Source: Thermoplasmata archaeon | Lineage (GTDB): Archaea; Thermoplasmatota; Thermoplasmata; RBG-16-68-12; JAGMCJ01 | Length of the DNA: 64,000 nucleotides | Reading direction: 5' to 3' | Assembly: GCA_023136265.1 (NCBI GenBank) | Contig: JAGLRN010000017.1 | Coordinates: 7,509-71,508 of the forward strand | Part shown: positions 1-64,000 of the stretch, one piece after another | Position numbering within the stretch: the first letter of the stretch is position 1 | How the letters are laid out: each line of letters starts with the position of its first letter | Translations under genes and position numbers: made by a program | The notes under the pieces: model-generated | The model's database searches: none | The model's input: the letters and a program-made list of their open reading frames with translations, nothing else | Told to the model about the DNA's origin: nothing

Positions 1-219
1 CTCGTTACCCGAGCGGGAGGAGAGGAAGACCCCCCTTGCCGCGGACCTGATCCTCTGGTTCTTGAGAAGCTCACCGAACCTCTCCGCAGAGGCCCCAGTC
101 CCGATGAGGAACCCCGCCTCCTTTCTGATGTCCAGGTCTGGAAAGACATTCTTCATCGCCCGCTCGACCTTCCGTGCGTCCTCCGTCGGATTGCAGGGAG
201 TCCTCACCTCAATCCTCAT
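1..219 (-). CDS. UPF0201/DUF54-like small protein, 5' part only (gene continues beyond window start)
   Basis: Minus-strand translation MRIEVRTPCNPTEDARKVERAMKNVFPDLDIRKE... has the 'M.IEV...PTED..KV..A..N.F' N-terminal pattern I associate with archaeal UPF0201 proteins. GC3 is high. ORF runs off the window edge. Confidence 0.4.
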   Translation of the reverse strand, partial: MRIEVRTPCNPTEDARKVERAMKNVFPDLDIRKEAGFLIGTGASAERFGELLKNQRIRSAARGVFLSSRSGNE

Positions 220-287
220 CGCGCGGAAGAACGCGAACATCGAGATAAGAGTTGCGAGGTGGAAAGATATTTAGATTTGTTCGGACA

Positions 288-1763
288 ATGAGCTATGGAA
301 TGCGGAGCAAGCTTTTGAGCTTAGTTCTCGACAAGGGAACCCTTCTTGAGCCCGAGGCTGCCAGCTACATCCTGGAGAAGGAGGACCCGATCTCTTATGT
401 CGAGGATCTGTTCACGCGCTTTCGGGACAAGCCCTTCGTGATCACGATGGAAGAGATTACCAGGGCGGAAGGGATTGCCGTCTTTGCGGCAGAGAAGGCA
501 AAGCGGATACCAGTGGCGGCACCGAGACCGCCCAGGCCGAGGACCCGCGACGTGGGGTCTTCCGCCAAGGACTGTGAGAGCGACATCCGCATCCTGAAGG
601 ACATCACGGGAGAATCGACATGCCAAGGCTCGATAGATGACTTCCACTGCCATTTCAGGAACAGGTTTCACCAGCTCTCAGGAATACTCAAACAAAGGAG
701 AGAGCTGAGGGGATGCGAGGACATCTCGAAGGCAAAGCGGCTGATGAGGGAGATCCGTTTTGTCTGCATGGTCCGCAAGGTGAACAGGACCCGCTCGGGT
801 CATCTCATTCTTGATGTGGAGGACGAGACAGACACAGTGTCGGTTCTGATACCCCCCGAGATGCACTCGGATGACTTCATCCCCGACGAGGTCCTCGGGA
901 TTGTGGGAAAGACAGGCAAGAACGATTTGATGATCGCCGAGAGGGTGTTCAGGCCCGACGTGCCACGAGGCAAGCGGTTCAACGAGGCCGATGTTCCCGT
1001 GTCCGTGGCCTTCCTCGGTGACATCCACGTGGGAAGCAAGACATTCCTTCCCGACCGCTGGGCGAAGCTCGTGGAGTGGCTTGGGAACTCGGACGACCTG
1101 GCGAGAAGGGTGAAGTACGTTGTCGTTCCGGGCGACGCCGTCGACGGGATAGGCGTCTATCCCGGTCAGGACAAGGACCTCGAGATCGATGACATCTACG
1201 GGCAGTACGAGGCTCTTGCGAACCTTCTCTCCCAGCTCCCCGATCACGTGGAGATAATCCTCCAACCCGGGAACCACGATGCCGTCCGACCCGCAGAGCC
1301 TCAGCCAGCTCTTCCCTCCGATGTGAGGAAGGTGTTTCAGGACAACGTGACTTTCGTGGGAAACCCGTGCCTGCTCAGCCTTCACGGTGTCGAGATTCTG
1401 GCCTATCACGGCAGGAGCCTCGATGACTTCGTCGGAGCCTTCCCCGAGGTGTCGTACGAGAGACCGCTGGCGGGGATGAGGGAGATGCTCATCCGGCGTC
1501 ATCTCGCACCCATATACGGCGGGAAGACCCCGATTGCCCCCGAGAGAGAGGACTATCTGGCGATCGACAGGGTTCCCGACGTCTTTGCCACGGGACACGT
1601 CCACTGGGCCGGTATCGAAGAATACAAGGGAGTTGTGATGATCAACTGCTCGACCTGGCAGTCACAGACGGCATTTCAGAGGATGCACAACATGAACCCC
1701 CTTGTCTGCCGCGTTCCGATAGTCAATCTCGAGAGCGGTGCGTACACGATGCTCGAGTTCTAG
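288..1763 (+). CDS. polB: DNA polymerase II (PolD) small subunit DP1, calcineurin-like phosphoesterase/exonuclease
   Basis: GDIHVGSK, VVVPGDAVDG and PGNHD metallophosphoesterase motifs, and DP1-type N-terminus MSYGMRSKLLSLVLDKGTLLEPEAASYIL. The track ORF starts at 252 (TTG); ATG at 288 or 300 is more likely. TATA-like gatatttagattt at 265-277. Confidence 0.9.
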   Translation: MSYGMRSKLLSLVLDKGTLLEPEAASYILEKEDPISYVEDLFTRFRDKPFVITMEEITRAEGIAVFAAEKAKRIPVAAPRPPRPRTRDVGSSAKDCESDIRILKDITGESTCQGSIDDFHCHFRNRFHQLSGILKQRRELRGCEDISKAKRLMREIRFVCMVRKVNRTRSGHLILDVEDETDTVSVLIPPEMHSDDFIPDEVLGIVGKTGKNDLMIAERVFRPDVPRGKRFNEADVPVSVAFLGDIHVGSKTFLPDRWAKLVEWLGNSDDLARRVKYVVVPGDAVDGIGVYPGQDKDLEIDDIYGQYEALANLLSQLPDHVEIILQPGNHDAVRPAEPQPALPSDVRKVFQDNVTFVGNPCLLSLHGVEILAYHGRSLDDFVGAFPEVSYERPLAGMREMLIRRHLAPIYGGKTPIAPEREDYLAIDRVPDVFATGHVHWAGIEEYKGVVMINCSTWQSQTAFQRMHNMNPLVCRVPIVNLESGAYTMLEF

Positions 1764-1766
1764 GCC

Positions 1767-1820
1767 GTGTTGTCCTGAAATCTCCAACAACGGAAGAGCA
1801 AGGACAGGCTCGTCTTCACC
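1767..1820. repeat. Copy A of a ~52-bp interspersed direct repeat (core tctccaacaacggaagagc)
   Basis: gtgttgtcctgaaatctccaacaacggaagagcaaggacaggctcgtcttcacc is ~80% identical to 3150-3206, and the 19-nt core is identical. It lies 4 nt after the polD-DP1 stop. Confidence 0.8.
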
Positions 1821-1868
1821 AAGGGAGCGCAGACCCGGAAGCACCTCGACCTGGCGTACTCACGCACG

Positions 1869-2078
1869 TCAACCCAGCAGTCTCTCTCCCCGATCCCGCA
1901 GGTGATACCTCACCCGCCTCCCGTCCCGCTCGCGCCTCACCGGACCGAGCTCCTGCATCCGCCCGAGAGCGCCCGCCCGCATGGTGTTCACGACCTTCAC
2001 GGACTTGGAATTCCCTACAAGCATCTTCTCCGTCAGCTTGTCAGCCGTGTCCTCCCCCATCGCGATCCAGTGAGCCAT
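1869..2078 (-). CDS. Hypothetical small protein (69 aa from ATG; the frame is open a further 28 codons upstream with no canonical start)
   Basis: High-GC3, protein-like translation MAHWIAMGEDTADKLTEKMLVGNSKSVKVVNTMRAGALGRMQELG... The overlapping + ORF 1902-2219 is Pro/Arg-rich junk. Confidence 0.35.
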   Translation of the reverse strand: MAHWIAMGEDTADKLTEKMLVGNSKSVKVVNTMRAGALGRMQELGPVRRERDGRRVRYHLRDRGERLLG

Positions 2079-2176
2079 CCTTCTGCAGAGCTCGTACTCG
2101 CCCTTGACCTCGTGCTCGAAGTACTCCAGCAGGAAGTCTATCTCTTCCCTGCTGAAGACCTCCGTCGAAATGCCGT

Positions 2177-2198
2177 CGAAACGATTTCATATGGGCGG
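2177..2198. repeat. 22-bp motif cgaaacgatttcatatgggcgg, copy 1 (contains the CATATG palindrome)
   Basis: Identical 22-mer at 2531-2552 and a partial copy (cgaaacgatcc) at 3136-3146. It sits just upstream of the minus small ORF, and copy 2 sits upstream of the + ORF at 2579. Confidence 0.8.
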
Positions 2199-2295
2199 TG
2201 TGCGCCCGCCAAGTCGTGACAGATTCCAGGGAAATCTCCAGGTTTGCGGTGGGTTTTCCGTAGGTCTTCCTCAGTCATTCTCTAGCTCGTCCTAT

Positions 2296-2506
2296 GGTTC
2301 CTCCTGGGTTCCCGCCTAGGTTTCTTGTGAGATCCTTGTGGAATCCTTGTGACATCCTAGGGACTTACCAGGGACCTACTTGCTACATCCTTGCAGGTTC
2401 CTTGCTTGGTCCTTGCAGGTCGCTTGCTGGTTCCTTGCCGAAACCTTGCTCCTCCCTTGCTATTCCTTGCAGGATCCTTGCTGTTCGCTGCTTGCTCCCG
2501 TGCTTG
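2296..2506. repeat. Degenerate tandem array of ~16-18 copies of a 10-12 bp unit (consensus about tccttgcagg)
   Basis: gatccttgtg gaatccttgtg acatcctaggg ... ttccttgcagg atccttgctg ttcgctgcttgc tcccgtgcttg. The only overlapping ORFs are low-complexity (CRSLAGSL...). The array is bounded by the two 22-bp motif copies. Confidence 0.8.
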
Positions 2507-2530
2507 AAAGCGCACGTTTTGCGAAGTTAC

Positions 2531-2552
2531 CGAAACGATTTCATATGGGCGG
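2531..2552. repeat. 22-bp motif cgaaacgatttcatatgggcgg, copy 2
   Basis: Identical to 2177-2198. It lies 27 nt upstream of the ATG at 2579, so it could be a promoter (BRE/TATA-like) element. Confidence 0.8.
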
Positions 2553-2578
2553 GTGGATTCTGACGAAGTGGTAGGGAC

Positions 2579-3121
2579 ATGACTGAGGACAAAGGGCGGC
2601 TTCTGCTTAGGGAAAGCAGGAAGTGGACAAGAAGGAGGAAGATAGAACTATTGTTCCTTCCTGTTATGCTTTGGTTCCCTGTAATATTCTTTCTCTACAT
2701 GATGATCCGGTATCCTTGGGTATTCTCCCATCTGCATCTGACCCTCTTTCTGATCTCCGTTCCATTCGTTTCTCTGAGTCTCTATGGGGTTTTCATGGCT
2801 GCGAAAGCGGGGCCTCTCAATCTGCACGAAACGGGCATCGATAATTTCCGCGCCGGCCTCCTGAAATGGAAGTTCACACACTTGAGAGAGATCGAAACCA
2901 TAGCGATTCAAGTATTCGGCTCCCAAGTCGTAATCCGCTTCTACGTAAGGAACCCTTGGGTGATACACGTCAATCCCCTCATCCCAGAGAAGGAAGACAG
3001 GCGAATGGACAAGCTTCGGGAGGTAGTTGAAATCATGAAGTCCAAAGGTGTCAGGGCGGGATTCGGAGGCAAGCGTGAGGATTTGGAGTTCTTGGAGAGG
3101 AGGCAAGACAGAAGAGCATAG
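2579..3121 (+). CDS. Hypothetical membrane protein (2 predicted TM helices plus a soluble C-terminal part) in a lower-GC segment
   Basis: ATG preceded by the 22-bp motif. Hydrophobic LFLPVMLWFPVIFFLYMMI and LTLFLISVPFVSLSLYGVF segments. GC3 is about 65%, higher than the overlapping antisense ORF 2648-3256, which also looks protein-like. The call is uncertain. Confidence 0.35.
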   Translation: MTEDKGRLLLRESRKWTRRRKIELLFLPVMLWFPVIFFLYMMIRYPWVFSHLHLTLFLISVPFVSLSLYGVFMAAKAGPLNLHETGIDNFRAGLLKWKFTHLREIETIAIQVFGSQVVIRFYVRNPWVIHVNPLIPEKEDRRMDKLREVVEIMKSKGVRAGFGGKREDLEFLERRQDRRA

Positions 3122-3149
3122 AGATGCCTTTTCTCCCGAAACGATCCAA

Positions 3150-3206
3150 TGTGTTATCCCAGAGTCTCCAACAACGGAAGAGCGGGGACAGGCGAGACGT
3201 CCACAG
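3150..3206. repeat. Copy B of the ~52-bp interspersed direct repeat
   Basis: gtgttatcccagagtctccaacaacggaagagcggggacaggcgagacgtccacagg. It lies ~30 nt after the stop of ORF 2579-3121. Confidence 0.8.
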
Positions 3207-3501
3207 GAAACAGAGGTTCTTCTCATGGACCATCCTCCCACAACCGCTGAGCCCATCCAAGAAGTCTCCTTGGGCCATTCTTGTACCAGAAAGCCTTCTG
3301 AGATGTGTCATGCCTCCTTGAATCCCATGAAGCTTGCTGTGCTCTCCACTCTCGATCCGTCTCACTATGAACCTTGTCTCATCATCATTGAGCTTGTGGG
3401 ACATCCCGGCAGGGGATGTCTCCGTTGTTAATGATCTCGGGATGGCACAGCTCGAGTTCTAGACAGAAAAGCTTATCTGCACTGGTCAGGGTCAAGATTT
3501 C

Positions 3502-4212
3502 GTGCGGATAGGTGCCGTGGGCGACATTCATGGAGAGAAGTTCAAGGGGCCTTTTCTTGAGAGTCTCGCGGAGACCAAGGACCTAGATATGTTCCTCATC
3601 GCGGGCGATCTGACGGATGGGAGCGAGGTAGAGGTCTTCAAGAACATCCTGTCACTGATCGAGGGGAGTCTCAGCTGTCCGATAGTCTGTGTCTTCGGCA
3701 ACGAGGAGTACGAGCAGGACAGGGCGTCAATGAGCGAGAACGATGGAACGGTCTTTCTCGATGACGAGAGCGTTCGGATGGAGATTGACGGCCTCGACGT
3801 GAAGGTAGTGGGAAGCACGGGATGTCTGGACCGCCCGACATGGTGGCAGAGGACCAACATCTCGGGGATCTTCCAGAGGTTCAACCGCAGGTTGTCGATG
3901 ATCGACGAGATGCTCAGTGACGACGCATTCACGATTCTGCTCCTGCACTATGCTCCCACCTACGAGACCTTGGTCGGCGAGGAGGAAAGGTACTGGCCTG
4001 AGATGGGCTGCAGGAAGCTGGAGAGGGTCCTGCTCGAGAGGAGGCCGAGCCTCGTGTTCCACGGTCACGCTCACCGCGGGACGCCTGTCGCGGAGTTGAG
4101 GAGGAAGCAGCTCACTCTTTCCGACTTCGAGGGCGAAGAAAGGACGGTCCCCGTCTATAACGTCGCGTTCCCGCTGGTCAAGCACATCACCGTCGTCGAG
4201 ATCGATGCGTAG
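3502..4212 (+). CDS. Metallophosphoesterase (calcineurin-like, MJ0936/YfcE family)
   Basis: GTG start. Motifs GDIHGE, AGDLTD, GNEEY and FHGHAHRG. Confidence 0.75.
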   Translation: MRIGAVGDIHGEKFKGPFLESLAETKDLDMFLIAGDLTDGSEVEVFKNILSLIEGSLSCPIVCVFGNEEYEQDRASMSENDGTVFLDDESVRMEIDGLDVKVVGSTGCLDRPTWWQRTNISGIFQRFNRRLSMIDEMLSDDAFTILLLHYAPTYETLVGEEERYWPEMGCRKLERVLLERRPSLVFHGHAHRGTPVAELRRKQLTLSDFEGEERTVPVYNVAFPLVKHITVVEIDA

Positions 4213-4283
4213 ACGTCCTTCCAGAGAGCGCTGCGAGAAAGGTTTAAGTGAAATCCCTGGTATCTTATCCGTTGAAGGTGCGC

Positions 4284-5387
4284 ATGGAGTCAGAACCCGA
4301 GGACAAGGAGAAGAAGGACCGGAAGAGGAAATGGATCCGTTCCATCCTCTTCCTGCTCCGGGACCTGGGCGTCGCTGCGCTGATCGTGGGGATCATTCTT
4401 CTCTCTCTGTTTCTCTACACGGGTAACTGGCCTCCCATGGTCGTCGTCGAGAGCAAGAGCATGCAGCACAGCGACACCGAGAGTTTCGTTGGAGTCATAG
4501 ACACTGGCGACCTTGTCCTCGTTCAGAATGCACCTTCAAGCTCGGACATAATCACGTACGTGGAGGGTCGAGCCTCGGGATACGGCACTTACGGCGAGTT
4601 CGGTGACGTCATCATTTACAAAGAGGGAGGGCACTTCGAAGCCAAGAGCATCATACATCGTGCACTAATCCGATTGGATTGGAACGAATCGAGCGGGACC
4701 ATTGACATCCCCGATCTGGACAGATTGGAACTCGGCCCGGACTGGTCCGGGAAGATGTCGGGTGGCGAGGACGTCACGTCGCCCTATGGACTTGACGGTA
4801 CGATTACGCTCTACGACGTTGGCTTTGACGATGTGACTGTCACCCTTTCGATAAATACGTACATCTCCCAATTCGGTCCAAGCAACCAGAACGGCAGTGC
4901 GTTTGTTGCCTTGGGAGACAACAACGGAGGCCGCACCGATCCCCATATAATCAGGCAGGAGTGGATTGAGGGAAGGGCGAGGGGCGAGATCCCCTGGTTC
5001 GGGTTGCTGAAGCTCACTCTTTTCAGGGACTCTGGAGCTCCGTGCTGCAGCGAGATATACGATTCTGCTGCCCCGCGGAACAGCTGGGACTCGCTTCTGA
5101 TTGCGATAGTACTGATAATCGCTGTTCCGATCGCTCTGGATTTCGGCATCAGCTATGCTCTGGAGTTCCGTAGGAAGCGCAGGGAAGCGGCGGAAGAAGC
5201 ACCTTCTGAGGCAACAGGTGAGACTACTGAACCGGAAGCGACCGAGCCCGAAACGCCGCTGGAAGAAGAGGCGGAGAAGGAAGAGACGCTCGACGAGCCC
5301 GAATCGCTCGATGCAGAGACCGAGGAACAGGTGGAAGAGCCTCGGAGCGTTCAGGAGCCCGGAACTGACGAGGGGGAGCCCGAGTAG
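4284..5387 (+). CDS. Signal peptidase I (archaeal Sec11/S26B type) with a long inserted region and an acidic C-terminal tail
   Basis: N-terminal TM, VVVESKSMQHS (Ser region), GDLVLVQN and GDNNGGRTDPH boxes. Second TM near the C-terminus followed by an E/T/P-rich tail. The track ORF starts at 4248 (GTG); ATG at 4284 lies ~40 nt after TATA-like aaaggtttaagtg. Confidence 0.65.
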   Translation: MESEPEDKEKKDRKRKWIRSILFLLRDLGVAALIVGIILLSLFLYTGNWPPMVVVESKSMQHSDTESFVGVIDTGDLVLVQNAPSSSDIITYVEGRASGYGTYGEFGDVIIYKEGGHFEAKSIIHRALIRLDWNESSGTIDIPDLDRLELGPDWSGKMSGGEDVTSPYGLDGTITLYDVGFDDVTVTLSINTYISQFGPSNQNGSAFVALGDNNGGRTDPHIIRQEWIEGRARGEIPWFGLLKLTLFRDSGAPCCSEIYDSAAPRNSWDSLLIAIVLIIAVPIALDFGISYALEFRRKRREAAEEAPSEATGETTEPEATEPETPLEEEAEKEETLDEPESLDAETEEQVEEPRSVQEPGTDEGEPE

Positions 5388-5390
5388 AGC

Positions 5391-6623
5391 TCATATGAGG
5401 GTCGTCTGGAACTTCAGTCGGAAGTTCTTGACATTCGAGAGGAGTTCATCCCTTTCCAGCACCCGTCTCGTCTCGAGCGCAGGGACGCTCGACTGGATCT
5501 CCTTCGTTCGACCTCCCCTTCCGAAGGATTTCACACGGGCACTCACGAGCCCGAGCATGTCGAGTTCGGATATGAGGTCCGTTATGCGTCTCTGCGTCAG
5601 GATGCTCATGCCCGTCCTCCGGCAGAGCTGCTTGTACATGCTGTACACATCGCCGGTCGTCATCCTCGTGGCCCCCATCTCCTCGTTCATGATTATGCCG
5701 AGAAGGATCAGCTTCGATTGCGTGGGAAGCGACTTGACGGCCTCGATGACGCAGTCGAGCTCGAGCTGGTTCTTCGCCCGAAGCACGTGCCTGTCCGTGA
5801 TCTTGTTCTCATTGTTCCTCTCGGCGATCTCGGCCGCGACCCTGAGAAGATCAAGGGCTCTCCGCGCGTCCCCGTGCTCCTGTGCCGCGAGGGCCGCGCA
5901 CAGCGATGTGACGCTTTCGTCGATGACGTCGTCGTCAAAGGCCAGATCTGCTCTCTGACCGAGTATGTCTTTCAGCTCCTCGGCGTTGTACGGAGGGAAG
6001 ACCATCTTCTCGTCGCTCAGTCTGCTTCTGACCCTGGGATCGAGGAACTCCGTGAACTTGAGATCGTTGGATATGCCCAGGATGCTGACCTTCGCCTTCT
6101 TCAGGTCCTCGTTTATCCTCGTCAGATGATAGAGTACGTCGTCCCCGCTCTTGTAGATGAGCTTGTCGATCTCATCGAGTACGACAACCACCACGCGCCT
6201 CTCCTCATCGAGCTTCTCCCTCAGCATGTTGTAGACCCTCTCCGTTGGCCAACCTGTGAAGGGGATCCTCTCGTCGAAGTCCTCGATGAACCTGTTTCCC
6301 AAGTTCTGGAGAACACTGTACTGCGTGTCGGTCACCTCGCAGTTCATGTAGAGGTAGTCGACCCGCGACCACTTCTTCGCCTTCTCCACCTCCTTCTGCA
6401 GGTACTTCACCGTCGCAGTCTTCCCTGTTCCAGTTTTCCCGAATATCAGGACGTTGGAAGGTCTCTCGCCCCTCAAGGCCATCGCAAGGATGGAAGCCAG
6501 CTGCTTGATTTGCCTCTCCCTATGGGGCAGGTTCTCTGGGATATAAGAAGGTCTAAGGATGTCCCTGTCCTTCTTGAAGATAGCCTTCATTGCCAGGTAC
6601 GGCTCGAATATGCTGTCTTCCAT
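5391..6623 (-). CDS. cdc6: Orc1/Cdc6 replication initiator (AAA+ with C-terminal winged helix)
   Basis: Walker A GKTGTGKTAT, Walker B VVLDEID, and typical archaeal Orc1 length and organisation. Confidence 0.9.
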   Translation of the reverse strand: MEDSIFEPYLAMKAIFKKDRDILRPSYIPENLPHRERQIKQLASILAMALRGERPSNVLIFGKTGTGKTATVKYLQKEVEKAKKWSRVDYLYMNCEVTDTQYSVLQNLGNRFIEDFDERIPFTGWPTERVYNMLREKLDEERRVVVVVLDEIDKLIYKSGDDVLYHLTRINEDLKKAKVSILGISNDLKFTEFLDPRVRSRLSDEKMVFPPYNAEELKDILGQRADLAFDDDVIDESVTSLCAALAAQEHGDARRALDLLRVAAEIAERNNENKITDRHVLRAKNQLELDCVIEAVKSLPTQSKLILLGIIMNEEMGATRMTTGDVYSMYKQLCRRTGMSILTQRRITDLISELDMLGLVSARVKSFGRGGRTKEIQSSVPALETRRVLERDELLSNVKNFRLKFQTTLI

Positions 6624-6801
6624 GCCTCTCCCCCTGAGAATGCGAAAATGCCCTTTCGCGCCGGATACGAGAAGGACGACAAGGTATTGCCGAGTCCCTA
6701 CAAATACCTTTTCTTAGCCCCGGAATCCGTCGTTGTCGGCTCTCTCGAACACGCAAGGCCGGGAAGTTTGATATACGTCCCAAAGATATTAATGAAGTGA
6801 C

Positions 6802-7374
6802 ATGGCTCTCAAGAGGAAGTTGGCCGTCTCCGGGACTGGAATCGTAGTCGGCATAATCCTCATCGTGATAGCCCTTGCGTATTTCGTGACCGAAACAGGT
6901 AGCGGCCGCGGTCATTGGATGACCGGGGAGGATTCTCTCACGAGCGTCGGATGGATTACGATCACGATCGGAGTCATGCTCATAATCCTCTCTCTAATCT
7001 ATCTTGTCATACCCACCAAGGCTGCGGAGACAAGGAGCGTGACCAAGCTCTACCCGGATCTTGCGGTCATAAGCATCAAGGGAAAGGAAGCACTCAGGAG
7101 CGACATCCCGTTGGAAACCCCTTCCCCGCCCGACGAGGAGCCCTCCGCGTCCTTTGAGCAGATGGCCCTGAGGTTGCTCGAGGGGGATGAAAGGAGAGTA
7201 TATCGCAAGGTCGTTGAGGCCGGAGGAGAAATCCTTCAGAAGGACATCGTTTCGGCGGTGCCGTTCTCCAAGGCCAAGGTCTCGAGGATCATCGATAAGT
7301 TGGAGGGAAGAGGGCTCATCTCGAAAGAAAGGCACGGTTATACTAACAAGATTGTGCTAGCTAAGATGCAGTAA
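6802..7374 (+). CDS. Membrane-anchored winged-helix (MarR/TrmB-like) putative transcription regulator
   Basis: Two N-terminal TM helices, then C-terminal VYRKVVEAGGEILQKDIVSAVPFSKAKVSRIIDKLEGRGLISKER, which is wHTH-like. Confidence 0.5.
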   Translation: MALKRKLAVSGTGIVVGIILIVIALAYFVTETGSGRGHWMTGEDSLTSVGWITITIGVMLIILSLIYLVIPTKAAETRSVTKLYPDLAVISIKGKEALRSDIPLETPSPPDEEPSASFEQMALRLLEGDERRVYRKVVEAGGEILQKDIVSAVPFSKAKVSRIIDKLEGRGLISKERHGYTNKIVLAKMQ

Positions 7375-7495
7375 TCTGCCCGATTTCACGAGCTTTTCAT
7401 TTTCCGAAACCGGTTTCACGAAGGTATGATAGGTCGTTTCAGCCGATAAAGAGGACAATGGTTGCGAGGAGGACCTCGAACCAGGAGGTGAAAGA

Positions 7496-7912
7496 ATGAA
7501 CGCAAGAATAATGGCGGCCTTTGTGGTAATCGCCCTGTTGGGAACAGTAGGGACGGCCTTTGCGCTCGATACCGCTTCGGTCACGAAGAGCAATGCAGAC
7601 GACCAGATGTCAGACACGGGGGAGCAGAACGCCTACACGAACGGCCACGAGTGGAAACACCAATACAAGCCGCAGTGCCAGCACAACGAGGACGGTGCCC
7701 AAGAATCGCAGAACCAGGACATGAGCCAGAACAGGTACCAGTACCAGTACAAGTACAACGAGACGTGCGACAACGACGGAAACCAGTTCAAGCATCAGTA
7801 TAAGAACGAGGGGGAGAATCCGAACGATCCGGACTGCGACCAGAGTCAGGATAGGTTCAGGCACCGCGATCAGGACCACGAGAGGCCAGGGCCAGGGCCT
7901 GATGGGCCGTAG
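7496..7912 (+). CDS. Secreted low-complexity Q/N/D/Y-rich small protein
   Basis: Signal peptide MNARIMAAFVVIALLGTVGTAFA. Repeated HQYK/YQYQYKY motifs, 4 Cys. Followed by a hairpin plus T-run. Confidence 0.5.
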   Translation: MNARIMAAFVVIALLGTVGTAFALDTASVTKSNADDQMSDTGEQNAYTNGHEWKHQYKPQCQHNEDGAQESQNQDMSQNRYQYQYKYNETCDNDGNQFKHQYKNEGENPNDPDCDQSQDRFRHRDQDHERPGPGPDGP

Positions 7913-7940
7913 AACAACGCAAGCTCACCCACTCTAGAAG

Positions 7941-7970
7941 GGGACGCAAGTCCCCACCTTTCCCTTTTTT
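7941..7970 (+). terminator. Hairpin ggggacgcaagtcccc followed by a T-rich tract (cccttttttcg)
   Basis: Perfect 6-bp stem with a 4-nt loop, then an oligo-T run downstream of the 7496-7912 CDS. Archaeal termination typically uses oligo-T. Confidence 0.5.
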
Positions 7971-8059
7971 CGACCTGGATTGCGAAGTCCACAACGGTCC
8001 AGGGGAAAACATTAATACTCAGCCAGGCTCATATAGTTAGAAAGCAGGGGGAGGGGAAC

Positions 8060-10432
8060 GTGCGTATTCCTTTGTATGAGAAAATCTTCGTTACAGCAAT
8101 AGGGGCTTTGTTCCTGACAGGGAGTCTGCTTGCATGTGTGGGAAACATCGCCGATAATAGCGCGGATGATGGAGTCATCATCCAGTCGGGTAGCTATGAA
8201 GGCATTCCATCAGCCGATCCCAATGATGGAAAGTTTGTCTTGATAGCGTCAGCCGTGCATGAAACAATTGAGTCAAAGGTCGTGGCCTATATCGGCATTC
8301 CCGCGAACGAGTCGACGTTCGAGGTGGGTATATTCGACGGCGATGTTGGGCAACATTGGGATTATGTTGGTGACTTGCCAACAAGCTTCACCCTTTACAT
8401 GGACCCGTTGAAGAATGGAACGACCGCCTTATTCGTCGAGAGTTGGAGTAGCAATAGCGGTGTTCTGCCAGATGATGATTGGTACACCGAGTCTTTCTCG
8501 GTCTCTCCCGACGCTCAGGCTCCCAGCGGGAACTACTTCTACAGGCTCGTTGCTGAGTGGGAAGGCGGGACGCCTTCAAGTGGGCTGAACGACTTCAAGG
8601 TCAGGACGACCGGTCAGATTAGCCTTGCAGCTGGTCACGAGTTCGGATTTGCTGGCGGTCCTCAGGCTGGTATCGATCCGGAGTTTGGAACATCGGACAA
8701 CACCTACGACGGCGAATGGTGCTACAACTTTTACGTTCCAATAGCGAAATCCAGAGTTTTCTTCCTCGACGGTGACGCTGACCACATTTACGATACCGAC
8801 GATCCCAACACTCCCAACACTCCCCCTTATGATGAAGGGCAGAATTGGGGGAAGCCTAAGGACGACAATCCGGATCAGAAGTATCGAATCAGTCCGAACA
8901 TACACGTTGTTGTCACAGATCCAGACGGCAACACTTACTTGAACTCCAACCCCTCCGGCAACCAGGAATGGGAAATCTTCAGCATAGGAGACCTCCCCGA
9001 TGATGACTACAGTGTCAACTACTCTTTGTCTCCTGGCCTCTGGAAGTATGAGGTCAAAGGGATGGATGCTCACAACGCCAATTTCCTGGAAACGACATAC
9101 GAGGTCTTCGTATGCGGTTCAACGCCTCCACTTCCTGTGAATCCTCCACCTGAGGTAGAGCCAGACCACGACGAAGACGTGCCTGGAGGCGCAACCTACC
9201 ATTACCCGCACACAGTTACTAACAGGGGTGTCACTCAGGCCTACGACCTCACGGGTGAATCTACTCTCGGATGGTTTGCTGGGATATATGAAGATTCCAA
9301 CGCAAATGGCGTCTACGACGCAGGTGAGCCCGAGGTCGGCATAACACCAGATTTGGACACAAACGGAACCTACTACGTCCTAGTTGCCGTGGACGTTCCT
9401 GGGGGTCCGCCGGGAACCACCGATACGATCTCACTTACGGCGTCTTCTAGAATAGAATGGGCTGTTCAGGACTCAGCCGGCGATGAGATAAGGATAAATC
9501 AACCGCCTGATCCGCATGCAGGAGGTCCCTACCTTGCGGACGAGGGCGATACGGTGACCTTCGACGCTAGTGGCTCGAATGATTCAGACGGAGATCCCCT
9601 GCAATACATGTGGGACATCGATGATGATGGGGTTTTCGAGACCAACTACTCGAGCAGTCCAACATACAGCCATGTATTCGGCGATGACTACAATGGTACA
9701 GCTAGATTGAGGGTAACTGATGGCACCTATGAGGTAGAAGCGTTGTCGAATGTGACGATAGTGAACGTCGCCCCGTCTGTGCTGGGCTACCTCGACTCGC
9801 GCATCCTTACCGGAATCACCTTCCGGATCGCAGGGGAGAAGTGGCACGACGTCGAGTTCTTCCTTTACGAGGACGGAACCGAGGTCGCGTACGCACAAGT
9901 CGTACGTTATCCAGGCAGTCCGGACGATCAGGCCGTCACCTTGTCCGGTCTCAACATATCCCTATCCAGCGAGTACTCCGTCCTCGCACTATACACGCCC
10001 ATGGACGATCCCATAAACGGACAGATATGGGGCTCCACTCCCGCTTGGGTAATCCTGGACTTCGATGACGGTAACGACACGAGGATACATCACACGTTCA
10101 ACGTCATGCACAACGAGACTTGGACGTGGGAGATAGAGAGGTTGAACGAGTACTTCGGGGGTCACAACCTCACGTTCCACGCATCCGCGTATGACCCAGG
10201 AAGCGATGACCTCACCTTCACGTGGGACTGGGACGACAACAGCACAGAGACGCGAACCTACTTCAACAACGGAATTGGTCCTGATCCGTATCCGTCCTCG
10301 GATGTGAATCCAGCCTCAGTAGATGATGTCGCGACTCACTCATTCCCGGGCGGAGGCACGTATGTAGTCACTCTCACAGTGGCCGACGATGATGGTGGCT
10401 CCACTGTCATCACATTTACTGTTAGCATCTGA
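8060..10432 (+). CDS. Large secreted PKD-domain protein, paralog 1 of 3
   Basis: GTG start after gggggagggg SD. Signal peptide with LLAC (possible lipobox). PKD-like segments YMWDIDDDGVFE...VTDG and FTWDWDDNS...TVADDDGGSTV. Long blocks homologous to the proteins at 35631-37624 and 42503-44803. Confidence 0.8.
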   Translation: MRIPLYEKIFVTAIGALFLTGSLLACVGNIADNSADDGVIIQSGSYEGIPSADPNDGKFVLIASAVHETIESKVVAYIGIPANESTFEVGIFDGDVGQHWDYVGDLPTSFTLYMDPLKNGTTALFVESWSSNSGVLPDDDWYTESFSVSPDAQAPSGNYFYRLVAEWEGGTPSSGLNDFKVRTTGQISLAAGHEFGFAGGPQAGIDPEFGTSDNTYDGEWCYNFYVPIAKSRVFFLDGDADHIYDTDDPNTPNTPPYDEGQNWGKPKDDNPDQKYRISPNIHVVVTDPDGNTYLNSNPSGNQEWEIFSIGDLPDDDYSVNYSLSPGLWKYEVKGMDAHNANFLETTYEVFVCGSTPPLPVNPPPEVEPDHDEDVPGGATYHYPHTVTNRGVTQAYDLTGESTLGWFAGIYEDSNANGVYDAGEPEVGITPDLDTNGTYYVLVAVDVPGGPPGTTDTISLTASSRIEWAVQDSAGDEIRINQPPDPHAGGPYLADEGDTVTFDASGSNDSDGDPLQYMWDIDDDGVFETNYSSSPTYSHVFGDDYNGTARLRVTDGTYEVEALSNVTIVNVAPSVLGYLDSRILTGITFRIAGEKWHDVEFFLYEDGTEVAYAQVVRYPGSPDDQAVTLSGLNISLSSEYSVLALYTPMDDPINGQIWGSTPAWVILDFDDGNDTRIHHTFNVMHNETWTWEIERLNEYFGGHNLTFHASAYDPGSDDLTFTWDWDDNSTETRTYFNNGIGPDPYPSSDVNPASVDDVATHSFPGGGTYVVTLTVADDDGGSTVITFTVSI

Positions 10433-10440
10433 TGTGGCGA

Positions 10441-11289
10441 TTACTTCCGGAAAATCAGCGTGGGCCTGATCGAGTGATGCATCACCTTGGAGGCCACCTC
10501 CCCTAGAAGCATGTCTGCAACGGCCGATGTCCCCCGGTAGCCCATCACGATCAGATCGAAGTCCTGCTTCCTCGCCTCGGCCAGTATCTCTTCGGCGGGC
10601 TTGCCGATTCTGACCATTTCTCCAGCGGCCACCCCGTGTTCCTTGAGTATCTCGACCCCCGCATGCGCGAACTCCCAGGCTTGGTTCACGGCTTCGCTCG
10701 ACTTCCACGGCGAGATGGAGAGTATGGTCACTTCCGCCCCCGCCGCCTTCGCTATGCTCGCCGAATACCTGATGGCCCTGAACGAGCATTTCGACCCCGC
10801 GGTGCACATCAGAATGTTGGCGACATCTCTCATCCTCTTGACGACGATGATGGGCTTCTTCGTATGATGGACTATCTGCGATGAGATGCCTCCGAGCAGG
10901 AACTCCATCACCGCCGAAGCGCCGTGGGAGCCGACAACGAGGAGGTCGTACTCCTCCTCGTGGAGTTCTCTGAGTATCTCTGCCGAGGCGGAGGTCCCCT
11001 CCCGGATTTTGACGCCGATGTCCATCTTCCATTTCTTTCGGTACTTCGAGATTTCTGTGTCCATTCTGTGCAGTTGCCTGTCGACCTCTCTCTTGGTCTT
11101 GGTGACTATGGCGCCCCAGCCCGGGTAGACAAGGGCGTCCTCCACAACGTGGATGACCTCGACCTTCGCCCCTAGGACGCGTGCGAGGTTAATCCCATAA
11201 TGGAGCGCGTTGTTCCCTTCTATGTTCTCATCAACAGCCACCAACATTCTCTCGATCTCATCTGTCATTTCTTCACCCTGCCCATCCAA
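10441..11289 (-). CDS. Universal stress protein, tandem UspA domains
   Basis: Two USP repeats, each ending in a VVGSHG...G(S)V-type motif (VVGSHGASAVMEFLLGGISSQIVHH and VMGYRGTSAVADMLLGEVASKVMHH). Confidence 0.8.
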   Translation of the reverse strand: MDGQGEEMTDEIERMLVAVDENIEGNNALHYGINLARVLGAKVEVIHVVEDALVYPGWGAIVTKTKREVDRQLHRMDTEISKYRKKWKMDIGVKIREGTSASAEILRELHEEEYDLLVVGSHGASAVMEFLLGGISSQIVHHTKKPIIVVKRMRDVANILMCTAGSKCSFRAIRYSASIAKAAGAEVTILSISPWKSSEAVNQAWEFAHAGVEILKEHGVAAGEMVRIGKPAEEILAEARKQDFDLIVMGYRGTSAVADMLLGEVASKVMHHSIRPTLIFRK

Positions 11290-12223
11290 ATGCCACCTTT
11301 GCGAGCGTCACGATTCCCAGGGCGCAGATGGCAATGCCAACCATGACCCTCAGGTTCCTTGCATGGATCTTCTTCACCGTGAATGCGGCTGCGGGTACGG
11401 AGACCAATCCACCAAGAAGGAGCCATGGTACCAGTCCCCATTGTGCAGCGGGTACAAAGAGGAAGAAAAGAACCGCCCCGACAGCAGAGGTCAGCCCCTC
11501 CGCCACGGAGGCTATGCCAATCGCGCTTTTGCTGTGGACACCCGACAGGATCTGCCCGCCCGTCGCGATCGGACCGTAGCCACCGCCGCTCAGACCCTTG
11601 TTGAAAGCCGCGAAAAGGCCGAGCCCCATGATCTTCTTCATGGTCAGGACGAACGTCCTCTCGAATGTGAGGAGAATGACGGCGCCGATACAGAGAACAA
11701 GGATTCCGATGTAGAGCTGGATGTACAGCTCGGGAACGCTGACGAAGGCGACCACCGAGATTGTCACACCGATGATGCTGAACAAGGTGAGGATGCCTGT
11801 AATCCTCAAATCTCTTGAACCGACGCTAAGGTCCACATTCCCGAAGTACTGATGGAACAACCCCCCCACCATCCCAGTTATGAATTGGCTGAGCAGGAGG
11901 GCGGGGACTATCTCGAACAGGCCGAAGCCGATGACCAACAGGAGTGGAGTGAGGCTGGTCCCGTAGCCCATGCCGAGAGACGCGTCCGTGTACTGGAATA
12001 CGAACGCCAGTATGGTTATGAGAACGATTGTCTCCAGTTCCAGGTCCACAGATTCCTCTCCATCATACGTGCGGTCGTCCCATCGATTCGTATCAGCCCT
12101 TCGTTCGGGGAAACACAGTGCAGATGGAACACCCCGATTTAATATGTATCTCTTTGAGTTGGCCGACTGACCTCTCACTGTCCTTCCCCCCTCCATGAAT
12201 GCTCTTAAATAACGACCGCGCAA
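11273..12223 (-). CDS. TauE/SafE (DUF81) family sulfite/anion exporter-like permease
   Basis: Multi-TM protein with GMGYGTSLTPLLLV and GGGYGPIATGG motifs typical of TauE/SafE. Confidence 0.7.
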   Translation of the reverse strand: MRGRYLRAFMEGGRTVRGQSANSKRYILNRGVPSALCFPERRADTNRWDDRTYDGEESVDLELETIVLITILAFVFQYTDASLGMGYGTSLTPLLLVIGFGLFEIVPALLLSQFITGMVGGLFHQYFGNVDLSVGSRDLRITGILTLFSIIGVTISVVAFVSVPELYIQLYIGILVLCIGAVILLTFERTFVLTMKKIMGLGLFAAFNKGLSGGGYGPIATGGQILSGVHSKSAIGIASVAEGLTSAVGAVLFFLFVPAAQWGLVPWLLLGGLVSVPAAAFTVKKIHARNLRVMVGIAICALGIVTLAKVAFGWAG

Positions 12224-12292
12224 TCGCTTGGCCGAGGGAGAGGAACGCCGGAGGACATAGTCGAAATCAACCCCTGCACCGAAGACGGATTC

Positions 12293-13201
12293 GTGACTCT
12301 CGAAGCTAGATTCGACCTGAGCAAGATATCAGGATGCACATTCGGCGAGTACATCGACCCGAAACAGATGTGCCATCTGATGCGTACGATTGAGTTCTTC
12401 GACCGCTTCACGTGCTCAGATGAGATGGGCTATGCCTACGGGGAATCCGGCGGCAGACGCATCCACGCCTTTCAGGGCGGGAAGATAATCGTGCGCAGAG
12501 CAGAGGATGAGGCGGACGCTCGACGGATTCTCAGAGCACTCGCGCGGGTTATGTGGGGGTCCGTGAAGTGCGATTGCGAGCACGCGATGGTCCACTGTCT
12601 CTCTGGTGCGTGCGATGACTGCCTGGATGATGTGTGCGGTTGTCAGCTCGAACCGCCTATGGAAAGCGGGAAGTCGAAAGGACGGCTCAGGGGATGGGAG
12701 GTTCTGGACTTCGCTCAATCGCTGGAACACGGCGACAAGTACCGCTCCGCCACTCACAATCTGAGACAGGCGGGGGGGAAGCTGGCAGAGCTCACCGAAA
12801 TGCTCTCCCGCGGGAAGGGCGGCCTGGCGAGGCTGGAGAACGAGGTCAGGGCTCACTGCGTCGAGGCCGGAAGGCTGGCAACATCCTTCATCATCGAGAC
12901 CGACAACGGCTTTCATGCAGGCTTGGGCTTCCTCCTCCACGGGGTAGCTCTCAACATACTCACTGGCCTAGAGGCGCTCATCGACCTGAGCGGGAAGAAT
13001 GGCCAGGAGACCCTCACGGGCATTCCCGAGTTCGTCTCCGCTTGTCTCACGACCTTCTTCGAATCCGAGCACGAGAACCTCGAGAGGCTCAAGCATGAGC
13101 GCGAGAAGATTCTGAGCGGCGTCTCTGATGAGGACGTGATCATGATCATGAACGCCGGCTACCACACGGCGAGGATCCTGGGAAAGAGCTTTCCCAAGTG
13201 A
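12293..13201 (+). CDS. Hypothetical Cys-rich protein (CDCEH...HCLSGACDDCLDDVCGC)
   Basis: GTG start with no upstream ATG in frame. Coding-like GC3. No family recognised. It sits between a TauE exporter and cysteine desulfurase. Confidence 0.5.
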   Translation: MTLEARFDLSKISGCTFGEYIDPKQMCHLMRTIEFFDRFTCSDEMGYAYGESGGRRIHAFQGGKIIVRRAEDEADARRILRALARVMWGSVKCDCEHAMVHCLSGACDDCLDDVCGCQLEPPMESGKSKGRLRGWEVLDFAQSLEHGDKYRSATHNLRQAGGKLAELTEMLSRGKGGLARLENEVRAHCVEAGRLATSFIIETDNGFHAGLGFLLHGVALNILTGLEALIDLSGKNGQETLTGIPEFVSACLTTFFESEHENLERLKHEREKILSGVSDEDVIMIMNAGYHTARILGKSFPK

Positions 13202-13245
13202 TAAATATCCCAGCGGTCGTTCCTGAACCTTGGCGGAGGTGTTGA

Positions 13246-14418
13246 ATGAGGCGAGTCTATCTGGATTATGCTGCCGCGTCTCCCGTCGATCCTCGCGTGA
13301 TGGAGGAGATGCTTCCCTACTTCACTGACAAATACGGTAATCCTTCCAGCGTCTACTCCCTCGGGTTCGAGGCGAACACGGCCGTCGAGGAGGCGCGCGA
13401 GCGGGTTGCGAAGTTAATCGGAGGAGAGCCAAAGGAGATCATCTTCACATCCTGTGGCACGGAGTCCATCAATCTCGCGATTAAGGGCCTGGTCCACAGG
13501 AGTAAGGACAAGGGGAACCACATCATAACCTCGACCGTCGAGCACCCATCCGTGCTCTCAGCGGTCGATGAGCTGGAAAGGGGCGGCTTCTCCGTCACCC
13601 GCCTGCCCGTGGACGGAGGGGGTCTCGTGGACGTCGAGAGCGTCACAGCGGCGATAACGGAGAAGACCATACTCATCTCAGTGATGTACGCGAACAACGA
13701 GGTGGGGTCCATCCAGCCGATCAAGGAGATTGGAGAGATTGCCAAGGACAGAGGGATTCCGTTCCACACGGATGCGGTCGCTGCGGCGGGGAAGATACAC
13801 ATCAGCGTGTCCGAGGACAACATCGACCTACTCTCCCTGGCATCGCAGGATATGTACGGGCCGAAGGGCGCCGCGGCTCTCTACCTGAGGAAGGGGACAT
13901 CCATCTCTCCGATTCTGCACGGCGGTCGCCAGGAGAGAAAGCTGCGACCCGGGACGGAGAGCGTCCCCCTCATCGTGGGCATGGGAAAGGCCGCCGACAT
14001 TGCGGCGCAGGAGATGGAAGCCGAATCGGAAACGCTGAGCAAGATGAGGGACAAGCTGGTGAGGGGATTGACAACGAGTGTGAAGGAGTGCTACCTCAAC
14101 GGGAACCTTGAGAGGAGGCTTCCGAACAACGCGAACGTTCGATTCAGCTACATCGAAGGGGAGTCCATCATCCTAAACCTGGACATGAAGGGGATTCAGG
14201 CCGCAACGGGCTCCGCGTGCACATCCGAGACGCTCGAGTCATCACACGTCCTCACCGCGATGGGGATCCCGCCAGAACACGCGCACGGGTCGATTGCGTT
14301 CACTCTGGGCAGATGGACGAAGGGGGATGACATCGACTACGTGATCGAGACGCTCCCGCCAATTGTGAAGGAACTGAGGTCAATCTCCCCGATGGTTCCC
14401 GAAGGCTGGACGGACTAG
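13246..14418 (+). CDS. iscS: Cysteine desulfurase (class V aminotransferase, NifS/IscS group I)
   Basis: N-terminus MRRVYLDYAAASPVDPRVMEEM, PLP region, and ATGSACTSE active-site Cys motif. Confidence 0.85.
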   Translation: MRRVYLDYAAASPVDPRVMEEMLPYFTDKYGNPSSVYSLGFEANTAVEEARERVAKLIGGEPKEIIFTSCGTESINLAIKGLVHRSKDKGNHIITSTVEHPSVLSAVDELERGGFSVTRLPVDGGGLVDVESVTAAITEKTILISVMYANNEVGSIQPIKEIGEIAKDRGIPFHTDAVAAAGKIHISVSEDNIDLLSLASQDMYGPKGAAALYLRKGTSISPILHGGRQERKLRPGTESVPLIVGMGKAADIAAQEMEAESETLSKMRDKLVRGLTTSVKECYLNGNLERRLPNNANVRFSYIEGESIILNLDMKGIQAATGSACTSETLESSHVLTAMGIPPEHAHGSIAFTLGRWTKGDDIDYVIETLPPIVKELRSISPMVPEGWTD

Positions 14419-15557
14419 CGTTTACCGCCAGAAATCGCCCGCTCAAGATCCTCGATGATGTCCTCGGAGTTCTCGATCCCGATCGACAGGCGGATCAGGT
14501 TGTCAGGGATTCCGGATTCTCTTCTCTCCTTCGCGCCGATGTACTTATGCGAGGTCTCTAGCGGGAGGGATGCGAGACTCTCCACTCCTCCCAAGCTCGA
14601 GGCCAGTTTTATAAGTTCGAACCTTCTGGAAACCCGCCTTGCGTCTTTCGCGGCCCGCCCGACCTCGAAGCTGACCATCCCGCCAAAGCCCTTCATCTGT
14701 CTCTTTGCCAGCGCGTGATGCCCGAAGGACGTGAGGCCAGGATAGTGGACTTTCCCGATGTGCTTCAGATTCTCTAGGGCTTCCGCCACGGCCATCCCGT
14801 TCCCGTTGTGGACCCTCATCCTCAGGTCCAGGGTCTTCATCCCTCTTGTGATGAGGAAGGCGGCCAGCGGGTCGGTCGACCCGCCAAAGAGCCTCCTTCT
14901 CTGCTCGATCTTCTCAATCCACTCCTCCGAGGACACGGCAAACCCCGCGACGACGTCACTGTGTCCGTTGAGGTACTTGGATGCGCTGTGAACGATTATG
15001 TCCGCACCGAGTTCCAGGGGTCTCTGGTTGATCGGCGTGGCGAACGTGTTGTCCACAACGAGCATGGCAGAGTTCTGGTGGGCCATCTCGGCAATCTTCT
15101 TCACGTCGAGGATCCTCAGTAGCGGGTTCGTCGGAGTCTCGATGAGGATGGCCCTCGTCTCAGGGTTGAGAGCGTCTTCAAGCGCAGAGAGATCCTCACA
15201 ATCCACGAGGCTCACCGCGATCCCGTGGCGGGGGAGCTCCTTGTCCAAGAGGACACGGGTCCCTCCATACAGGTCCGGGATCGAGACGAGGTGGTCCCCC
15301 TTCTCGAGAACGGAGAGAAGCGTGGCGGTTATGGCCGCCATGCCCGATGAGAAGACGAGACATCCGTCCCCGCCCTCGAGCGCAGCGAGCTTGCTCTCCG
15401 CGGCCTCGATAGTGGGATTGGACAGCCTCGTGTAGACGTATTCCTTCTGCCATTCGGGGTAGTAGAACGTGGACGTCTGGTATATCGGCGTGACAAGAGA
15501 CCCAGTCGCCTCCTTCGTCTCCCCCGCGTGCACACAAATCGTGGATCGACCTGACAT
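14415..15557 (-). CDS. PLP-dependent Cys/Met metabolism enzyme (cystathionine gamma-synthase/beta-lyase or O-acetylhomoserine sulfhydrylase family)
   Basis: SASKYLNGHSDVVAG (PLP-binding Lys) and N-terminus STICVHAGETKEATGSLVTPIYQTSTF. Confidence 0.8.
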   Translation of the reverse strand: MSGRSTICVHAGETKEATGSLVTPIYQTSTFYYPEWQKEYVYTRLSNPTIEAAESKLAALEGGDGCLVFSSGMAAITATLLSVLEKGDHLVSIPDLYGGTRVLLDKELPRHGIAVSLVDCEDLSALEDALNPETRAILIETPTNPLLRILDVKKIAEMAHQNSAMLVVDNTFATPINQRPLELGADIIVHSASKYLNGHSDVVAGFAVSSEEWIEKIEQRRRLFGGSTDPLAAFLITRGMKTLDLRMRVHNGNGMAVAEALENLKHIGKVHYPGLTSFGHHALAKRQMKGFGGMVSFEVGRAAKDARRVSRRFELIKLASSLGGVESLASLPLETSHKYIGAKERRESGIPDNLIRLSIGIENSEDIIEDLERAISGGKR

Positions 15558-15604
15558 AGTATCCCACGGACTCGAATGGGATGACGATAGAAAAACCTAG
15601 TGAA

Positions 15605-16069
15605 TCAGTCTAGGGCGCCCTCCAGCCTGAGGAGGAACCTCTTCAACCTCACTCCACCGCCGAAGTGGCCGATCGAACCGTCGCTCCTGATCACCCTGTG
15701 GCAGGGGATGACGATGGGCGTGCGGTTGTTCCCGACAGCATTCCCGACGGCTCTGTATGCCCTCGGTCTGCCCACCGCCTCAGCCACCTGCTTGTAGCTT
15801 CTCATCTCACCCGAAGGGATGCCCGCCACGGCCTCGAGCACATCTCTCTGGAACTCGGTGTAGCCGGAAAGATCCAGCTTCAGCCTGCCGAAATCGACGG
15901 AATCGCCGTTGAAGTAGTCCTTGAGAAGCCCCTTGGTCTCCTCCAGCAGCTCCGAGCTGGCTCCCTCGGCTAGAGGATCTCCGTCAAGCAGTATCTCGTA
16001 GAGGCCGTCATCGCTCTCGAAGATCTGGAGGCAACCGTTGGAAGTGAAGAACAGCTTCGTCTTCATCAT
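15605..16069 (-). CDS. ogt: O6-methylguanine-DNA methyltransferase (Ogt/MGMT)
   Basis: YRAVGNAVGNNRTPIVIPCHRVI with a canonical PCHRV Cys. The track ORF is extended to 16189; MMKTKLFF (ATG 16069/16066) is the likely start. Confidence 0.8.
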   Translation of the reverse strand: MMKTKLFFTSNGCLQIFESDDGLYEILLDGDPLAEGASSELLEETKGLLKDYFNGDSVDFGRLKLDLSGYTEFQRDVLEAVAGIPSGEMRSYKQVAEAVGRPRAYRAVGNAVGNNRTPIVIPCHRVIRSDGSIGHFGGGVRLKRFLLRLEGALD

Positions 16070-16172
16070 CAATGTCAACGCGGGGCCATACATAAGGAAT
16101 TCGCCACCGCCAGCCCGCAAAGACCAAAATTGTTTAAACGGGGAACGTCTATCAATGTAAGCCACCAGGACG

Positions 16173-17954
16173 GTGATATCGATACACAAATGGAGTCGTC
16201 ATCTTGCAGGAATCTCGTTGCTCTTAATCGGGGCCCTGATCTTCTCCCCTCTTCCTGCAAAGGCGGAACTCATTCTCGATGTGTCGCACTCACCAGAGGT
16301 TCCACTTCCTGGTGAGAAGGTCAATGTGACAGTAAGGGTGGCCGATCCTTCGAACATCTCCTTCGTGCAGATAGGATGGTGCAATAACGATTCGGGATCG
16401 TGTTATCTGAGCGATGTGTACTACGGAGGGAACGACACCTATTGGAGTGGTATCGGTGGAGTAGGGGACATCGTGAACGGTACGGTGATCAAGTACAACG
16501 TCACCGTTGAGAACACGACGGGGCACAGGGACTACTACCCAGGGGGGACCGATAATGTCTACATCACATATGTCGGCCCTTCCCCTCCAGCGAAACCCAC
16601 ACCTCCGCTGATTACTCTCGAACTCGTGCTTGTCGAAGCCCTTCTCATATGCATCACTGTGGCCCTGCTAGGCATCTTGGCCTGGAGGAAGATGAATGGC
16701 CTGGAGACGAGCAAGGTGGCTGCCATGGGGATAGTCATCCTCATCATCTTAGCCATTGTCTACGGAGCCGTGACCATCCTCACTCGGCCCACTGAGGTCG
16801 AGCTCGCCAAGGATTTCCAAGCCATCGATACAGACGGCCACTCCTTCAACCTCTCCGACTTCCGCGGGGAGGTCGTGATCCTCGATTTCATGTCAATCAG
16901 CTGTGGGGGCTGTGAGATCATCGCCGGGACGATTATGGACGACGTCCACTCCCATTTCGATGAATCGGAACTCGAGGTGATATCGATAGATGTGAGCGTT
17001 GCCGATGATCTTGATTCTCTTAGGACATTCAAAGAGGACAAGGCATATCCTTGGCGGATGGCCATGGATCCTGGCGGTCTCGTGAACGACTACGCCGTGA
17101 GTTCCCTTCCAACGCTAGTGATAATCGACAAAGAGGGGTACGCGGTCAAGGTGGTCACGGATGCCTACACCTCCGCGAGCAGCATGCGGAGCATAATCGA
17201 CGATGCTCTGGCGGGGAGATCGCAAGCCATAGGAATCCAGGCGGTGGGCGGTATCCTCCTCGCAGTCTTCGCAGGATTCGCCACCTTCTTCTCGCCGTGC
17301 TCTTTTCCGATGCTCCCGGGGTTCGTGGCATACTATCTGTCCGCAGAAGCGGAGCAGGAGAAAAAAAGCACACTCAAAGTGCTCGGCAGCGGGCTCGTCG
17401 CCGGCACAGGGATCATCCTCGTCTTCCTTGTCATCGGGTTTGCCTGGATAGCGGTGGGAACGGCTGCCAACGTGGAGGAGTACACGCCGATCCTGGGACC
17501 GATCGTCGGAGCGGTCCTGATAGTCCTGGGATTGCTGATGTTCACGAACCTTCAGTACCACGCTCTGTTGAGGCCGTTCACCCGGCTCAAAGAGGCGATA
17601 ACGAAGGGGAAGAGCAAGGAGACTGGAGGCTACTACCCGAAGCTCTTCGGCTACGGCGTCGGGTACGGGGCCGCCGCGTCAGCCTGCACCGCCCCCCTCT
17701 TCATAGCCGTGCTCGCGCAGTCATCCATAACAGGGGGTCCGACCGAGAGCCTGTTCATCCTCCTCGTGTTCTCCCTCGTGATCGTCCTCCTGATGGTCGC
17801 CATCACGTTCATGCTCTCCGCCTTCGGTCAGGAGAGCGTAAGGAAGCTGAGCCAGTACACGGACCTCATCAAGAAGGTGAGCGCCGTCGTGCTCATAGTC
17901 GTGGGCGTCTACCTAATCTACTACTACATCACGACCCACATCACTTGGGTCTGA
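16173..17954 (+). CDS. Fusion: signal peptide, extracellular glycosylated Ig-like domain, TM, TlpA-like thioredoxin (CGGC), and CcdA/DsbD transmembrane electron-transfer domain
   Basis: GTG start. Signal peptide ...PLPAKA. FMSISCGGCE thioredoxin motif. FFSPCSFPMLPGF and AASACTAPLF CcdA motifs. Confidence 0.75.
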   Translation: MISIHKWSRHLAGISLLLIGALIFSPLPAKAELILDVSHSPEVPLPGEKVNVTVRVADPSNISFVQIGWCNNDSGSCYLSDVYYGGNDTYWSGIGGVGDIVNGTVIKYNVTVENTTGHRDYYPGGTDNVYITYVGPSPPAKPTPPLITLELVLVEALLICITVALLGILAWRKMNGLETSKVAAMGIVILIILAIVYGAVTILTRPTEVELAKDFQAIDTDGHSFNLSDFRGEVVILDFMSISCGGCEIIAGTIMDDVHSHFDESELEVISIDVSVADDLDSLRTFKEDKAYPWRMAMDPGGLVNDYAVSSLPTLVIIDKEGYAVKVVTDAYTSASSMRSIIDDALAGRSQAIGIQAVGGILLAVFAGFATFFSPCSFPMLPGFVAYYLSAEAEQEKKSTLKVLGSGLVAGTGIILVFLVIGFAWIAVGTAANVEEYTPILGPIVGAVLIVLGLLMFTNLQYHALLRPFTRLKEAITKGKSKETGGYYPKLFGYGVGYGAAASACTAPLFIAVLAQSSITGGPTESLFILLVFSLVIVLLMVAITFMLSAFGQESVRKLSQYTDLIKKVSAVVLIVVGVYLIYYYITTHITWV

Positions 17955-20061
17955 CACTCTCCCCGATCGTCATCCTCGCATCCACTATCTTCGCGCCCTT
18001 CTTCTTGCCGAAGACCATCATCGGATTGATGTCGAGCTCCTCGATCCGGTAGAAATCATTCACCAGCTGAGAGATCCGCTGGAGATGGTCCACGATGATG
18101 TTGACGTCGGAGGCCTTCTCCCCCCGGACGCCCGTGAGGAGCGGATATACCCTTATCGACTTGATCATCCTGTCAGCCTCCGCGTCCGTGAGAGGCGTCA
18201 GCCTGAAGGCCACGTCCTTCAGTATCTCGACGTAAATCCCCCCCAGACCGAACATGATCAAAGGTCCGAACTTCGGGTCGTTCTTCATCCCGAGGATAAC
18301 CTCCTTCCCACCCGTGACGAACTCTTGTATGAGATAGCCCGAGATGGAGAATCCAGACCGCTTGATCCTTCTCGTGATCTTCTTCAGCCTCCGAGCGAGG
18401 TCTCTCTCGTCCTCGATGTCCAGGGCTATCCCACCAAAGTCGGACTTGTGGACTATCTGAGGGGACATTGCCTTCAGCGCAACGGGATACTCGATCTCTG
18501 CCGCGAGCTTCTTCGCCTCTTCGAGGTCCTTTGCCACACCGTACTTGGCCAGAGAGAAGCCGTAGGCCTCGAGAACCTGCAGGACCTCGACCTCGTTGAG
18601 CCTGCATCTATCGTCCTGATTGCACGCATCGAATATCCGGGCCACGCTCTTGCGGTCGACCTTGAACTCCTTCACGGTCCCCCTGTCCCTCTGCAGGTAT
18701 CGGCCGTAGGCATACATCGAGGTCAGCGCCTTTGCGGCGGACTCTGGGAAAATGTAAGCGGGAACGCCGTTCGTCGTGAGCGCAACGAACCCCGGCGACT
18801 CCTCCGTGCTCCCGAGGAAGCAGGACAGTATCGTCTTCTTCTTGTGCCTTTTTGCCACTTTCAGGATGGCATTCGCGACCGCCAGCTCGTCCACCATCGC
18901 GGGCGGGACGAATATCACAAGGACGGAATCCACCCTCGAATCGTTCAGCACCGCTCGGAGGGCCGCTTCGTATCCTTTCGGGTCGCCGTGCGCGGTCATG
19001 TCGACAGGATTGGTCGTTGTCGCTTCATCCATCAGAGCAGCTCTCAGCTTTTCTTGGGTCTTCCGCCCGAGCGTTGGGACGTCAAGACCGACGCTCACGA
19101 GGGCGTCCGTCGCCATGATTGCGGGACCGCCAGCGTTCGTCACTATGCCAACTTGCCGGCCTTTTGGTGTAGGCTGCATGGAGAAAGCCGTCGCAAGGTC
19201 GAAGAGCTCCTCGATCGATCCCACCCGTAATACTCCACACTGCTCGAAAAGGGCGTCTGTCGCTTCGTCCAATCCCGCTAGGGAGCCAGTGTGACTTGCG
19301 GCAGCTCTCTTCCCCGCTTCCGTCCGTCCCGATTTCAGCGCAATGACAGGCTTTCGCGGGGTCACTTCCCTGGCTATCCTCACGAAGTTGCGCGGATTAC
19401 CGAAGCTCTCTATGTACATCAGTATGACATCCGTCTCAGGGTCCCTCCCCCAGTACTCGAGCAGGTCGTTGCCGGAGATGTCCATCTTGTTGCCCATGCT
19501 CACGAACTTGGAGAAGCCGATGTTTATCTTCCTGGCATGGTCGAGGACCGCAACGCCAAGAGCCCCGCTCTGGGACATGAAGGCGGTCCTTCCGTGGAGC
19601 GGGTAGGTGGGCGCGAAGGTCGAGTCCATAATCACCCCCGGGCACGTGTTTATGATGCCCATGCAGTTCGGCCCTATGGTCGCGATGTCGTGCTTTCTGA
19701 CGAACCGCAGGAGCTCCTCCTCGCGATTGGTTCCCTCCCCGCCGATTTCCTTGAATCCAGCCGTTATCACGACGGCCCCGTGAATGCCCTTCTCAGCGCA
19801 CTCCTCCATCGTGCTCATGACGTGTTCGGACGGTACGACAACGATTGCCAGGTCCACATCGTCTGGAATCTCGAGGACGGATGGATAAGCCCGTATCGAG
19901 TGGACATTCTTTGCCTTTCTGTTCACCGGATAGAGCGTTCCCTGGAAGCCGTACGTTATCAGCTTGTGCGTTATCTGGGCGCCCAACTTCTTCGGGTTTC
20001 TGGACGCGCCAATGACTGCTATCGACCTTGGATTGAAGACAGGATTGAGTCTGTGCCTCAT
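17941..20061 (-). CDS. acd: Acetyl-CoA synthetase (ADP-forming), fused alpha-beta NDP-forming acyl-CoA synthetase
   Basis: N-terminal CoA-binding region RSIAVIGASRNPKKLG, a succinyl-CoA-synthetase-like flavodoxin domain, and a C-terminal ATP-grasp domain. 706 aa. Confidence 0.85.
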   Translation of the reverse strand: MRHRLNPVFNPRSIAVIGASRNPKKLGAQITHKLITYGFQGTLYPVNRKAKNVHSIRAYPSVLEIPDDVDLAIVVVPSEHVMSTMEECAEKGIHGAVVITAGFKEIGGEGTNREEELLRFVRKHDIATIGPNCMGIINTCPGVIMDSTFAPTYPLHGRTAFMSQSGALGVAVLDHARKINIGFSKFVSMGNKMDISGNDLLEYWGRDPETDVILMYIESFGNPRNFVRIAREVTPRKPVIALKSGRTEAGKRAAASHTGSLAGLDEATDALFEQCGVLRVGSIEELFDLATAFSMQPTPKGRQVGIVTNAGGPAIMATDALVSVGLDVPTLGRKTQEKLRAALMDEATTTNPVDMTAHGDPKGYEAALRAVLNDSRVDSVLVIFVPPAMVDELAVANAILKVAKRHKKKTILSCFLGSTEESPGFVALTTNGVPAYIFPESAAKALTSMYAYGRYLQRDRGTVKEFKVDRKSVARIFDACNQDDRCRLNEVEVLQVLEAYGFSLAKYGVAKDLEEAKKLAAEIEYPVALKAMSPQIVHKSDFGGIALDIEDERDLARRLKKITRRIKRSGFSISGYLIQEFVTGGKEVILGMKNDPKFGPLIMFGLGGIYVEILKDVAFRLTPLTDAEADRMIKSIRVYPLLTGVRGEKASDVNIIVDHLQRISQLVNDFYRIEELDINPMMVFGKKKGAKIVDARMTIGESVRPK

Positions 20062-20169
20062 TCTTCCCCTCCGTTTGGAGAAGTGATAGACGATATAAAA
20101 CCGTGGCGTTGCTAACGGTTAAATATCGTCCACCTAATCGCTTTCCTAACTCACAAGGGAGGAGGTTAG

Positions 20170-21321
20170 TTGACTGTAAAGACGGGATTCGTGTACTCCG
20201 AGGAGTTCATGAAATACGATTTCGGACCCTTCCATCCGATGAACCAAATCAGAATTAAACTCACCTACGAACTGATGAAGGAGCTGGGGATTTTCGACCG
20301 AGAAGAGGTCATCCTCTCCGAACCCGAGGTCGCAACTCCAGAGCAGATCCAGCTGATCCACAGCAAGGACTACGTCGAGATGGTCAGGAACGTCAGCGAC
20401 GGGAAGTCCAAGCAGGGCGCCTTTCTGTTCGGTCTGGGTTCCGGGGACAACCCGATCTTCGAGGACATGTACTACGCCAGTGCCGTACACACCGGTGCGG
20501 TGATACACGCCGTGGACCTCGTCATGGACGGACAGGTCAATCACGCCTTCACGCCGGCGGGAGGGCTTCACCACGCCTCGCGGTCGAGAGCATCCGGGTT
20601 CTGCGTTTTTAACGACCCAGCAATCGCGATCAAGAAGCTTCTCGTCGAGGGCAAGGTGAAGAGAGCCGCCTATGTGGATATAGACGCGCATCATGGTGAT
20701 GGCGTTCAGGCGCTCTTCTATGACAGCCCTGAAGTTCTGACGATATCCCTCCACGAGAGTGGTAGGTACCTCTTCCCTGGTACTGGGTTCGAGAACGAAG
20801 TGGGGACTGGCGACGGCAAAGGGTTCTCCGTGAACGTCCCGCTCCCAACGTACACGAGGCACTCGTCGTACATCTTCGCCTTCAAGGAGATCGTCCCGCC
20901 TCTCCTGGAATCCTTCAAACCCGATCTGATACTCACCCAGCTGGGAGCTGACGCCCATCAGTCGGATCCACTGACGCATCTCATGATCGGCACGGAGACG
21001 TACGAACGGATTGCGGGAATCATCCATGACCTCGCCCACGGGATTTGCGATGGCAAGTGGGTCGGAGTGGGAGGTGGAGGCTACGACCCGGCTGTAGTGC
21101 CCAGGGTATGGACCGTGATCTTCAGCAAGATGGCCGGGATAGAGCTCCCCGACGAGGTCCCCGACAGCTGGAAGTTACTGTGCAAGAAGATGGCCGGAGA
21201 GGTCCCTTCAGACAAACTCCACGATGAGCTGGAGGAAACGGAGGTCGCGAGGGACATTCAGATTGTCGTGGAAGATGTGAAGAAATCCGTGTTCCCCTAT
21301 CATGGATTAGATTTTAATTAG
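20170..21321 (+). CDS. Histone deacetylase superfamily protein (AcuC/acetoin utilisation type)
   Basis: TTG start after gggaggagg SD. DIDAHHGDGVQ and PAGGLHHA HDAC motifs. Confidence 0.85.
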   Translation: MTVKTGFVYSEEFMKYDFGPFHPMNQIRIKLTYELMKELGIFDREEVILSEPEVATPEQIQLIHSKDYVEMVRNVSDGKSKQGAFLFGLGSGDNPIFEDMYYASAVHTGAVIHAVDLVMDGQVNHAFTPAGGLHHASRSRASGFCVFNDPAIAIKKLLVEGKVKRAAYVDIDAHHGDGVQALFYDSPEVLTISLHESGRYLFPGTGFENEVGTGDGKGFSVNVPLPTYTRHSSYIFAFKEIVPPLLESFKPDLILTQLGADAHQSDPLTHLMIGTETYERIAGIIHDLAHGICDGKWVGVGGGGYDPAVVPRVWTVIFSKMAGIELPDEVPDSWKLLCKKMAGEVPSDKLHDELEETEVARDIQIVVEDVKKSVFPYHGLDFN

Positions 21322-21342
21322 GAATCCCCTATTCGTATCGGG

Positions 21343-22068
21343 ATGGAGGACTACGTCGTCGAGGCAAGAGGCCTTGTCCGAAGATATGGCAATCTCGTGG
21401 CAGTGGACGGCCTGGATTTCATAGTCGAGAAGGGAGAGGTCTACGGTCTCATCGGTCCGAACGGTTCAGGCAAGACGACCACGATTAAGCTGGTCTGCGG
21501 GCTCCTCAAGCCTCACGCGGGAAATGTGCGAGTTCTGGGGATGCAGGTCCCTGATCCCAAGATCTCTCCTCAGATCGGCTACATGCCCCAAGGGGTCGCG
21601 ATATATCCAGACCTCACTGTCCACGACAATGTCAGGTTCTTCGGCGAGGTCTACGGCCTCTCGAAGAAGGAGATCGAGAAGAGGGAAGAGGAGCTCTTGG
21701 ATTTCGCGGGCCTCACGGAGAAGAGGAATGCACTGGCCTCCACCCTGAGCGGGGGGCTCAAGCACAGATTGTCCTTCGCATGCACTCTTGTTCATACGCC
21801 CAAAGTGTTGTTCCTCGACGAACCCACCGTTGGTGTGGATCCGGAACTCAGGTTTTCCTTCTGGGAGTACTTCTACGACCTCCGCAAGAAGGGCGTGACG
21901 ACGATAATTACCACGCACTATATGGACGAGGCACGCAAATGCACTCGCGTAGGTCTCATCAGGCAGGGGAAAATGGTCGCCGAGGACCATCCCAAGAAGC
22001 TGATGGAGCAGACAGGCACAGATTCCCTCGAGGATACCTTCCTTGCCTTTTGTAGAGGTGAGGCCTAG
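21343..22068 (+). CDS. ABC transporter ATP-binding protein
   Basis: Walker A GPNGSGKTT, signature LSGGLKHRL, Walker B LFLDEPT. Confidence 0.85.
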   Translation: MEDYVVEARGLVRRYGNLVAVDGLDFIVEKGEVYGLIGPNGSGKTTTIKLVCGLLKPHAGNVRVLGMQVPDPKISPQIGYMPQGVAIYPDLTVHDNVRFFGEVYGLSKKEIEKREEELLDFAGLTEKRNALASTLSGGLKHRLSFACTLVHTPKVLFLDEPTVGVDPELRFSFWEYFYDLRKKGVTTIITTHYMDEARKCTRVGLIRQGKMVAEDHPKKLMEQTGTDSLEDTFLAFCRGEA

Positions 22069-23309
22069 TGGGGGCCACTAGAATCCTGGCGATGGCGAGG
22101 AACATCCTGCTCAGACTGGTGCATGACCGAAGGACCCTCGGGATGATATTCGTCATGCCGATAATCTTCATCGGACTCTTCGGCTTCGCATTTGCCGGCG
22201 AGCCAGAAGACATAGGTACTATCGTGGTCAACCTCGATACTGGCATCGCCGTGGTTCCTGTGAAGGAGCCTGTGGGGAACATAACTATCCCGGGTTTGAG
22301 TCTAGCGGAAGGGATCATCGACGGCTTTGACACGAAGACGCTCATCCTGCACTTCTCGGACGATGCAGATGAAGCCCTCAAGAAGGTTGAAAACGGAGAG
22401 GCGTGGGCGGTCGTCTACTTCCCGGAGAACTTCACATCGCACCTTTTCGGGAAGTTGCTGAAGATAGCGAAGACCGAGACCATACCGGATCTCATTGGCG
22501 GGCAGAATTACAGCGTTGACCTGCAGAACATATCGACGTCCGATGCGAGGATTGACCTCCGCATCGACGGCTCGAACACGCAGGTCGCGGCGGCGATCAT
22601 CCAATCGATCTCAGAGACACTCTTGAAGAGCGTGGAAGAGAGCCATCCCGATCTCAGCTTCTCTGATGTGCTCAACATACACTACGTGTACGGCGAGAAC
22701 GCCAGGTTCATCGATTTCTTTGCTCCGGGAATAATGGCCCTTGTCGTGACCAACATCACGATAATGCTCACCATCGTATCGTTCGTCCGCGAGAAAACCA
22801 ATGGAACACTGGACAGGCTGTTCGTTTCTCCAATGAGGTCAACCGACATCGTCCTGGGCTATACACTGACCTTCAGTCTCGTTGCCCTGTTCCAGTCCGT
22901 GGAGATAATCGCCGTCGGCGTGCTCCTCTTCGACATTCGTATAGCGGGGAGTATCGCCCTAGCGCTTATGATCATAGTCCTCTACGCGATTGGTCTCCTT
23001 GGGCTAGGGTTCCTGCTCTCCACGATTGCGAGGAACGAATTCCAAGCGATTCAGTTCATTCCGATGATAGTCCTCCCGTCGATCATACTGGCGGGTGTTA
23101 TCTGGCCGATTGAATCCATGCCACTGATCATCCGCCCCGTTTCCTATGTCATCCCACTCACCTACGCGGCCGAGGCGCTGAGATCTGTGATGATTCGAGG
23201 ATGGGGACCCCTCGAAATCGGCGCGGACATACTGGCGCTCGTCATATTCGCGGTGATCACATTCTCTCTGAGCATACTGATTATGAGAAAGAAGGCCCAC
23301 CAGAGCTAG
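22068..23309 (+). CDS. ABC-2 type transporter permease
   Basis: Overlaps the ATPase stop. N-terminal TM, large extracytoplasmic loop, and 5 C-terminal TM helices (ABC-2 architecture). Confidence 0.75.
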   Translation: MGATRILAMARNILLRLVHDRRTLGMIFVMPIIFIGLFGFAFAGEPEDIGTIVVNLDTGIAVVPVKEPVGNITIPGLSLAEGIIDGFDTKTLILHFSDDADEALKKVENGEAWAVVYFPENFTSHLFGKLLKIAKTETIPDLIGGQNYSVDLQNISTSDARIDLRIDGSNTQVAAAIIQSISETLLKSVEESHPDLSFSDVLNIHYVYGENARFIDFFAPGIMALVVTNITIMLTIVSFVREKTNGTLDRLFVSPMRSTDIVLGYTLTFSLVALFQSVEIIAVGVLLFDIRIAGSIALALMIIVLYAIGLLGLGFLLSTIARNEFQAIQFIPMIVLPSIILAGVIWPIESMPLIIRPVSYVIPLTYAAEALRSVMIRGWGPLEIGADILALVIFAVITFSLSILIMRKKAHQS

Positions 23310-23752
23310 GATTCCTGAAGCTCGACCCTGCCGACCTCCACGCCCGCCTGCGTCAGCAGGTCCCTCCCCATGCTCTCAGGGTATTCGTCCAGGTAGACGA
23401 CCCGCATGATTCCCGCGTTGATGATCATCTTGGCACAGGTGTTGCACGGGATGATCGTGGAATACAAGGTCCCGCCCTTCGCGCCCTTTCCCGCCTGAAG
23501 TAGGGCGTTCATCTCCGCGTGGACGCCAGTACAGACCTCCATCCTCTCTCCGGAAGGTATGTTTTCCTGGTCCCTTATGCAGCCGATCTCATCGCAGTGC
23601 GGGAGCCCCCTCGGGTTTCCGTTGTACCCGCTGCTCTTTATCTCGTCTCCGGTCACGACTATCGCGCCGATCTTGTGTCGCGTGCACGTGCTTCTCTTGG
23701 AGACGTCCACAGCGATGTTCATGTAGTAGTGGTCCCTGGATATCCTGGACAT
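23306..23752 (-). CDS. dCMP/CMP deaminase (zinc-dependent)
   Basis: HAEMNAL and PCNTCAK zinc-binding motifs. The likely start is MSRISRDHYYMNIA; the track ORF is extended to 23794. Confidence 0.8.
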   Translation of the reverse strand: MSRISRDHYYMNIAVDVSKRSTCTRHKIGAIVVTGDEIKSSGYNGNPRGLPHCDEIGCIRDQENIPSGERMEVCTGVHAEMNALLQAGKGAKGGTLYSTIIPCNTCAKMIINAGIMRVVYLDEYPESMGRDLLTQAGVEVGRVELQES

Positions 23753-23838
23753 TGGCACACAAAGATAAGAAATGCCGAATATAAAAAGATTCATTCAGGG
23801 GAGGTCCATCTCTCCTCCCGCCAGAAAGGTGACTTGAT

Positions 23839-24682
23839 GGGTTCCAGCGTGGTAAGGATTAACGATCGGGCCATCGAACACGAAGTCAGGGGCAGCGGGC
23901 CTCCGTGCCTCTTGGCCCCGGTTGGCTGGGGAATCGATTACACCCTGTGGGCCCACTATCTCGCGGACTTGGAGAAGAAGCTCACGATGATATACTTCAA
24001 CCCGAGGGGGATAGGCGATTCATCCAAGATCACGTCACCATCCGACTGCTCCGTGGATTCCATCGTGTCGGACATGGAGCGGCTGAGGAAGCACCTGGGA
24101 TTCGAGAAGATTGCGGTCATGGGACATTCGGCAGGCGGTTTCTCCGCACTCAAGTACGCCATCAGGAGGCCGGAGAACGTCAGCGCCCTTGTTCTGATCG
24201 GAACCGCGGCGAACACGGAATACGAGGCGGACTTCGACGAGCTTCTCAGGACGGACAAGAGGATTGCTAGCATCCACGAGGAGATGGCGAAACCCGGGAA
24301 GGAGGAGATGACGAAGGAAGAGCTGATGAGACGGAACCTCATCCTTATGTTCTCTGTTTACTTCAAGGACTACGAGCCCTTCAGAGGGGAGTTCGAGGAG
24401 CTTCTCTCGGCCTCCAAGGTATCGCCCGACCACCTCAGATATCATCAGCAGGCTGACCTGCCCAGATATGACGTCCTCGACGATCTCCCGAAGATATCTT
24501 GTCCCACTCTGATTCTGGCGGGTGAACACGATCCCATCTGCCCGCCAAAGTTCTCCAAGGTGATGGACGACGCCATCCCAGGATCGAAGCTGATGGTGTT
24601 CGAAGACAGTGGACACTGGCCCCTCATCGAGGAGAGGGATGAGTTCGTGCGGAGCGTCGTCGATTTCCTCGAGGGGACCTGA
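23839..24682 (+). CDS. Alpha/beta hydrolase (proline iminopeptidase-like)
   Basis: GHSAGG nucleophile elbow. The true start is ATG 23839 (MGSSVVRIN); the 5' part of track ORF 23519-24682 is antisense to the deaminase. Confidence 0.7.
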
Positions 24683-25443
24683 TGCCTCTCGTCCGAATCA
24701 GCTCCGGGGACATCTACTACACAGCGCACGGGGAGGGCCATCCACTGATCGCTCTGCACGCTGGTCTAGGGACGGGCATGGGGGACTTCAGGAAGTACAT
24801 CCCGCTCTTGTCCGCCAGGTACAGGTTCATTCTCCCGGACAGGATTGGCTATGGAAGGTCGACCCACGTCGAGAGTTTCCCCGAGCCGTTCTTTCTGAAG
24901 CAGGTGGACGATCTTATCGAGTTCATGGACATGCTGGGGATCGAGAAGACCGCCTTCTGGGGATGGAGCGATGGCACGGTCATAGCCCTCAACCTTGCTC
25001 TCAGGCGACCCGATCTCGTTTCGGCCATCGTGGCGGAGGCAGGGCATTACTGTCCGGTAAAGGAGACGAATGCCCTGTTCGAGAGATTCCTACGACTCGG
25101 CGAGCTGACCGAGCAGGAGATTGGGTCCTTCTCGAGACAGCATAGCGATCCGTACTGGAAGACGCTTCTGCGGATCTGGGCCGAGCGGTGGCTGGCGCTC
25201 AATCGTTCGACGGACGACTTCTACGACAATAGGCTCGGTGAGACTCGCTGTCCTGTCATTTTCCTGATAGGCGACGGAGACGAGCACGTCCGCATCTGGG
25301 AGTTCGAGAAGATGCACGAGCTAGTGGAGGGATCAGAACTCATCGTTTTTGAGGGGGCGGGCCATGCGGCTCATCTAGGTCACAGCGAGAAGGCCTTCTC
25401 GCGAGCGATGTCGAGGTTTCTTGAGGAGCATTCCCTCTGCTAG
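24682..25443 (+). CDS. Alpha/beta hydrolase, second tandem copy
   Basis: GWSDGT nucleophile motif, HAGLGTG. Start overlaps the previous stop (ATGA). Confidence 0.7.
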   Translation: MPLVRISSGDIYYTAHGEGHPLIALHAGLGTGMGDFRKYIPLLSARYRFILPDRIGYGRSTHVESFPEPFFLKQVDDLIEFMDMLGIEKTAFWGWSDGTVIALNLALRRPDLVSAIVAEAGHYCPVKETNALFERFLRLGELTEQEIGSFSRQHSDPYWKTLLRIWAERWLALNRSTDDFYDNRLGETRCPVIFLIGDGDEHVRIWEFEKMHELVEGSELIVFEGAGHAAHLGHSEKAFSRAMSRFLEEHSLC

Positions 25444-25518
25444 AAGTAGATCCCTGTTCTTGATTCCCCTGCTGTTTCGAGGCTACTGTTTTTAAACCCA
25501 CAAGTCGTATCAAGACCA

Positions 25519-27105
25519 GTGGAGACCCCTTTCTCCGAGCTCGTTCAGGTGTGCAAGGCTCTCGAGTCCACGACCAAGAGGTTGGAGAAGAGGAGAGTCT
25601 TGGGGGAGTTTCTTCAGGGAGTCAACCCCGATGAGATCTCCCCAGCGGTACTGCTCGTCATAGGCAGGATCTTCCCGGAGGCGGAGTCAAAAGCCCTTCA
25701 CGTCGGATGGAGAACCGTCAAGAAGGCCCTCGGTCCGGGGAAGCAGGCCACACTTTTCGAGAAGCCTCTCAGCATTCTGGACGTCCGGAGGTCATTCGAT
25801 GAAATCGCCAAGGTCTCTGGTGGGGGCTCCATTAGCCGAAAGACGAACCTGATGAAGGCCCTGCTCGGTCGGGCGAGTGACGACGAGCGGGAGACGATCC
25901 TGAAGAATCTGTTCCGAGAGATGAGGCACGGTGTGAGTGAGGGCATCATGCTCGAGGCGATCGCCGACGCATCCGGCGCGGACGTCAACCTCGTCAGGCG
26001 GGCCCATATGTTGAGCGGGGACGTTGGCGGCGTAGCTCAGGTCGCGCTCACCTCAGGTCCTTCGGGACTCGAGAGGTTCGGACTGAGCCTCCTGAAACCC
26101 GTCAAGCCCATGCTCGGTGAGTTGGCGGAGAGCCTCGAGGACGTCTTCGAGGAGCATTCGACGGGAACCGCGCTAGAGTTCAAGTACGACGGCGCAAGAA
26201 TCCAGATACACCGCAAGGGGGACGAGGTCGGAATATTCACCCGCCGATTAATAGACGTGACGGCATCGCTCCCTGAGATACGGGAGACCGCCCTGAGCTT
26301 TCCCGCGAAGGAGTTCCTCTCGGACGGCGAGGTCGTCGCCGTGGATGGCGAAGGGAAGCCGCTGCCATTCCAGGACCTGATGAGGAGGTTCAGGCGGGTC
26401 CACGATGTGGATGAAGTGAGGAAGCAGATGCCACTCAAGCTCTACCTCTTCGACGTTCTGTATGTCGATGGGGAGATGTTGATTGACGAGCCATATGAAT
26501 CGAGGTGGCTTAGGCTGTCCGAACTCGCGCCAGACTATCTCGCGGAACGCATCGTATCATCTGAGTTAGGGGAAGCGACTGAATTCCTGGAAAGGGCGCT
26601 GGAGGCGGGGCACGAGGGCTTGATGGCAAAGGCTCTGGACAGCCCCTATCGCCCGGGTCACAGGGGAAAGAGGTGGTTCAAGGTCAAGCCCGCGGAAAGG
26701 CTAGACCTCGTCATCGTAGCGGCCGAGTGGGGCTACGGGCGAAGGGAAGGCTGGCTGAGCAACTACCATCTTGCTGTGAGGAACGAGGAGAGGGGCGGGT
26801 TCGAGATGATCGGGAAGACGTTCAAGGGGCTGACGGACGAGGAGTTCCAGTGGATGACGGACCGCCTCCTTTCGCTGAAGACGTCGGAAGACGGATACAC
26901 GGTTCTTGTCCGCCCGGAGGCCGTTGTCGAGGTCGCTTACAACGAGATCCAGAAGAGCACTCACTATGACTCGGGCTTTGCCCTCCGCTTCGCCAGGATA
27001 AAGCGCATCAGGGAGGACAAATCGCCCGAGGACGTTGATACGTTCTCCACGTTGAAAAGCCTCTATGAGAAGCAGTTCGAGCGGAAAGGCAGGTTGTCAG
27101 ACTGA
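25519..27105 (+). CDS. lig: ATP-dependent DNA ligase
   Basis: EFKYDGARIQIH (KxDG adenylation motif), OB domain, conserved C-terminal FPR..R motif. Confidence 0.9.
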   Translation: METPFSELVQVCKALESTTKRLEKRRVLGEFLQGVNPDEISPAVLLVIGRIFPEAESKALHVGWRTVKKALGPGKQATLFEKPLSILDVRRSFDEIAKVSGGGSISRKTNLMKALLGRASDDERETILKNLFREMRHGVSEGIMLEAIADASGADVNLVRRAHMLSGDVGGVAQVALTSGPSGLERFGLSLLKPVKPMLGELAESLEDVFEEHSTGTALEFKYDGARIQIHRKGDEVGIFTRRLIDVTASLPEIRETALSFPAKEFLSDGEVVAVDGEGKPLPFQDLMRRFRRVHDVDEVRKQMPLKLYLFDVLYVDGEMLIDEPYESRWLRLSELAPDYLAERIVSSELGEATEFLERALEAGHEGLMAKALDSPYRPGHRGKRWFKVKPAERLDLVIVAAEWGYGRREGWLSNYHLAVRNEERGGFEMIGKTFKGLTDEEFQWMTDRLLSLKTSEDGYTVLVRPEAVVEVAYNEIQKSTHYDSGFALRFARIKRIREDKSPEDVDTFSTLKSLYEKQFERKGRLSD

Positions 27106-27179
27106 GCGTCGCGGCTCCCGCCAAGTTCTTATTCTCGGATTCTTTTATCTTCCAGGTCCAGTGTCCCGGGAGGAATCTG

Positions 27180-28298
27180 ATGTCGAAATTCGTGGAATCC
27201 ATCGCCTACGACGAAGAACTCAAACGGGCCGCCAAGGTGGCCATTGAGGATGTCATGGCTGTGAAGGAGGGGGAGACCGTTCTCATCGTCTCGAATCCAG
27301 ATGATGAAGTTCGGAGGATATCCGAGGCCGTCTTCAACGCGTCGGTCGACTCCGGCGGGAAGACGTCAGTGGTCTTCCAAGAGCCTAAGACGCAGGTGGA
27401 CTTCGCCGAGGACGCCGTAATCAGGGCGATCGAATCGAATCCAGACGTTTTCATATCCATTAGCCGCCACAAGCTCGGAAAGGACAGGTTCAGGATGAAG
27501 GACCCCATCAGCGAGGTTGGGAAGGAGTTCGATCACATCTTCACGTACCTCTGGAAGACGAAGAAGCTGAGGTCGTTCTGGTCCCCCAGCATCACCACCA
27601 AGATGTTCAGCGAGACGGTCCCCATAGATTACGGGGAACTCAGGAGCAACGCCCGGAAGTTGAAGGAAATCCTGGACAAGGCCGATGCCGTCCACGTAAC
27701 CGCCAAGGCCGGAACGGACATGAGGATCGGGCTGAAGGGCAGGACGACCCACTTGGATGACGGGAACTTCACGGAGCCAGGCACGGGCGGGAACCTCCCC
27801 GCAGGCGAGGTCTACATATCACCCGAGCTGGAGTCCTCCGAGGGGACGATTGTCTACGATGGCAGTATATCCGCCCACAAGGGCGTGATCATAATCCGCA
27901 ATCCAATCAAGGTGAAGGTCGAGAGCAACTCCGTGACCAGCATTGAGGGCGGAGACGAGGCGAAGGCGCTAGAGAACGCCCTCGAAGTGAGCAAGGAGAC
28001 CGCACTTGAGATGGTCGAGAAAGGCTCGCTGACCCAAGAGCAGTCGGAGGAGTACGTCAATGGAGCCAGATGTCTCGGGGAGCTCGGGATCGGGCTGAAC
28101 AAGAATGCCAAGATAGTGGGCAACATGCTGGAGGACGAGAAGGTGTACGGGACCTGCCACATAGCCATCGGGTCCAACTACGACGAGGACGTGAAGTCGT
28201 TCACACATCTCGACGGGCTGGTCTGGTACCCGACCATAACCGCGATCTATCCTGACAACACAGAAGTGACGATAATGAAGGACGGAAAAATCGTCTAG
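27180..28298 (+). CDS. Aminopeptidase, M29 (aminopeptidase T/PepS) family
   Basis: N-terminus YDEELKRAAKVAIEDVMAVKEGETVLI and overall M29 architecture. Confidence 0.7.
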   Translation: MSKFVESIAYDEELKRAAKVAIEDVMAVKEGETVLIVSNPDDEVRRISEAVFNASVDSGGKTSVVFQEPKTQVDFAEDAVIRAIESNPDVFISISRHKLGKDRFRMKDPISEVGKEFDHIFTYLWKTKKLRSFWSPSITTKMFSETVPIDYGELRSNARKLKEILDKADAVHVTAKAGTDMRIGLKGRTTHLDDGNFTEPGTGGNLPAGEVYISPELESSEGTIVYDGSISAHKGVIIIRNPIKVKVESNSVTSIEGGDEAKALENALEVSKETALEMVEKGSLTQEQSEEYVNGARCLGELGIGLNKNAKIVGNMLEDEKVYGTCHIAIGSNYDEDVKSFTHLDGLVWYPTITAIYPDNTEVTIMKDGKIV

Positions 28299-28461
28299 AC
28301 CGCGCCCTCGAACTCTTCCTGTAAGTCGATTATGACCTGCTCCAAAACCTCTTCGAAAGTGGGACTCCTGTACTCTCTCACTCCCCCTAGCTCGCTTTGA
28401 ACACGAGCCAGATACGTGGAAGCGTCCTTGAGGAACTCAACATTACAGAGCGATTCTTCCA
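28297..28461 (-). CDS. Possible 55-aa acidic helical small protein (MEESLCNVEFLKDASTYLARVQSELGGVREYRSPTFEEVLEQVIIDLQEEFEGAV)
   Basis: ATG preceded by gaggacagaag. It fills the 375-bp gap between the peptidase and rps17e. Below the track's 60-aa cutoff. Speculative. Confidence 0.2.
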
Positions 28462-28674
28462 TCTTCTGTCCTCTTTCAGAAATGGCGTAAACAGATTTTG
28501 TATTTGAATCTTCCGCAGTGAGAACCGGTATGGAATGACCTTCTGAGGACCAAACTGGAGGAAATATGGATTCATCGATGTTCCTAGAAGGGCGCCGAAG
28601 TCAGAACAGCCAGGACAACATTTATTAATGATGGTCACATTGAAAGCTGAACGCCGAGATGAAATCACCTTGGA

Positions 28675-28875
28675 GTGAAACGCTTGGGTAACATAAGACC
28701 GACGTACATCAAGAGGATTGCCGTGGAACTCATCAAGAGATATCCGGAAGAATTCACCGACGACTTCGAGCACAACAAGAAGAAAGTCCAGGAGCTGACG
28801 GACGTGACTACGGCAACCTTGAGAAACAGAATCGCGGGATACCTCACAACGTTCAGGAAGCACTACGAGGCCTGA
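28675..28875 (+). CDS. rps17e: Ribosomal protein S17e
   Basis: [22 protein letters not shown] matches the S17e N-terminus. GTG start ~45 nt after TATA-like tttattaatg. Confidence 0.85.
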
Positions 28876-28905
28876 TCCCGGGCAAGTTTTTTGGCTTGCC
28901 GGGGA
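28876..28905 (+). terminator. Imperfect hairpin cccgggcaag...gcttgccgggg with an internal T6 run
   Basis: Inverted repeat flanking ttttttgg, immediately after the rps17e stop. Confidence 0.35.
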
Positions 28906-29004
28906 AAACCCGTGGCAAGCGTCCAACCTTCATCAACCCCCTGCCGTTAGGCTTATAGCCTGCGAAGTAGGAACGAGGTGGGCATCTCAACCTGGTGGCG
29001 AGAG

Positions 29005-30006
29005 ATGAACTACGCTGTCGAGACAAAAGATCTGACGAGGATCTTCCGCGTGAAGAAGCGGAGGAGAAGGCGCAGCGGAAGCAAGGGAGCGGAGCAAGAC
29101 GTCACAGCGCTGAAGGACGTGAACCTGCGCATCGAAGAGGGTGAGCTCTTCGGTCTCTTGGGTCCCAACGGTGCTGGAAAGACAACCCTGATAAAGATCC
29201 TCTGCACGCTTCTTCTTCCCACTTCTGGAAAGGCGTATGTCGCCGGGAACGACGTCGAGAAGGACCCATATCCGATCAGAAGGATCATCAACATGGTCTC
29301 GGGTGGGGAGACATCTGGCTACGGACTTCTCACGACCCGCGAGAATCTCTGGATGTTCTCCCAGTTCTACGGGATCCCCTCCAAGGAGGCCAAGAAACGG
29401 ATAGATGAGATGCTGGAGGCCTTCGGGATCTGGGACAAGAGGAACGCGAAGGTCAGGACGCTCTCGACGGGCGAGAGGCAGAAGGCGAACGTGATAAGGG
29501 GATTCATGACGGATCCGAGCATAATCTTCCTCGATGAGCCTACTCTGGGTCTTGACGTGAACGCGAGTCGAATAATCAGGAAGTTCATCAGCGACTGGGT
29601 GAGGGAGACGAGCGGGAGGACCGTTCTCCTCACTACCCACTATATGATGGAGGCGGACGAGCTCTGTGACAGGCTGGCAATCATAGACGAAGGTGGAATA
29701 GTCGCATGCGACACGCCTCGGAATCTGAAGAGGACGGTCAGCAAGGCCTCATCGCTCATGTTCGAGGTAGACTACCTCAGGGATCCTGACAAGCTCAAGG
29801 GAATCGAAGGCATTCAGAACTTTACCTACAAGCACAACGGTCAGATGAACAGGACGTTGCTCACCTTCATAGTACAGGACGAATCCGCAGTTGCGGACAT
29901 CGTCTCCAGAATCGTGGACCAGGGCGCGAAGATCCACTCGTTGGAGAAGAGGGAGCCCACGCTCGAGGATGTCTTCGTCTCTCTCGTGGGCAAGGGGCTG
30001 GCATGA
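29005..30006 (+). CDS. ABC transporter ATP-binding protein (ABC-2/DrrA-like with C-terminal extension)
   Basis: Walker A GPNGAGKTT, LSTGERQK signature, IFLDEPT. ATG at 29005; the track GTG start at 28978 is less likely. Confidence 0.85.
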   Translation: MNYAVETKDLTRIFRVKKRRRRRSGSKGAEQDVTALKDVNLRIEEGELFGLLGPNGAGKTTLIKILCTLLLPTSGKAYVAGNDVEKDPYPIRRIINMVSGGETSGYGLLTTRENLWMFSQFYGIPSKEAKKRIDEMLEAFGIWDKRNAKVRTLSTGERQKANVIRGFMTDPSIIFLDEPTLGLDVNASRIIRKFISDWVRETSGRTVLLTTHYMMEADELCDRLAIIDEGGIVACDTPRNLKRTVSKASSLMFEVDYLRDPDKLKGIEGIQNFTYKHNGQMNRTLLTFIVQDESAVADIVSRIVDQGAKIHSLEKREPTLEDVFVSLVGKGLA

Positions 30007-30848
30007 AGGAATACTTGCTGCTCAACCTGAGGGCCCTGAAGGGCCGAGCGTACCCAAGAGTAGTGGGAGGCACCCGGGAACTCAGCTGGATCTTCTTCGA
30101 CACGGTTCTCCCTCTTCTCACCGTAGCAGCGTATGTCTTCGTCTATAAGTATCTCGGAACCTTTGAGGGACCGCAGCAGGAGTACATCGCTCAGTTCATT
30201 GGGTACGTCATTCTCGGAGGTGCCATGACAGCCTACTGGATGAATGTCCTGTGGAGCATGGCGGCTCAGTTCTACTGGGAGAAGGAGATAGGCAACCTTC
30301 AGCTCTATATGATCGCTCCGATGTCGAGGATGGCGGTTCTCGGAGGCATGGCGCTCGGCGGGATGTTCTACACATCGGTGCGAGCGATATCCACGATAGT
30401 AATAGGTGTGCTCATATTCGGAGTGACCTTCTCCCTCGGCCCGCCGATATACTTGGTCCTCGTGTTCATCCTCACTCTGATAGCTCTGTACGGGATGGGG
30501 ATGCTCTTCGCATCGCTCTACATGATCTACGGAAGAGAAGCTTGGCACATGTCCAGTCTTCTCACCGAGCCCATCTATCTCGTCTCGGGGTTCTATTTCC
30601 CTGTGAGGTACCTAGGATCCATTGTCGCCCTTTCAGCATCGATAATCCCAATCACGCTCGGACTCGACGCTCTCAGGCAGCTCATGTTTACCGAAACCGC
30701 CGGCATCCACGGCTTCCTTCCTGTGGAAGTGGAGCTGGTCGCACTTGCGGTCCTGTCCGTTCTCTTCCTTTTCCTTGCCAGACACTCTCTTCGCTTCATG
30801 GAGAACCTGGGCCGAAAGACCGGGAGGTTGACGATGAGATGGCAATGA
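30003..30848 (+). CDS. ABC-2 transporter permease
   Basis: Six TM helices. Start overlaps the ATPase stop. Confidence 0.75.
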   Translation: MKEYLLLNLRALKGRAYPRVVGGTRELSWIFFDTVLPLLTVAAYVFVYKYLGTFEGPQQEYIAQFIGYVILGGAMTAYWMNVLWSMAAQFYWEKEIGNLQLYMIAPMSRMAVLGGMALGGMFYTSVRAISTIVIGVLIFGVTFSLGPPIYLVLVFILTLIALYGMGMLFASLYMIYGREAWHMSSLLTEPIYLVSGFYFPVRYLGSIVALSASIIPITLGLDALRQLMFTETAGIHGFLPVEVELVALAVLSVLFLFLARHSLRFMENLGRKTGRLTMRWQ

Positions 30849-31696
30849 AGGAGAACCTCAGGACCCTTCTTGGGGCCGGTTGGCTCGGCTGGCAGATGGA
30901 AGCCAACTGGACCGATCCGTTTCTGTTCTTGGTTTACTCTGTAGCGAAGCCTGTCTCTGGTGCCTTGATCCTTGTCTTCATGTACATCGTCATACTCGGC
31001 GGTGTCGCTGCTCAAAGCACGGCATTCGCCTACATATTCCTGGGCAACGCCTTCTTCATCTATGTAGGGCAGGTGCTCTTCGGTGTGACCTGGGTCATCC
31101 ACGAGGACAGGGAGCACTTCCAGACTCTGAAGTTGATATACATCTCACCGATCAGCTTCTACTACTACATCATAGGTCGAGCGGGAAGCAAAATCCTCAT
31201 CGCGACGATAGCTGTCGTGGTCACACTGCTCTTCGGTGTCTTTGCCCTGGGCATTCCCGTGGACGCGTTCACGATGGACTGGGGCCTTCTTATCCTCTGC
31301 TTGACTGTGGGCATGGCATGTTTGGTCTCTATCGGTATCGCTCTGGCGGGGATAACCTTCCTGACCGCCAAGCACAGTGGGGGAATCAACGAAGGCATCG
31401 CGGGTCTATTCTACGTCTTCTGCGGCGTCGTTTTCCCCATAACTCAACTCCCCGCGTGGGGCCAATCCCTCGGATATGCCATTCCAGTGACATACTGGCT
31501 GGAAGCGATGAGGAAGGCCCTGCTCCCAGCACAACAGTTGCAGGGCACAGGGCTCCAGGGCATCGAGAACATCTGGCTGGTCGCGCTGCTGGCCGTCTCA
31601 GCCCTATTCTTCTACTTCCTGTCAATACTCATTTTCAGACTGGGCGACTACCTCGCCAGGCGGGCGGGAAAAATCGATATGACTACCGCCTACTAG
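30839..31696 (+). CDS. ABC-2 transporter permease, second subunit
   Basis: MAMKENLRTLLGAGWLGW... multi-TM. ATGA start/stop overlap with the previous permease. The track ORF 30251-31696 is over-extended. Confidence 0.7.
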   Translation: MAMKENLRTLLGAGWLGWQMEANWTDPFLFLVYSVAKPVSGALILVFMYIVILGGVAAQSTAFAYIFLGNAFFIYVGQVLFGVTWVIHEDREHFQTLKLIYISPISFYYYIIGRAGSKILIATIAVVVTLLFGVFALGIPVDAFTMDWGLLILCLTVGMACLVSIGIALAGITFLTAKHSGGINEGIAGLFYVFCGVVFPITQLPAWGQSLGYAIPVTYWLEAMRKALLPAQQLQGTGLQGIENIWLVALLAVSALFFYFLSILIFRLGDYLARRAGKIDMTTAY

Positions 31697-32012
31697 ACTT
31701 CTCTCTCAAATAGGGCATCCTCATTACGTGACCGCATTCCCCGCAGGTTATCGTTATCCTTGAACTCCGGAGCCGCACCCTGCTGTTCTCAGACGGGAGC
31801 AGGAAGGAGCCACACTTGCGGCAGAACCTTCTCTTCAGGGCCGAAGGGAAGGGCGTGTTGTACCTCATGCCGATGCGCCTTGCCAGGTGGATATATCTAT
31901 TCGACCTCCTCAAGTTGCCCCGGAGGGCCTCCTTCTCGGCCTGCTGGAACAGAATCAGAATCCGCTCCCGCGCGATTCTCCTCTCGAGACCCTTCCTCCT
32001 CCTTTTTGCCAT
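31683..32012 (-). CDS. rnp4: RNase P protein component 4 (Rpp21/Rpr2)
   Basis: Zinc ribbon CRKCGSFL...CGECGH and ILFQQAEKEA N-terminal helix, as in archaeal Rpp21. Confidence 0.75.
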   Translation of the reverse strand: MAKRRRKGLERRIARERILILFQQAEKEALRGNLRRSNRYIHLARRIGMRYNTPFPSALKRRFCRKCGSFLLPSENSRVRLRSSRITITCGECGHVMRMPYLREKSSRR

Positions 32013-32073
32013 GGTCAGCTAGGGATGAAGACTTACTAGCAAATATGATTTAGGCTATGAGATATTACGGACC

Positions 32074-33165
32074 ATGACGAAATCGAGAGTGGGGAAGATA
32101 TTCCGACATGCTGAGAAGGGCATCGACTGCATCATATTCATGAACGGAACCGAGCCGCTTCTCGACATGACGTTCTTCTACGTTACAGGTTTCACATCGG
32201 GGCTCTTCGAGGGCAGCGCCGTTTTCACACATCCAGATAAATCGATGAGATTGGTGACATCGCTCCTTGAGCGGGAGAGCGCGAGAAGGGCGGACTTCCC
32301 CGTGAGGATATTCAAGAGCATCCAGGAGAGGGAGAAGAAGTTCAAGTCCTCGCTTCGAGGCTGCAAGAGAATCGGCGTGAACTCGCCGGAGCTCACGTAT
32401 CGGAACTACATGTTGCTCAAGAAGCTCGTTCCCAAAGCGGAGCTCATTGACGTATCCGAAGCTGTGATGAAAGCCAGGGTCGTGAAGGACAGGAAGGAGA
32501 TCGCGACGATAAGGAGAGCGTGCGAAATCTCATCCGAGGTCGCCAAGGAAATCATTCCCTACATAGACGTCGGAGTGAAGGAGTACGAACTCGCGGCGAG
32601 GATAAACTTCCTGATGCAGAAGAAGGGAGCGTCTGAACCCGCGTTCGAGACGATACCCGCCTCGGGGCCGAACTCGGCGGAGGCACACTACACGGCGGCG
32701 GACAGAACGCTTCAGAAGCGGGATTTCGTCCTCTTCGATTTCGGGGCCCGCTACAAGAAATACGTCTCGGACCTGACCAGGACCTACGTCCTGGGAAAGG
32801 CGAAGAAGAAGCAGAGGGAGATGTACGAAATCGTTCTGAAGACCCAGAGAAGCGCCATGAGGAGAATCCGACCGGGAGTGAAGGCATCAACGGTCCACAA
32901 TGCAGCCGCGAGGATGATAGACAAGACGAAGTACAGGGGCAAGTTCACCCACGGGCTCGGACATAGCATTGGGTTGTCGGTCCATGATGGAATGGGCTTG
33001 GGACCGTTCTCGGATTTCAAGCTCGAGAAGGGAATGGTCTTCACCGTCGAACCGGGGATATACGTTCGCGGATATGGTGGCGTTAGGATCGAAGACGATA
33101 TCGTCGTAACGAAGGGCGGCTGCGAGTCTCTGACGACAGCCGACCGCGACCTCATCGAGATCTAG
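32074..33165 (+). CDS. Xaa-Pro aminopeptidase/prolidase (M24 family)
   Basis: HGLGHSIGLSVHDG and FTVEPGIY metal-binding pita-bread motifs. Confidence 0.85.
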   Translation: MTKSRVGKIFRHAEKGIDCIIFMNGTEPLLDMTFFYVTGFTSGLFEGSAVFTHPDKSMRLVTSLLERESARRADFPVRIFKSIQEREKKFKSSLRGCKRIGVNSPELTYRNYMLLKKLVPKAELIDVSEAVMKARVVKDRKEIATIRRACEISSEVAKEIIPYIDVGVKEYELAARINFLMQKKGASEPAFETIPASGPNSAEAHYTAADRTLQKRDFVLFDFGARYKKYVSDLTRTYVLGKAKKKQREMYEIVLKTQRSAMRRIRPGVKASTVHNAAARMIDKTKYRGKFTHGLGHSIGLSVHDGMGLGPFSDFKLEKGMVFTVEPGIYVRGYGGVRIEDDIVVTKGGCESLTTADRDLIEI

Positions 33166-33665
33166 GACTGGAACTCTCGCACGATCTTTGGCGGGAAGCG
33201 CCCGGTCTCGATGTCCTTGATTATTCGGGCGACGGTCTCCCTTGCTAGCGACACTTGCTCTTCAGTTATCCAACCCTTCTCGATGGCTTCTTGAAACTCG
33301 TCCTCATCGAGTATCTCGTACCGCATGTCAGGCAGGACAAACACGTCGAGGTAGAGATCGATGATCTCATACCCTCCCTCGACGCGAGAAGGCTCAGTGT
33401 TCACGTTGCAGAAGTAACCCGTGAGGTTCCCATCCTTGTCTGTGACTACGATGATTTCAAGTGGAGGGTTGAAGAACTCGAACAACAGTGCACGATAGCC
33501 CTCTGCCACGACTTCCTGACCGTGTATGATCAACGGCCTTCTGAAATCGATGAAGTCGAACCGCGTTATGACAAGGTCCCCTCGGTCCTCAACCAATTCC
33601 TGCTCGTAGTCGAACGTCTCGCCGTGTGGCCTAATCACCCTGACAAGCACGACCCACAAACGCAT
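33162..33665 (-). CDS. Hypothetical protein, DUF402-like
   Basis: IDLYLDVFVLPDMRYEILDEDEF resembles the DUF402 acidic motif. Weak. Confidence 0.45.
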   Translation of the reverse strand: MRLWVVLVRVIRPHGETFDYEQELVEDRGDLVITRFDFIDFRRPLIIHGQEVVAEGYRALLFEFFNPPLEIIVVTDKDGNLTGYFCNVNTEPSRVEGGYEIIDLYLDVFVLPDMRYEILDEDEFQEAIEKGWITEEQVSLARETVARIIKDIETGRFPPKIVREFQS

Positions 33666-33677
33666 TCTCGCTTATAA

Positions 33678-35561
33678 CTACTCAACCGGTGGTTCTTCCT
33701 TCTTCCTGCGCTTGATGAGCACGAGCACAACCACGAGGGCCGCAACCACCATGAGCGCTATCGCCGCATACAAGACGTAGTCGAATCCCTTGTCATCTCC
33801 TTCATCATCCACGGGCGGATGGCTGTGCGGATCGTCGGGATCGGTCCCGTTCTGATACTCGACGAGGTTGGAGAACCCATCCCCATCTAGATCTTCATCG
33901 GCATCGGAGGGATCCAAGGGATCAAGAGAATTCGAGTGCTCCCAACCATCCGGCATCGTGTCCTCATCGGTGTCGTTGGACAGCGGATTCGTCCCAAGTC
34001 CATCCTCCGTCTCATCGGACAACCCATCACCGTCATCATCCAGGTCGCTGAAGTCTGGCTCACCGTCTCCGTCAGTGTCCAGGATGTCTCCCTCAAAGAT
34101 CTCCGTATGTGAGAGGTTCATGTCGACGCTCCTGTTGTGGTATGCGAAGAACAGAGTGGGGTGAGTAACCGTCACCATCGTGGTATTATGCACTCTCACA
34201 CCGTCTTCGTAGGTCTCGTGGGCAACCGTGACGTCTCGCACGTATCCCTGGACGTTGGTGACGTTGGAGAAAACGGATACACCGTTGTCTGTGATTTCAA
34301 CCGTGACATTATCGACTGGGTCCGACGTCTGGTGCTCGATGGTGTGGACGGTCAAGTAGTTCTTAACGAGGAGATGACAGGCTGGACAACCAGATCCTGC
34401 GGAGACCTTCCCGCCAAAAGTGGAGTTGACCACGACCAGAGCAGAACCTGACTCGAGGAAGAAATCCCTCAACGCCCCACTTATCGTCGAGTTGTAGAAA
34501 GTCGCGTCACCTTCGTAGGCGTACACGCCATCATCCACACCCGATATGTTTGCACCTTCGATGGTGCCAAACGAAGATCCGAGTCTCAGGCCAACAATGC
34601 TGCCTTCCGAGACATCGCCTAGGGACTGAACATTGGTGAAATCCAGGTGGAAGCCCACCTGCTCGTTTCCCCGGGCTACATTCATCCTGCTGATTAAGAG
34701 GCCGCTGCCCCAGGAATAGAAGCCAGCTACGTTATTGATGGCGGTGTTCGCAATCAGGACGGGTTGCGAAACAAAGGACCGCAGTCCATAAGTGTTGCCC
34801 TCCATCGTGTTGTTGCAGATAAGCGAAGTTGAGGATTCTAGTCGTATCCCGTGAGTGTTACTCATGAAAGTGCTGTTCTGGATTGTAACGTTCGTGTTTC
34901 GGACGTATGCACCGTTTTCCGTGTACGCGACCCTCACGTAGTTGAATACTGACGACTCACTGCCTGTGTCGAAGTACACGCCGTCCCAGTCCCCCTTCTG
35001 GGGCTCTGAGGAGTTCGAGGTGAAAATTATCATTTGGTTCCATGACCCCTGAGCGACCAAGGTTCCTGCAACAGAGAGCCTGGTTCCATTGTCAAACGCG
35101 ATAGTCGCTCCCGGATCGATGGTGAGTGTCGCATTAGCACCGACGACCAAATCCCCCTTGACAACCCTCGTGGAAGAGTCCCAGTGGTCGTCCACGACCT
35201 CGAAGGACACATTGTGGTAGAATACGTCAGGAAGCTGTGTATAGCTCGCGTTGACCCACCATGTCCCCGTCTGGTTAGCGGTGTAATTGCTTCTTGCGAG
35301 TCCGCCGTCGTCAGGATCGGATGCCACAGTGTGGACGAGCGAACCGGTAGGGTCGTACCACTGGAAATCCACATCGTTAAGCTCAGATGGCGGCGAGCCC
35401 GTGAAGTTCAGTAGCGCACCCGCCACGACCTTGGATTCGTTCACATAATCCGAGACCACTGTCACGATGTCGCTCACAGTAACAGCTGCTCTCACGTTGA
35501 CGCCGGCGAACGTGCTCGTGACAAGGATTGCCATGATGGTGATGGCAAGGCGGCTTTTCAT
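33678..35561 (-). CDS. Cell-surface right-handed beta-helix glycoprotein with TSP3-like Ca-binding D-rich repeats and a C-terminal TM anchor
   Basis: Signal peptide MKSRLAITIMAILVTSTFAG. More than 25 N-x-S/T sequons. PbH1-like repeats (NNTMEGNTYGLR, ANTAINNVAGF). DTDGDGEPDFSDLDDDGDGLSD repeats. C-terminal LYAAIALMVVAALVVVLVLIKRRKKEE. Confidence 0.75.
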   Translation of the reverse strand: MKSRLAITIMAILVTSTFAGVNVRAAVTVSDIVTVVSDYVNESKVVAGALLNFTGSPPSELNDVDFQWYDPTGSLVHTVASDPDDGGLARSNYTANQTGTWWVNASYTQLPDVFYHNVSFEVVDDHWDSSTRVVKGDLVVGANATLTIDPGATIAFDNGTRLSVAGTLVAQGSWNQMIIFTSNSSEPQKGDWDGVYFDTGSESSVFNYVRVAYTENGAYVRNTNVTIQNSTFMSNTHGIRLESSTSLICNNTMEGNTYGLRSFVSQPVLIANTAINNVAGFYSWGSGLLISRMNVARGNEQVGFHLDFTNVQSLGDVSEGSIVGLRLGSSFGTIEGANISGVDDGVYAYEGDATFYNSTISGALRDFFLESGSALVVVNSTFGGKVSAGSGCPACHLLVKNYLTVHTIEHQTSDPVDNVTVEITDNGVSVFSNVTNVQGYVRDVTVAHETYEDGVRVHNTTMVTVTHPTLFFAYHNRSVDMNLSHTEIFEGDILDTDGDGEPDFSDLDDDGDGLSDETEDGLGTNPLSNDTDEDTMPDGWEHSNSLDPLDPSDADEDLDGDGFSNLVEYQNGTDPDDPHSHPPVDDEGDDKGFDYVLYAAIALMVVAALVVVLVLIKRRKKEEPPVE

Positions 35562-35630
35562 GTGACCAAGACCATGGTTTGCACTATATATTCGTTTCCT
35601 GAATGGCTGGCAAACGGTAGAAGTCCTGGC

Positions 35631-37624
35631 CTACTTGCGGCCAGGGACGAGTCCCCAGTAACCTATGCTGTGCCCATACTCGTTGTTCAGGTGGTCAGCT
35701 ATCTCCGTCGCAGTCGCGTACTCGCCATTATCGTACAGGTCCATCAGGTGGTCCAGCGCTTCCGAGGCCGTCATCTCAGTTCCGTCGGGGAAGGTAACAA
35801 CATCATCGGAACCTACAGTCCCGCTGCCGACGTTGTATTCCCAAGCTGTGATCTGAAGCAGGGCCAACTCCCCCTGGTTGGCGCCTCTGCCTCCCCCTCC
35901 TCCCCCCGTGGGACAGATATCTCCTTCCCCGACCGTAATCGTGGTCGTAACGGTGGCCGAGCCACCATCATCATCGGTTACAGTGAGAGTGACTACATAC
36001 GTTCCAGGTGAGCTGTAAGTATGAGTCTGAGTGTCCTGGACATTGAGCGGCGGAGTAGTTCCGCCGAAGTAGGGCTCGTACGGACTCGAATCGGGATCGT
36101 TAGGCGGCACTCTGGAGGGGTCATAGTAGTAGGTCGTGGTCGTGACGTTGCTACCGTCTCCCCAATTCCATGTGAATGTCAGGTCATCGCTGCCTGGGTC
36201 TGTTGCCGATCCAACGAAGGTCAAAGGCGCACCTACGAGTGCCCCGATGTTGATATCAACGATCCAAGGCTCCACGTGAATGAAGTGCTCGCTGTCCCTC
36301 TCGATGGACTGCTGCACGTTGAAGGTGTGTTTTATCTTGCACTGTCCACCCTCCGCGAAGTCCAGGATTATCCAGACGGGATTGGCTCCCCACAGCTGTC
36401 CGTTGATGGGCTGATCGCCCATTATCGCGTCGTTGAGGTCCTCGTACGGATCGTATGTGACCACCGCGGTATAGTTGACGGAGTCACCCGCATCCAGGCG
36501 AATCGTGATACCCTGGTCCCCAGAGCTTGGATTGAGCATCGGGTCCCCAGGCCACCTCTCTACCTCGATGTTGGCGGCTATGTCATCGTACTGGCCGGTC
36601 TCCCTATCGTAGTTCTCGTAGAGAGTGAGCTCCACATTGTGCCATTTCTCTCCAGTGACTCTCAAGAAAACCGTGACCTCGACGTACGCTCCCTCTATCG
36701 TTGCAGTCGGATCCACATTCAGTACGTCCACATAGCCGAAAGCCGTCCCCGTCAGGCCATCATCATCCGTCACGGTGAGTTTCACTTCGGTGTAGTAGTC
36801 ATCGTACCAGATGAACGTCACGATCGGGCCCGTCGCGTCGACATCGTTGTCGTAGATGCCATCGCCATCACTGTCGACAAACACGTCAAGGTCCCATTCG
36901 TAGCTGACTATCGTGCCGTCAGGGTCGGAAGAACCGGAACCGTCAAGTGTGACCAGATCGCCCTCGTGGATTGTTTCCGGGGTTATGACGATATCAGGCA
37001 CCGGCGGCTCCTCATCCTCGGGTATCATTGCCGAGGAAATGAATGTCAGGTCATGACCGTTCGGGGTCTTGTAACCCGTAACGGGGTCGAACGCGTCGAA
37101 GTGGATCTCGAAGTACTCATCTGGATCTGGGCCCAGCGTCACTGTCGTGTCGAGTCTCACGGTAGTCTTGCCAGGAAGTACCTCAGGCTCGTAGAAGTAT
37201 ATGTCCCAGATTGCTTCGTCTCCTGAGTATACATGATGCTTCCCTCCCCAGGCCTCATCAAACGGATTGAACTCCGTGTTCCCGAAGTCAGGGAGGTATG
37301 ACGCTTCACCCTCAATGTCTATGCTCACAAAGTCATCCGATGTCGTCCAGTTGTGAATCGCAATGGCGATTCTCAAATCGGTGAGATCATCATTTCCTCT
37401 GTTCTCGACAATCATCTCAAAAGTGCAGACAACATCTGGGCCAAAGTCACAATAGGTAACCCACCCACCAGCTTTCCAACCTCCGCCTTTCGCTCTTTCG
37501 CCAGGATCAGCGTTCAGCCAGATGTGGGCACCACCCCCACCGCCTGCAAGAACTGCCGGGAGTAGGGCAAGCATCATCATAGAAGCGCAGGCTAGAGCTA
37601 CGGTTCTCTTCACGTTCTCTCGCA
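35631..37624 (-). CDS. Large secreted PKD-domain protein, paralog 2 of 3, with a distinct C-terminal domain after a GGGGGG linker
   Basis: Start MRENVKRTVALACASMMMLALLPAVLA (ATG about 37624 after a ggaggaaggtg SD); the track ORF is extended to 37919. PKD segments (YEWDLD..., FTWNWGDGS...TVTDDDGGSATV). GEKWHNVELTLYEN block shared with paralog 1. Confidence 0.75.
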
Positions 37625-37650
37625 TGTCTTTCACCTTCCTCCAAACCCCA

Positions 37651-37740
37651 AGAGGCTGTGTCCGCGCCGAGTTGGAGCGTGCGTGTGGGCGAAAAGACGC
37701 CCCTCCTCGACGCCTCGTTGGACAGCCTCCCCCTTTTTTT
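37651..37740 (-). promoter_or_regulatory. GC-rich nested stem-loop element plus A8/T8 tract in the leader region of PKD paralog 2 (possible structured 5' UTR or small ncRNA)
   Basis: gaggctgtgtcc pairs with ggacagcctc, enclosing gggcg-aaaaga-cgccc and gcgccgag/ctcgacgc. It is followed by cccccttttttttg and lies between a TATA-like tatataaaag (37772) and the minus-strand ATG. Confidence 0.35.
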
Positions 37741-37928
37741 GGAAGCTTATGCACTCCACAAATGAGTCTGGGGAGTATATAAAAGCGGACTGGAAACCAT
37801 CCTGAATGATACCACATACCAGGCCATGTACCACGCGGTTGAAATCTGGATTGAGGCATAAAAGCCCAGCCTCGCTCTTCCGGCAATGCGAAAGTAATAT
37901 ATTCGGCGTAGTCAATCATTAGACAAGT

Positions 37929-40460
37929 GTGGGCATGAAATTTCGAGCACTTCTAGTCCTGACGGTCATCATCATTCTGTCCTGTTTTGCGAAGGACGTC
38001 TCGGCAGCCCTGACTGTGACCAACGTCACAGTGACCATGGATCGCTCCACTTTCTATGCCAACCAGTCAACTGCTACTGCAACAGCTGTCATAGAGTACA
38101 CGGCGGGCGCAGCGAAGGATATCGGTGATGTTAGTTTCACTTGGTTCAGACCAGATTGGAGCATAGCCGCCATCAGGATAGACACGGGAAAGGATGATGC
38201 GAACGCCACAAGCGCCATAACGGTCGACATGGGCGGCACATGGCACGTGAACGCCACTTACGTGAACCAAACAGACCAGTTCGACAACGTATCATTTGAA
38301 GTGGTGAGCGCTGGGGTCGTCGTTGTTTCTGACATGGTTCTAGTGGTGAACGCCCCCTATTTCGAATTGGGTGAAACGGTTGTCGCAACTTCGGCTCTTG
38401 ATTACGCAGGGAATGTCAGTCTCTTCGTGGCAGTCGATTTCACATGGATCGACTCCTCGAGCGCAGTTGTGAGGTCGATGAATGTTGTTCCCAATTCAAC
38501 TGGTGTCGCGATAGACACCTGGGGATCCGACAGCGTGGGCCCTTTCCTCATGTATGCGAACTACACGGGAGACGCACCGGTTTCCAGGTCGGTCAGCTTC
38601 GAGGTTTTCCCCACGAGGGTGAGGACCTGGCATAATCTCAGTGTCGTCGTGGATGAGGTCTGGGACTTGGCTGGAGAGCCGTACGGTGTCTGTGAAAACA
38701 TCACAATCGAGGCGGGATCAACGCTCACAATTGAAGCGGGCGTCACCGTGAGATTCTGCGAAGACACTCACATGACCGTGGACGGCGCGCTGGTCTCCGA
38801 TGGATCTCTGGATTCTTTCGTGAACTTCACCGCATTCGGCTTCTTCCCGCCAAAGGGTTACTGGGGTGGCATCATCGTGAACCCCTCCAGCGGTAGCTCC
38901 AGTAGCATCACCCACTCCCGGGTGAGCTTCGCATCAATCGGCATGCTGATAACCTCTGCAAGCCCAACCATCGAGAGAAGCTCGTTCGAGAATATAAGCA
39001 TCGCGGCCATCCAGTTCGATAATGCCACTGCGAATGCTGAGTTCAACTCGTTCGACGATGTCGGCAGAGGGATCTCCGCATCGGCTTCGGACATCGGGAT
39101 GAGGTTCAACACCTTCTCCAACGTCATGATGGGATTGGCCCTGATCGATTCCAACGCCACGCTACACGGAGACACCATCTTCAATTCGACGTCATTCGGA
39201 ATCCACGCATTCAACAGCTCCATTTCCGCTTCCCAGATCAACATCTCGCTCTCCGGCGGTAGCGCGATCAGACTGCAGTCCCAATCGCTTGCGATCATCG
39301 AATCATCTGTCATTGAGAACAGCTGGTACGGTGTCGATGCCTTCTCATCGACCTTCCACGTGAACGAGAGCAGCCTACTCACGAACGACAACGCTGTCAG
39401 GGCGAACGACGGGCAGGGAGACCTGGTTAACACGAGCATCCTCAACTCCGTGGACTTCGACTTCACGTTGGAAGGTGGAAGCTCAGTGATCGCACTCAAC
39501 TGCACGCTCAATGACAGCAAGGTCCAGGTGCTTCCAGCTTCGCGGCTCACCGTGAAGTACTTCTTGGATGTGCAGGTTGCAGACGAGGGTACCGGTGATC
39601 CAATCGGGAACGCCTTTGTGGAGATTCTGGATGATGGCTCCAGTATCTTCTCTTCGAGGACACCTTCGAGCGGCAGGGTGAGATGGATTCCCGTCACTGA
39701 CAGGATATTTGACGGAGCCGACACGCCAACAAAGCACAATATAACGATCAAGATCAGAAAGGATGGATATGACATCGTGGAGCCCGAGAGGACTGTCGAT
39801 ATGTACACATCCCGTCTGGAGGTCTTCCTCGCTACGGAGGCCATTCAAGACATATGGGAGGAGGTTCTCGATCCATTTCTCCTAATGATCCTCTTGATTG
39901 TCATCGCAATTGTGGTCGCCGCCGCCATCATGGTTCGAAGGAGGACAAGGGAGGAAGAGGAGATTGTCCCTGAGAAGAAGGTCCGCAAACCTACTGACTA
40001 CACCCTTAAGAAGGGCACGAGCTATCTTGTCGCTGGGGAGAAACCCGATCTCGCTTTCGGGATATTCTCGAATGCCATCAAAGGCGGAGCTAGCGGACTG
40101 TGCATCACAAGGACGTATCCCGACGAGGTCTCCGAAGAATACGACGTGGGAGATGCCCCGATTCTATGGCTCTCACGAGACTCCAGGCGGGCCAACATTA
40201 GTCCCACGAATTTGGGCGCGATAATCCTTGAGGCGCAGAGGTTCCTCAAGAAGGAGGAGGGCAAGGAGACGATTGTGATGCTCGATGGCATCGAGTACCT
40301 CATCGTCCAGAACGATTTCTCCAAGGTCATCAAGTTCGTTCAGACCTTGAAGGATACGATTTCCGTGGCCGGGTCCAAGCTCCTCATCCCGTTCAACTTG
40401 GCCGCATTGGAGGAATCGAGGCGGGCGTTGCTGACCCGCGACTTGGAGCTATTGGAGTGA
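37929..40460 (+). CDS. Cell-surface beta-helix glycoprotein with a TM segment and a C-terminal cytoplasmic DUF835-like domain
   Basis: Signal peptide MGMKFRALLVLTVIIILSCFAKDVSA. N-terminal domain paralogous to the 33678-35561 protein (TWHVNATY...NVSFEVV). Many PbH1-like repeats. TM LLMILLIVIAIVVAAAIMV. Tail with GLCITRTYP...WLSRD...LDGIEYLIVQNDF...LIPFNLAAL...LLTRDLELLE, matching my recollection of DUF835. Confidence 0.75.
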   Translation: MGMKFRALLVLTVIIILSCFAKDVSAALTVTNVTVTMDRSTFYANQSTATATAVIEYTAGAAKDIGDVSFTWFRPDWSIAAIRIDTGKDDANATSAITVDMGGTWHVNATYVNQTDQFDNVSFEVVSAGVVVVSDMVLVVNAPYFELGETVVATSALDYAGNVSLFVAVDFTWIDSSSAVVRSMNVVPNSTGVAIDTWGSDSVGPFLMYANYTGDAPVSRSVSFEVFPTRVRTWHNLSVVVDEVWDLAGEPYGVCENITIEAGSTLTIEAGVTVRFCEDTHMTVDGALVSDGSLDSFVNFTAFGFFPPKGYWGGIIVNPSSGSSSSITHSRVSFASIGMLITSASPTIERSSFENISIAAIQFDNATANAEFNSFDDVGRGISASASDIGMRFNTFSNVMMGLALIDSNATLHGDTIFNSTSFGIHAFNSSISASQINISLSGGSAIRLQSQSLAIIESSVIENSWYGVDAFSSTFHVNESSLLTNDNAVRANDGQGDLVNTSILNSVDFDFTLEGGSSVIALNCTLNDSKVQVLPASRLTVKYFLDVQVADEGTGDPIGNAFVEILDDGSSIFSSRTPSSGRVRWIPVTDRIFDGADTPTKHNITIKIRKDGYDIVEPERTVDMYTSRLEVFLATEAIQDIWEEVLDPFLLMILLIVIAIVVAAAIMVRRRTREEEEIVPEKKVRKPTDYTLKKGTSYLVAGEKPDLAFGIFSNAIKGGASGLCITRTYPDEVSEEYDVGDAPILWLSRDSRRANISPTNLGAIILEAQRFLKKEEGKETIVMLDGIEYLIVQNDFSKVIKFVQTLKDTISVAGSKLLIPFNLAALEESRRALLTRDLELLE

Positions 40461-40489
40461 AGGGTTTAATATCCGCACACAATTGACCG

Positions 40490-41215
40490 ATGGAAGGCAT
40501 GAAATCATACAGAACCTTCGTCAAAGGCCTCGATGAGGAAATCGAAGGGGGCATCCCCCAGGGTCATGTTGTTCTTATCGCGGGTCCTCCAGGGACGATG
40601 AAGTCGAGCTTGGCGTACAGCATGCTCTACCACAACGCCGCCAAGAAGAAGATTCGCGGCATGTACTTCACGCTCGAGCAGAGCAGGAAGAGTCTAGAGT
40701 TCCAGATGTCTCGTCTGAAAATGGATCCGAAGCTGGTCATGGACACTCTCAGGGTACAGGACCTGTCGAGGATAAGAAAAGGAATAGACGAGGTCAGGGG
40801 AAGACCCAGGTTCGGCAGGGAGGTCGAACGCCCCTGGTTGGAGGTTCTGAAGAAGATTCTCGAGGACATGAGAGATACTGAGAAGTACGAACTCCTCGCG
40901 ATAGACTCTCTGCCCATCCTCGAGATAATCTCAAAGCTCAAAGACAGAAGGATTCAGCTCTTCCACTTCTTCGAGTGGCTCAGGGACCTCGGGCTGACCA
41001 CGTTGATCATCACAGAGACATCACCTCAGATAGGTGAGGTCCACGACGAGGACTTCCTCGCCGACGGAGTCATTAATATACTCATGGAGAAGGTCGGAGA
41101 CATAGATGTCTACCGACGGATAAGGATCGTGAAGCTCAGGGGAGTGAACCACAACACTGGGTTCTTCACGCTCGAGTACAAGCAGGACCGGTTCCAGGTC
41201 TCTCAGGTGATCTAG
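40490..41215 (+). CDS. KaiC-like/RecA-superfamily ATPase with a non-canonical P-loop (AGPPGTMKSS)
   Basis: KaiC-domain layout: GGIPQGHVVLIAGPPGTMKS, FTLEQS, Walker B LLAIDSL. The Gly preceding the P-loop Lys is replaced by Met. Confidence 0.8.
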   Translation: MEGMKSYRTFVKGLDEEIEGGIPQGHVVLIAGPPGTMKSSLAYSMLYHNAAKKKIRGMYFTLEQSRKSLEFQMSRLKMDPKLVMDTLRVQDLSRIRKGIDEVRGRPRFGREVERPWLEVLKKILEDMRDTEKYELLAIDSLPILEIISKLKDRRIQLFHFFEWLRDLGLTTLIITETSPQIGEVHDEDFLADGVINILMEKVGDIDVYRRIRIVKLRGVNHNTGFFTLEYKQDRFQVSQVI

Positions 41216-42444
41216 GGCTCCTCGAAGAGATTCATGTATTTTATCACGGCAAGCTCTTCAGGCGTGTAGTCCTTCCTCTTTTCGAGCCCTTCTAGACCCT
41301 TTGTCGAGATCAGCTTGAACGACAGCGGGTGCCCCTCCGTCAAGCTGAAAATCCTCTCAAACTCCTTCTTCTCGATCTTCCTTTTGAGGAGCTTCTTGCA
41401 GCTCCTCTTGTCAAGCCCATCAAGGATGACCTCGCTAAGCGCCCCCCTCGCGAGCAGTTCCCTTTCCTTCGGTATGTCCCCGTTCTCGGAGATTAATACA
41501 ACCTTGGCCTCCGAGCTCCTCTCGACAACCTGGAGGACGTGATAGAATACCGTCGCCAGTTCAGGGGACATCTCCGCAAGGTCGTCGAAGAACAGCATGG
41601 CACGCGTGTCCTTGAGTCTCGTTGCGAGCGCGCCCAAAGCACTCCTCAGGTCTCTTCCCCCGCCTTCGAGATAGTCGCCCAATCCGGGCTTTCCAAGTTG
41701 CCCGAGGAAGGAAGAGAATGCGCCCAGAAGTGTCTCGGGGGTGTCCCACTGCCTGAAGGAGTACCAGAACAGGTTCAATCGGTTCTTGGACGCCGCATAG
41801 ACACGAGCCGCAAGCGATGACTTGCCCATCCCCTCAGCCCCGCGGATAGCCAGTATCTTGCCCTCAGATGCTTTCGTCCAGTCCTCGATCTCCTCCATCT
41901 CCTTCTCTCTTCCGTAGAACGGTTCCGTGAGAACCAGACCCTCCGCGAAGGACAGGAATCTCTCCTTCTTCTCGGAAGGCCTCATCTCCAGGTCCTCTAT
42001 GTTCAGTATGCCGCTGTCGTCCGTCCTACAGATGACCTCCGTTAGCGTGTGGCGAACCCCGACGTGCTTGTCGATGTCGAGGAGAGAGACCTCCTTGATG
42101 GAATCATCGTCCTTCCGTATCTTCACCCTCTTCTTCAGGACCTCCTCTTTGACTCGCTCGGCGAGACTGTATCCGTCCTCCGTGTAACCGTAGACCTTTC
42201 GCTTCCTCAGCTGTCCTCTCACCCTTCCCATGGCCTCGGTGACCAGGTCCTCCTTCTTCAGCTGAGAGATGGCCCTCGAAACGTGATTGACACGGATGCC
42301 CGTGGAGCCAGCGATGCCCTCCTGGGTGAGCCCAGAATGCACGTCCAGGAGATCCCTCGGCTGAGGAGTCTCCCGCAGATGAAGGATTATCTTCTCCTTG
42401 GCGGTCAGGTCATTCCTAGTGAGCCATTCTCCCCTTTTGACCAT
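41212..42444 (-). CDS. wHTH plus archaeal AAA ATPase (Arch_ATPase/PF01637-like) putative regulator
   Basis: N-terminal HTH (LTQEGIAGSTGIRVNHVSRAISQLKKEDLV), Walker A IRGAEGMGKSSLA, Walker B MLFFDDL. Confidence 0.7.
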   Translation of the reverse strand: MVKRGEWLTRNDLTAKEKIILHLRETPQPRDLLDVHSGLTQEGIAGSTGIRVNHVSRAISQLKKEDLVTEAMGRVRGQLRKRKVYGYTEDGYSLAERVKEEVLKKRVKIRKDDDSIKEVSLLDIDKHVGVRHTLTEVICRTDDSGILNIEDLEMRPSEKKERFLSFAEGLVLTEPFYGREKEMEEIEDWTKASEGKILAIRGAEGMGKSSLAARVYAASKNRLNLFWYSFRQWDTPETLLGAFSSFLGQLGKPGLGDYLEGGGRDLRSALGALATRLKDTRAMLFFDDLAEMSPELATVFYHVLQVVERSSEAKVVLISENGDIPKERELLARGALSEVILDGLDKRSCKKLLKRKIEKKEFERIFSLTEGHPLSFKLISTKGLEGLEKRKDYTPEELAVIKYMNLFEEP

Positions 42445-42502
42445 AATATTCCGAAATCGGATTGGTCACGCCCATTAAAAACCTAACGCTGGTTCCGCGA
42501 GG

Positions 42503-44803
42503 CTAGGGTGCATAGAGGTCCACGGTGACGCTGATGAGCGTCTCACCACCGTCATCGTCAGCGACCGTGATGACCAAGCTGTACGATCCCTCGGCCCAGT
42601 AGGAGTGACTGGCGCTTATCCGTACGTCGAATGGGTAGTTGCCATATGGGCTGTTTGGCGGGTCTGGTGCCAGGCCGTCATTGAAGTACGTCTCAACGTC
42701 GCTTGATCCATCGCCCCAGTCAATGGAGACGATTATGTCGTCACTTCCAGGATCGTGAATGTCAGTAGACAGAGAGACCTCGCCAATCGCGATGTTGTTC
42801 CCGTTGTTGATATCGTCAGCCACCGTCTTCACGTCCTCGAACTCGCTCTCGTTCGTCGAGGTCATGAGGATGTCTTCCGCCCACACAAGGATGTCCCCAA
42901 GGGTCGTTTCGTTCTGTCCGGGAGGCCTTGCCTGCGTCGTGAAGTTCAGCTTCCCGGACGCTACGTTCAACCACAGGGCCATCAACTGACCCTGGGCCCT
43001 GGAGTGCACCTCCTCTCCGGACGCCCATTCGAGCACAGTGCAGACATCATCCTCCGTGCTGACGTACGCGAAGAGGTCGGAGTTCGAGCTTATGAAGAGT
43101 ATCAGGTCATCGGTGATGCCCGTGTGGTTGCCGTAGGGTTCTGTGACGGTGCACTGATGGTTCCAGAAACCCTGCGTCCTGGGCTCGAGTACCGTGACAG
43201 AATAGACGAAGTTCCCTACAGTCGGATCCACGTTCTGCACCAGCAGAGGCACGTCCACGGTTTCCGAGTCCCCGTCATCGTCCACGACCGTGACCTGGAT
43301 TCCGAGGTTGAAGTCATCCCCATAGACATGGGAATCTGCGAAGTCGCCCGTTGCATCAGGTTCCTGGTTCTCTTCGGCGACGAGCGGTGCGCTGGTCTGA
43401 CCGTCGTTCCAGTCAATAAGGGCCGTGTGCGTGTCAAGCCATCCAGGGTCGTAGAAGGTCACGTGGACAGTGAACGATTGCCCCTCATCGATGGTCGACG
43501 GCTGGACGGTGATGGTGTCTATTGTCGGTGCGACATTGAAGCACCGGTAGTGCGTGGTTGTCATATCGCTCATCTCGTCATCGGAGACCTCCACGGTGAC
43601 ATCCGTCTCGTAAGGGCCGTCCCCGCAGGTCAGCTGAACAATTGGAAGAGAGGACCAGCTCGTGTCCCAAGCACCGTCGTGATCAAGGTCCCAGCGGTAC
43701 TTGAGCAGGTCGCCGTTCGGGTCGGAGCTACCGCCCGCATCGAGTAGGATGTCCGCCCCTTCATCCACCTCATACGGACCTCCGGCGTTGGCGACAGGCG
43801 GCTTGTTCACTCTGTACACCTCGATCAGCGGTTTCGCTGAATGGGAGTCATTCGACCCATCGTGGTCCACGTCCGCATATGCCCGCGGCAGGAAGTACCT
43901 TCCAGCCAACAACTTGGGAGTAACGAGCGTGTAGCTCAGCAACACCGTGTGGTATGGCGTGGGAGTCAAGTCATCATGGAAGCTAACGTCCGCCGCGGAC
44001 ACATTGACCTTCCATCTGATCGTCTGCGATCCGTCTGGATTGCCCACAACGGCATCAGGTGCCGGAACGATGGACCCCGGAACGTAGGAGTAGCCCATTG
44101 GAATAGTGTCCTCGATCACCGAGTTCACCGCGTGTGGGGGATTCGTGACACCCGGCCCGTAGATGGCCAGATTGGTGACAGTGAGCGTGATGGTGATGTT
44201 GTGGTTTATGGCATCCTCGACGTTCTTCCACAGAGGGGTCTTGCCCACAACGAGCGTAGGATGCAGGTCGAGGTAGTCCCATATCTCGTCGTTCGTGGGG
44301 TTTGGACCCTGAGCGATCTCCTGAAGTGCATAGGGCATTATCTCTCCCCCGAGGAAGATCGTAGCGCCATATTGGGTCCACTGCCTGTGTTCTGTGCACC
44401 ACCACACGATCGACCCTGGAGGCGCACCATCGCCGTACTCGTAGTCTAGGTAAGAATACGGGTCTACGACGGCACTCGTCAGAGCTCCATCCTGAGTCGT
44501 CTGAGGATTCCAAGATTCCAGGGGATGAGGACTCAAGAGCATCATCATCTCGTTTATGTTGACCTTGATGCTTCCGGAATTGGTCACCCTGAACACCGAC
44601 GGATAGCCGTACTGATTGACCTCCGACGTGATTTGGGCCCATCCTTTGGCGTAAGCTTCCCAGATCTTGATCATGTCAGGCATAGGCTGAGGTCCCAATG
44701 GGTCCTCCAGTCTCGCACTCGGTTCGGTTGCGGGTTCCGACACTGCGATCGCGGACGAAAGTAGCAGTATCGCGAACACCGACATCGTGGCGATTTTCTT
44801 CAC
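42503..44803 (-). CDS. Large secreted PKD-domain protein, paralog 3 of 3
   Basis: Signal peptide MKKIATMSVFAILLLSSAIAVSEP. PKD segments (KYRWDLDHDGAWD..., IDWGDGSSDVETYFNDG...ITVADDDGGETL). C-terminal block homologous to paralog 1. Confidence 0.8.
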   Translation of the reverse strand: MKKIATMSVFAILLLSSAIAVSEPATEPSARLEDPLGPQPMPDMIKIWEAYAKGWAQITSEVNQYGYPSVFRVTNSGSIKVNINEMMMLLSPHPLESWNPQTTQDGALTSAVVDPYSYLDYEYGDGAPPGSIVWWCTEHRQWTQYGATIFLGGEIMPYALQEIAQGPNPTNDEIWDYLDLHPTLVVGKTPLWKNVEDAINHNITITLTVTNLAIYGPGVTNPPHAVNSVIEDTIPMGYSYVPGSIVPAPDAVVGNPDGSQTIRWKVNVSAADVSFHDDLTPTPYHTVLLSYTLVTPKLLAGRYFLPRAYADVDHDGSNDSHSAKPLIEVYRVNKPPVANAGGPYEVDEGADILLDAGGSSDPNGDLLKYRWDLDHDGAWDTSWSSLPIVQLTCGDGPYETDVTVEVSDDEMSDMTTTHYRCFNVAPTIDTITVQPSTIDEGQSFTVHVTFYDPGWLDTHTALIDWNDGQTSAPLVAEENQEPDATGDFADSHVYGDDFNLGIQVTVVDDDGDSETVDVPLLVQNVDPTVGNFVYSVTVLEPRTQGFWNHQCTVTEPYGNHTGITDDLILFISSNSDLFAYVSTEDDVCTVLEWASGEEVHSRAQGQLMALWLNVASGKLNFTTQARPPGQNETTLGDILVWAEDILMTSTNESEFEDVKTVADDINNGNNIAIGEVSLSTDIHDPGSDDIIVSIDWGDGSSDVETYFNDGLAPDPPNSPYGNYPFDVRISASHSYWAEGSYSLVITVADDDGGETLISVTVDLYAP

Positions 44804-44873
44804 GTGGCTCCCCCAGTACCCATTTTACTTATTGGATTCGTAAGTGATAAGCTTTTCCACAGAATACCGCGGG

Positions 44874-45248
44874 TCAGACCGCCCTCATGAGGACGCGATC
44901 CCCGCTCAAGACTTTTCCTAGCGATAGGGCATCACCCTCCGGTTTGCCGAAGACATTGACGTTCTCGTACGCTCGGGGCTTGTCCGAGACGCTGACCGGG
45001 GTCCTTCCGAAGAACACGGCTATCGCCTTTCCAGCGGGCCAGAAGGCGACCTCTCCCACCTCGATGTCCTGACGACCATGCTCCTCCGGAATCTCCAAGG
45101 CCGTGGCGAAATAGAACTCGTCCCCCCACCTGACCGCCTCTCCCTCGATTGGCATGTTGTCGATGACGATCTCCGCTGTCCGGGGGTTTTCGTCCGTGAT
45201 TTCTCCCTCCAGCGTGATGTCCCCCGCCACCAGCTCGAAGCGGCTCAT
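44874..45248 (-). CDS. Cyclophilin-like superfamily protein (TM1367/DUF369-like)
   Basis: MSRFELVAGDITLEGEI...AVRWGDEFYF...GEVAFWPAGKAIAVFFGRTP...NVFGK pattern. The track ORF is extended to 45362. Confidence 0.5.
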   Translation of the reverse strand: MSRFELVAGDITLEGEITDENPRTAEIVIDNMPIEGEAVRWGDEFYFATALEIPEEHGRQDIEVGEVAFWPAGKAIAVFFGRTPVSVSDKPRAYENVNVFGKPEGDALSLGKVLSGDRVLMRAV

Positions 45249-45250
45249 CG

Positions 45251-45667
45251 TCAAACACCGATGTCGATGAAGGGCGATATTCCCAAGACTTTCACAAGGA
45301 CCAGGTTGAAGATGTACACAAACAGGATGATCAGGAATGTGACTATGAACGATTCCAGCCACTCGTCACCCAGGCTTGCTTCCGAGATTATGAGGAACCT
45401 AACGGTAATCATCAGTGCAAGAAAGGCGACGAGAATCCCTATGACCGCGTCCGTTAGGAGACCGGCGAGTAGCGGGACGATCACGACCGCCATTGCTGCC
45501 GTGATGAAAAGCCTGAGCGCATAGCTCGCGGTCACAACCTCCTCCCTCGTCACGAGCCTTGTCGCGATGTACAGGAACAGCATCACGATGAGCACCGTGA
45601 CGATGAAGAGGACCACGCTCACAATATCCATCGATATCGAGATATCCGCCATGCAGTCCGTAATCAA
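45251..45667 (-). CDS. Hypothetical membrane protein (4 predicted TM helices)
   Basis: Hydrophobic segments throughout. No recognised family. Confidence 0.5.
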   Translation of the reverse strand: MITDCMADISISMDIVSVVLFIVTVLIVMLFLYIATRLVTREEVVTASYALRLFITAAMAVVIVPLLAGLLTDAVIGILVAFLALMITVRFLIISEASLGDEWLESFIVTFLIILFVYIFNLVLVKVLGISPFIDIGV

Positions 45668-45691
45668 CCCGCGACTATTAACGTGTTTTTC

Positions 45692-46837
45692 TCAGAGTCT
45701 GCGGGAGCGCTTCCTCGTATCCAACCGTCTTTCCTTGTCCTCTCTGACGAAATCCTCGATCTGGTCCATCAGACCATCCAGTGCCTTGTGTATGTTCCAG
45801 TCGAAGTGCCGCGCGTAGAACAGTCCCCTGTCGGTCGCCAGTCTTGCCCTCATCGTGTACTTGCTCGTGTCCCCTTTCGAGTGATGCTGCGCGACGTGTA
45901 TATTCAGGATCTTAGGCGAGAGAATCTCGCCTGTCTTGTCTATCGTCTTCTGGATGCGCTCGTACATGGCGTCATAGATCTCGGGCTCCTCCTCAAGCCC
46001 CGTGATCTGGACGAAGACCTCCTCGGCCTTCCCAAATGAGGCGATGAGCTCTATGATGTCCACCTGAGTGACTATGCCTACTGGCTCCCTGTTTTCTGCA
46101 ACAAGGATGCTCGATACGTCCTTCTCTATCATCAGGTCGATCGCCTCGGACAGCCTGGCATCTGGCGGGACAGTGATGGGAGGCGTCCTCATCAGGCTCC
46201 CCACCTCAATCTCGAGGGCCTCCTTCTCGCCGACGACCTCACCTCTCGTCTCGCTCTCCCTCTCTCGGGCGAAGTAGTCCGCTAGGTCCCTTATGCCAAC
46301 GACACCAATGAGGTGCCCGCTGCTCTCGCAGACCGGAACTGACCTCTCATCCAAGTCCTTCATCAGGGCGCGGGCATCGTGCAGGGTGTGCGTCTCCAAC
46401 ACGCACTGCGGTGAGTGGGACATTATGCTGCTCACATCGACCTCGGACAGCATCTTCATCCCGCGCACGGACTCTATCAGGTCGATTCTCGAGATAAAGC
46501 CAAGGAGCTTCCTCTTCGACGTGACTGGAATGCCCCTCGATCCCGTCGACATCATCATCTCCGCGACTTCGGGAACGGAGTCCGTCTCCCCAATCCTGGG
46601 CGGGGCGACCATTATCCTCTCGACCTTCGTGCTCATCGGCAGACTCCTTCTCTTCGTGAGCGTGTTGTAGCTGACGATCCCGACAAGCTTCTTCCTTTCG
46701 ACGACAGGAACCTCGTGAACGCCGTGCCTCTTCATCTTGCCCAGGACCTCGGAGAGGCTGTCCTCTGGAGCGGCCACGACCGGCTCCTTTGACATGACGT
46801 CCTTTGCTTTGAGATCGTTGATATCGGTGTCCTTCAT
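45692..46837 (-). CDS. Four CBS domains fused to a C-terminal ribosome hibernation factor (HPF/RaiA/YfiA)-like domain
   Basis: Four CBS motifs (for example GVHEVPVVERKKLVGIVS, GIPVTSKRKLLGFISRIDL). The C-terminus VQITGLEEEPEIYDAMYERIQKTIDKTGEILSPKILNIHVAQHH...YTMRARLATDRGLFYARHFDWNIHKALDGLMDQIEDFV aligns position by position with E. coli HPF (LNITGNNVEITEAL...LHVNGGEIHASAEGQDMYAAIDGLIDKLARQL). Confidence 0.7.
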   Translation of the reverse strand: MKDTDINDLKAKDVMSKEPVVAAPEDSLSEVLGKMKRHGVHEVPVVERKKLVGIVSYNTLTKRRSLPMSTKVERIMVAPPRIGETDSVPEVAEMMMSTGSRGIPVTSKRKLLGFISRIDLIESVRGMKMLSEVDVSSIMSHSPQCVLETHTLHDARALMKDLDERSVPVCESSGHLIGVVGIRDLADYFARERESETRGEVVGEKEALEIEVGSLMRTPPITVPPDARLSEAIDLMIEKDVSSILVAENREPVGIVTQVDIIELIASFGKAEEVFVQITGLEEEPEIYDAMYERIQKTIDKTGEILSPKILNIHVAQHHSKGDTSKYTMRARLATDRGLFYARHFDWNIHKALDGLMDQIEDFVREDKERRLDTRKRSRRL

Positions 46838-46916
46838 CGTGCTCTCGAGGATAAGGTCTGCCCTCGTTAAAAGGTTTTAGTAAATGGAAGTTATTGTGGT
46901 CTGGAATGGTGATGGC

Positions 46917-47198
46917 ATGGCTGACGAAGCGAGGGCTCACGTAATCTTTCGCGGGAAAGTCCAAGGTGTGTTTTTCCGAGCGAACACGGAGGGCAGGGCT
47001 CGCGAGCTCGGTCTCAAGGGGTGGGTGAGGAACCTTCCTGACGGCTCGGTCGAGTCAGTTTTCGAAGGGCCTCGGGAGGCGGTCAAAAAGGCAATCGAAT
47101 GGTGCAAGAGCTCCCAGCCCCATGCAAGAGTGACCGATGCCGACATTGACTGGGAGGACTACAGGGGAGAGTTCTCCTCCTTCGAGGTCACGTACTAG
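46917..47198 (+). CDS. acyP: Acylphosphatase
   Basis: VIFRGKVQGVFFRANTEGRARELGLKGWVRNLPDGSVE has the canonical VQGVFFR and GWVRN motifs. Confidence 0.8.
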   Translation: MADEARAHVIFRGKVQGVFFRANTEGRARELGLKGWVRNLPDGSVESVFEGPREAVKKAIEWCKSSQPHARVTDADIDWEDYRGEFSSFEVTY

Positions 47199-48028
47199 TC
47201 GAACCTCTCGCCGTAGACGAGCTCTGGGTTGTCCTTGTGAATCTTGAGAACGTCCTCTTTGGAGAATGTGCCGTTCGCGAGGAAGGCCTTCATCCTCTTC
47301 GGGACCGTCGCTGGACCCAACACCGCACCCGGCCTCTTGGGGTCATCCAGGTAGTCCGTCTCCATCAGGAACCTGTTGCCCTGGGAGATCGCCTCCGTGA
47401 TGTTCCTGCGGCTCGAGACGATGGAGGGGAACAGCCCCGAGTTCCTTTCCGTGTCCACGATTGGCGTCGAGAAGTGCTTGACGACCTTCCCCCTCTCCAA
47501 GCCCGACGCGTCCGCCATCAGAGCGAGCTCCTTGAACACCCTGGGCGTGGCGCTCTCGGTGTGCAGGACGACCGGACATCCCACATCCGCGGCGAGCTTC
47601 ATCCCGTAGCTCAGAATCTCGTTCGAAGCATCCAGGATCCCCGAGTCAACCGGGAAGTGCGGTCTCCCGATCTCCCCTATGGCGATGGTCTTCCTCTCCT
47701 CGACCAGATTGGCGGCTGTCTCCATCCCGCTCTTCATTATCTCAATGGCATCGGGCAGAGGCATATGCTCCACAAGACGTAGCAGCTCCACCGGGTAGGG
47801 TCCAACCGTGACGAAGACTCTCAGCCCCGTCCCCCGCCTGACCTTCTCCGCCAAGGACAGGGTCAGCTCGAAGGCGGGTCCATGATCCCTCTCCTTCTCA
47901 ATCCTGTGCTCCTTGTGGGGAAGATGGGCGACGATCAGGTGCGTTCCACCGGCCCGCTCAAAATCCTTCGCCGCCTCTACGTTCCTCCCAGCCGACCTGA
48001 TGTGGAAATGATTGTCCAGAATCTGCAT
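47195..48028 (-). CDS. TatD-family metal-dependent hydrolase
   Basis: MQILDNHFHIRSAG N-terminus with a TIM-barrel hydrolase pattern. Confidence 0.7.
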   Translation of the reverse strand: MQILDNHFHIRSAGRNVEAAKDFERAGGTHLIVAHLPHKEHRIEKERDHGPAFELTLSLAEKVRRGTGLRVFVTVGPYPVELLRLVEHMPLPDAIEIMKSGMETAANLVEERKTIAIGEIGRPHFPVDSGILDASNEILSYGMKLAADVGCPVVLHTESATPRVFKELALMADASGLERGKVVKHFSTPIVDTERNSGLFPSIVSSRRNITEAISQGNRFLMETDYLDDPKRPGAVLGPATVPKRMKAFLANGTFSKEDVLKIHKDNPELVYGERFD

Positions 48029-48040
48029 TCTCTCACTAAG

Positions 48041-48535
48041 TTAGTGAAGAAGGCCGGCCGCGCCGAGCTCCTCGGTGATCTTCTCCACCGCTCTTTCCAC
48101 GTCCTCCGGCTTTCTCGCCCCGGTACAGACGAGCTTGCCAGACCCGAAAAGAAGAACTACCACCTTCGGGTCGTCGATCCTGTACACGAGTCCTGGGAAC
48201 TGTTCGGGCTCATATTCCACCTTCTCCAGTCCGAGGCTGATCGCGATTGCGTTGAGGTTGATCTTCGTCTCAAGATCAGAAGAGGCCACGATGTTCTGGA
48301 CCTCAACGTCCGGATCCGTGTTCACCTTGATTCCAGCGTCCTCGATCTGCTTTGCGACTTTCCTTATGGCCTTGTGAACATCGTCCAGGCTCTTCGCTCC
48401 AGTGCACACAACCTTACCGCTACGGAACAGCAGGGTAGCGGTCTTGGGCTCCTTCAACCTATAGATTAGACCCGGGAACTGCTCGGGCTCGTACTCGGAA
48501 CCGGTGAGCGCCAGAGCAATCGCCTGCAGGTCCAA
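48041..48535 (-). CDS. tbp: TATA-box binding protein. The annotated TTG start truncates the conserved N-terminal strand, so the true start is probably a few codons upstream.
   Basis: Two repeats of [11 protein letters not shown]...P....LLF.SGK.VCTGA. The open frame upstream encodes ...[18 protein letters not shown], the canonical TBP N-terminus, but contains no ATG, GTG or TTG. Confidence 0.85.
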
Positions 48536-48639
48536 CTCCTCTCCAAGAGAAGTCGATGCAACAACATTCTCGATTTTTATTTTTGCCAGTAGAATTCCTC
48601 CCTCTACCCAGACAGCGAAAAACTGCCTCTCTTCTCTGA

Positions 48640-48660
48640 TGGTATTTATATACCCCCTTA
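48640..48660 (-). promoter_or_regulatory. TATA box (minus-strand tatataaata) for tbp
   Basis: The plus strand reads ggtatttatataccc. A GGGAGG SD-like site follows ~45 nt downstream on the minus strand. Confidence 0.45.
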
Positions 48661-48685
48661 TAAAGCTATCGCGGTCGAAAACGTG

Positions 48686-49591
48686 CTAGACGCCGTACGA
48701 GTTCTCCATACCTTTGACCACGGCCAGCAGTGCGGAATTGAGGGGAGTCGGAACGCCTCTGTCGTTCCCCTGGCGGACGATCTCGCCCGTGATGGAATCG
48801 ATCTCCGTTTTTCTCCTCCTCACGACGTCCTGCAGCATGCTCGACATGTTCTGAGCAGTCATCCTCGCGACCCTCTTCGTCCTCTCCACCAAGTCATCCT
48901 TAGGGAGCGGGATCTCACACGTCGTCGCCACCTCAATCGCCTCAAGGCAGACATCTTCCAGCATCCCAGTGACTTCAGGGTTTCCCAGAAGATAACCGTT
49001 CCTTGCTCCGAGGATGGCGGTTAGCGGATTGATGCCAGCGTTCACTATCGCCTTCGCCCATACCTCCCCGCTAAGGTTCTCCGTGACGTCCGTCCTCATC
49101 CCGCAGGCGGTCAGCTCTCCTGCGAGGGAATCGAGGGACTCCCGTGAGACGCCCTTGTAGATGCCCGCAACGGTGTCTCCCATTCCCGCGTGAACGACGT
49201 CTCCTGGCCCCCTCAGCGTGGCCCCGTGACTCGTCGTCCCGCCGATAACGTTGTTCGCGTATCCCCCGATTGTCTCGAGATTGCCGAGGCCGTTCTGCAT
49301 CGTCACGACCGTGCTCAATCCTGGCAGTTTGGCCAACGACTTCATCGCGCTCCTCGTGTCGTAGAACTTCACTGTCAGGAAGACGTAGTCATAGCCCGAG
49401 AGGTCCTCTACCCTCTCCACGGCACTCGGTCTGGCCAGCATCTCAGTGTGACCAGAAATCCTGAGCCCTTCCGCTTGGATGCTGGACATGTGCTCCCTCC
49501 TTCCAACGAGGGTGACCTCATTCCGCTTTGAAAGGAGTGCTCCTATCAGGCTACCGAGTGCTCCCGCCCCGAAGATGAGGACTCTCATCAC
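48686..49591 (-). CDS. panE: 2-dehydropantoate 2-reductase (ketopantoate reductase)
   Basis: GTG start. Rossmann motif VLIFGAGALGSLIGALL. ApbA/PanE family length. Confidence 0.8.
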   Translation of the reverse strand: MMRVLIFGAGALGSLIGALLSKRNEVTLVGRREHMSSIQAEGLRISGHTEMLARPSAVERVEDLSGYDYVFLTVKFYDTRSAMKSLAKLPGLSTVVTMQNGLGNLETIGGYANNVIGGTTSHGATLRGPGDVVHAGMGDTVAGIYKGVSRESLDSLAGELTACGMRTDVTENLSGEVWAKAIVNAGINPLTAILGARNGYLLGNPEVTGMLEDVCLEAIEVATTCEIPLPKDDLVERTKRVARMTAQNMSSMLQDVVRRRKTEIDSITGEIVRQGNDRGVPTPLNSALLAVVKGMENSYGV

Positions 49592-49619
49592 AGCGAGAAT
49601 CGCCTCCAGATTCTTATGT

Positions 49620-50528
49620 TTATCCTCCCTTTCCCGCTGTCGCGGCCAGGTGCGCCTGCCTCAGTGGCTCTGGGATTCTGGTCTTGCACAGGCTCTTCAC
49701 GATTCGCACGGACGACTCAAAGGAGACAAGATGGCCCGGTGATATATAGATCGGTCTCTTGGAGGTCGAACTCCTCAGCGCGTATCCGATAGTCTCGTCA
49801 TTGTGCAGCACCCGCTCGGAATCGCCCACTCTGGAGGGGGTCCTGGTCTTTCCCACGAGGAGGCTCTTGGCCACGCCTATCGTCGGCTTCCCCAGCTTCA
49901 CGCCGACATGGCAGCCAATCCCCGCCCTTCGTGGATGCGAGTACCCATGTCCGTCAATCAGAAGGACGTCCACATCGTTCCTCACCCTCTCGTATGCGGT
50001 TCTGATCGCCGGGTACTCTCTGTAGGTCAGATAGCTGGGGATGTAGGGGAAGTCGATTTCCTTGACCACCACGTCCTTCTCGATGACGTCCAGGTTCTTG
50101 ACGTCGACCACTGCGAATGCACACACGGCACGGTCATCCTCGTACGCGAGGTCGAACCCGCAGACGTTCTTGACATCCTCGAAGTCGTCTTCGAGCACCA
50201 CAACATCCGCAACCTCTCTCTGCTCTTCGCGAAGGAGCTTGAGCGGGCATTCGGCCCGGAGATCGCGGAAGAGCACGTGGTCCAGGTCGCGGATCCTCCC
50301 ATCAATAACAGCGATACCCTCGTTCCTGAGGGACTCGATCTGCCACGGTCTCGCCTTCCCTTGGGCGTTGACAACGCGGTGGGATCGTTGGCGGCTCCTC
50401 GCCAGGAAGTCGGAGACCGCCCTCGAGGCCCTCACGTCCCCAAGGGCTTTCGCCACCTCACCGAACGTTGTCACGCGGCCTTCAGGAATCTGGGAGAGGA
50501 CTTTCTCCAGTTCGTGACTGAACATCAT
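49620..50528 (-). CDS. nfi: Fusion of an alkyltransferase-like (ATL; MGMT fold with Cys replaced by Ser) N-terminal domain and endonuclease V
   Basis: N-terminus IPEGRVTTFGEVAKALGDVRASRAVSDFLARSRQRSHRVVNAQGK follows the Ogt C-domain pattern but has SHRV instead of PCHRV. The C-terminus DVLLIDGHGYSHPRRAGIGCHVGVKLGKPTIGVAKS is EndoV. The start is taken at MMFSHE; the track ORF is extended to 50627. Confidence 0.7.
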   Translation of the reverse strand: MMFSHELEKVLSQIPEGRVTTFGEVAKALGDVRASRAVSDFLARSRQRSHRVVNAQGKARPWQIESLRNEGIAVIDGRIRDLDHVLFRDLRAECPLKLLREEQREVADVVVLEDDFEDVKNVCGFDLAYEDDRAVCAFAVVDVKNLDVIEKDVVVKEIDFPYIPSYLTYREYPAIRTAYERVRNDVDVLLIDGHGYSHPRRAGIGCHVGVKLGKPTIGVAKSLLVGKTRTPSRVGDSERVLHNDETIGYALRSSTSKRPIYISPGHLVSFESSVRIVKSLCKTRIPEPLRQAHLAATAGKGG

Positions 50529-50619
50529 GGAACCGCTGCCCCTGTTGTTTGATATTGGCGGGGCGGTTAAGAAGCTTATCAATAAAATGAAATAGCGACA
50601 CCTCCTTCCCGCGAATTGG

Positions 50620-51915
50620 ATGTCCATACTGCTGAGGGGCGGCTATGTTCTCACACAGAATGATGAGCGGGAGATACTCGCGGGCGATGTCCTCATCGAT
50701 GACGACAGGATAGCCGAGGTCGGGAAGGTCACCGCCGAGGCGGACCGCGAGATCGACTGCAGCGGCTCCGTGGTCATGCCCGGGCTGATAAACAACCACA
50801 ACCACGTGGCGAACACGATCATGAGGGGCTACGCGGACGACGTCCATCTCGAGCAGATGTTGGAGAAGGCCTTCACGGTGGACGACAAGATCACCACCAG
50901 GGACGTGCAGGTCGCCAGTCTGGCGGGTTGCGTAGAGATGATAAGGACAGGCACGACCTCCTTCCTAGACATGTTCTACTGGGAGAACGAGGTCGCCCGG
51001 GCGGTCAGGCAGACCGGGATGAGAGGCTTCCTCGGATGGGTGGTCCTCGACAGGGAGATCTCGACGCAGAAGGGGGACCCGCTCAAGAACTGCGCGGGCT
51101 TCATGCGCGACCTAAAGGGCGAGGAGCTGGTCAGCCCCCTCGTGGCGGTTCACGGCGTGTACACGTGCTCTGAGGAGACGTTCCTCGGTGCCAGGGACCT
51201 AGCCGAGCGGGAGGACGTCCCCGTCCACTTCCATCTCTCTGAGACGAGGAAGGAGGTCTACGGCCACGTCGAGAAGTATGGTCTGCGCCCGCCGGAGTGG
51301 CTGGAGAAGATAGGATTCCTCTGCGAAAGGGGCATCGCCGCGCACTGCGTCTGGCTCACGACAAACGAGATCAGGACGCTCGCCAAGAGAGGGGTCAGCG
51401 CGGTCCACTGTCCCGTGTCCAACATGAAGCTCGCATCGGGCGGGTTCGCCCCGCTCCCCGAGATGTTCGAGAACGGAATGACCGTCTGCCTCGGGACGGA
51501 CAGCCCCCTGTCGAACAACAGCCTCGACATGTTCGAGGAGATGAAGTTCTGCTCGCTCATGCACAAGGCGTCCCGCTGGGATGCCACGGTCGTGCCCGCT
51601 CAGAAGGCCCTTGACATGGCCACCATCGAGGGCGCCCGTGCCCTGGGAATGGAAGAATCGCTCGGGTCGATCGAAATCGGGAAGAAGGCCGACATCATAG
51701 TCGTGGACATGAAGAAGGCCAAGTCAACTCCGCTGTTCAAGTCGAGAATCCCGTCACATCTGGTCTACTCCTGCAACGGGGGCGATGTGTCCCATACAAT
51801 CGTCAACGGGAGGATCGTCATGGAGGGCTCGCGACCTACGAACGTTGACGAGGACGAGGTTGTCAGGAGTCTTCAGGAGCACGCGGACGAGATCTTCGGT
51901 GAGGGCAATGACTAG
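50620..51915 (+). CDS. Amidohydrolase, MTA/SAH/5'-deoxyadenosine deaminase (MtaD/DadD) family
   Basis: MPGLINNHNHVA metal-binding HxH, chlorohydrolase family length. Confidence 0.8.
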   Translation: MSILLRGGYVLTQNDEREILAGDVLIDDDRIAEVGKVTAEADREIDCSGSVVMPGLINNHNHVANTIMRGYADDVHLEQMLEKAFTVDDKITTRDVQVASLAGCVEMIRTGTTSFLDMFYWENEVARAVRQTGMRGFLGWVVLDREISTQKGDPLKNCAGFMRDLKGEELVSPLVAVHGVYTCSEETFLGARDLAEREDVPVHFHLSETRKEVYGHVEKYGLRPPEWLEKIGFLCERGIAAHCVWLTTNEIRTLAKRGVSAVHCPVSNMKLASGGFAPLPEMFENGMTVCLGTDSPLSNNSLDMFEEMKFCSLMHKASRWDATVVPAQKALDMATIEGARALGMEESLGSIEIGKKADIIVVDMKKAKSTPLFKSRIPSHLVYSCNGGDVSHTIVNGRIVMEGSRPTNVDEDEVVRSLQEHADEIFGEGND

Positions 51916-52558
51916 AATCTGCGGGGTGGACGAGGCGGGTCGAGGGCCGGTGATCGGACCGCTCGTCGTCGCTGGCGTCCTCGTGGAGAACGACGAGAGC
52001 CTTCGCGAGATGCGGGTGAGGGACTCCAAGAAGTTGTCCGCGAAAAGGCGGGAGGAGCTCGCCGGAAAGATTCTGGAGATAGCGGAGTGCGAGATCCAGG
52101 TCGTCCCCGCCGAGGACATCGATGAGATGCGGAAGCTGATGACGATCAATGAGCTTGAGGCGAGGGTGTTCGCCTCCGTGGTCAGGAAGCTGAGGCCCGA
52201 AATCGCGTACTTGGACTCCGCGGACGCGAACTGCGAGACGTTCGAACGCCTTGTGAGGAATGAGTTGGATTTCGATCTCAAGATCGTCAGCGAGCACAAG
52301 GCGGATGAGGTCTATCCGGTTGTGAGCGCGGCGTCCGTGATTGCGAAGGAGAGGAGGGAGGAGGAGGTGCGGAGAATCCGGGAGGAGCTGGGCGAGGAGA
52401 TCGGGAGCGGCTATCCTGCGGACCCCATCACGGTCGAGTTCATGAAAAAGTGGATAAGCGAGAAAGGGGGTTTGCCGCCATATACCCGGAGGAGCTGGGA
52501 GACCGCACGAAGAATGCTCGCCGAATCGAAGGTGAAGAAACTCGATGAATTCCAGTGA
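51908..52558 (+). CDS. rnhB: Ribonuclease HII
   Basis: MTRICGVDEAGRGPVIGPLVVAG has the RNase HII DEAGRGP motif. The ATG overlaps the preceding stop. Confidence 0.85.
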   Translation: MTRICGVDEAGRGPVIGPLVVAGVLVENDESLREMRVRDSKKLSAKRREELAGKILEIAECEIQVVPAEDIDEMRKLMTINELEARVFASVVRKLRPEIAYLDSADANCETFERLVRNELDFDLKIVSEHKADEVYPVVSAASVIAKERREEEVRRIREELGEEIGSGYPADPITVEFMKKWISEKGGLPPYTRRSWETARRMLAESKVKKLDEFQ

Positions 52559-52567
52559 GGTTGTACG

Positions 52568-52897
52568 ATGAAGATGCTTCTTATGGATGCGATAAGGAAG
52601 TTCAACGAGAAGGCAGAGACCGATGACAAACTCAAGAAGGAGCTGGAAGGAATCACAAGAAAGATTCAGGTCGATGTGACCGACGGCGAGGGCTACAACT
52701 TCGTCCTCGAGGACACGCGCGTCTCGGATCTTCGTGAAGGCGAGATCGAATCTCCCGACATCGTAATCACCGCGAGCACCGAGACGTTCACGGCGCTTCT
52801 GACAAAGGAGATGGGTCCGATGAAGGCCATCGCCACGAGGAAGTTGAAGATGAAGGCGTCCCTAGAGGATATGTTCAGGCTGCGGAAATTCTTCTAA
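52568..52897 (+). CDS. SCP2 sterol-carrier-like domain protein
   Basis: 109 aa with the C-terminal MGPMKAIATRKLKMKASLEDMFRL motif typical of SCP-2. Confidence 0.55.
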   Translation: MKMLLMDAIRKFNEKAETDDKLKKELEGITRKIQVDVTDGEGYNFVLEDTRVSDLREGEIESPDIVITASTETFTALLTKEMGPMKAIATRKLKMKASLEDMFRLRKFF

Positions 52898-52944
52898 CAC
52901 AAGACGATAGCTTTATTTCTCTCGAATGTTTCCTATCCTTTGAT

Positions 52945-53053
52945 AGCGGGGTGGGGTAGCTAGGAAATCCCGTCGGGCTCATAACCCGGAGATCCCTGGT
53001 TCAAAGGCGCTCGGTGTCGCAGGGCACGAGCACTGAAAATCCAGGCCCCGCTA
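52945..53053 (+). tRNA. Initiator tRNA-Met (CAT) with a ~34-nt intron inside the T-loop
   Basis: Acceptor agcgggg/ccccgct (A1:U72). Anticodon arm cggg-ctCATaa-cccg (three G:C pairs). T-arm cctgg-ttcaaa[intron ggcgctcggtgtcgcagggcacgagcactgaaaa]t-ccagg. Discriminator A. The intron carries an internal gctcg/cgagc hairpin. Confidence 0.6.
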
Positions 53054-53071
53054 TTCTATCGATTAGGAATC

Positions 53072-53968
53072 GTGCGGAAGGCCCGCCGACTTCTGCAGGC
53101 CTTGGGGGAGAGAATGACACGTCTGAATGACACCAGCGTCAGATCAGTCCAACAGTGCGGGAAGCCACAGGTCCTCAGGACGGACGCAGAGGAGATCATC
53201 ATCTGCAGCGCCTGCCTGGGTCACCTGAAGCAGGGTCTGGCGTCTACTGAGTGCGATTGCGGGAAGGTCTTCCACGTGAGCTGCGCCTCGAGGCTGGAGG
53301 ACTGCCCGAACTGCGGGGTTCGAATCGAGGACCGCATGATGGTCCCAGGGGTCAGGTCCGAGGAGGAGCCCGAGGTTGACTTCGAGAGCATCCCCATCCC
53401 AAAGCTCAGGCTGACATCCGAGGAGAAGCTCGAACTGCTCGAGGAGAGGCTTCTGTTGGGGGAGATATCCGAGGGGACCTTCCGAGAGCTGAGGGAGAAG
53501 CTCGTGACCGAGCTGGAGGCCGTCAGATATCAGTGCCCCTGCTGCGATCGCTTCATCGATAGAGAGGACGAATCGTGCGAGTGCGGGGCAATCTTCTCTG
53601 ATAAGGAAATCGGCAATGCCCTAGTCTGTCCGGAATGCAGCTCGCTTGTCCCAAAGGACGCCCAGTTCTGCGAGTCCTGCGGTGTCAGGTTCGTCGAGGA
53701 CGGGACATTCGTCTGCCCCGTCTGCTCGAGGGAGCTCGATCTGGATGCGGGAACGTGCGAGTGCGGGGCGAAGTTCTCGGACGAGGCCGTGCTCGGGTTC
53801 TACTGCCCACAGTGCGGGGAGTTCCAGGTGCAGGACAACGACCGATGCACGTCCTGCGGCGTTCGATTCGTCGAGGAGGAGGAAGTGCTCTATCAATGCG
53901 CGAGCTGCGGTGAGACCTTCCGCGAGGATATTGCGGACTGCCCGGCGTGCGGTGCGAGCTTCTCGTGA
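53072..53968 (+). CDS. Multi-zinc-ribbon protein (at least six CxxC...CxxC ribbons)
   Basis: Repeats such as CSAC...CDCG, CPNCG, CPCCDRF...CECG, CPECS...CESCG, CPVCS...CECG, CPQCG...CTSCG, CASCG...CPACG. GTG start 19 nt after the tRNA. Immediately upstream of ftsZ. Confidence 0.6.
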   Translation: MRKARRLLQALGERMTRLNDTSVRSVQQCGKPQVLRTDAEEIIICSACLGHLKQGLASTECDCGKVFHVSCASRLEDCPNCGVRIEDRMMVPGVRSEEEPEVDFESIPIPKLRLTSEEKLELLEERLLLGEISEGTFRELREKLVTELEAVRYQCPCCDRFIDREDESCECGAIFSDKEIGNALVCPECSSLVPKDAQFCESCGVRFVEDGTFVCPVCSRELDLDAGTCECGAKFSDEAVLGFYCPQCGEFQVQDNDRCTSCGVRFVEEEEVLYQCASCGETFREDIADCPACGASFS

Positions 53969-54016
53969 GGACTCGGACCGATTGCTCGAAGGACGGCATA
54001 TTCCGAGCCATCCACA

Positions 54017-54029
54017 TACTTTAAATATC
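54017..54029 (+). promoter_or_regulatory. TATA-like box actttaaatatcc upstream of ftsZ
   Basis: A/T-rich box ~40 nt upstream of the ftsZ ATG. Confidence 0.35.
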
Positions 54030-54066
54030 CATAATCATATTCACCCAGAGCAGGATGGGATGAAAA

Positions 54067-55191
54067 ATGAAGTCGATAGTAGATACCGCTTTGTCTAGAC
54101 ACGAAGAGGAGAAGAAGCGCGAGGAAGAATTGCCGGAGGAGATCGTAGCACCGGTCCCTTTGGGAGAGGACAAAGAGCTTGAAGAGATAGTGAAGTCCCT
54201 TCATGTAAGCATCAAGATCCTTGGTTGCGGAGGTGGAGGGTCCAATACCATCAACAGGCTCAACGAGGCTGGCGTTGTTGGGGCTCAGCTGATGGCTCTG
54301 AACACGGACGCGAAGCATCTTCTCTCGATTCACGCGCCTAAGAAGCTGCTCATAGGAAAGAGACTGACCAAAGGCCTTGGCGCTGGCGCCATCCCAGAGG
54401 TCGGTGAGCAGGCCGCGGCAGAGAACGAGGAAGAGTTGCGAGAGTTCCTTAGAGGAGCGCACATATGCTTCATCACCGCAGGAATGGGCGGAGGCACAGG
54501 CACCGGATCGGCGCACTATGTGGCAAGACTCGCAAGAACCCAGGGCTGCTTGACGCTGGGTATTGTGACGATGCCCTTCCAGGCCGAGGGGAAGCAGAGA
54601 TTGGAAGTGGCCAGGAGAGGTCTCGACAGGCTCAGAAGGCACTGCGATACGACCATCGTGATATACAACGACAGGCTCCTTGAACTCGTTCCGAGGCTGC
54701 CCATCGATGCGGCCTTCAAGGTCGCCGATGAGGTCCTCATGGAGTCCATCAAGGGGATGACGGAGATAATCACGAAGCCCGGGCTCGTCAACCTGGACTA
54801 CAGCGACCTGATGACCATCATGAAGAACGGCGGCGTGGCGATGATCGGAATCGGTGAGAACGACGAGGACAGGGACAGAGTAGCGCTCGCGATGGGCGAA
54901 GCTCTCGAGTCCCCGCTTCTTGGCGAGGTCGACCTTACGCATGCAAGGGGCGCCCTTGTGCGGATCATCGGCAGCCCGGACATGACGGTGTCCGAGGCCG
55001 AGAGCGCCGCGAGGATAATCGGTGAGAAGGTCAACCCGAACGCCCAGATAATCTGGGGATGTTCCATCGATCCGTCGCTTCAGAAGACGGTGAGAGTGCT
55101 GGTCGTCATCACGGGCGTGAAGTCCGAGCAGATCCTGAGCAGGGAAGGTCCCCAGGCCGTCGAGGAGCACGACATAGACGTGGTCCAGTAG
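54067..55191 (+). CDS. ftsZ: Cell division GTPase FtsZ
   Basis: Tubulin signature ITAGMGGGTGTGSA, plus GCGGGGSNTINRL and T7-loop region. Confidence 0.9.
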   Translation: MKSIVDTALSRHEEEKKREEELPEEIVAPVPLGEDKELEEIVKSLHVSIKILGCGGGGSNTINRLNEAGVVGAQLMALNTDAKHLLSIHAPKKLLIGKRLTKGLGAGAIPEVGEQAAAENEEELREFLRGAHICFITAGMGGGTGTGSAHYVARLARTQGCLTLGIVTMPFQAEGKQRLEVARRGLDRLRRHCDTTIVIYNDRLLELVPRLPIDAAFKVADEVLMESIKGMTEIITKPGLVNLDYSDLMTIMKNGGVAMIGIGENDEDRDRVALAMGEALESPLLGEVDLTHARGALVRIIGSPDMTVSEAESAARIIGEKVNPNAQIIWGCSIDPSLQKTVRVLVVITGVKSEQILSREGPQAVEEHDIDVVQ

Positions 55192-55208
55192 AGGGTCATT
55201 GACAGCCG

Positions 55209-55541
55209 GTGCGCATGGTCGTCCGCGATAAGGTCGGAAGGAAGAGGTATATCGTCTTCTCTGTCACTACTGAGAGTGCGCCATCTCATGACGATTTCGA
55301 GCGGGCAGCCGTCTCGTTGCTCAGGGAGAAGGGGGTTCTTCGCTCGGTCCGACCCAAGCTCATTGACTTCGACGGGCGAGTGGGCATACTGAGATGCGCT
55401 CACACGGGAAAGGACGAGGCGATTGACGTCCTGAACTCGATGACCGATGTGATGGGGGCGAAGGTGCGAGTCGAGACGGTCAAGACATCCGGGACTCTGC
55501 GCAAGGTAAGAGAGGTCGCGAAAGGCCTGGCCAGCGGTTGA
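55209..55541 (+). CDS. rnp2: RNase P protein component 2 (Pop5)
   Basis: RDKVGRKRYIVFSV...VGILRCAHTG...GTLRKV parallels archaeal Pop5 (KKRYIAFKV...IVRCDR...SGTIKRL). First gene of the conserved superoperon. Confidence 0.7.
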   Translation: MRMVVRDKVGRKRYIVFSVTTESAPSHDDFERAAVSLLREKGVLRSVRPKLIDFDGRVGILRCAHTGKDEAIDVLNSMTDVMGAKVRVETVKTSGTLRKVREVAKGLASG

Positions 55542-55598
55542 GAACAATCTCACAAAGTTTATAACACATACTAGCATTAACCGTAAAAAGGTGGATTT

Positions 55599-56321
55599 AT
55601 GCAACCAGGACAGATGGCTTATGATCGAGCAATCACGGTCTTTTCTCCCGATGGGAGATTGTTTCAGGTAGAGTACGCAAGAGTGGCAGTCACTCGTGGA
55701 ACGACGACCGCGGGACTCAAGTTCAAGGATGGAATCGTGCTGATGGCCGACAAGAAGATCGCGAGCAAGTTGATGGAGGCCTCATCCGTTGAGAAGATAT
55801 TCCAGATCGACGAGCACGTGGGCTGTGCCACGTCGGGACTGGTCGCCGATGCAAGGGTCCTCGTCGACTACGCGAGGATAGTGTCCCAGATAAACAAGGT
55901 GACCTATGACGAGAAGATATCCATCGACCTCCTTGTCAAGAAGATCTGCGACTACAAGCAGAACTACACTCAATACGGAGGCGTCAGACCGTTCGGCACG
56001 GCGCTTCTCGTGGCGGGAGTGGACAGTCAGGGAAATCATCTCTTCGAGACGGACCCCAGCGGCGCTCTCGTCTCCTACAAAGCGGGCAGCATAGGCTCTG
56101 GCCGCAACACTGTCATGGAGCTCTTCGAGGAGAGGTTCGAAGTGGACATGCCCATGGAGACGGCCATCCTTCTCGGATTGGAGGGACTGTCGAAGTCCAC
56201 CGAGAATAAGCTCGACGAAGAGGCCGTCGAGATAGGCATCGTCAGGAAGGGCGAGAAGTTCAAGAGGTTCACCAACGAAGAGGTCGCCAGCTATCTCGAA
56301 AAGGTCCCGAAGGCGTCCTAG
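55599..56321 (+). CDS. psmA: Proteasome alpha subunit
   Basis: MQPGQMAYDRAITVFSPDGRLFQVEYA canonical alpha-subunit N-terminus. TATA aaagtttataac and SD aaaggtgg upstream. Confidence 0.9.
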   Translation: MQPGQMAYDRAITVFSPDGRLFQVEYARVAVTRGTTTAGLKFKDGIVLMADKKIASKLMEASSVEKIFQIDEHVGCATSGLVADARVLVDYARIVSQINKVTYDEKISIDLLVKKICDYKQNYTQYGGVRPFGTALLVAGVDSQGNHLFETDPSGALVSYKAGSIGSGRNTVMELFEERFEVDMPMETAILLGLEGLSKSTENKLDEEAVEIGIVRKGEKFKRFTNEEVASYLEKVPKAS

Positions 56322-56328
56322 GAGTGGA

Positions 56329-57066
56329 GTGATGGGAAAGAGGGATTATCAGAAGGAACATACCACTGACATCCTCAAGGAAATGGTTATCGCCCGATTG
56401 GAGAAGGGCGGGGAGACGTTCGAGATCCTCATCGACCCGAACTGCGTGGACGAGATCAGGAGCAACCCCGAGGCGAGCGTTTCCGAATACATCGCCATAG
56501 ACAAGATCTTCCGGGACGTGAAGAAGGGAGAGCGGGCCTCCGAGGAGAAGATGATGGAGCTCTTCGGAACCGAGGACCCCGAAGAGGTCGCAGGCACGAT
56601 AGTGCGAAAGGGCGATATCCAGGTCACGACGGACCAGCGAAGGGCCATGACCGAGGAGAAGAGGAAGGCGATCGTCAGCCACATCTCGCGCAACGCGATA
56701 AATCCTCAAACGGGAACGCCACACCCTCCGCAAAGGATCGAGAACGCCATGGCAGAGGCGGGAGTGCACGTCGACCCGTTCAAGAGCGTCGATGGTCAGC
56801 TGAAGAGCGTCCTCGATGCTATTAGGCCCATCATCCCGATAAGCATCGAGAAGGTCAAGGTCGCGGTGAAGCTCCTTGCCGAGGATTGTCCCCGCTGCTA
56901 CGGCGACATAAAGGCCTTCGGCGACATCATTCAAGAGGAGTATCAGAAGGACGGGTCTTGGATAGGCGTTGTCGAGATGCCCGCCGGTATGCAGACGGAG
57001 TTCCTTGAGCGGATGAACCAGCGCACTCACGGGAACGTCGAGGTGAAGATACTCAAGGATGGGTAG
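56329..57066 (+). CDS. Ribosome maturation protein SBDS/Sdo1
   Basis: VIARLEKGGETFEILIDP FYSH domain and C-terminal domains. Conserved position after psmA. Confidence 0.85.
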   Translation: MMGKRDYQKEHTTDILKEMVIARLEKGGETFEILIDPNCVDEIRSNPEASVSEYIAIDKIFRDVKKGERASEEKMMELFGTEDPEEVAGTIVRKGDIQVTTDQRRAMTEEKRKAIVSHISRNAINPQTGTPHPPQRIENAMAEAGVHVDPFKSVDGQLKSVLDAIRPIIPISIEKVKVAVKLLAEDCPRCYGDIKAFGDIIQEEYQKDGSWIGVVEMPAGMQTEFLERMNQRTHGNVEVKILKDG

Positions 57067-57222
57067 CTGGAACGCAAAAGCTTTATAACCGAGTTGTTGA
57101 TTGTGAGGGCGGACTAGCGAAAAAGGATTTGATTCAGGAAGCCCTGAGGAAACTTGTTGAAAGATTCCTGGGATTGAATATTTCAAATCCCTCAGGCTAA
57201 GTAAGGAGAAGGACCTGATAAT

Positions 57223-57906
57223 TTGAGAGGAGATGGACCTCCAAAACGGGAGGTAGTTGTACCAGGAGACCTTTTGGGCACCGGGCTCAAGCCGGGCCTG
57301 GGCACGTTCAGCGTGGGAGGGAAGACATACGCTTCCCAGCTCGGAATAAAGAGGGTGAGAGGGGACTACGTCAACATAATCCCTCTGAGCGGGAGGTACA
57401 TGCCGCGACAAGGCGATACCGTTATCGGTGAGATCACCGACATTGCGGCCTCATACTGGCTGGTGGATATAAACGCCCCTTACCCAGCGCCGCTTCACGC
57501 CTCGGAAGTCCCGTGGAAGGTCGATTTCGGGGACACTTCCCGCTTCCTCAACGTCGAGGACGTCGTTCTTCTCAAAGTGCTCTCCGTCGACGAGGCGAAA
57601 CGAATCCAGGTGACGATGAAGGAACGGGATCTAGGAAGGCTCAGGGGCGGGCGGACGATAGATGTTTCGAACTCCAAAGTTCCGAGGATCATAGGAAGAA
57701 AAGGAAGCATGATTGGCTTGATCAAGGAGTACACAGAGTGCAGAATGTTTGTTGGTCAAAATGGAAGGATTTGGTTGGATGGATCTATGGATGGAATGTA
57801 TCTCGCCGTGAAGGCGATTAGGAGAATAGAAGAAGACGCACAGGTACTTGGTCTCACGGAGTCGATCGAAGTTATGCTCCGTGAAGCAACCGCCAAGAAG
57901 GCCTAG
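57223..57906 (+). CDS. rrp4: Exosome complex RNA-binding subunit Rrp4 (S1 plus KH)
   Basis: TTG start. GDTVIGEITDIAASYWLVDINAPY S1 domain, KH domain GRKGSMIGLIKE. Confidence 0.85.
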   Translation: MRGDGPPKREVVVPGDLLGTGLKPGLGTFSVGGKTYASQLGIKRVRGDYVNIIPLSGRYMPRQGDTVIGEITDIAASYWLVDINAPYPAPLHASEVPWKVDFGDTSRFLNVEDVVLLKVLSVDEAKRIQVTMKERDLGRLRGGRTIDVSNSKVPRIIGRKGSMIGLIKEYTECRMFVGQNGRIWLDGSMDGMYLAVKAIRRIEEDAQVLGLTESIEVMLREATAKKA

Positions 57907-57933
57907 GTGCAGTTTGTAAGGAGGATTTTGATG

Positions 57934-58686
57934 GAAGAAGGTAAATTGGTGAATGACAAGGGTATCAGGGTCGACGGAAGAAGAGTCGACGAACTAAGGC
58001 CCATCAAGCTGGAGGCTGGAGTCCTCAACCGCGCTGATGGGAGTGCATATATCGAATGGGGGAAGAACAAGGTTCTCGCTGCGGTTTACGGGCCGAGAGA
58101 GGCCCACCCCAGGCACAGACAGGACCCCGCAAGGGCGCTTGTCCAGTGCAGGTACAACATGGCCCCGTTCTCTGTCTCCGACAGGAAGAGGCCCGGACCG
58201 GACCGAAGATCGGTCGAGATATCGAAGGTGATCTCCGAGGCCTTTTCTCATGTGGTTCTCAGAGAGCAGTTCCCTCGGGCGACTGTCGATGTCTTCATGG
58301 AGGTCCTGCAGGCGAGCGCCGGCACTCGATGCACCGCGCTCACCGTTGCCGCGGTGGCCCTGGCCGACGCTGGGATACCCATGAGAGACATAATCTCGTC
58401 TTGTGCTTTCGGCAAGGCGGACGGACAGGTGATTCTCGACCTGGACAAGGCAGAGGACAATGAAGGCCAGGCGGACGTGCCGATTGCGATCGTCCCGCGA
58501 ACGAACGAGATCGTTCTGCTGCAGATGGACGGGCACATCACGAAAGAGGAGTTCGACAGTGGTCTGAAGATGGCCGTCGACGCATGCCACAGGATCAATG
58601 AAATGCAGAGGGACGCCCTCAGGAGAAGGTACTCCGTCACGGCCGACACGCACGAGGCCGTCAAGGCGATCTCGGAGGGGGTGTGA
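57934..58686 (+). CDS. rrp41: Exosome complex exonuclease Rrp41 (RNase PH)
   Basis: [48 protein letters not shown] 8 nt after gtaaggagg; the track GTG at 57907 is less likely. Confidence 0.85.
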
Positions 58687-58688
58687 CT

Positions 58689-59459
58689 ATGAAAGACGTA
58701 GTCTCAGAGCTACTCAGGGATCACATCTACAAGATGGCCGCCAGCGGCAAGAGAGTCGACGGAAGGGCACCCGAGGAGTACAGAGAGATCAAGGTTCGGA
58801 AGGGCTACGCTGGGAACGCGGAAGGCTCTGCCCGCGTCGATTTGGGCGAGACAGAAGTGCTCGTGGGCGTGAAGATGATCCTTGGTGAACCCTACCCGGA
58901 CAGGCCCAAGGAGGGCTCTATCGTGACAACTATGGAGCTCATACCGATGGCGAGCCCCACGTTCGAGGCGGGGCCCCCAAGAGAGAAGGCGATCGAGCTC
59001 GCTCGGGTCGTCGACCGAGGGATACGGGAGTCCAAGGCGATTGATCTGGGCAAGCTGTGCATAATCGAGGGTGAGAAAGTCTGGATCGTATTCATCGACG
59101 TCCACGTGCTCGACTACGGTGGCAACCTTTTCGATGCCAGCTCATTCGGAGCTCTGGCGGCGCTCACGAACGCTGTCGTTCCAGCGTCCAAGATCAACGG
59201 GGAGGACTACCCGCTCGAGGTCGAGCACCATCCGATATCGATCACCGCTACCAAGATCAAGGACGTGATTGTCTTCGACGCGTCCCTCGACGAGGACAGG
59301 GTCGCGGATGCGCGCTTGACGATCGCCACGGATGAGAATGGCCATATCAGAGCCATGCAAAAAGGTTTAAAGGGCAGTTTCACTTTGGATGAAGTCGACT
59401 ACGTGGTCAAGACAGCAAGAAAGCTGGCAGATGAGATCAGGCCCAAAGTTGTGGGATGA
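58689..59459 (+). CDS. rrp42: Exosome complex subunit Rrp42 (inactive RNase PH-like)
   Basis: KRVDGRAPEEYREIKVRKGYAGNAEGSARVDLGETEVLVGVK has the Rrp42 pattern. Overlaps the rrp41 stop. Confidence 0.85.
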   Translation: MKDVVSELLRDHIYKMAASGKRVDGRAPEEYREIKVRKGYAGNAEGSARVDLGETEVLVGVKMILGEPYPDRPKEGSIVTTMELIPMASPTFEAGPPREKAIELARVVDRGIRESKAIDLGKLCIIEGEKVWIVFIDVHVLDYGGNLFDASSFGALAALTNAVVPASKINGEDYPLEVEHHPISITATKIKDVIVFDASLDEDRVADARLTIATDENGHIRAMQKGLKGSFTLDEVDYVVKTARKLADEIRPKVVG

Positions 59460-59749
59460 TGGCGCGAAAGACGAAGAAAATCGGCATCTCGGGAAGGTTC
59501 GGAGCCCGCTACGGAGTCACGATAAGGAAGAGGATACGGGACATCGAGCGGGAGAAGGTGAAGAAGCACCTGTGCCCGAACTGCAACCACAAGGCCGTCA
59601 AGCGGGTCGATACCGGCATCTGGCGGTGCCGGAAGTGCGGTACGACGTTCGCTGGCGGGGCGTACAGGCCCATGGGGTCTCGCAACTTCCGAAGGACCAC
59701 GCAGGAGCCGGTGTTCAGGGAGCCTGATGAGGAAGCAGAAGAGGAGTGA
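59456..59749 (+). CDS. rpl37ae: Ribosomal protein L37Ae with an acidic C-terminal extension
   Basis: CPNCNHKAVKRVDTGIWRCRKCGTTFAGGAY zinc ribbon. Tail ...PDEEAEEE. Confidence 0.85.
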   Translation: MMARKTKKIGISGRFGARYGVTIRKRIRDIEREKVKKHLCPNCNHKAVKRVDTGIWRCRKCGTTFAGGAYRPMGSRNFRRTTQEPVFREPDEEAEEE

Positions 59750-59751
59750 TG

Positions 59752-59886
59752 ATGTACAAGTGCGCTCGATGCAAGGAGCCCATCCGCTCGAACGTGAGCA
59801 CGATCGGGATCCAGTGTGAGAAGTGCGGGTCCAGGATCTTCTACAAGGAGAGACCGAACGTCAAGAAGGTCATAGAGGCGAGATAG
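59752..59886 (+). CDS. rpoP: DNA-directed RNA polymerase subunit P (Rpo12/RpoP)
   Basis: MMYKCARCKEPIRSNVSTIGIQCEKCGSRIFYKERP, 44 aa, C4 zinc ribbon. Below the track cutoff. Start overlaps the L37Ae stop. Confidence 0.7.
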   Translation: MYKCARCKEPIRSNVSTIGIQCEKCGSRIFYKERPNVKKVIEAR

Positions 59887-59887
59887 C

Positions 59888-60118
59888 ATGAGGTCCGCCA
59901 GGATCACGCTATGCGGGCCTAAGGCGTCGATGATCAGGGAGGCGCTGCTCCCTGAAGCCTCGAAGGAGATCCCGAGGGCGAGGGTCAAGCTCGAAGGCGA
60001 CGACGATACACTCGAGATAATCATCGAGGCCGACGACACCGGGGCTCTCAGAGCAGCCATGAACGCCTATCTGAGATGGGTGGCGATTTCGGAGAGCATA
60101 GGAGAAGAGGTTGGTTAG
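59888..60118 (+). CDS. pcc1: KEOPS complex subunit Pcc1
   Basis: ALLPEASKEIPRARVKLEG...LEIIIEADDTGALRAAMNAYLRW closely parallels archaeal Pcc1 (ALLPE...LLEIEAED...LRA.LNSYLRW). Confidence 0.75.
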   Translation: MRSARITLCGPKASMIREALLPEASKEIPRARVKLEGDDDTLEIIIEADDTGALRAAMNAYLRWVAISESIGEEVG

Positions 60119-60119
60119 G

Positions 60120-60473
60120 ATGGCGCAGGAGATATCACCAGAGCTGCAGAATCAGATGGTCCAGTTCCAGCAGATTCAGCAGCAGTTGCAGATCCATGCC
60201 GGGCAAAGGGTCCAGTATGAGGCTAAGCTTCGCGAGATCGACGTCACCCTCGAGGAGCTGAAGAACGCAAAGGAGGACGCGACGATTTTCAAGAGCATCG
60301 GCACGCTCCTGGTGGAGGCCGATGACAGAGGGGCCATCGCGAAGGAGCTGGAGGAGCACAAGGAGACCCTCGGCATCCGGCTGGAGGGGCTGAAGAAGCA
60401 GGAGAAGTCCCTGCAGGACAGGTTCCAGGAGCTCCAGAAGGCGATAAGCGAGGCCATCACGCGTTCCGGATAG
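60120..60473 (+). CDS. pfdB: Prefoldin beta subunit
   Basis: Coiled-coil protein MAQEISPELQNQMVQFQQIQQQLQ... At the conserved position at the end of the superoperon. Confidence 0.8.
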   Translation: MAQEISPELQNQMVQFQQIQQQLQIHAGQRVQYEAKLREIDVTLEELKNAKEDATIFKSIGTLLVEADDRGAIAKELEEHKETLGIRLEGLKKQEKSLQDRFQELQKAISEAITRSG

Positions 60474-60518
60474 GCCGCACGAAAACCCTTAAATCCCTGG
60501 CTTCTTTCTGATGGTTGC

Positions 60519-61202
60519 ATGGCGGACGATGAATGTTCCGGTGGCAGCAGCATAAAGAGGTCATTGCTGATCATGGTCGTAATCCTCCTCATCATGATTA
60601 TGCTTCAGCCCAGTCTGAGGATGGCCTTCGGGGACATGGTGGGGTTGGCTCTCGAGCCGCTCATCGGATTCAACGGACAGTTGGCCGTCGTGTCGATGAT
60701 GTTCGCCGGATTCATAACAGGAACGATATCCATACTGATCAGGCATTTCACGACGGACTGGATAGCAGTGGCGAAGTCCCAGAAGGCCATGAGCGAGTTC
60801 AACAAGGTCTATCGGGAGACGGTGATGTCCGGCAACCGCGATAAGGTCGAGAAGCTCCAGAAGGTCCGCCAGGAGACCATGGCGGAGTTCAGCGGCATAC
60901 AGATGTCTCAGCTCAAGACACTCGCCGTCACGATGTTCGCCGTCATAATCATCTTCGCGTGGCTCATGAGTTTCATCAGCTCTGGGGTCGTCAGTTCGAA
61001 GTTCTCGGTCCCGTGGAGCCACGATGCGGACATGAAGGCCGTGGTGATATTCATACCGCAATGGGTCCTCCTCTACGCCGTGTTGTCCTCTCCTCTCACG
61101 CTCCTCCTGCCGAGGATCTTGAAGTACTACTCCTACAAGAAGAAGCTAGAGGCCGAGGAGTATGAGGACGAGGGGTGGGAGGACGAATCAGCGGTGGATT
61201 GA
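60519..61202 (+). CDS. DUF106 family membrane protein (archaeal Oxa1/YidC/EMC3-like insertase homolog)
   Basis: Three TM helices with a cytoplasmic coiled-coil loop (KAMSEFNKVYRETVMSGNRDKVEKLQKVRQETMAEF). The position next to pfdB/cmk is typical. Confidence 0.65.
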   Translation: MADDECSGGSSIKRSLLIMVVILLIMIMLQPSLRMAFGDMVGLALEPLIGFNGQLAVVSMMFAGFITGTISILIRHFTTDWIAVAKSQKAMSEFNKVYRETVMSGNRDKVEKLQKVRQETMAEFSGIQMSQLKTLAVTMFAVIIIFAWLMSFISSGVVSSKFSVPWSHDADMKAVVIFIPQWVLLYAVLSSPLTLLLPRILKYYSYKKKLEAEEYEDEGWEDESAVD

Positions 61203-61753
61203 TGATCGTAACTATCGGCGGAAGACCGGGGAGCGGCAAGACAACAGTTGCACGAAGGGTCGCCGAGAAGCTGGGTTTTGAGCTGGTTTGCGCCGGTGAG
61301 GTCTTCCGAAGCCAGGCAAGGAAGATGGGCGTGGACCTCGAGGAGTACGGCAGGCGGGCGCTCGAGGACGACAGCATCGACAAGACGCTCGACTCGTTGG
61401 TCCTTGACAGGATCCGGGCGACGTCCTCTCAGGGGATGAACGTCGTCGCGGACGGTCGACTTACAGGTCAGATGCTCTCAAGGGAAGGCGTCCAGGCGTT
61501 CAAGGTCTGGATCGATGCCGACATCGGCGTCAGGTCCCAACGGATTGCGGGGCGGGACCGCATCGGCGCGGACGTGGCCCTGCGCCGCATTGAGAAGCGG
61601 GAAGAGGTCGAGAGGAAGCGGTACTCCTCGATCTACGGTATCGACCTCGACGACCTTTCGGCGTACGATCTCGTGATAGACTCTTCCGACCTGAGGCCGG
61701 GGGAGGTCTTGGAGCGAATTGTGGACGGTCTGAAGAAATGCGCGGGAATATGA
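61202..61753 (+). CDS. cmk: Cytidylate kinase (archaeal type)
   Basis: MIVTIGGRPGSGKTTVARRVAEKLGF P-loop. The track ORF is extended to 61175. Confidence 0.8.
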   Translation: MIVTIGGRPGSGKTTVARRVAEKLGFELVCAGEVFRSQARKMGVDLEEYGRRALEDDSIDKTLDSLVLDRIRATSSQGMNVVADGRLTGQMLSREGVQAFKVWIDADIGVRSQRIAGRDRIGADVALRRIEKREEVERKRYSSIYGIDLDDLSAYDLVIDSSDLRPGEVLERIVDGLKKCAGI

Positions 61754-62667
61754 GCGAAGAGGACCCCGCCGAGGAAGTGGAGCGGCTCTTGGGTTCCGGG
61801 GTCATCAATGTGGACAAGCCGCAGGGACCGACGTCGCATCAGGTGTCCGCTTGGGCCAGGAAGATGCTGGACGCTGAGCGGGCAGGACACGGCGGGACGC
61901 TCGATCCCCGCGTGACCGGAGTCCTGCCAATCGCACTCAACCGCGCGACAAAGGCCCTCGGCGCGTTGCTGTACGGCGACAAGGAGTACGTGGGCGTCCT
62001 TCACCTCCATCAGGACGTCAAGGAGGAGAGGGTCAGAGGCGTCATGAAGGATTTCGTGGGAGAGATATACCAGGTTCCGCCGGTGCGGGCGGCCGTGAAG
62101 AGGAGGAGGCGGACGAGGTGGATATACGAGCTCGAGCCGCTCGAGTTCCAGGGAAGGAATGCTCTCTTCAGGGTCCGGAGCGAGTCGGGGACATACATCC
62201 GCACTCTCTGCGTGGACATCGGTGAAGCCCTCGGCGTGGGGGCCCACATGGCCGACCTGAGGAGGACGAGGTCCGCGGGATTCTCCGAAGATGAGAGCGT
62301 CACGCTGCAGGACGTTCTCGATGCTTACGTATTCTGGAAGGAGGACCGGGATCCCTCGCATCTGAGAGAAGTGATACTTCCCATGGAGAGCCTTCTCTCA
62401 CATCTCGCACGCGTCACTGTCAAGGATTCGGCCGTGGACGCACTGTGCCACGGTGCGGACCTTGCTGTCCCCGGGGTCTCGAGACTGGATTCAACATTCG
62501 TGTCCGGGGATGTCGTTGCGATGTTCACGCGGAAAGGAGAAGGCATCGCTATCGGGAAGGCAAGGCTGAAATCGAGCAAGATAGTCGAGAAGGACCGCGG
62601 AGTCGCTGTCAACGTGCAGCGAGTCTTCATGTCGCCGGGGACGTATCCGAAGATGTGGAAGAGCTGA
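61738..62667 (+). CDS. cbf5: tRNA/rRNA pseudouridine synthase Cbf5 (H/ACA RNP catalytic subunit, TruB family with PUA)
   Basis: VINVDKPQGPTSHQV and GTLDPRVTGVL catalytic Asp motif. C-terminal PUA domain. Confidence 0.9.
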   Translation: MRGNMSEEDPAEEVERLLGSGVINVDKPQGPTSHQVSAWARKMLDAERAGHGGTLDPRVTGVLPIALNRATKALGALLYGDKEYVGVLHLHQDVKEERVRGVMKDFVGEIYQVPPVRAAVKRRRRTRWIYELEPLEFQGRNALFRVRSESGTYIRTLCVDIGEALGVGAHMADLRRTRSAGFSEDESVTLQDVLDAYVFWKEDRDPSHLREVILPMESLLSHLARVTVKDSAVDALCHGADLAVPGVSRLDSTFVSGDVVAMFTRKGEGIAIGKARLKSSKIVEKDRGVAVNVQRVFMSPGTYPKMWKS

Positions 62668-62727
62668 GCGGGCAAATCAGTTATCTTTTTATTCCCGCTT
62701 CGAATAGGTGGACTGGCGGAGCCCGAT

Positions 62728-62812
62728 GCCGAGGTGGCCCAGTCTGGTAAGGCGCGAGCCTGGAGAGCTCGTGGTGCTTTGCACCTCGGGAGTTCGAATC
62801 TCCCCCTCGGCG
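62728..62812 (+). tRNA. tRNA-Ser (GGA)
   Basis: Acceptor gccgagg/cctcggc. Anticodon arm cgagc-ctGGAga-gctcg. Long variable arm ggtgc/gcacc. T-arm gggag-ttcgaat-ctccc. Confidence 0.7.
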
Positions 62813-62865
62813 CTTTTCTACTAGTAAATATCAAATACGGGTAATACGATAGGCCTTCGATAAGA

Positions 62866-63390
62866 ATGGGCAAAACGGACACCATCAAGAAGCGAGCAAT
62901 CTACGTCTATCTTCCCTCTTTGGAGATGGTGCACCATTGGAAGGAGCTTGCCTCTCGTCAGGACTTATCAGTGTCGAAGTTCGTGACCGAACACGTCGAG
63001 GATTCTCTTCGTCAGGAGGAGGGAGAAGAAGGCTTCATGTCTCGAGCGGAACTGATGAAGAAGGCGACAGAACTCGAGTCACAAGTGGGCGAGTTGTCCA
63101 GGGAACGGAGGATGTTGCGGACAGTGGTGGGGAAGCTCGAAAGGGACCTCAAGGTCCAGTCCACTAGGGATTTTCTGGACGAAGAGTTCGAGGGAACAAG
63201 GAGCTTCGACAGAGAACTGGTGGAACTGCTCAGAGTCGGTAGATCCCTCATGGACGATGAGCTGTTGGAGGGACTGGGTTTGGAATGCGATGATATGGAA
63301 GCCAGAAAAACCGTCGGCAAGCAGCTGGAATCACTCGAGTCCTACGGACTGGTGAAAGCAACCAGCAATGGATGGGTTTGGAGGGAGTGA
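62866..63390 (+). CDS. Ribbon-helix-helix (CopG-like) protein with coiled-coil C-terminal part, integrated-element associated
   Basis: N-terminus KKRAIYVYLPSLEMVHHWKELA (beta-strand then helices) is RHH-like. Located between tRNA-Ser and the integrase. Confidence 0.5.
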   Translation: MGKTDTIKKRAIYVYLPSLEMVHHWKELASRQDLSVSKFVTEHVEDSLRQEEGEEGFMSRAELMKKATELESQVGELSRERRMLRTVVGKLERDLKVQSTRDFLDEEFEGTRSFDRELVELLRVGRSLMDDELLEGLGLECDDMEARKTVGKQLESLESYGLVKATSNGWVWRE

Positions 63391-63394
63391 TCGG

Positions 63395-64000
63395 ATGGAG
63401 TCTGTTCCTGCAGGGAAAGGAGAGGAAATATCGGGTGAATCGCTTCTTCAGGATTTCATCGAGGACTGCGCTCTCAGGGGCATGGCGAAGGCAACGGTTA
63501 GAAGCTACAGGTCAAATGTTGGGAAGTTCCTGCGGTTTCTTGAACGAGAGAATGGAAGCATTCATGACCTCGACCAAGAACATCTCAAGGGCCTCTTCGC
63601 TCTTCTCAGGAAAAGGAGATTCTCTGCCAACACGATCCTGAACTACTTCAGCTCAATATCAAGCTTCTACGACTTCCTCATATCGGAGGGACTTGTTCCG
63701 ACCAATCCCGTCGTCCCTTTCAGAAGGCGCTACCTACGGAGGGTAAGCCGCGAAAGGGAGAAGAGCAGGGCGAACTCCCCCAGAAAGCTCCTTTCCGCCC
63801 GCGAAATGTCCATACTTGCGAACTCCATCCTTAGCGTCAGGGACAGGGCAATAGTGGTTCTTCTGGCCAAGACCGGAAACAGGAGGGGAGAACTTGTGAG
63901 AATCGATGTTGACGACATCGATTGGGATGAGATGTCGATACGATTGAAGGAGCACCCGAAAGGGAGCAACACAACAGTTTTCTTTGACTCTGAGACCGCG
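63395..64000 (+). CDS. int: Tyrosine recombinase/integrase (XerC/D or phage-integrase family), 3'-truncated by window end
   Basis: N-terminal SAM-like core-binding domain (VRSYRSNVGKFLRF...NTILNYFSSISSFYDF). Start of the catalytic domain RAIVVLLAKTGNRRGELVRIDVDDID (box I Arg). The frame is open to the window end. Confidence 0.8.
   Translation, partial: MESVPAGKGEEISGESLLQDFIEDCALRGMAKATVRSYRSNVGKFLRFLERENGSIHDLDQEHLKGLFALLRKRRFSANTILNYFSSISSFYDFLISEGLVPTNPVVPFRRRYLRRVSREREKSRANSPRKLLSAREMSILANSILSVRDRAIVVLLAKTGNRRGELVRIDVDDIDWDEMSIRLKEHPKGSNTTVFFDSETA

Follow-up and report, generated by a model that had tools for sequence, protein, structure and literature searches.

A deep clade of KaiC-like proteins in Thermoplasmatota appears, from alignment, to have permanently replaced the glycine that precedes the Walker A lysine (position K-1) by a bulky hydrophobic residue, which is usually methionine. 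The gene studied here, at positions 40490 to 41215 of the window (the whole 64,000-nucleotide stretch of DNA that was analyzed), is a member of this clade. Our preferred reading, which we consider probable on comparison with its relatives, is that the product is a functional, nucleotide-dependent KaiC-like ring ATPase that acts in signaling and carries a lineage-specific variant of the P-loop.

The gene, its family and its predicted fold

The gene and its motifs are located as follows.

40490..41215, plus strand: gene for a single-domain (RecA-fold) KaiC-like ATPase of 241 aa, of the Met-type P-loop clade (open reading frame list, Pfam, AF2 and Foldseek)
40583..40609, plus strand: variant Walker A, G32-P-P-G35-T-M37-K38-S39-S40 (sequence)
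40676..40681, plus strand: catalytic-glutamate site E63-Q64, in FTLEQS (alignment to KaiC tfEE)
40790..40825, plus strand: basic insertion, aa 101 to 112, EVRGRPRFGREV (alignment of 142 representatives, ortholog alignment and AF2)
40892..40909, plus strand: Walker B, L135-L-A-I-D139-S140 (LLAIDSL), with D139 at 40904-40906 (sequence and alignment)
41132..41140, plus strand: trans-acting pair K215-L-R217 (alignment to KaiC KfRG/KlRG)

An earlier note on this DNA had called the protein a KaiC-like ATPase, and this assignment is upheld by a match to PF06745 (KaiC) of 120.8 bits (7.3e-35, residues 8 to 231), the Pfam gathering cut-off being 26.6 bits. The same note's reading of the motifs also stands: the P-loop glycine before the lysine is replaced by methionine (GPPGTMKS, with the ATG codon of M37 at 40598-40600), Walker B is retained with D139, and the catalytic-glutamate site contains a single acidic residue, E63 being followed by Q64. 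A second ATG (M4, 40499) is a possible true start of the gene, because most orthologs are 238 aa long; the choice between 40490 and 40499 has no effect on the P-loop motif.

The gene product is a single-domain, KaiC-CI-like RecA-fold protein and not an ortholog of the circadian KaiC. It has one domain of 241 aa, as against the CI-CII arrangement of about 500 aa, and it scores below the cut-offs of the circadian equivalog models (89.1 versus 408 and 44.4 versus 546.25 for NCBIfam NF006799 and TIGR02655); NCBIfam models of archaeal KaiC subgroups also gave matches far under their cut-offs. Identity with ArlH was rejected, as the NCBIfam model of that protein scored 45.4 bits against a cut-off of 215 and the neighbors are a DUF835 sensor, an HTH-ATPase and PKD proteins, not an arl operon; no archaellum genes were found near the KaiC-like gene. 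A RadA/Rad55 recombinase was rejected likewise, since the RadA/Sms model TIGR00416 scored far too low (28.8 versus 403) and the protein consists of the 241-aa core domain only, without extra DNA-binding modules. The NCBI label "RAD55 family ATPase" reflects COG0467 naming, with no tested function behind it.

The AF2 model, built from an alignment of 44 sequences, has a pLDDT of 93.5 and a pTM of 0.91, and the 10-residue blocks that cover the P-loop reach 97 to 99; helix alpha-1 begins at K38. The only low-confidence stretch is the insertion at aa 101 to 112 (pLDDT about 62), which falls in gap columns in most of the 142 representatives, is present in close orthologs and is specific to the ortholog group of the window's gene. 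In Foldseek comparisons the TM scores were 0.79/0.88 to PH0186 (2ZTS), the best structural match, and 0.82/0.87 to KaiC CI (4TL7). The predicted fold is KaiC CI-like. The resemblance to KaiC CI (4TL7, 1TF7) extends from the fold to the Asp-Ser of Walker B, the catalytic glutamate after beta-2, the K-x-R pair and the presence of acidic residues where the CII phospho-sites lie; the protein differs in being a single domain and not CI-CII, in having Met and not Gly at K-1 and in having EQ and not EE. By sequence, the best solved relatives are KaiC proteins (at most 79 bits) and the single-domain Pyrococcus proteins PH0186 and PH0284. Like the window's protein, PH0186, PH0284 (2DR3) and SSO2452 (2W0M) are single-domain archaeal proteins whose precise role is obscure; they are distant from it, since PDB chains reach only 21 to 24% identity and 60 to 79 bits at most, whereas members of the clade score at least 115 bits.

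Residues at K-1 across the clade

Few residues in biology are as conserved as the glycine before the Walker A lysine. In the window's gene (codons ggt cct cca ggg acg atg aag tcg agc, 40583-40609) the motif departs from the canonical GxxGxGK[ST] at K-1 only, and the remaining positions fit. The same departure was present in all of the 120 best homologs, which contain GTMKS in the form G[PTH]PGTMKS at 51 to 95% identity and whose named hosts are Thermoplasmata/Methanobacteriota MAGs. An exhaustive HMMER scan of 1.84 billion representatives of 50% clusters returned 3471 matches at E <= 1e-3, of which 133 were at E <= 1e-30. Among the best 150 of these 3471 representatives (33 to 61% identity), 149 have a residue other than Gly at K-1 and one (P0228) has no recognizable motif. 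In the alignment of 142 representatives, position 37 is M in 114, L in 18, Y in 6, F in 3 and R in 1, and is never G. Of the best 150 representatives, 110 are less than 50% identical to any of the 86 related loci that we examined, and the clade may reach beyond Thermoplasmatota. Those loci contribute 172 gene copies with M in 168, L in 4 and G in none. The gene 98% identical to that of the window (JAGMCJ010000016.1), found in an independent MAG (locus L007), also has a non-Gly residue at K-1. A second search, for which a Methanomassiliicoccus-type paralog was the query, added 116 further Met sequences. The tally for 396 distinct relatives, with identities down to about 32% and named hosts that are all Thermoplasmatota, is M 357, L 18, F 7, Y 7, R 3 and G 0, the other 4 being truncated gene calls. 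In a GTDB scan with one genome per species, a relative was encoded in 324 genomes, and the best 80 of these are all Thermoplasmatota.

The earlier note had proposed alignment with orthologs as a check on whether the Gly-to-Met change is conserved in the lineage. It is, with no Gly among the 396 relatives, and on this evidence Met marks a large clade and not a single gene, so that the change extends more widely than that note supposed. Across the alignments, K-1 is seen to be selected for M and less often for L, Y or F, and never for G. Proteins with L, Y or F occur in a scattered fashion, and Met prevails among their closest relatives, a pattern that indicates recurrent swaps between hydrophobic residues without return to Gly. 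Compared pairwise, the representatives have a median identity of about 35%, and the substitution at K-1 is therefore old. The boundary of the clade is sharp. A divergent member used as the query (P0239, GTYKS, 32% identical) gave 28 matches of at least 124 bits, all with M or Y; the next one scores 65 bits and carries a canonical GGAGTGKS. The nearest out-of-clade relative with a readable motif (P0423) has a canonical GTGKS, and the aligned KaiC chains have GTGK or GCGK at the P-loop. The Met-type clade is large, belongs to Thermoplasmatota by its named relatives and is apparently undescribed; no description of the motif or of a family with a bulky K-1 residue was found in the literature, although a prior mention in Makarova et al. 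(2017) is possible.

Two explanations specific to methionine were discarded. The ATG in the P-loop could be an internal start codon, and three database gene calls do begin there; these calls look truncated, and the L, Y and F variants argue against such a role. It appears instead that the P-loop Met is wrongly taken as the gene start by some gene callers. A redox switch through Met sulfoxide is unlikely as a general explanation because Leu, Tyr and Phe recur in scattered lineages. There is also a practical consequence for annotation, as filters that recognize P-loops by the motif GxxxxGK[ST] will miss the entire clade.

Genes around the KaiC-like ATPase

The neighboring genes and the relevant parts of their products are as follows.

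35631..37919, minus strand: gene for a PKD-repeat surface protein, a possible regulated target (Pfam PKD_4/PKD)
37929..40460, plus strand: gene for a membrane sensor of 843 aa, 29 bp upstream of the KaiC-like gene (Pfam and hydropathy)
39876-39935, plus strand: the only transmembrane helix of the sensor, aa 650 to 669 (hydropathy)
40050-40442, plus strand: DUF835 (inactivated KaiC) domain of the sensor, aa 708 to 838 (Pfam, 1.7e-29)
41212..42444, minus strand: gene for an HTH-ATPase of 410 aa, with a winged HTH and an ATPase_2/AAA_16 (STAND-like) domain, convergent with the KaiC-like gene (Pfam)
42503..44803, minus strand: gene for a PKD-repeat surface protein, downstream of the HTH-ATPase gene (Pfam PKD_4)

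The upstream sensor consists of an N-terminal signal or anchor, a right-handed beta-helix ectodomain (Pfam Beta_helix, 3e-9), the transmembrane helix and a cytoplasmic C-terminal DUF835 domain. Galperin et al. (PMC5847659) class DUF835 as an inactivated KaiC (iKaiC) domain. The domain in the sensor aligns in register with the profile of the clade (hhalign E 2e-4, probability 47%), and its gene shares an operon with that of its homolog, the KaiC-like ATPase. The two differ in the P-loop, which is deleted in DUF835 ("VAGE----KPDLAF" versus "VAGPPGTMKSSLAY" in the clade), whereas the KaiC-like protein keeps all the phosphate-binding and catalytic residues except the Gly at K-1. The sensor domain serves as an internal control for what decay of a P-loop looks like. 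As cited in PMC5847659, Makarova et al. (2017) proposed that KaiC-like ATPases and iKaiC domains form archaeal signaling hubs; the layout of such a module, a KaiC-like gene beside a DUF835 gene fused to an input domain, is found here.

Downstream, the stop codons of the KaiC-like and HTH-ATPase genes overlap (41212-41215). As the two genes are convergent, they are not co-transcribed. The Walker A of the HTH-ATPase is canonical (GAEGMGKS). Among 32 distinct ortholog loci, at identities of at least 48%, 27 have a convergent HTH-ATPase gene that touches or overlaps the KaiC-like gene at its 3' end, and 16 have a DUF835 gene immediately upstream; 3 more loci are incomplete on that side. The PKD arrangement seen at 35631..37919 is repeated in two loci (L001 and L003), and a PKD protein occupies the position equivalent to 42503..44803 in L001 and L006; L003 has an ammonium-transporter gene at this position, followed by a PKD/Kelch protein. 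Paralog groups at 40 to 46% identity have neither the DUF835 nor the HTH-ATPase partner. They sit in arrays of three to four Met-clade genes, some of whose products are fused to an N-terminal Zn-ribbon and TPR repeats, and one array (L053) is preceded by an iKaiC-small-GTPase fusion. Of the immediate neighbors profiled by Pfam, none was seen to resemble KaiB. A defense system was rejected, since three proteins compared with PADLOC gave only marginal, P-loop-level matches (E 2e-4 or worse, <19 bits).

The earlier note had raised the possibility that the protein needs a partner, an idea with which these conserved neighbors, the DUF835/iKaiC sensor upstream and the convergent HTH-ATPase, are in keeping. 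In the ortholog group of the window, the KaiC-like ATPase may act as the nucleotide-state switch of a signaling module. The beta-helix ectodomain of the membrane protein would sense an extracellular cue, the cytoplasmic DUF835 domain would dock on, or co-assemble with, the KaiC-like ATPase, and the output may run through the convergent HTH-ATPase regulator to the nearby genes for surface proteins (PKD and beta-helix). We infer this pathway, from sensor through DUF835 and ATPase to HTH-ATPase, from the conserved gene neighborhood and the published idea of KaiC/iKaiC hubs.

The active site and the handling of nucleotide

Apart from K-1, the active site is well preserved in the alignment of 142 representatives. 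The Walker A residues G32, G35 and K38 are each present in 142/142, as is S or T at position 39, and position 40 is nearly always S or T in the clade. In Walker B, D139 is invariant (142/142) and S140 is found in 131 (92%). E63 is kept in 132 (93%), K215 in 140 (99%) and R217 in 138 (97%), and R154, T170, E176, D192, G193 and H221 are nearly invariant besides. We take E63-Q64 to be the equivalent of E77-E78 of KaiC CI, with E63 as the first CI catalytic glutamate, and K215 and R217 to correspond to K224 and R226 of KaiC CI, the trans-acting phosphate sensor and Arg finger. At position 64, 110/142 members have Q and 26/142 have E, so that EQ is typical of the clade; this second catalytic glutamate being Gln in about 77% of members is a point against a working ATPase. 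In one sub-branch Met occurs together with EE, and hence Met is not coupled to the loss of the second glutamate. The IST segment of KaiC domain 2 aligns with F-L-A191 followed by a gap, which makes Ala191 the counterpart of Ser431 and leaves Thr432 in the gap; 91/142 representatives have Ala at position 191. As the CII phospho-sites are absent, the domain resembles CI (the ATPase) and not CII (the autokinase).

This pattern of conservation is the opposite of decay. Outside K-1 the active site is under strong purifying selection; the catalytic residues are conserved at 93 to 100%, which means that selection maintains a site able to bind phosphate and to catalyze. The earlier note had favored a pseudo-ATPase or altered nucleotide handling, and the data do not support the pseudo-ATPase, as K-1 is bulky and hydrophobic without reversion to Gly while the other catalytic residues remain at 93 to 100% in the 142 representatives. 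If the protein is a ring ATPase, as we think probable, Mg-NTP would still be bound through P-loop backbone amides together with K38 and S39, oligomerization would bring K215 and R217 to the site of the neighboring subunit, and ATP would be hydrolyzed, probably slowly as by KaiC CI. The Met side chain may then tune affinity or rate and not abolish function.

What a residue other than Gly at K-1 costs depends on the protein family. Ras and Rheb no longer bind nucleotide when the equivalent position is changed to Ala (G15A and G18A, respectively; bioRxiv 10.1101/2025.04.22.650033); therefore, Met could strongly weaken binding. The active MCM2-7 proteins have Ala or Ser at K-1 (GDPGTAKS or GDPSTSKS; PMC2952866, Table 1). 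MCM2-7 and the archaeal MCM (GDPxx[A/S]KS) resemble the Met-type clade as a natural, family-wide loss of the K-1 Gly in active ATPases (PMC2952866), but they have an AAA+ and not a RecA/KaiC fold, and their K-1 residue is small (Ala or Ser), not Met, Leu, Tyr or Phe. In the literature found, no precedent for a bulky K-1 residue was documented, the natural precedents being the small Ala and Ser of MCM. Eurotiomycete Kti12 is a further example of a deviant Walker A conserved in a lineage: with a natural Lys-to-Leu change it still hydrolyzes ATP, at reduced affinity (PMC7363723). It differs in that the Lys itself is altered, and in its fold class (DxTN kinases) and biology.

The most serious competitor to a working ring ATPase, which was the main reading of the earlier note and which we consider appreciably less likely, is that the Met P-loop binds ATP with negligible hydrolysis and that the protein signals by ATP-dependent oligomerization or partner binding. 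Glu-to-Gln changes in KaiC are a classic ATP-state trap, the second catalytic glutamate is Gln in 110/142 members, and Met could slow catalysis further. However, the binding-only subunits of ring ATPases usually lose the catalytic glutamate and the trans-acting Lys and Arg, whereas E63 (93%) and K215/R217 (97 to 99%) are as conserved here as the residues for binding. The occurrence of Met with EE in a sub-branch also counts against this alternative, as Met is there untied from loss of the second glutamate. Slow autophosphorylation may possibly occur as well, as in the KaiC-like ArlH. ArlH/FlaH, another single-domain KaiC-like protein, acts through ATP binding and autophosphorylation that alter its interaction with ArlI (PMC8978795). 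Such a switch on a partner, set by nucleotide state or autophosphorylation, is a plausible functional analogy, from which the Met-type protein differs by its P-loop variant and its sub-cut-off score.

A phosphate site obstructed by the bulky residue, with the protein a nucleotide-free, purely structural adaptor, is improbable. The loss of nucleotide binding upon Gly-to-Ala substitution in Ras and Rheb would favor such a scaffold. However, an empty site should drift, as in the adjacent DUF835/iKaiC domain with its deleted P-loop, and G32, G35, K38, S/T39 and D139 are invariant despite a median identity of about 35%. We would give just as little credence to an altered ligand or reaction, in which the protein would handle another NTP or a phosphorylated partner, or would perform phosphotransfer and not hydrolysis. 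Several differences from canonical KaiC do cluster near the P-loop (M37, S/T40 and Q64), but the fold and motifs are otherwise as in KaiC CI, and the position of the CII Ser431 is occupied by Ala191 with Thr432 in a gap. Errors of sequencing or assembly can be dismissed, as can a mutation private to this genome, since hundreds of independent assemblies carry the same residue and a change from Gly (GGN) to Met (ATG) takes two base changes.

A working ATPase with a tuned P-loop remains our preferred reading. We would go one step further only tentatively, to a Met-type Walker A, GxxG[TS][MLYF]K[ST], that is a distinct, heritable phosphate-binding loop and defines a Thermoplasmatota-specific family of KaiC-like signaling proteins with unusual nucleotide handling. 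If so, the family would comprise sensor-coupled singletons as well as the arrays of three to four paralogs with their TPR and Zn-ribbon fusions, and the bulky K-1 residue may confer very low affinity, an ultra-slow, timer-like turnover or partner-gated binding, beyond the range of canonical P-loops. The finding will be somewhat surprising to P-loop specialists and by itself opens no major question. Even so, an old and large clade with Met, Leu, Tyr or Phe at K-1 and its catalytic residues kept is a natural experiment on the tolerance of the P-loop, and it cautions that the status of pseudo-enzyme should not be assigned from a single motif deviation. The clade also marks a distinct set of putative, uncharacterized KaiC-like signaling ATPases in Thermoplasmatota, including Methanomassiliicoccales. 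The latter are methanogens of the gut and of wetlands.

Convergent ends of the KaiC-like and HTH-ATPase genes

At window positions 41212-41215 (c-ta-g), the KaiC-like gene (+) and the HTH-ATPase gene (-) converge with overlapping stop codons. Abutment of the two 3' ends, or an overlap of 4-8 nt, is also present in related loci from other assemblies (L001, L003, L006-L029 and L032), and the tail-to-tail arrangement is conserved in orthologues down to approximately 50% identity. Such conservation points to transcriptional interference or a functional link between the two genes, and not to a chance arrangement.

Insertion and P-loop of the KaiC-like protein

The KaiC-like protein carries a basic insertion, EVRGRPRFGREV, at residues 101-112 (window 40790-40825), which is limited to its close orthologue group and is the sole low-confidence stretch of the AF2 model (pLDDT of ~62). 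This insertion may act as a loop for partner binding or regulation.

Within the Met clade (Thermoplasmatota KaiC-like ATPases with Met, or more rarely L, Y, F or R, before the Walker A Lys), relatives of the distant member P0239 (P0405-P0421) form a sub-branch that combines GTPGTMKT with the canonical 'EE' catalytic pair; hence, the Gly-to-Met change is independent of the Glu-to-Gln change. Three database gene calls (P0371, P0377 and P0388) begin at the P-loop Met itself ('MKSS...'): the Walker A ATG is sometimes mistaken for a start codon by gene callers, yielding a shortened protein.

Paralogue arrays in other genomes

Same-orientation arrays of three to four Met-clade KaiC paralogues occur in other Thermoplasmata and in Methanomassiliicoccales, at the following loci:

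L034, L036, L037, L050, L051, L053, L054, L075, L077, L080, L082; L039-L086
L053 5971-12170, example array
L055 3704-6696, example array

N-terminal Zn-ribbon and/or TPR extensions are frequent on the middle or last genes (products of 488-658 aa), and arrays with such extended members hint at hetero-oligomeric assemblies. Directly upstream of the four-gene array in L053 lies a gene for a 391-aa fusion protein (4011-5186, +). One part is an inactivated KaiC domain that lacks a P-loop (LLLFSDKPTEKRLF), and the other is an Arf/Ras-like small GTPase with GPFNAGKST.

Wider neighbourhood

33678-35561 (-), 627-aa ORF, paralogue of the DUF835 sensor's beta-helix ectodomain
45692-46837 (-), ORF, putative counterpart by position of the CBS-domain gene in L001 and L006
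62728-62813 (+), tRNA-Ser (GGA), the sole tRNA gene of the window

The 627-aa ORF matches the ectodomain at 29-37% identity (tblastn, E of 4e-32), and no DUF835 match was found within it. With the PKD-repeat proteins, it makes this region a surface-protein gene cluster. L001 (11039-12181) and L006 (12403-12711) each have a CBS-domain gene in synteny with the module, and in both a histone-deacetylase-family gene adjoins that gene. If the ORF at 45692-46837 of the window is assumed to be the counterpart of the CBS-domain gene, the conserved neighbourhood would extend past the three core genes.

What the first reader, a model, noticed from the sequence alone, without database searches (positions are those of the whole stretch)
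45692..46837. Bacterial-type ribosome hibernation factor (HPF/RaiA) domain in an archaeon, fused to four CBS domains
The C-terminal 100 aa align position by position with E. coli HPF (ITG...NIHV..H...Y.ARHFDW.IHKALDGLMDQIE versus LNITG...LHVNGGEIHA...DMYAAIDGLIDKLARQL). HPF/RaiA is essentially a bacterial and plastid family. CBS domains sense adenine nucleotides, so the fusion suggests energy-charge-gated ribosome binding, or an RNA-binding stress factor borrowed from bacteria.
Basis: partly seen in the sequence, partly recalled or inferred. Interest (0 to 1): 0.55.

Follow-up and report, generated by a model that had tools for sequence, protein, structure and literature searches.

The report
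Archaeal HibA/AHA ribosome hibernation factor

Summary
The ORF at 45692..46837 (-) is real and encodes 381 aa. It has four CBS domains (Pfam E 8.7e-50) followed by a ~110-aa C-terminal domain.

- Alone, it scores just under Pfam's PF02482 cut-off (23.3 vs 23.7 bits).
- 18 of 23 orthologs match PF02482.
- A family profile hits almost only HPF/RaiA/YfiA chains in the PDB.

The whole protein aligns colinearly (E 3.9e-24, 26% identity) with Pyrococcus abyssi HibA (PDB 9SR9 chain H). That protein was solved on the ribosome and inhibits translation in vitro; knockouts of its orthologs in Thermococcus barophilus and Haloferax volcanii (AHA) impair recovery from stationary phase. The long CBS3 loop that enters the peptidyl-transferase centre and the ribose-binding Asp residues of CBS3 and CBS4 are conserved.

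The protein is 100% identical to a GenBank Thermoplasmata MAG protein. JGI already labels close orthologs [quoted passage not shown].

The finding is already known. HPF is no longer "essentially bacterial", because HibA occurs in about 47% of archaeal genomes.

The parts
45692..46837 (-). Complete CDS (381 aa plus stop codon 45692-45694) of a HibA/AHA-family ribosome hibernation factor.
   Evidence: The ORF is listed. It aligns over its full length with PDB 9SR9_H (P. abyssi HibA), E 3.9e-24, query 27-375 to chain 22-379. It is 100% identical to GenBank MCJ2669971.1, MCK4948900.1 and MEE9507094.1.
46652..46813 (-). CBS1 (about residues 9-62). The ribose-binding position is Asn58, not Asp, so this is probably not a nucleotide site.
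   Evidence: Pfam CBS x4, AF2 secondary structure, column counts.
46469..46630 (-). CBS2 (about residues 70-123), motif GFISRID with Asp119.
   Evidence: D119 is kept in 32 of 39 homologs.
46277..46441 (-). CBS3 (about residues 133-187), motif GVVGIRD with Asp184.
   Evidence: D184 is kept in 31 of 39 homologs. CBS3/CBS4 is the AMP/ATP site in HibA and AHA.
46208..46276 (-). Extended loop between CBS3 and CBS4 (residues 188-210, ...RGEVVGEKEA...). It is the counterpart of the HibA 'PTC loop' (Pa residues 190-207) and AHA 'loop 3', which insert into the peptidyl-transferase centre.
   Evidence: It is the only low-confidence segment of the model (pLDDT below 50 at 193-206). It aligns with YGELAGEKIPP of 9SR9_H. 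The G199-x3-G203-E-K motif is kept in about 30 of 39 homologs. Its function comes from the papers.
46037..46207 (-). CBS4 (about residues 211-267), motif GIVTQVD with the invariant Asp260.
   Evidence: Best Pfam CBS stretch is 212-266. D260 is kept in 39 of 39 homologs.
45695..46030 (-). HPF/RaiA-like domain (residues 270-381): beta 275-279, alpha 285-303, beta 308-321, beta 324-335, beta 338-346, then a long alpha 349-380 ending in a basic tail (RRLDTRKRSRRL). It is predicted to occupy the 30S mRNA/tRNA channel.
   Evidence: PF02482 at 20.7 and 23.3 bits. Profile against the PDB. AF2 models. Foldseek top 37 hits are all HPF/RaiA. The motif R-x-R-[LV]-x-TDRG-x-F-x-AR-x3-W is shared with P. abyssi HibA.
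46865..46883 (-). AT-rich stretch (TTTACTAAAACCTTTTAAC) in the 46-nt divergent intergenic region, 28-46 nt upstream of the ATG. It is a candidate archaeal TATA/BRE region. This is inference only.
   Evidence: Read directly from the sequence. The sigma-70 scan is irrelevant for archaea. There is no experimental or comparative test.

Best explanation
The gene encodes the Thermoplasmata ortholog of the archaeal ribosome hibernation factor HibA (also called AHA).

Mechanism, by homology to the solved P. abyssi and H. volcanii complexes:
- The C-terminal HPF/RaiA-like domain binds the small subunit in the mRNA/tRNA channel at the decoding centre. This blocks the A and P sites, and its basic C-terminal helix and tail run toward the mRNA exit channel.
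- The N-terminal four-CBS disc sits on the large subunit over the tRNA sites. It can insert its long CBS3 loop into the peptidyl-transferase centre.
- By bridging both subunits the protein keeps 70S ribosomes assembled, silent and protected from degradation during starvation or stress.
- Adenine nucleotides (AMP preferred) bind at the CBS3/CBS4 interface and may tune binding to the cell's energy state.

Shown here: domain architecture, fold, colinear homology to the solved factor, and conservation of the loop motif and ribose-binding aspartates.

Inferred from orthologs: ribosome binding, translation inhibition, nucleotide binding and physiological role.
For: - Four CBS domains plus a PF02482-like C-terminus.
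- Full-length colinear match to ribosome-bound HibA 9SR9_H (E 3.9e-24; 26% identity over 348 positions, 26% in the CBS module and 24.5% in the HPF-like domain), and to a second solved chain of the same architecture, 9L96_a (E 1.6e-22).
- The CBS module alone is closest to HibA: 64 bits in one colinear stretch, against about 48 bits in fragments for the Sri proteins and 35 for Dri.
- The C-terminal profile hits HPF/RaiA/YfiA almost exclusively.
- Foldseek on the isolated domain: the top 37 hits are all HPF/RaiA/pY, TM up to 0.77. On the full model, the CBS tetrad matches Sri, Dri, MJ1225 and AMPK-gamma, as reported for AHA.
- The PTC-loop motif and D184/D260 are conserved.
- About 200 homologs of the same length and architecture occur in Thermoplasmata and Thermoplasmatota. 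Several carry precomputed PF02482 hits, and several are named RaiA by JGI.
- Experimental basis in orthologs: PMC13324472 and PMC12934967.
Against: - There is no direct evidence for this protein or organism, which is an uncultured MAG lineage.
- This single sequence falls 0.4-3 bits short of Pfam's PF02482 gathering score.
- Identity to the characterised orthologs is only about 26%.
- Genomic context gives no ribosome-related support. The neighbours are TBP, TatD, acylphosphatase, a cyclophilin-like protein and a PKD protein.
- The regulatory role of nucleotides is unsettled even for the characterised orthologs.
Confidence: 0.9

Rival explanations
1. It is a CBS-tetrad regulatory protein that works away from the ribosome, for example as a transcription regulator like the CM-3 family protein HhpR or as a metabolic sensor like AMPK-gamma or MJ1225. 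On this reading the HPF-like domain has been re-used for another nucleic-acid or protein partner.
For: CBS tetrads have several functions. The full-model fold search also hits MJ1225 and AMPK-gamma. NCBIfam HhpR gives a partial match of 50 bits.
Against: The HhpR score of 50 is far below its cut-off of 520. The CBS module is closest to HibA. The HPF-like domain and the PTC-loop motif are conserved across the family. HibA's translation inhibition requires exactly this C-terminal domain.
Confidence: 0.04
2. It is a small-subunit-only blocker of the Sri/ARC type. These are CBS-tetrad proteins with an occlusion element that bind in tandem on the 30S, rather than a factor that bridges both subunits.
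For: Sri proteins are the best Foldseek hits of the full model (9znf_4, E 1.7e-20). They are archaeal CBS-tetrad hibernation factors.
Against: Those hits cover only the CBS tetrad (about 263 of 381 residues). Sri/ARC proteins lack an HPF domain. At the sequence level the protein is closer to HibA. Published surveys report that Sri and HibA/AHA are largely mutually exclusive.
Confidence: 0.03
3. It is a recent, lineage-specific acquisition of a bacterial HPF gene that fused to a resident CBS protein.
For: The domain is clearly homologous to bacterial HPF/RaiA. One paper favours an early bacterial origin of the archaeal domain.
Against: The same colinear fusion is present in Thermococcales and in a haloarchaeal-like chain, and in about 47% of archaea. 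The Thermoplasmatota profile scores archaeal HibA (28.1 bits) no lower than the best bacterial HPF (26.5 bits). Archaeal-type features are present, namely a long terminal helix and long beta2/beta3 strands. The AHA phylogeny finds no cross-domain intermixing.
Confidence: 0.02
4. The C-terminal resemblance to HPF is chance or composition-driven, and the domain has an unrelated fold.
For: The Pfam score is sub-threshold. Single-sequence PDB hits are not significant. Pairwise BLASTP covers only 34 aa.
Against: Profile-level and fold-level evidence is unanimous.
Confidence: 0.01

Closest known systems
HibA (Pyrococcus abyssi Q9UYR4, Thermococcus barophilus F0LKU5; PDB 9SR9-9SRF, 9T7H; Madru et al., Nat Commun 2026, PMC13324472)
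   Same: - The architecture is the same: a four-CBS module followed by an HPF/RaiA-like domain.
- The length is similar (381 vs 392 aa).
- The alignment is colinear over both modules (E 3.9e-24).
- There is a long loop in CBS3 with a G-x3-GEK motif.
- The C-terminal domain shares the R-x-R-x-x-TDRG-x-F-x-AR-x3-W motif.
- It has a long terminal helix.
   Different: - Identity is only about 26%.
- The host is an uncultured mesophile-like Thermoplasmata MAG (56% GC) rather than a hyperthermophile.
- No experimental data exist for it.
- Family-invariant P308 and H314 of the Thermoplasmatota set are not shared with the Pyrococcus protein.
AHA (Haloferax volcanii HVO_2384; Souza et al., bioRxiv 2026, PMC12934967)
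   Same: It belongs to the same family under another name. It has a CBS tetrad with AMP sites at CBS3/CBS4, loop 3 in the PTC, and the HPF domain on the 30S. Asp184 and Asp260 of the window protein fit retained sites 3 and 4.
   Different: The window protein is not acidic and halophile-like (pI 5.8 overall, 7.2 for the C-terminal domain). The number of bound nucleotides is unknown; it is one in HibA and two in AHA.
Bacterial HPF / RaiA (YfiA, pY) / plastid PSRP1 (Pfam PF02482)
   Same: [quoted passage not shown] By homology it uses the same 30S binding site.
   Different: It is fused to an N-terminal CBS tetrad that binds the 50S. The beta2/beta3 strands and the terminal helix are longer. It has no long-HPF C-terminal dimerisation domain, so no 100S formation is expected. 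The Pfam score is just below the gathering threshold.
SriA-D / ARC-A, ARC-P (Methanosarcina, Methanolobus) and Dri (Thermoproteota)
   Same: They are archaeal CBS-tetrad hibernation factors, and they are structurally the best matches for the N-terminal module. They also bind AMP/ATP.
   Different: They have no HPF domain. Sri/ARC act as pairs on the 30S, and Dri has two CBS tetrads. Their phyletic distribution is largely exclusive with HibA.
AMPK gamma subunit / MJ1225
   Same: The four-CBS disc fold is the same, with adenine-nucleotide sites 3 and 4 (PMC12934967).
   Different: They are kinase regulatory subunits, not ribosome factors, and they have no HPF domain.

Membership tests
HibA/AHA archaeal hibernation factors | N-terminal module of four tandem CBS domains forming a disc (two Bateman modules) | tested here: met
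   Pfam CBS with 4 stretches, E 8.7e-50. The AF2 model has pLDDT 86 and pTM 0.80. The fold matches CBS tetrads.
HibA/AHA archaeal hibernation factors | [quoted passage not shown] | tested here: met
   DSSP topology. The Foldseek top 37 hits are all HPF/RaiA/pY. Profile against the PDB.
HibA/AHA archaeal hibernation factors | Colinear full-length homology to a structurally characterised member | tested here: met
   9SR9_H E 3.9e-24, query 27-375 to chain 22-379, 26% identity. 9SR9 is identified as HibA-ATP in the paper's data statement.
HibA/AHA archaeal hibernation factors | Extended loop in CBS3 (PTC loop / loop 3) | tested here: met
   Residues 188-210 form a flexible loop (pLDDT below 50 at 193-206). 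It aligns to the Pa-HibA loop. The G-x3-GEK motif is conserved.
HibA/AHA archaeal hibernation factors | Archaeal-type elaborations of the HPF domain (insertions, longer terminal helix) | tested here: met
   The terminal helix 349-380 is 32 residues long, and beta2 and beta3 are 12-14 residues. The domain is 112 aa, against 95 aa for E. coli HPF. The exact insertion positions of the paper's Fig. 2b were not superposed.
HibA/AHA archaeal hibernation factors | Adenine-nucleotide binding at the CBS3/CBS4 interface | not testable with these tools
   Sequence proxy only: ribose-binding Asp184 (31/39) and Asp260 (39/39) are retained. ITC and cryo-EM data exist only for orthologs.
HibA/AHA archaeal hibernation factors | Binds 70S/30S ribosomes, inhibits translation, and preserves ribosomes in stationary phase | not testable with these tools
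   Shown for P. abyssi and T. barophilus HibA and for H. volcanii AHA. Nothing is known for this MAG protein.
Pfam PF02482 Ribosomal_S30AE (HPF/RaiA) | Score at or above the curated gathering threshold (23.7 bits) | tested here: inconclusive
   The scores are 20.7 bits (whole protein) and 23.3 bits (isolated domain), both just below the threshold. However, 18 of 23 orthologs match (best E 1.7e-8), and several homologs carry precomputed PF02482 hits.
Bacterial long HPF | C-terminal dimerisation domain that drives 100S formation | tested here: not met
   The protein ends about 30 residues after alpha2 begins, with no further domain. The window protein is not a long HPF.
Sri/ARC CBS-tetrad factors | CBS tetrad with an occlusion element and no HPF domain | tested here: not met
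   An HPF-like domain is present. Sequence scores to the Sri chains are lower and fragmented.
HhpR (CM-3) transcription regulator | NCBIfam NF053603 at or above its cut-off of 520 | tested here: not met
   50 bits.

The most novel reading that the evidence does not exclude
In this Thermoplasmata clade the HibA gene sits in a conserved block (TBP, TatD, divergent acylphosphatase, HibA). In the closest relatives a 138-aa multi-pass membrane ORF and a cyclophilin-like gene follow it on the same strand. The most novel reading not excluded is a lineage-specific coupling of ribosome hibernation to a membrane or chaperone partner, or co-regulation with acylphosphatase through a shared 46-nt bidirectional promoter. 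Separately, the sequence could serve as a mesophilic Thermoplasmata data point in the still-open question of whether the archaeal HPF domain came from LUCA or from an ancient transfer.
Probability: 0.04. Interest if true: 0.35.

Novelty: already known. Interest (0 to 1): 0.12.

Why it matters
It matters little as a discovery. The family, its structure on the ribosome, its nucleotide binding, its knockout phenotypes and its distribution across Archaea were published in 2025-2026 under the names HibA and AHA. JGI's pipeline already tags close orthologs as RaiA-like.

The practical value is in annotation. GenBank calls this protein, and most of its roughly 200 Thermoplasmatota homologs, only 'CBS domain-containing protein' (one is even called 'HPP family protein'), and Pfam's PF02482 model narrowly misses many of them. 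These entries can be renamed as HibA/AHA-family ribosome hibernation factors.

The result also shows that the first-stage reader can recognise a remote HPF domain from raw sequence.

Tried and rejected
- Alignment-based scan of genome contigs with A1 failed because no stretch was conserved enough. The single-protein scan found only 7 close Thermoplasmata loci.
- The fold search with the full-length model was dominated by CBS tetrads and said nothing about the C-terminus. I therefore modelled and searched the domain alone.
- Single-sequence phmmer of the C-terminal domain against the PDB was not significant, and BLASTP to E. coli HPF covered only 34 aa. The homology rests on profile and fold evidence.
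- I looked for the paper behind PDB 9L96, a 406-aa acidic CBS protein of the same architecture. None is in the library. The ARC preprint turned out to describe the Sri-like family, which has no HPF domain.
- I looked for paralogs or a stand-alone HPF in the window with family HMMs and found none.
- Operon or functional-context idea: the downstream membrane ORF and cyclophilin-like gene are kept only in close relatives (80-92% identity). They are lost or rearranged at 40-46% identity. I rejected this as evidence of a functional link.
- The GC-skew switch near 50 kb was considered as a replication origin. It simply coincides with the change of coding strand at 50.6 kb, so I rejected that reading.
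- The bacterial sigma-70 and terminator scan is uninformative for an archaeon.

Full report
**1. Observation**

An ATG-initiated ORF of 381 aa lies exactly at 45692..46837 on the minus strand. Pfam finds four CBS stretches (PF00571, E 8.7e-50). It also finds one match to PF02482 (Ribosomal_S30AE, the HPF/RaiA family) over residues 286-371, with E 7e-4 and 20.7 bits. That is below the gathering score of 23.7. The isolated C-terminal 112 residues score 23.3 bits. I took it to the profile and fold levels.

**2. Is the C-terminal domain really HPF-like?**

I collected homologs, aligned 39 full-length sequences (A1) and aligned 23 C-terminal domains (A2).
- Of the 23 domains, 18 match PF02482 individually, with a best E of 1.7e-8.
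- An HMM of A2 searched against all PDB sequences returns 24 hits. 23 of them are HPF, RaiA/YfiA/protein Y or S30, or one of the two archaeal CBS-HPF chains 9SR9_H and 9L96_a.
- AlphaFold2 on A1 gives a confident model (pLDDT 86.3, pTM 0.80). Its C-terminal domain runs beta 275-279, alpha 285-303, beta 308-321, beta 324-335, beta 338-346, alpha 349-380.
- Foldseek of the isolated domain against the PDB gives 37 consecutive top hits that are all HPF, RaiA, YfiA, pY, MPY or RafH. TM-scores are 0.53-0.77 and rmsd is 2.0-4.7 A. The first unrelated fold appears at rank 38 with E above 5e-3.

One correction is needed. Pairwise BLASTP to E. coli HPF aligns only 34 residues at 29% identity, and single-sequence phmmer is not significant. 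'Position by position over 100 aa' therefore overstates what one sequence shows. The helix-alpha2 match (ALDGLMDQIE vs AIDGLIDKLA) is in the correct register.

**3. What it is**

phmmer of the whole protein against the PDB gives two full-length hits.
- 9SR9_H is 392 aa and deposited as 'Dehydrogenase'. It matches with E 3.9e-24, query 27-375 to chain 22-379.
- 9L96_a is 406 aa and deposited as 'CBS domain-containing protein'. It matches with E 1.6e-22.

The data statement of Madru et al. (Nat Commun 2026, PMC13324472) identifies 9SR9-9SRF and 9T7H as Pyrococcus abyssi 70S-HibA complexes. Identity to HibA is 26% over 348 aligned positions, spread evenly: 26.4% in the CBS module and 24.5% in the HPF-like domain.

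The CBS module alone is also closest to HibA. It scores 64 bits in a single colinear stretch. It scores 60 bits for 9L96_a, about 48 bits in fragments for SriA-D, and 35 bits for Dri. NCBIfam's HhpR model scores 50 against a cut-off of 520.

Foldseek of the full model finds the CBS tetrads of Sri, Dri, MJ1225 and AMPK-gamma. This is the same result reported for H. volcanii AHA.

**4. Family signatures**

- PTC loop. HibA has a 'PTC loop' (Pa residues 190-207) in CBS3 that surrounds the universally conserved A2602-equivalent adenine. In the window protein the corresponding segment 188-210 is the only disordered part of the model (pLDDT below 50 at 193-206). It aligns to the HibA loop (RGEVVGEK vs YGELAGEK) and carries a G199-x3-G203-E-K motif kept in about 30 of 39 homologs.
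- Ribose-binding aspartates. The Asp of the G-h-h-[ST]-x-x-D motif is invariant in CBS4 (D260, 39/39) and frequent in CBS3 (D184, 31/39) and CBS2 (D119, 32/39). It is replaced by Asn58 in CBS1. This fits the AMP/ATP site at the CBS3/CBS4 interface seen in HibA (one nucleotide; Kd 12, 65 and 113 uM for AMP, ADP and ATP) and in AHA (two AMP).
- C-terminal domain. It shares R-x-R-[LV]-x-TDRG-x-F-x-AR-x3-W with Pa-HibA. [quoted passage not shown]

**5. Mechanism**

This rests on homology; none of it is shown for this protein.
- The HPF-like domain occupies the 30S mRNA/tRNA channel.
- The CBS disc occupies tRNA sites on the 50S. In P. abyssi it takes three positions: the PTC, uL5 and the L1 stalk.
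- The covalent link keeps the 70S together and inactive.

In orthologs, HibA inhibits in vitro translation only when the C-terminal domain is present. T. barophilus lacking hibA shows a doubled lag and about 60% fewer 70S ribosomes in stationary phase. H. volcanii lacking AHA loses viability and 32 ribosomal proteins in stationary phase.

Nucleotide gating remains a hypothesis. AMP and ATP barely changed HibA's conformational classes in vitro. The AHA authors propose that AMP stabilises loop 3.

**6. Provenance and distribution**

The protein is 100% identical to GenBank MCJ2669971.1, MCK4948900.1 and MEE9507094.1, annotated 'MAG: CBS domain-containing protein [Thermoplasmata archaeon]'. Related loci all come from uncultured Thermoplasmata or Thermoplasmatota MAGs. 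The window is clearly archaeal, since it carries a TBP gene.

JGI annotates close orthologs as 'CBS domain-containing protein/ribosome-associated translation inhibitor RaiA'. The fusion was therefore visible to automated pipelines.

HibA is reported in 47% of 4,026 archaeal genomes, a database that includes hundreds of Thermoplasmatota. AHA is reported in 2,723 of 6,968 archaeal species. The premise that HPF is 'essentially bacterial and plastid' is outdated.

The origin of the domain is contested. Madru et al. prefer an early transfer from Bacteria, and Souza et al. prefer inheritance from LUCA. My data only exclude a recent transfer. The Thermoplasmatota profile scores archaeal HibA (28.1 bits) at least as high as the best bacterial HPF (26.5 bits), and the fusion is colinear across distant archaeal phyla.

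**7. Context**

The neighbours are a cyclophilin-like protein, a 138-aa membrane ORF without Pfam hits, a PKD-domain protein, a divergent acylphosphatase, TatD, TBP, PanE and an EndoV fusion. The window holds no paralog and no stand-alone HPF.

The upstream block EndoV-PanE-TBP-TatD-acylphosphatase-HibA persists in orthologs of 41-46% identity (L008 and L010). It is absent in a 40% ortholog from another clade (L009). The downstream membrane ORF is kept only in close relatives. Nothing in the context bears on function.

**8. Verdict**

The object is a typical member of a family already characterised structurally, biochemically and genetically. Novelty: already known. Interest: low (0.12). The remaining value is in correcting annotation.

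Noticed in passing
window 49620..50627 (-): A 335-aa protein combines an Endonuclease V domain (residues 138-326) with the DNA-binding domain of O6-methylguanine-DNA methyltransferase (residues 36-92). Where active alkyltransferases have PCHRVV, this one reads RSHRVV, so the catalytic Cys is replaced by Ser. It may be an alkyltransferase-like (ATL) damage-recognition module fused to EndoV. From memory, AGT-EndoV fusions are known in Thermoplasmatales.
   Followed up: partly
window 46884..50627; L008 1-5143; L010 1-5152: The gene order EndoV, PanE, TBP, TatD, divergent acylphosphatase, HibA is conserved in Thermoplasmata relatives whose HibA is only 41-46% identical. The acylphosphatase and HibA genes share a very short divergent intergenic region (46 nt in the window).
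   Followed up: partly
window 45251..45667 (-) and 44874..45362 (-): A 138-aa multi-pass membrane ORF without any Pfam hit starts 24 nt downstream of the HibA stop on the same strand. It is conserved at 75-93% in close relatives. The 162-aa ORF call for the cyclophilin-like gene overlaps it. The Pfam match begins at residue 42, so the real start is probably Met38 (MSRFELV...), giving about 44874..45251.
   Followed up: partly
window 42503..44803 (-) and 41212..42444 (-): A 766-aa secreted-looking protein with a PKD domain sits next to a 410-aa protein that combines an HTH with an archaeal ATPase_2/AAA_16 (STAND-like) NTPase domain. The pair recurs next to HibA in L008.
   Followed up: no
window ~50,600: GC skew and AT skew flip from negative (44-50 kb) to strongly positive (52-64 kb). 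This coincides with a switch from minus-strand to plus-strand genes at 50620. It reflects coding-strand bias, so there is no need to invoke a replication origin.
   Followed up: yes
PDB 9L96_a (also 9L98, 9L9C, 9L9V): This is a second solved chain with the same CBS-tetrad plus HPF-like architecture. It is 406 aa, very acidic and deposited as 'CBS domain-containing protein'. No paper citing it is in the searchable library. It is presumably a haloarchaeal ribosome complex, independent of the HibA and AHA papers.
   Followed up: partly
homolog list: GenBank names for this family are uninformative or wrong: 'CBS domain-containing protein', and 'HPP family protein' for P0024. Only about 10 of the 120 listed homologs carry a precomputed PF02482 hit, so the Pfam model under-detects the archaeal branch.
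   Followed up: partly
window 62728..62813 (+): tRNA-Ser(GGA) is the only RNA gene detected in the window.
   Followed up: no

Follow-up and report, generated by a model that had tools for sequence, protein, structure and literature searches.

Known fusions of endonuclease V and alkyltransferase-like proteins

Fusions of an O6-alkylguanine-DNA alkyltransferase (AGT) domain, or of an alkyltransferase-like (ATL) domain, to endonuclease V (EndoV) are quoted as evidence from nature that modules for direct reversal or for lesion sensing can be wired to excision repair. The characterised prototype is AGTendoV of Ferroplasma acidarmanus (Kanugula et al. 2005, as cited in PMC10779285 and PMC3489907), an organism that also encodes a second, conventional AGT (PMC10779285). 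As these citing papers present it, an AGT C-terminal-type domain lies directly N-terminal to EndoV, and its reactive Cys repairs O6-alkylG. According to the review PMC10779285, Tubbs et al. 2009 reported an archaeal fusion of an ATL to EndoV, whose EndoV domain has been speculated to act in an XPG-like role. The concept of an ATL joined to EndoV is therefore not new, at least in the form in which that review cites it.

ATLs such as Atl1 of S. pombe (3gva/3gx4), vpAtl (2kif) and E. coli eAtl/YbaZ consist of a lone AGT-C-type domain, with neither an AGT N-domain nor a nucleophilic Cys. Typically they bind O6-alkylguanine in DNA with high (nM) affinity and pass it on to NER. They stand alone and carry the sequence P-W-H-R-V (or A in place of W), Tyr25, Pro50 and an Arg69 loop that closes on the lesion. 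In Atl1, W56 and P50 contact the alkyl group, Arg69 contacts the flipped base, R39 and Y25 drive base flipping, and a capping loop takes the place of the Asn hinge (PMC10779285). Canonical EndoV, as represented by the enzymes of T. maritima (2w35/6ozg) and E. coli (4xpu), has no N-terminal AGT-like domain. Beyond the review PMC10779285, the literature searched yielded no characterised or biochemically studied Cys-less fusion, nor any account of pocket-loop deletion as a systematic feature of most Cys-less fusions.

The gene considered here lies in a window of 64,000 nucleotides, the whole stretch of DNA that was analysed, from a Thermoplasmata archaeon. Its product is a pocket-deleted variant of the known AGT/ATL-EndoV fusion family, for which an ATL function is probably the wrong assignment. 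The features discussed below are collected in Table 1.

Table 1. Positions of the fusion gene, its domains and key residues, and of other genes in the window
Feature	Position	Strand	Basis or remark
Fusion CDS, 302 aa + stop	49620-50528	-	ORF list
AGT/ATL-fold N-domain, Cys-less, shortened loops	50274..50528	-	residues 1-85
Helix-turn-helix, residues 22-43, recognition helix R33-A-S-R36-A-V	50400..50465	-	models and Atl1 alignment
Phe22 replacing conserved Tyr (hAGT Y114 / Atl1 Y25)	50463-50465	-	alignment
Arg36, Arg-finger equivalent (Atl1 R39)	50421-50423	-	alignment
Ser49, codon tcc, at nucleophilic Cys position (hAGT C145 / Atl1 W56)	50382..50384	-	sequence, alignments
Endonuclease V domain, residues 86-302	49623..50273	-	PF04493, 2w35 alignment, Foldseek
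D126 (= Tm D43)	50151-50153	-	phmmer alignment to 2w35
Wedge P161-Y-I-P164 (= Tm PYIP 79-82)	50037-50048	-	phmmer alignment to 2w35
E171 (= Tm E89)	50016-50018	-	phmmer alignment to 2w35
D192 (= Tm D110)	49953-49955	-	phmmer alignment to 2w35
K221 (= Tm K139)	49866-49868	-	phmmer alignment to 2w35
H293 (= Tm H214)	49650-49652	-	phmmer alignment to 2w35
AT-rich divergent intergenic region, 91 nt	50529..50619	.	sequence; spacing and gene order same in L001
Amidohydrolase gene	50620-51915	+	divergent from fusion gene
Canonical Ogt (O6-alkylguanine-DNA alkyltransferase), IPCHRVI, full-length pocket loops	15605..16069	-	Pfam, TIGR00589, alignment A3
PolD small subunit	252-1763
Orc1/Cdc6	5391-6623
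DNA ligase	25519-27105
TBP	48041-48535
RNase HII	51785-52558
FtsZ, proteasome alpha, SBDS and exosome-subunit genes	positions as in L001		by synteny only

Domain composition of the fusion protein

The N-terminal domain matches the Pfam family PF01035 (DNA_binding_1) at residues 3-59, with 40.7 bits (cutoff 27) and an E-value of 2.2e-10, the match covering only positions 2-62 of the 81 in the profile. The C-terminal domain matches PF04493 at residues 105-293 with 213.6 bits (cutoff 23.4; E 2.7e-63). Both matches are well beyond chance, and NCBIfam agrees with Pfam. An AF2 model of residues 1-100 (pLDDT 90), compared with the PDB by Foldseek, retrieved only AGT-family structures. ATLs came first (2kif, TM 0.70; 3gva, TM 0.72), followed by Ada-C, hAGT and SsOGT, and a profile of the N-domains ranked the sequences of the PDB in the same way (2kif, 1.5e-14; 3gva, 5e-14; Ada-C, 7e-11). 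Like an ATL, the domain has the fold of the AGT C-terminal domain without the AGT N-terminal domain. A first-pass annotation, made from the letters of the sequence, had read this N-terminus as MGMT-like and fused to EndoV, and both parts of that claim are borne out by the profile and structure matches.

Within the N-domain, the AF2 models place the helices of the helix-turn-helix (HTH) at residues 22-29 and 32-43. The Arg finger of the ATLs is present as Arg36, which is R or K throughout the subclade to which the protein belongs, and, again as in the ATLs, a C-terminal extension follows the EG-[VI] motif. The Tyr that assists base flipping is replaced: the position equivalent to hAGT Y114 holds Phe in the fusion protein and in its relatives P0001 and P0002, whereas P0003-P0012 have Tyr.

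The C-terminal domain of 217 residues is 33-35% identical to canonical EndoV, with an rmsd of about 1.7 A. phmmer aligns it to T. maritima 2w35 with an E-value of 2.7e-35. The full-length AF2 model was built on a 75-sequence alignment and reaches a pLDDT of 94.9 and a pTM of 0.90. It matches the T. maritima and E. coli enzymes in Foldseek at E-values of about 1e-23 to 3e-24 and a TMt of about 0.9 (for 6ozg/2w35 E about 3e-24, rmsd 1.7-1.8 A), the matches listed for it being of EndoV and PIWI-like type, with none of AGT type among them. No catalytic or metal-binding residue is missing, the PYIP wedge is in place, and D126, P161, E171, D192 and K221 are invariant in the 75 homologues. Two NCBIfam equivalogs score below their own cutoffs (NF008629, 196 bits against 230; NF041102, 182 against 300), as is expected of a divergent, fused EndoV. 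The EndoV half thus looks fully functional, and its residues predict an active enzyme. In the full-length model there is no low-confidence or disordered linker between the domains, which, together with the pTM, suggests that their arrangement is fixed.

As in Ferroplasma, a separate conventional AGT coexists with the fusion. The Ogt encoded elsewhere in the window covers the whole PF01035 profile (1-81 of 81, E 2.8e-32), scores 106.7 bits with TIGR00589 and shows a weak match to the N-domain family PF02870. Its IPCHRVI sequence agrees with the first-pass description of it as a bona fide Ogt with PCHRV.

Loss of the nucleophile and of pocket loops

AGTs are recognised by a nucleophilic Cys within P-C-H-R-V, which is missing from the fusion N-domain. 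Ser49 aligns with the Cys of the PCHRV motif in M. tuberculosis OGT, Ada-C, the Ogt of the window and the Cys-bearing fusions. It is followed by His50-Arg51-Val52, and the Pro that precedes the Cys position is absent, so that the Cys-to-Ser replacement with loss of the Pro, as first annotated, is confirmed. In the corresponding sequence of ATLs, P-[WA]-H-R-V, the Cys is likewise replaced, but there by Trp or Ala and after a Pro; close relatives of the fusion protein have S, T, W or a gap at this position.

The possibility that alkyl transfer persists by means of another nucleophile, either Ser49 itself or a Cys elsewhere, can practically be dismissed. The retained HRVV motif is all that speaks for it. 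Neither the sequence nor its alignment with other fusions and with ATLs reveals a substituting Cys in residues 1-93; the nearest one, C94, belongs to the junction and is not conserved, P0002, an orthologue of 89% identity, having Ser there. Furthermore, the hAGT variant with Ser in place of the Cys is inactive and has been used to trap substrate complexes (PMC10779285), the Asn hinge and the pocket loops are deleted in the fusion, and the Cys position varies among close relatives. As the N-domain contains no Cys, transfer of an alkyl group to it would be impossible.

The loss extends beyond the nucleophile. In an alignment (A3) of the fusion protein with Atl1, vpAtl, Ada-C, the Ogt of the window and the Cys-bearing fusions, four residues are missing directly before the Cys/Trp position (Atl1 T52-P55), and the active-site loop is shorter by eight (Atl1 K68-E75, Arg69 included). 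Consequently, 12 residues separate the Arg finger from the Cys/Trp position, against 16 in the characterised ATLs and AGTs aligned, and the stretch after the His counts 16 residues against their 22-24. Of the residues that act on the lesion in Atl1, W56 is replaced by Ser49, P50 by Gln47 and Y25 by Phe22, and R39 alone is kept, as Arg36. The region of the capping loop is shortened and basic. Neither the Asn hinge (N-P-x-P-I...) and pocket-forming active-site loop of an AGT nor the lesion-binding pocket of an ATL (W56, P50, the capping loop and the R69 loop) is intact in the sequence of the protein. The fusion therefore differs from AGTendoV, as the latter is described where it is cited, in having Ser49, Phe22 and a pocket without these 4 + 8 loop residues. 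The two deletions and the replacement of the conserved Tyr by Phe22 are additions to what had been annotated at first.

In its proposed role, the N-domain had been regarded as a lesion-recognition module that targets EndoV, on the argument that Cys loss is the hallmark of ATLs. Such a sensor would flip and bind O6-alkylguanine without repairing it, steering EndoV or downstream excision repair to the lesion. The fold and the missing Cys agree with it, and the best matches in the PDB, by sequence and by structure, are ATLs and not AGTs. Base flipping would be possible with an Arg finger that is R/K across the subclade and with the Tyr or Phe that persists at the Y114 position. The C145S variant of hAGT retains binding to O6-meG DNA and served for a crystal complex (PMC10779285), so that a Ser at this position is compatible with binding. 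Moreover, the literature already contains an ATL-EndoV fusion with a speculated XPG-like role of its EndoV domain, as summarised in the same review, and some relatives, such as L036, combine PWHRV with full loops. However, every characterised ATL or AGT aligned has full-length loops, whereas in the fusion the loop with the Arg69 equivalent and the segment before the Cys/Trp position are deleted, W56 and P50 are represented by Ser and Gln, and the Tyr by Phe. The ATL-like fold and the loss of the Cys thus stand, but the lesion-recognition function attached to them is not supported, as the pocket loops are shortened and contact residues are deleted or substituted. Capture of alkyl lesions by this domain is unlikely.

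Distribution and descent of the fusion family

The fusion protein has 1287 homologues in the database at E<1e-5, and among the best 120 nearly every one is the same fusion, encoded in MAGs of Thermoplasmata and Methanomassiliicoccales. When species-representative genomes were scanned, the fusion turned up mainly in Thermoplasmatota, and also in Bathyarchaeota, Aenigmatarchaeota, Iainarchaeum and Nitrososphaerota, as well as in several phyla of Bacteria (Bipolaricaulota, Thermotogae, Fraserbacteria and Planctomycetota).

When 197 fusion proteins were classified by the Cys and by the lengths of the two loops, a close association emerged, in counts that are not phylogenetically independent. Both loops are of full length in 106 of 107 Cys-bearing fusions, while 85 of the 90 Cys-less ones have at least one short loop (both short in 77, one in 8) and five have full loops. 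Some of these five are ATL-like, for example L036 with VPWHRVV and L024 with PFHRV, and judging from their motifs and loops they are probable examples of the ATL-EndoV class; they have loops of 16 and 22-24 residues, whereas the fusion described here belongs to the loop-deleted class with 12 and 16. Among the Cys-less fusions the Cys position is hypervariable, being occupied by A, S, W, T, R, G, I, L, M, V or N. Most Cys-less clades have also replaced the Arg finger (M/A/P/V/T) and the Tyr (F/C/L). The R/K finger and the Y/F at the Y114 position are retained in the subclade formed by the fusion protein and P0001-P0012.

Like the AGTendoV prototype as cited, which is likewise of Thermoplasmatota, the protein has an AGT-family domain directly N-terminal to EndoV, and like the ATL-EndoV fusion as the review relates it, it joins a Cys-less domain of this family to EndoV in an archaeon. 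It also shows the junction motif of the family, F-x-D-F...PL..LR.EQ, which it shares with Cys-bearing members at 40-48% identity. In a neighbour-joining tree of the EndoV domain, computed without support values, the Cys-less forms make up one large clade with the fusion protein inside it, and two sporadic losses of the Cys occur within the Cys clade (P0028/P0042 and P0082), each accompanied by a deletion in loop 2. Both the common junction motif and the tree point to descent of the Cys-less N-domains from the fusion's own AGT domain, and not from an ATL acquired independently.

The loss of the Cys together with the loops, and the hypervariability of the Cys position, argue for a relaxed pocket and not for a maintained sensor. 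By the same sequence comparisons, many Cys-less fusions, including the whole clade studied here, are suggested not to be ATLs in the functional sense, and labelling such proteins as "ATL-EndoV" damage sensors is probably wrong. The family could instead be taken as a graded natural series, running from the full AGT through PWHRV full-loop forms and loop-deleted forms with the Arg finger to forms without the finger, from which it may be read which parts of the AGT fold serve DNA binding and which serve lesion capture. The loop-deleted fusion does not overturn current understanding.

Selection on the N-terminal domain

Conservation is unevenly distributed along the protein. In the 13-member subclade, mean pairwise identity is 69% for residues 1-53 (first helix, HTH and xHRVV strand), 48% for residues 54-85 (the former pocket half and C-terminal hairpin) and 68% for the EndoV domain. 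In the comparison with the 89%-identical orthologue of the syntenic locus L001, which rests on few substitutions, dN/dS is 0.12 for the HTH core (residues 12-53) and 0.31 when the whole N-domain is taken, against 0.16 for EndoV. For residues 54-95 the ratio is 1.39, from 2 synonymous and 9 non-synonymous changes; these are too few for a claim of positive selection, and the value is merely consistent with relaxation. The pattern Q-I-P-x-G...A-x-A-L-G-D-x-R-A-x-x-A-V is present in Cys-bearing and Cys-less clades alike. Taken together, the regional identities, the dN/dS values and the shared recognition-helix pattern indicate that the DNA-binding half of the domain is maintained and its lesion-pocket half relaxed.

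This contrast bears on the proposed sensor, since the Cys position and the pocket half evolve fast and the HTH does not, and since the loss of the Cys has repeatedly been accompanied by that of loops. This relaxation speaks against a module that recognises lesions on behalf of EndoV, as do the deleted or substituted equivalents of the Arg69 loop, W56 and P50. We consider the sensor unlikely, and grant it some residual probability because the Arg finger and the Tyr/Phe persist in the subclade and ATLs are the closest structures.

It could also be argued that the N-domain is a remnant without any role at the DNA, kept for the folding or stability of EndoV or on its way to being lost. In sister clades the domain has decayed progressively, the Arg finger and the Tyr having disappeared, and its C-terminal hairpin is deleted in P0086, P0092, P0093, P0108 and P0109. 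The junction, which is rigid and linker-free in the model, would suit a supporting role, and stand-alone EndoV enzymes function without an AGT-like domain. Nevertheless, an N-domain is present in essentially all of the about 200 fusions examined, its HTH half is as conserved as the catalytic domain, with the low dN/dS just given, and the recognition-helix pattern (ALGD-xRA-xxAV) has been kept across Cys-bearing and Cys-less clades. A remnant of this kind is accordingly quite improbable.

Proposed role of the N-terminal domain

The reading that we favour, and hold to be probable, is that of an active EndoV joined to an AGT-derived, non-catalytic module that binds the minor groove of DNA or has a structural function, alkyl repair being carried out by the separate Ogt. 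The N-terminus would be a vestige of the AGT domain of the Thermoplasmatota AGT-EndoV fusions, in a lineage that would have lost the alkyl-accepting Cys along with the two loops lining the O6-alkylguanine pocket. Selection would keep the first helix and the HTH with its small-residue recognition helix and Arg/Lys finger, and from this we infer that the HTH binds DNA and that lesion binding has been lost. Given Mg2+, the EndoV domain would nick DNA at the second phosphodiester on the 3' side of deoxyinosine, and perhaps also of other deaminated bases. Being joined to it without a flexible linker, the N-domain may anchor or stabilise EndoV on DNA, through minor-groove contacts that are independent of the lesion or through structural support, and the reversal of O6-alkylguanine would fall to the separately encoded Ogt. 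A lesion-independent role in DNA binding or structure is proposed because the HTH is maintained, the pocket loops are lost and the junction has no linker.

A more far-reaching version, which we think decidedly unlikely, is that the domain has been repurposed as a reader, the Arg finger and the HTH flipping or probing minor-groove bases beside the active site of EndoV and thereby altering or broadening its substrate range. If so, a large Thermoplasmata clade might act on substrates such as alkylated or other non-deaminated purines, or structured DNA or RNA, and would possess in one polypeptide an alternative route of excision for lesions that are passed to NER in organisms with ATLs.

Gene model and neighbourhood

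The start of the fusion gene at ATG 50528 agrees with nearly all homologues, whose N-terminus reads M-x-F..., and the syntenic locus L001 reproduces the 91-nt divergent gap that it implies. A longer reading of 335 aa from ATG 50627 was rejected, as it overlaps the divergent amidohydrolase gene and most homologues begin at M-x-F. The similarity of this extension to the homologue P0003 probably reflects conserved promoter DNA. The intergenic region is presumed to be a putative bidirectional promoter of the fusion and amidohydrolase genes.

No NER genes adjoin the fusion gene in the window. A gene for an ApbA/PanE reductase lies 28 nt downstream of it, and the order amidohydrolase, fusion, ApbA/PanE reductase is kept in the loci L001 and L002. 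The window as a whole is a segment of an archaeal chromosome bearing housekeeping genes, which are listed in the last rows of Table 1.

Variants of the AGT-like/EndoV fusion

A minority of the fusions that lack the nucleophilic Cys, at loci L036, L024, L058, L072 and L077 of other genomes, keep full-length pocket loops. In L036 the motif is V-P-W-H-R-V-V and the flipping positions are occupied by Tyr and Lys, which together correspond to the classical signature of the ATLs. The strongest candidates for a true ATL–EndoV lesion sensor are these five fusions, and not the query protein.

In many of the fusions that retain the Cys, P-C-H-R-V is replaced by P-C-[YF]-K-[IV]-V (homologues P0058, P0073, P0081 and P0100, among others; loci L006, L008, L011 and L014-L018). 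These proteins are devoid of the His (and Arg) that normally lies beside the nucleophilic Cys in AGTs, but their pocket loops are of full length, and both the Tyr and the Arg finger are present.

A further motif, D/E-C-P-S-[HY]-R-V, is found in bacterial fusions from Bipolaricaulota, Fraserbacteria and Thermotogae MAGs (L044, L045, L054, L055, L059). Here the canonical Cys position is occupied by Ser, with a conserved Cys two residues before it, and both pocket loops are short, at 14/16 residues (from the Arg finger to the Cys position and after the His, respectively). This upstream Cys could be a shifted nucleophile, or its presence could be a coincidence.

The fusion extends beyond Thermoplasmatota (L042-L045, L048, L051, L054-L056, L059, L061, L067, L069, L070, L073, L077, L079, L082), being present in bacterial MAGs of Bipolaricaulota/Acetothermia, Thermotogae, Fraserbacteria and Planctomycetota, and in other archaea, namely Bathyarchaeota, Aenigmatarchaeota, Iainarchaeum and Nitrososphaerota. 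This distribution points to horizontal transfer, or to a degree of MAG contamination.

Surroundings of the fusion gene

The 28-nt spacing between the stop of the fusion gene and the downstream ketopantoate reductase gene recurs at L001 and L002, two loci carrying the fusion in other genomes, and therefore both genes are possibly co-transcribed, though their functions are unrelated. On the 5' side, the reading frame stays open beyond the accepted start for a further 33 codons, as far as an ATG at 50627. Its translation begins MDIQFAGRRCRYFILLISFL, and sequence comparison reveals similarity to the N-terminal extension of the homologue P0003, which begins MDIRLAKRVCRYFILLISYL. This segment extends across the AT-rich intergenic region between the divergent genes and into the beginning of the amidohydrolase gene at 50620; it probably represents conserved promoter DNA and not a coding extension.

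Other genes in the window

Coordinates of the features discussed (window positions, except for L036)
Feature	Coordinates	Strand	Remarks
PolD small-subunit-like gene	252-1763	+	PF04042 and metallophosphoesterase
Orc1/Cdc6 gene	5391-6623	-	
Surface-protein cluster (predicted)	8060-10432	+	
	33678-35561	-	
	35631-37919	-	
	37929-40460	+	
	42503-44803	-	
593-aa ORF	16173-17954	+	adjoins ogt
ApbA/PanE-type ketopantoate reductase gene	48686-49591	-	28 nt past fusion stop
Upstream 33 codons	50529-50627	-	in frame with fusion gene
L036 fusion	3001-3903		Thermoplasmata MAG; Cys-less, full-length loops

The genes for the DNA polymerase D (PolD) small-subunit-like protein and Orc1/Cdc6 lie within ~6 kb of each other, a proximity that frequently marks archaeal replication origins. 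The very large predicted products of the surface-protein cluster harbor PKD, NosD/beta-helix and DUF835 domains, and L001 is syntenic with the window for the DUF835/beta-helix and PKD genes. The 593-aa ORF, which at its start overlaps the divergent ogt ORF when the latter is read at its longest, yields no Pfam match at E<=1e-5 in its N-terminal ~200 aa; it combines this region with an AhpC/TSA-redoxin domain and a DsbD/CcdA-type transmembrane domain, and resembles a thiol-disulfide oxidoreductase system fused into a single protein.

Follow-up and report, generated by a model that had tools for sequence, protein, structure and literature searches.

Does a tRNA gene whose T-loop is split by 34 nucleotides encode a working initiator tRNA, and would its maturation call for a splicing endonuclease of unusual specificity? 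Both questions are raised by a locus on contig JAGLRN010000017.1 of a Thermoplasmata archaeon, which we analysed within a 64,000-nt stretch of that contig (the window, to which all coordinates refer unless another locus is named). Position 59/60 of the tRNA has been named among the non-canonical sites of archaeal tRNA introns (PMC4090602), and introns at such sites track the (αβ)2 and ε2 classes of endonuclease (PMC4090602, PMC3239211, PMC5829648). Part of the Euryarchaeota, including the Thermoplasmata, has been described as possessing α'2 enzymes with strict bulge-helix-bulge (BHB) specificity and only canonical 37/38 introns (PMC4090602; PMC5829648). Some authors restrict cleavage by the α4 and α'2 enzymes, the types to be expected in Thermoplasmata, to the canonical position (PMC3239211, PMC4090602).

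Results

An initiator tRNA gene interrupted within the T-loop

On the plus strand, positions 52945-53053 read AGCGGGGTGGGGTAGCTAGGAAATCCCGTCGGGCTCATAACCCGGAGATCCCTGGTTCAAA, GGCGCTCGGTGTCGCAGGGCACGAGCACTGAAAA and TCCAGGCCCCGCTA, corresponding to the first exon of a tRNAiMet gene, an insert and the second exon, respectively (Table 1). The acceptor stem is formed by AGCGGGG (52945-52951) and CCCCGCT (53046-53052), with A52945 and T53052 providing the A1:U72 pair and A53053 the discriminator A73; the CCA end is not encoded. The anticodon CAT (52980-52982) is located in the 7-nt loop CTCATAA (52978-52984), and three G:C pairs (29-31:39-41, GGG/CCC) close the anticodon stem. Between the two strands of the T-stem, the T-loop starts as TTCAAA (53000-53005), is interrupted by the 34-nt insert and resumes with T53040. 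The insert itself contains a hairpin made of GCTCG (53009-53013) and CGAGC (53027-53031). The features named in the original prediction, which was made from the letters of the DNA, are all present, and its claim of a non-canonical intron in the T-loop of an archaeal initiator tRNA is borne out, with the insert placed between tRNA positions 59 and 60.

Removal of the intron in silico leaves a 75-nt molecule that ARAGORN identifies as a tRNA-Met(cat) with a normal cloverleaf. In this predicted spliced product, ...GGUUCAAA is joined directly to UCCAGG..., which gives a T-loop of seven nucleotides, UUCAAAU, and its 42 nt at the 3' end recur unchanged in 22 uninterrupted tRNAiMet genes of other archaea found in metagenomes. 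The window contains no second CTCATAACCC initiator anticodon arm, and the gene is free of overlapping ORFs of any weight on both strands.

Table 1. Exons, intron, predicted splicing motif and associated elements of the tRNAiMet locus, with the D-loop introns of related loci
Feature	Coordinates	Strand	Remarks
5' exon, tRNA positions 1-59	52945-53005	+	acceptor 5' strand, D-arm, anticodon arm, variable loop, T-stem 5' strand, T-loop 54-59
3' exon, tRNA positions 60-73	53040-53053	+	U60, CCAGG T-stem 3' strand, CCCCGCU acceptor 3' strand, A73
34-nt BHB intron, position 59/60	53006-53039	+	sequence GGCGCTCGGTGTCGCAGGGCACGAGCACTGAAAA
Putative archaeal promoter	52906-52919	+	BRE-like cGATAg and TATA-like TTTATTT (52912-52918); from sequence reading and comparison
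Outer helix h (T-stem), 5' strand CCUGG (CCTGG in the DNA)	52995-52999	+	pairs with CCAGG, 53041-53045; invariant in alignment A1
Central helix H, 5' strand UUCA, T-loop 54-57	53000-53003	+	pairs with 53034-53037
Central helix H, 3' strand UGAA (intron)	53034-53037	+	complement of T-loop UUCA
5' bulge A58-A59-G (intron nt 1)	53004-53006	+	predicted 5' splice site 53005/53006
3' bulge A-A-U60	53038-53040	+	predicted 3' splice site 53039/53040
Intron hairpin h'	53007-53033	+	MFE folds; three pairs with compensatory changes in A1
tRNAiMet loci of relatives with a D-loop intron	L014 3680-3790; L156 about 2680-2790; L157 about 2668-2778		also L117, L025, L045, L051, L109, L077, L083 and L132 (5' halves)

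The exon-intron junction forms a strict bulge-helix-bulge

Folding of the exon-intron junction shows that a BHB-type structure does form. Its geometry is 3-4-3 and of the hBHBh' type, in which the T-stem serves as a 5-bp outer helix h, two bulges of three nucleotides each flank a central helix H of 4 bp, and the intron folds into an inner helix h' of 1+5 bp. The 3' end of the intron carries exactly four nucleotides complementary to T-loop positions 54-57, in the register of the splicing motif. Helix h' opens with the pair G53007-C53033, followed by a C53008.A53032 mismatch, the GCUCG/CGAGC stem and an apical pairing of UGUC (53015-53018) with GGCA (53023-53026). With a lone G-C pair and then a mismatch at this end of h', the closure of the 5' bulge is looser than in the textbook motif. 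The motif nevertheless belongs to the strict hBHBh' class, its h' being slightly imperfect through the C.A mismatch. The need for relaxed BHB recognition that had been put forward for this intron thus falls away, since the junction has its two 3-nt bulges, a central helix of 4 bp and a flanking helix on either side, and the relaxed forms HBh', hBH and BHL are rejected on the same grounds.

The minimum-free-energy (MFE) fold keeps the cloverleaf and extends the T-arm as the T-stem, a 6x6 internal loop and the intron hairpin. In the nearest-neighbour model, the BHB conformer has an energy of -43.8 kcal/mol, compared with -48.2 kcal/mol for the MFE structure with the internal loop; this poorer energy is as expected, because the model penalises bulges. 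The fold of the T-arm together with the insert has a z of -3.05 relative to shuffled sequences.

In the canonical 37/38 case, the intron pairs with loop nucleotides 32-35, and the splice sites lie in the bulges (PMC4090602). By analogy with that case, we place the cuts after the second nucleotide of each bulge, which removes exactly 34 nt and restores the 7-nt T-loop. The T-arm with its 59/60 intron can in fact be regarded as geometrically equivalent to an anticodon arm bearing a 37/38 intron: the motif and the predicted EndA/RtcB processing are the same, and in both arms a 5-bp stem carries a 7-nt loop in which four stem-side nucleotides pair with the 3' end of an intron inserted between loop nucleotides 6 and 7. 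This mirroring of the 37/38 geometry is probably the reason why site 59/60 recurs. The difference is one of location, the intron of the window being in the T-arm, where it interrupts the loop that docks on the D-loop.

The intron and its motif are conserved among Thermoplasmata relatives

The gene and its intron are identical in 10 independent assemblies (NCBI, ENA, Logan), except for a single C-to-T change in the apical loop of the intron in one assembly, and this recurrence makes an assembly artefact highly unlikely. A relative named 'Thermoplasmata archaeon b1.sp2_bin.58' (L011, the same as L041), whose FtsZ is 89% identical to that of the window, has all 75 exon nucleotides unchanged (75/75) and has kept the BHB core; its intron measures 38 nt with a different apical hairpin, and the flanks of the gene have diverged. 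Homologous introns of 40-41 nt occupy the same site in seven more species representatives of the Thermoplasmata, of which three bear the label Methanomassiliicoccales, and the range among the Thermoplasmata relatives is 34-41 nt.

In an alignment of 10 Thermoplasmata sequences (A1), 98% of the cells of h, H and h' are in standard pairs, compared with 12-59% when the partner strand is slid by 1-3 columns. Both sides have changed in three pairs of h', and H varies only from U-A to U.G. Judged by this pattern of substitutions, the BHB structure is maintained by selection among the relatives. The second pair of h' (53008/53032; A1 columns 14/45) is unpaired in nine of the 10 sequences, as C.A, G.G, A.G or A.A, and the tenth sequence, L132, has U and A at this place; the unpaired position is a quirk specific to the clade. 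A strict-pattern search of the JGI metagenomes returned no uninterrupted tRNAiMet of the clade, in a collection that is incomplete, since the JGI-derived L014 was missed as well. A looser pattern returned 22 uninterrupted tRNAiMet genes from the same metagenomes, all belonging to other archaea.

Some relatives also carry an intron of about 28-40 nt in the D-loop of their tRNAiMet, after GGAA and before AUCCC; it occurs by itself in some of them and alongside the T-loop intron in others (Table 1). The window and L011 have the T-loop intron only; L014, L156, L157 and L117 have the D-loop intron only; and L025, L045, L051, L109, L077, L083 and L132 have both. This mosaic implies that introns have been gained or lost among close relatives, and the SCP2-tRNA-FtsZ synteny is common to L014, L156 and L157, whose FtsZ proteins are 71-74% identical to that of the window. 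The D-loop intron of the L025 type forms a 3-4-3 BHB (UAGG/CCUA, AAA bulges) that has no outer helix h. At L014, L156 and L157, H is imperfect, with three of four pairs including one G.U. Going by their predicted pairing, these D-loop motifs possibly depend on relaxed recognition.

Position 59/60 of the initiator tRNA is occupied across archaea

One genome per GTDB species was scanned with the pattern CTCATAACCC-N11-GTTCRAA-N{12,42}-TC-N5-CCCGCTA, which retrieved at least 119 loci. Among the matches listed, at least 100 are archaeal tRNAiMet genes with an insert of 17-42 nt after TTCAAA, and 19 are bacterial oddities or false matches. By their labels, the archaeal matches listed come from Bathyarchaeia, Micrarchaeota, Asgard archaea (Thor, Loki/Prometh, Hermod, Njord, Borr), Woese-, Aenigm- and Nanoarchaeota, Nitrosopumilales, Nitrososphaera, Desulfurococcales, Ignisphaera, Thermoproteales, Hadarchaeia, a Thermococci MAG and Thermoplasmata. 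The tRNAiMet exons and introns of five loci labelled 'uncultured Methanosarcinales' (L020, L027, L034, L061 and L118) are almost the same as in the Woesearchaeota MAGs L073, L080 and L094 (e.g. L034 and L073), which suggests mislabelled or contaminated bins; the taxon labels of the survey are therefore to be read loosely.

We analysed the motif in a set of 101 genes, composed of 100 archaeal matches listed and the gene of the window. Intron nucleotides -6 to -3 from the 3' junction form all four pairs with T-loop positions 54-57 in 72 of the 101 genes and three of the four in another 25, whereas shifting the register by 1 to 3 nt to either side yields 0-3 of 101. This complementarity in the required register, together with the z of -3.05 of the fold in the window, places the T-arm insert beyond chance. 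Throughout the set, the first bulge is always AAN, the second is NNU, and H is formed by UUCA with UGAA, UGGA or UGAG. The first position of h' is paired in 96% of the genes and the second in 85%, in contrast to the mismatch found in the clade of the window. The matches listed thus share with the window the gene, the site and the H helix, whereas their introns are unrelated to its intron outside the motif, except within Thermoplasmata. A T-loop intron in an initiator tRNA had been presented as notable in itself, a view that cannot be upheld for a published site at which at least 100 archaeal species carry a tRNAiMet insert.

Two kinds of bacterial locus were retrieved by the same pattern. In Chloroflexi/Anaerolineae MAGs (L023 262+, L028 4905+, L059 4784+, L067 944+, L070 4625-, L078 551- and L116 4931+), a 3' portion resembling tRNA-fMet extends from the anticodon loop through CCCCGCTA, with a hairpin insert of 18-20 nt in the T-loop, a terminator-like hairpin after it and no tRNA 5' half before it. 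Rfam gives no match at these pieces, which may be att-site remnants or tRNA-derived small RNAs. In the bacterial MAGs L015, L026, L055, L056, L084, L095, L110, L113 and L129, the tRNA-fMet 3' end is repeated, either in tandem or as a duplicate a few bases further downstream, probably through assembly artefacts or integration-site duplications.

Promoter and genomic context

The tRNAiMet gene has an SCP2-domain gene (52568-52897) on one side and, on the other, a zinc-ribbon gene, after which come FtsZ and the exosome gene cluster. The motif cGATAnCTTTATnT / GATAnCCTTAATAT stands about 27-40 nt upstream of the mature tRNAiMet 5' end (~30 nt in the window) and recurs at a matching distance 5' of the orthologous gene in 13 relatives; it is likely to represent a BRE/TATA promoter common to the clade. 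A scan for sigma-70 promoters and intrinsic terminators, a type of scan unsuited to an archaeon, was empty. The slot between SCP2 and FtsZ holds the initiator gene in all relatives examined. Locus L013 (FtsZ 78% identical) begins within the zinc-ribbon gene and does not reach the tRNA, and at L158 (RBG_16_68_13) the synteny is absent, with no initiator anticodon arm near FtsZ.

The proteins encoded in the window include the PolD small subunit, Orc1/Cdc6, an ATP-dependent DNA ligase, FtsZ, proteasome alpha, SBDS, exosome subunits, Rpp14 and Cbf5, and the best named relatives of FtsZ are from 'Thermoplasmata archaeon' MAGs. All genes between 53115 and 62667 are on the plus strand and encode a multi-zinc-ribbon protein, FtsZ, RNase P Rpp14/Pop5, proteasome alpha, SBDS, Rrp4, Rrp41, Rrp42, an EMC3/TMCO1-like protein and Cbf5. 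This run is the conserved archaeal exosome gene cluster, and a tRNA-Ser(GGA) gene (62728-62813) comes after Cbf5. Both GC and AT skew turn strongly positive from about 52 kb, which matches the onset of the same-strand run. At the other end of the window, the genes for the PolD small subunit (252-1763, +) and Orc1/Cdc6 (5391-6623, -) are less than 6 kb apart and may mark the neighbourhood of a replication origin. Several very large predicted surface proteins (PKD, beta-helix/NosD, DUF835) are clustered on both strands at 8060-10432 and 33678-44803.

Discussion

Taking into account the geometry of the motif, its conservation and the known EndA/RtcB pathway, from which we infer splicing, ligation and function, we consider it very probable that this locus is a functional initiator tRNA-Met gene with a strict BHB intron at position 59/60, predicted to be spliced by EndA. 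A precursor transcript of about 109 nt plus a short leader would fold with an extended T-arm, in which the T-stem acts as h, U54-A57 pair with UGAA as H and the remaining intron forms h'. EndA would cut both bulges behind their second nucleotide (53005/53006 and 53039/53040), and an RtcB-type ligase would join the two exons. Trimming of the ends by RNase P and a 3' nuclease and addition of CCA would then give a 75-nt tRNAiMet with the T-loop UUCAAAU. This tRNAiMet would be charged with Met and used by aIF2 in initiation.

The alternative that survives best concerns the enzyme. In line with the mechanism of the original prediction, it holds that the intron is spliced only through a broad-specificity endonuclease, with a CSL/ASL/L3-type loop or an architecture other than α'2, and that an ordinary euryarchaeal α'2 enzyme would refuse a T-loop site with an imperfect h'. 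The restriction of α4 and α'2 enzymes to strict BHBs at the canonical position, as given in the reviews, speaks for it, as does the conservation in the clade of the mismatch at the second pair of h'; moreover, the D-loop introns of the relatives, which lack h at L025-type loci or have an imperfect H at L014, L156 and L157, suggest a tolerance of relaxed motifs. We nevertheless regard this explanation as unlikely. A motif in which the two bulges are present, H is perfect over 4 bp and h has 5 bp needs no relaxed recognition, and BHB motifs outside anticodon arms are also processed in archaeal pre-rRNA and pre-mRNA (PMC5829648), from which it follows that BHB recognition is independent of the anticodon arm. 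For these two reasons, no unusual enzyme need be invoked. Nor is there positive evidence for an unusual EndA: phmmer with the M. jannaschii enzyme (a query identical to 1A79 over 171 residues) finds no EndA in the window and the part of the retrieved loci that was searched, and Pfam scans find no EndA, RtcB or archease among 39 ORFs scanned in the window. At the level of the clade, we would suggest, quite tentatively and with more doubt than conviction, that a family-level group of uncultured Thermoplasmata with one or two non-canonical tRNAiMet introns has a broadened endonuclease (a new loop or architecture), or that a plain α'2 enzyme routinely processes non-canonical sites in vivo.

The annotation tools could be taken to indicate that the gene is dead. 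The unspliced gene is called neither by ARAGORN, with or without -i, nor by Rfam at the gathering threshold, and the only tRNA that they report in the window is the tRNA-Ser at 62728-62813; at E<=10, Rfam gives a 17-bit partial tRNA match on the unspliced gene that ends at the T-loop. These missing calls would fit a disrupted pseudogene, that is, a copy inactivated by the 34-nt insertion while a working initiator tRNA is encoded elsewhere. This is very improbable, however, for a gene whose exons show 100% conservation from the window to L011 amid diverging flanks and a diverging intron apex, whose BHB is in exact register with compensatory changes across relatives, whose promoter motif is conserved, and whose syntenic slot is filled by the initiator gene in every relative examined. 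The missed calls reflect tools that are blind to T-loop inserts, not the absence of the gene, and stem from the location of the intron in the T-arm. In tRNAscan-SE 2.0, non-canonical introns are sought by default (PMC8450103). Because ARAGORN and the Rfam tRNA model miss the gene, the genomes of this lineage would be scored as having no initiator tRNA, an essential molecule, except in archaeal searches that take introns into account.

The 3' halves of tRNA genes are common attachment sites that are often duplicated, and several bacterial matches to the survey pattern are tandem duplications of a tRNA 3' end. Even so, we give a practically negligible probability to the insert being left over from an integrated element or being an artefact of assembly or chimera formation. 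Its 34 nt contain an exact splicing motif, neither an Rfam family nor a group I or II intron is detected in it, the gene is identical in 10 independent assemblies from different projects, and each exon occurs once in the window. The single occurrence of the 5' and 3' exons in the window also leads us to reject an att-site duplication. Group I and II introns of tRNA genes are hundreds of nucleotides long and contain a ribozyme core, and a self-splicing intron of this kind is rejected for an insert of 34 nt with no Rfam match. Box C/D guide RNAs hosted by introns, as in the tRNA-Trp type, have RUGAUGA and CUGA in an intron of about 60 nt or more. This possibility is rejected as well: RUGAUGA is absent from the 34-nt intron, and its CUGA (53033-53036) overlaps the UGAA strand of H (53034-53037).

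The functional, spliced gene that we favour has close counterparts among known systems. In ARMAN-2 (Ca. Micrarchaeum acidiphilum), pre-tRNAPro(GGG) has a 59/60 intron with a strict hBHBh' motif, and pre-tRNACys(GCA) has a 59/60 intron of the hBH form that is cleaved in vitro by the ε2 EndA (PMC3239211). The T-loop site 59/60 is the same as here and, for tRNAPro, so is the strict 3-4-3 geometry with the T-stem as outer helix. The ARMAN-2 introns, in contrast, interrupt tRNAPro and tRNACys in a DPANN archaeon rather than the initiator tRNA in Thermoplasmata; the 34-nt intron of the window has a longer hairpin than theirs, and its cleavage is predicted. Another counterpart is the permuted tRNAiMet of Thermofilum pendens, which has its junction at 59/60 together with a 37/38 intron (PMC3218864). 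The tRNA species, the break point and the BHB processing are those of our locus, whereas the parts of the gene in the window are collinear and separated by an ordinary intron, with no permutation and no 37/38 intron.

Position 59/60 is thus known already as a non-canonical site, and the arrangement described here is correct but not unusual; the T-loop intron of tRNAiMet reveals no new mechanism. What is new, and mildly so, is the host lineage, the Thermoplasmata, where reviews expect only canonical 37/38 introns. Position 59/60 of tRNAiMet is a recurrent insertion point across archaea, probably either ancient or repeatedly reused. The present locus adds the Thermoplasmata to the lineages with non-canonical tRNA introns and has a modest bearing on the proposed co-evolution of intron diversity and splicing-endonuclease type.
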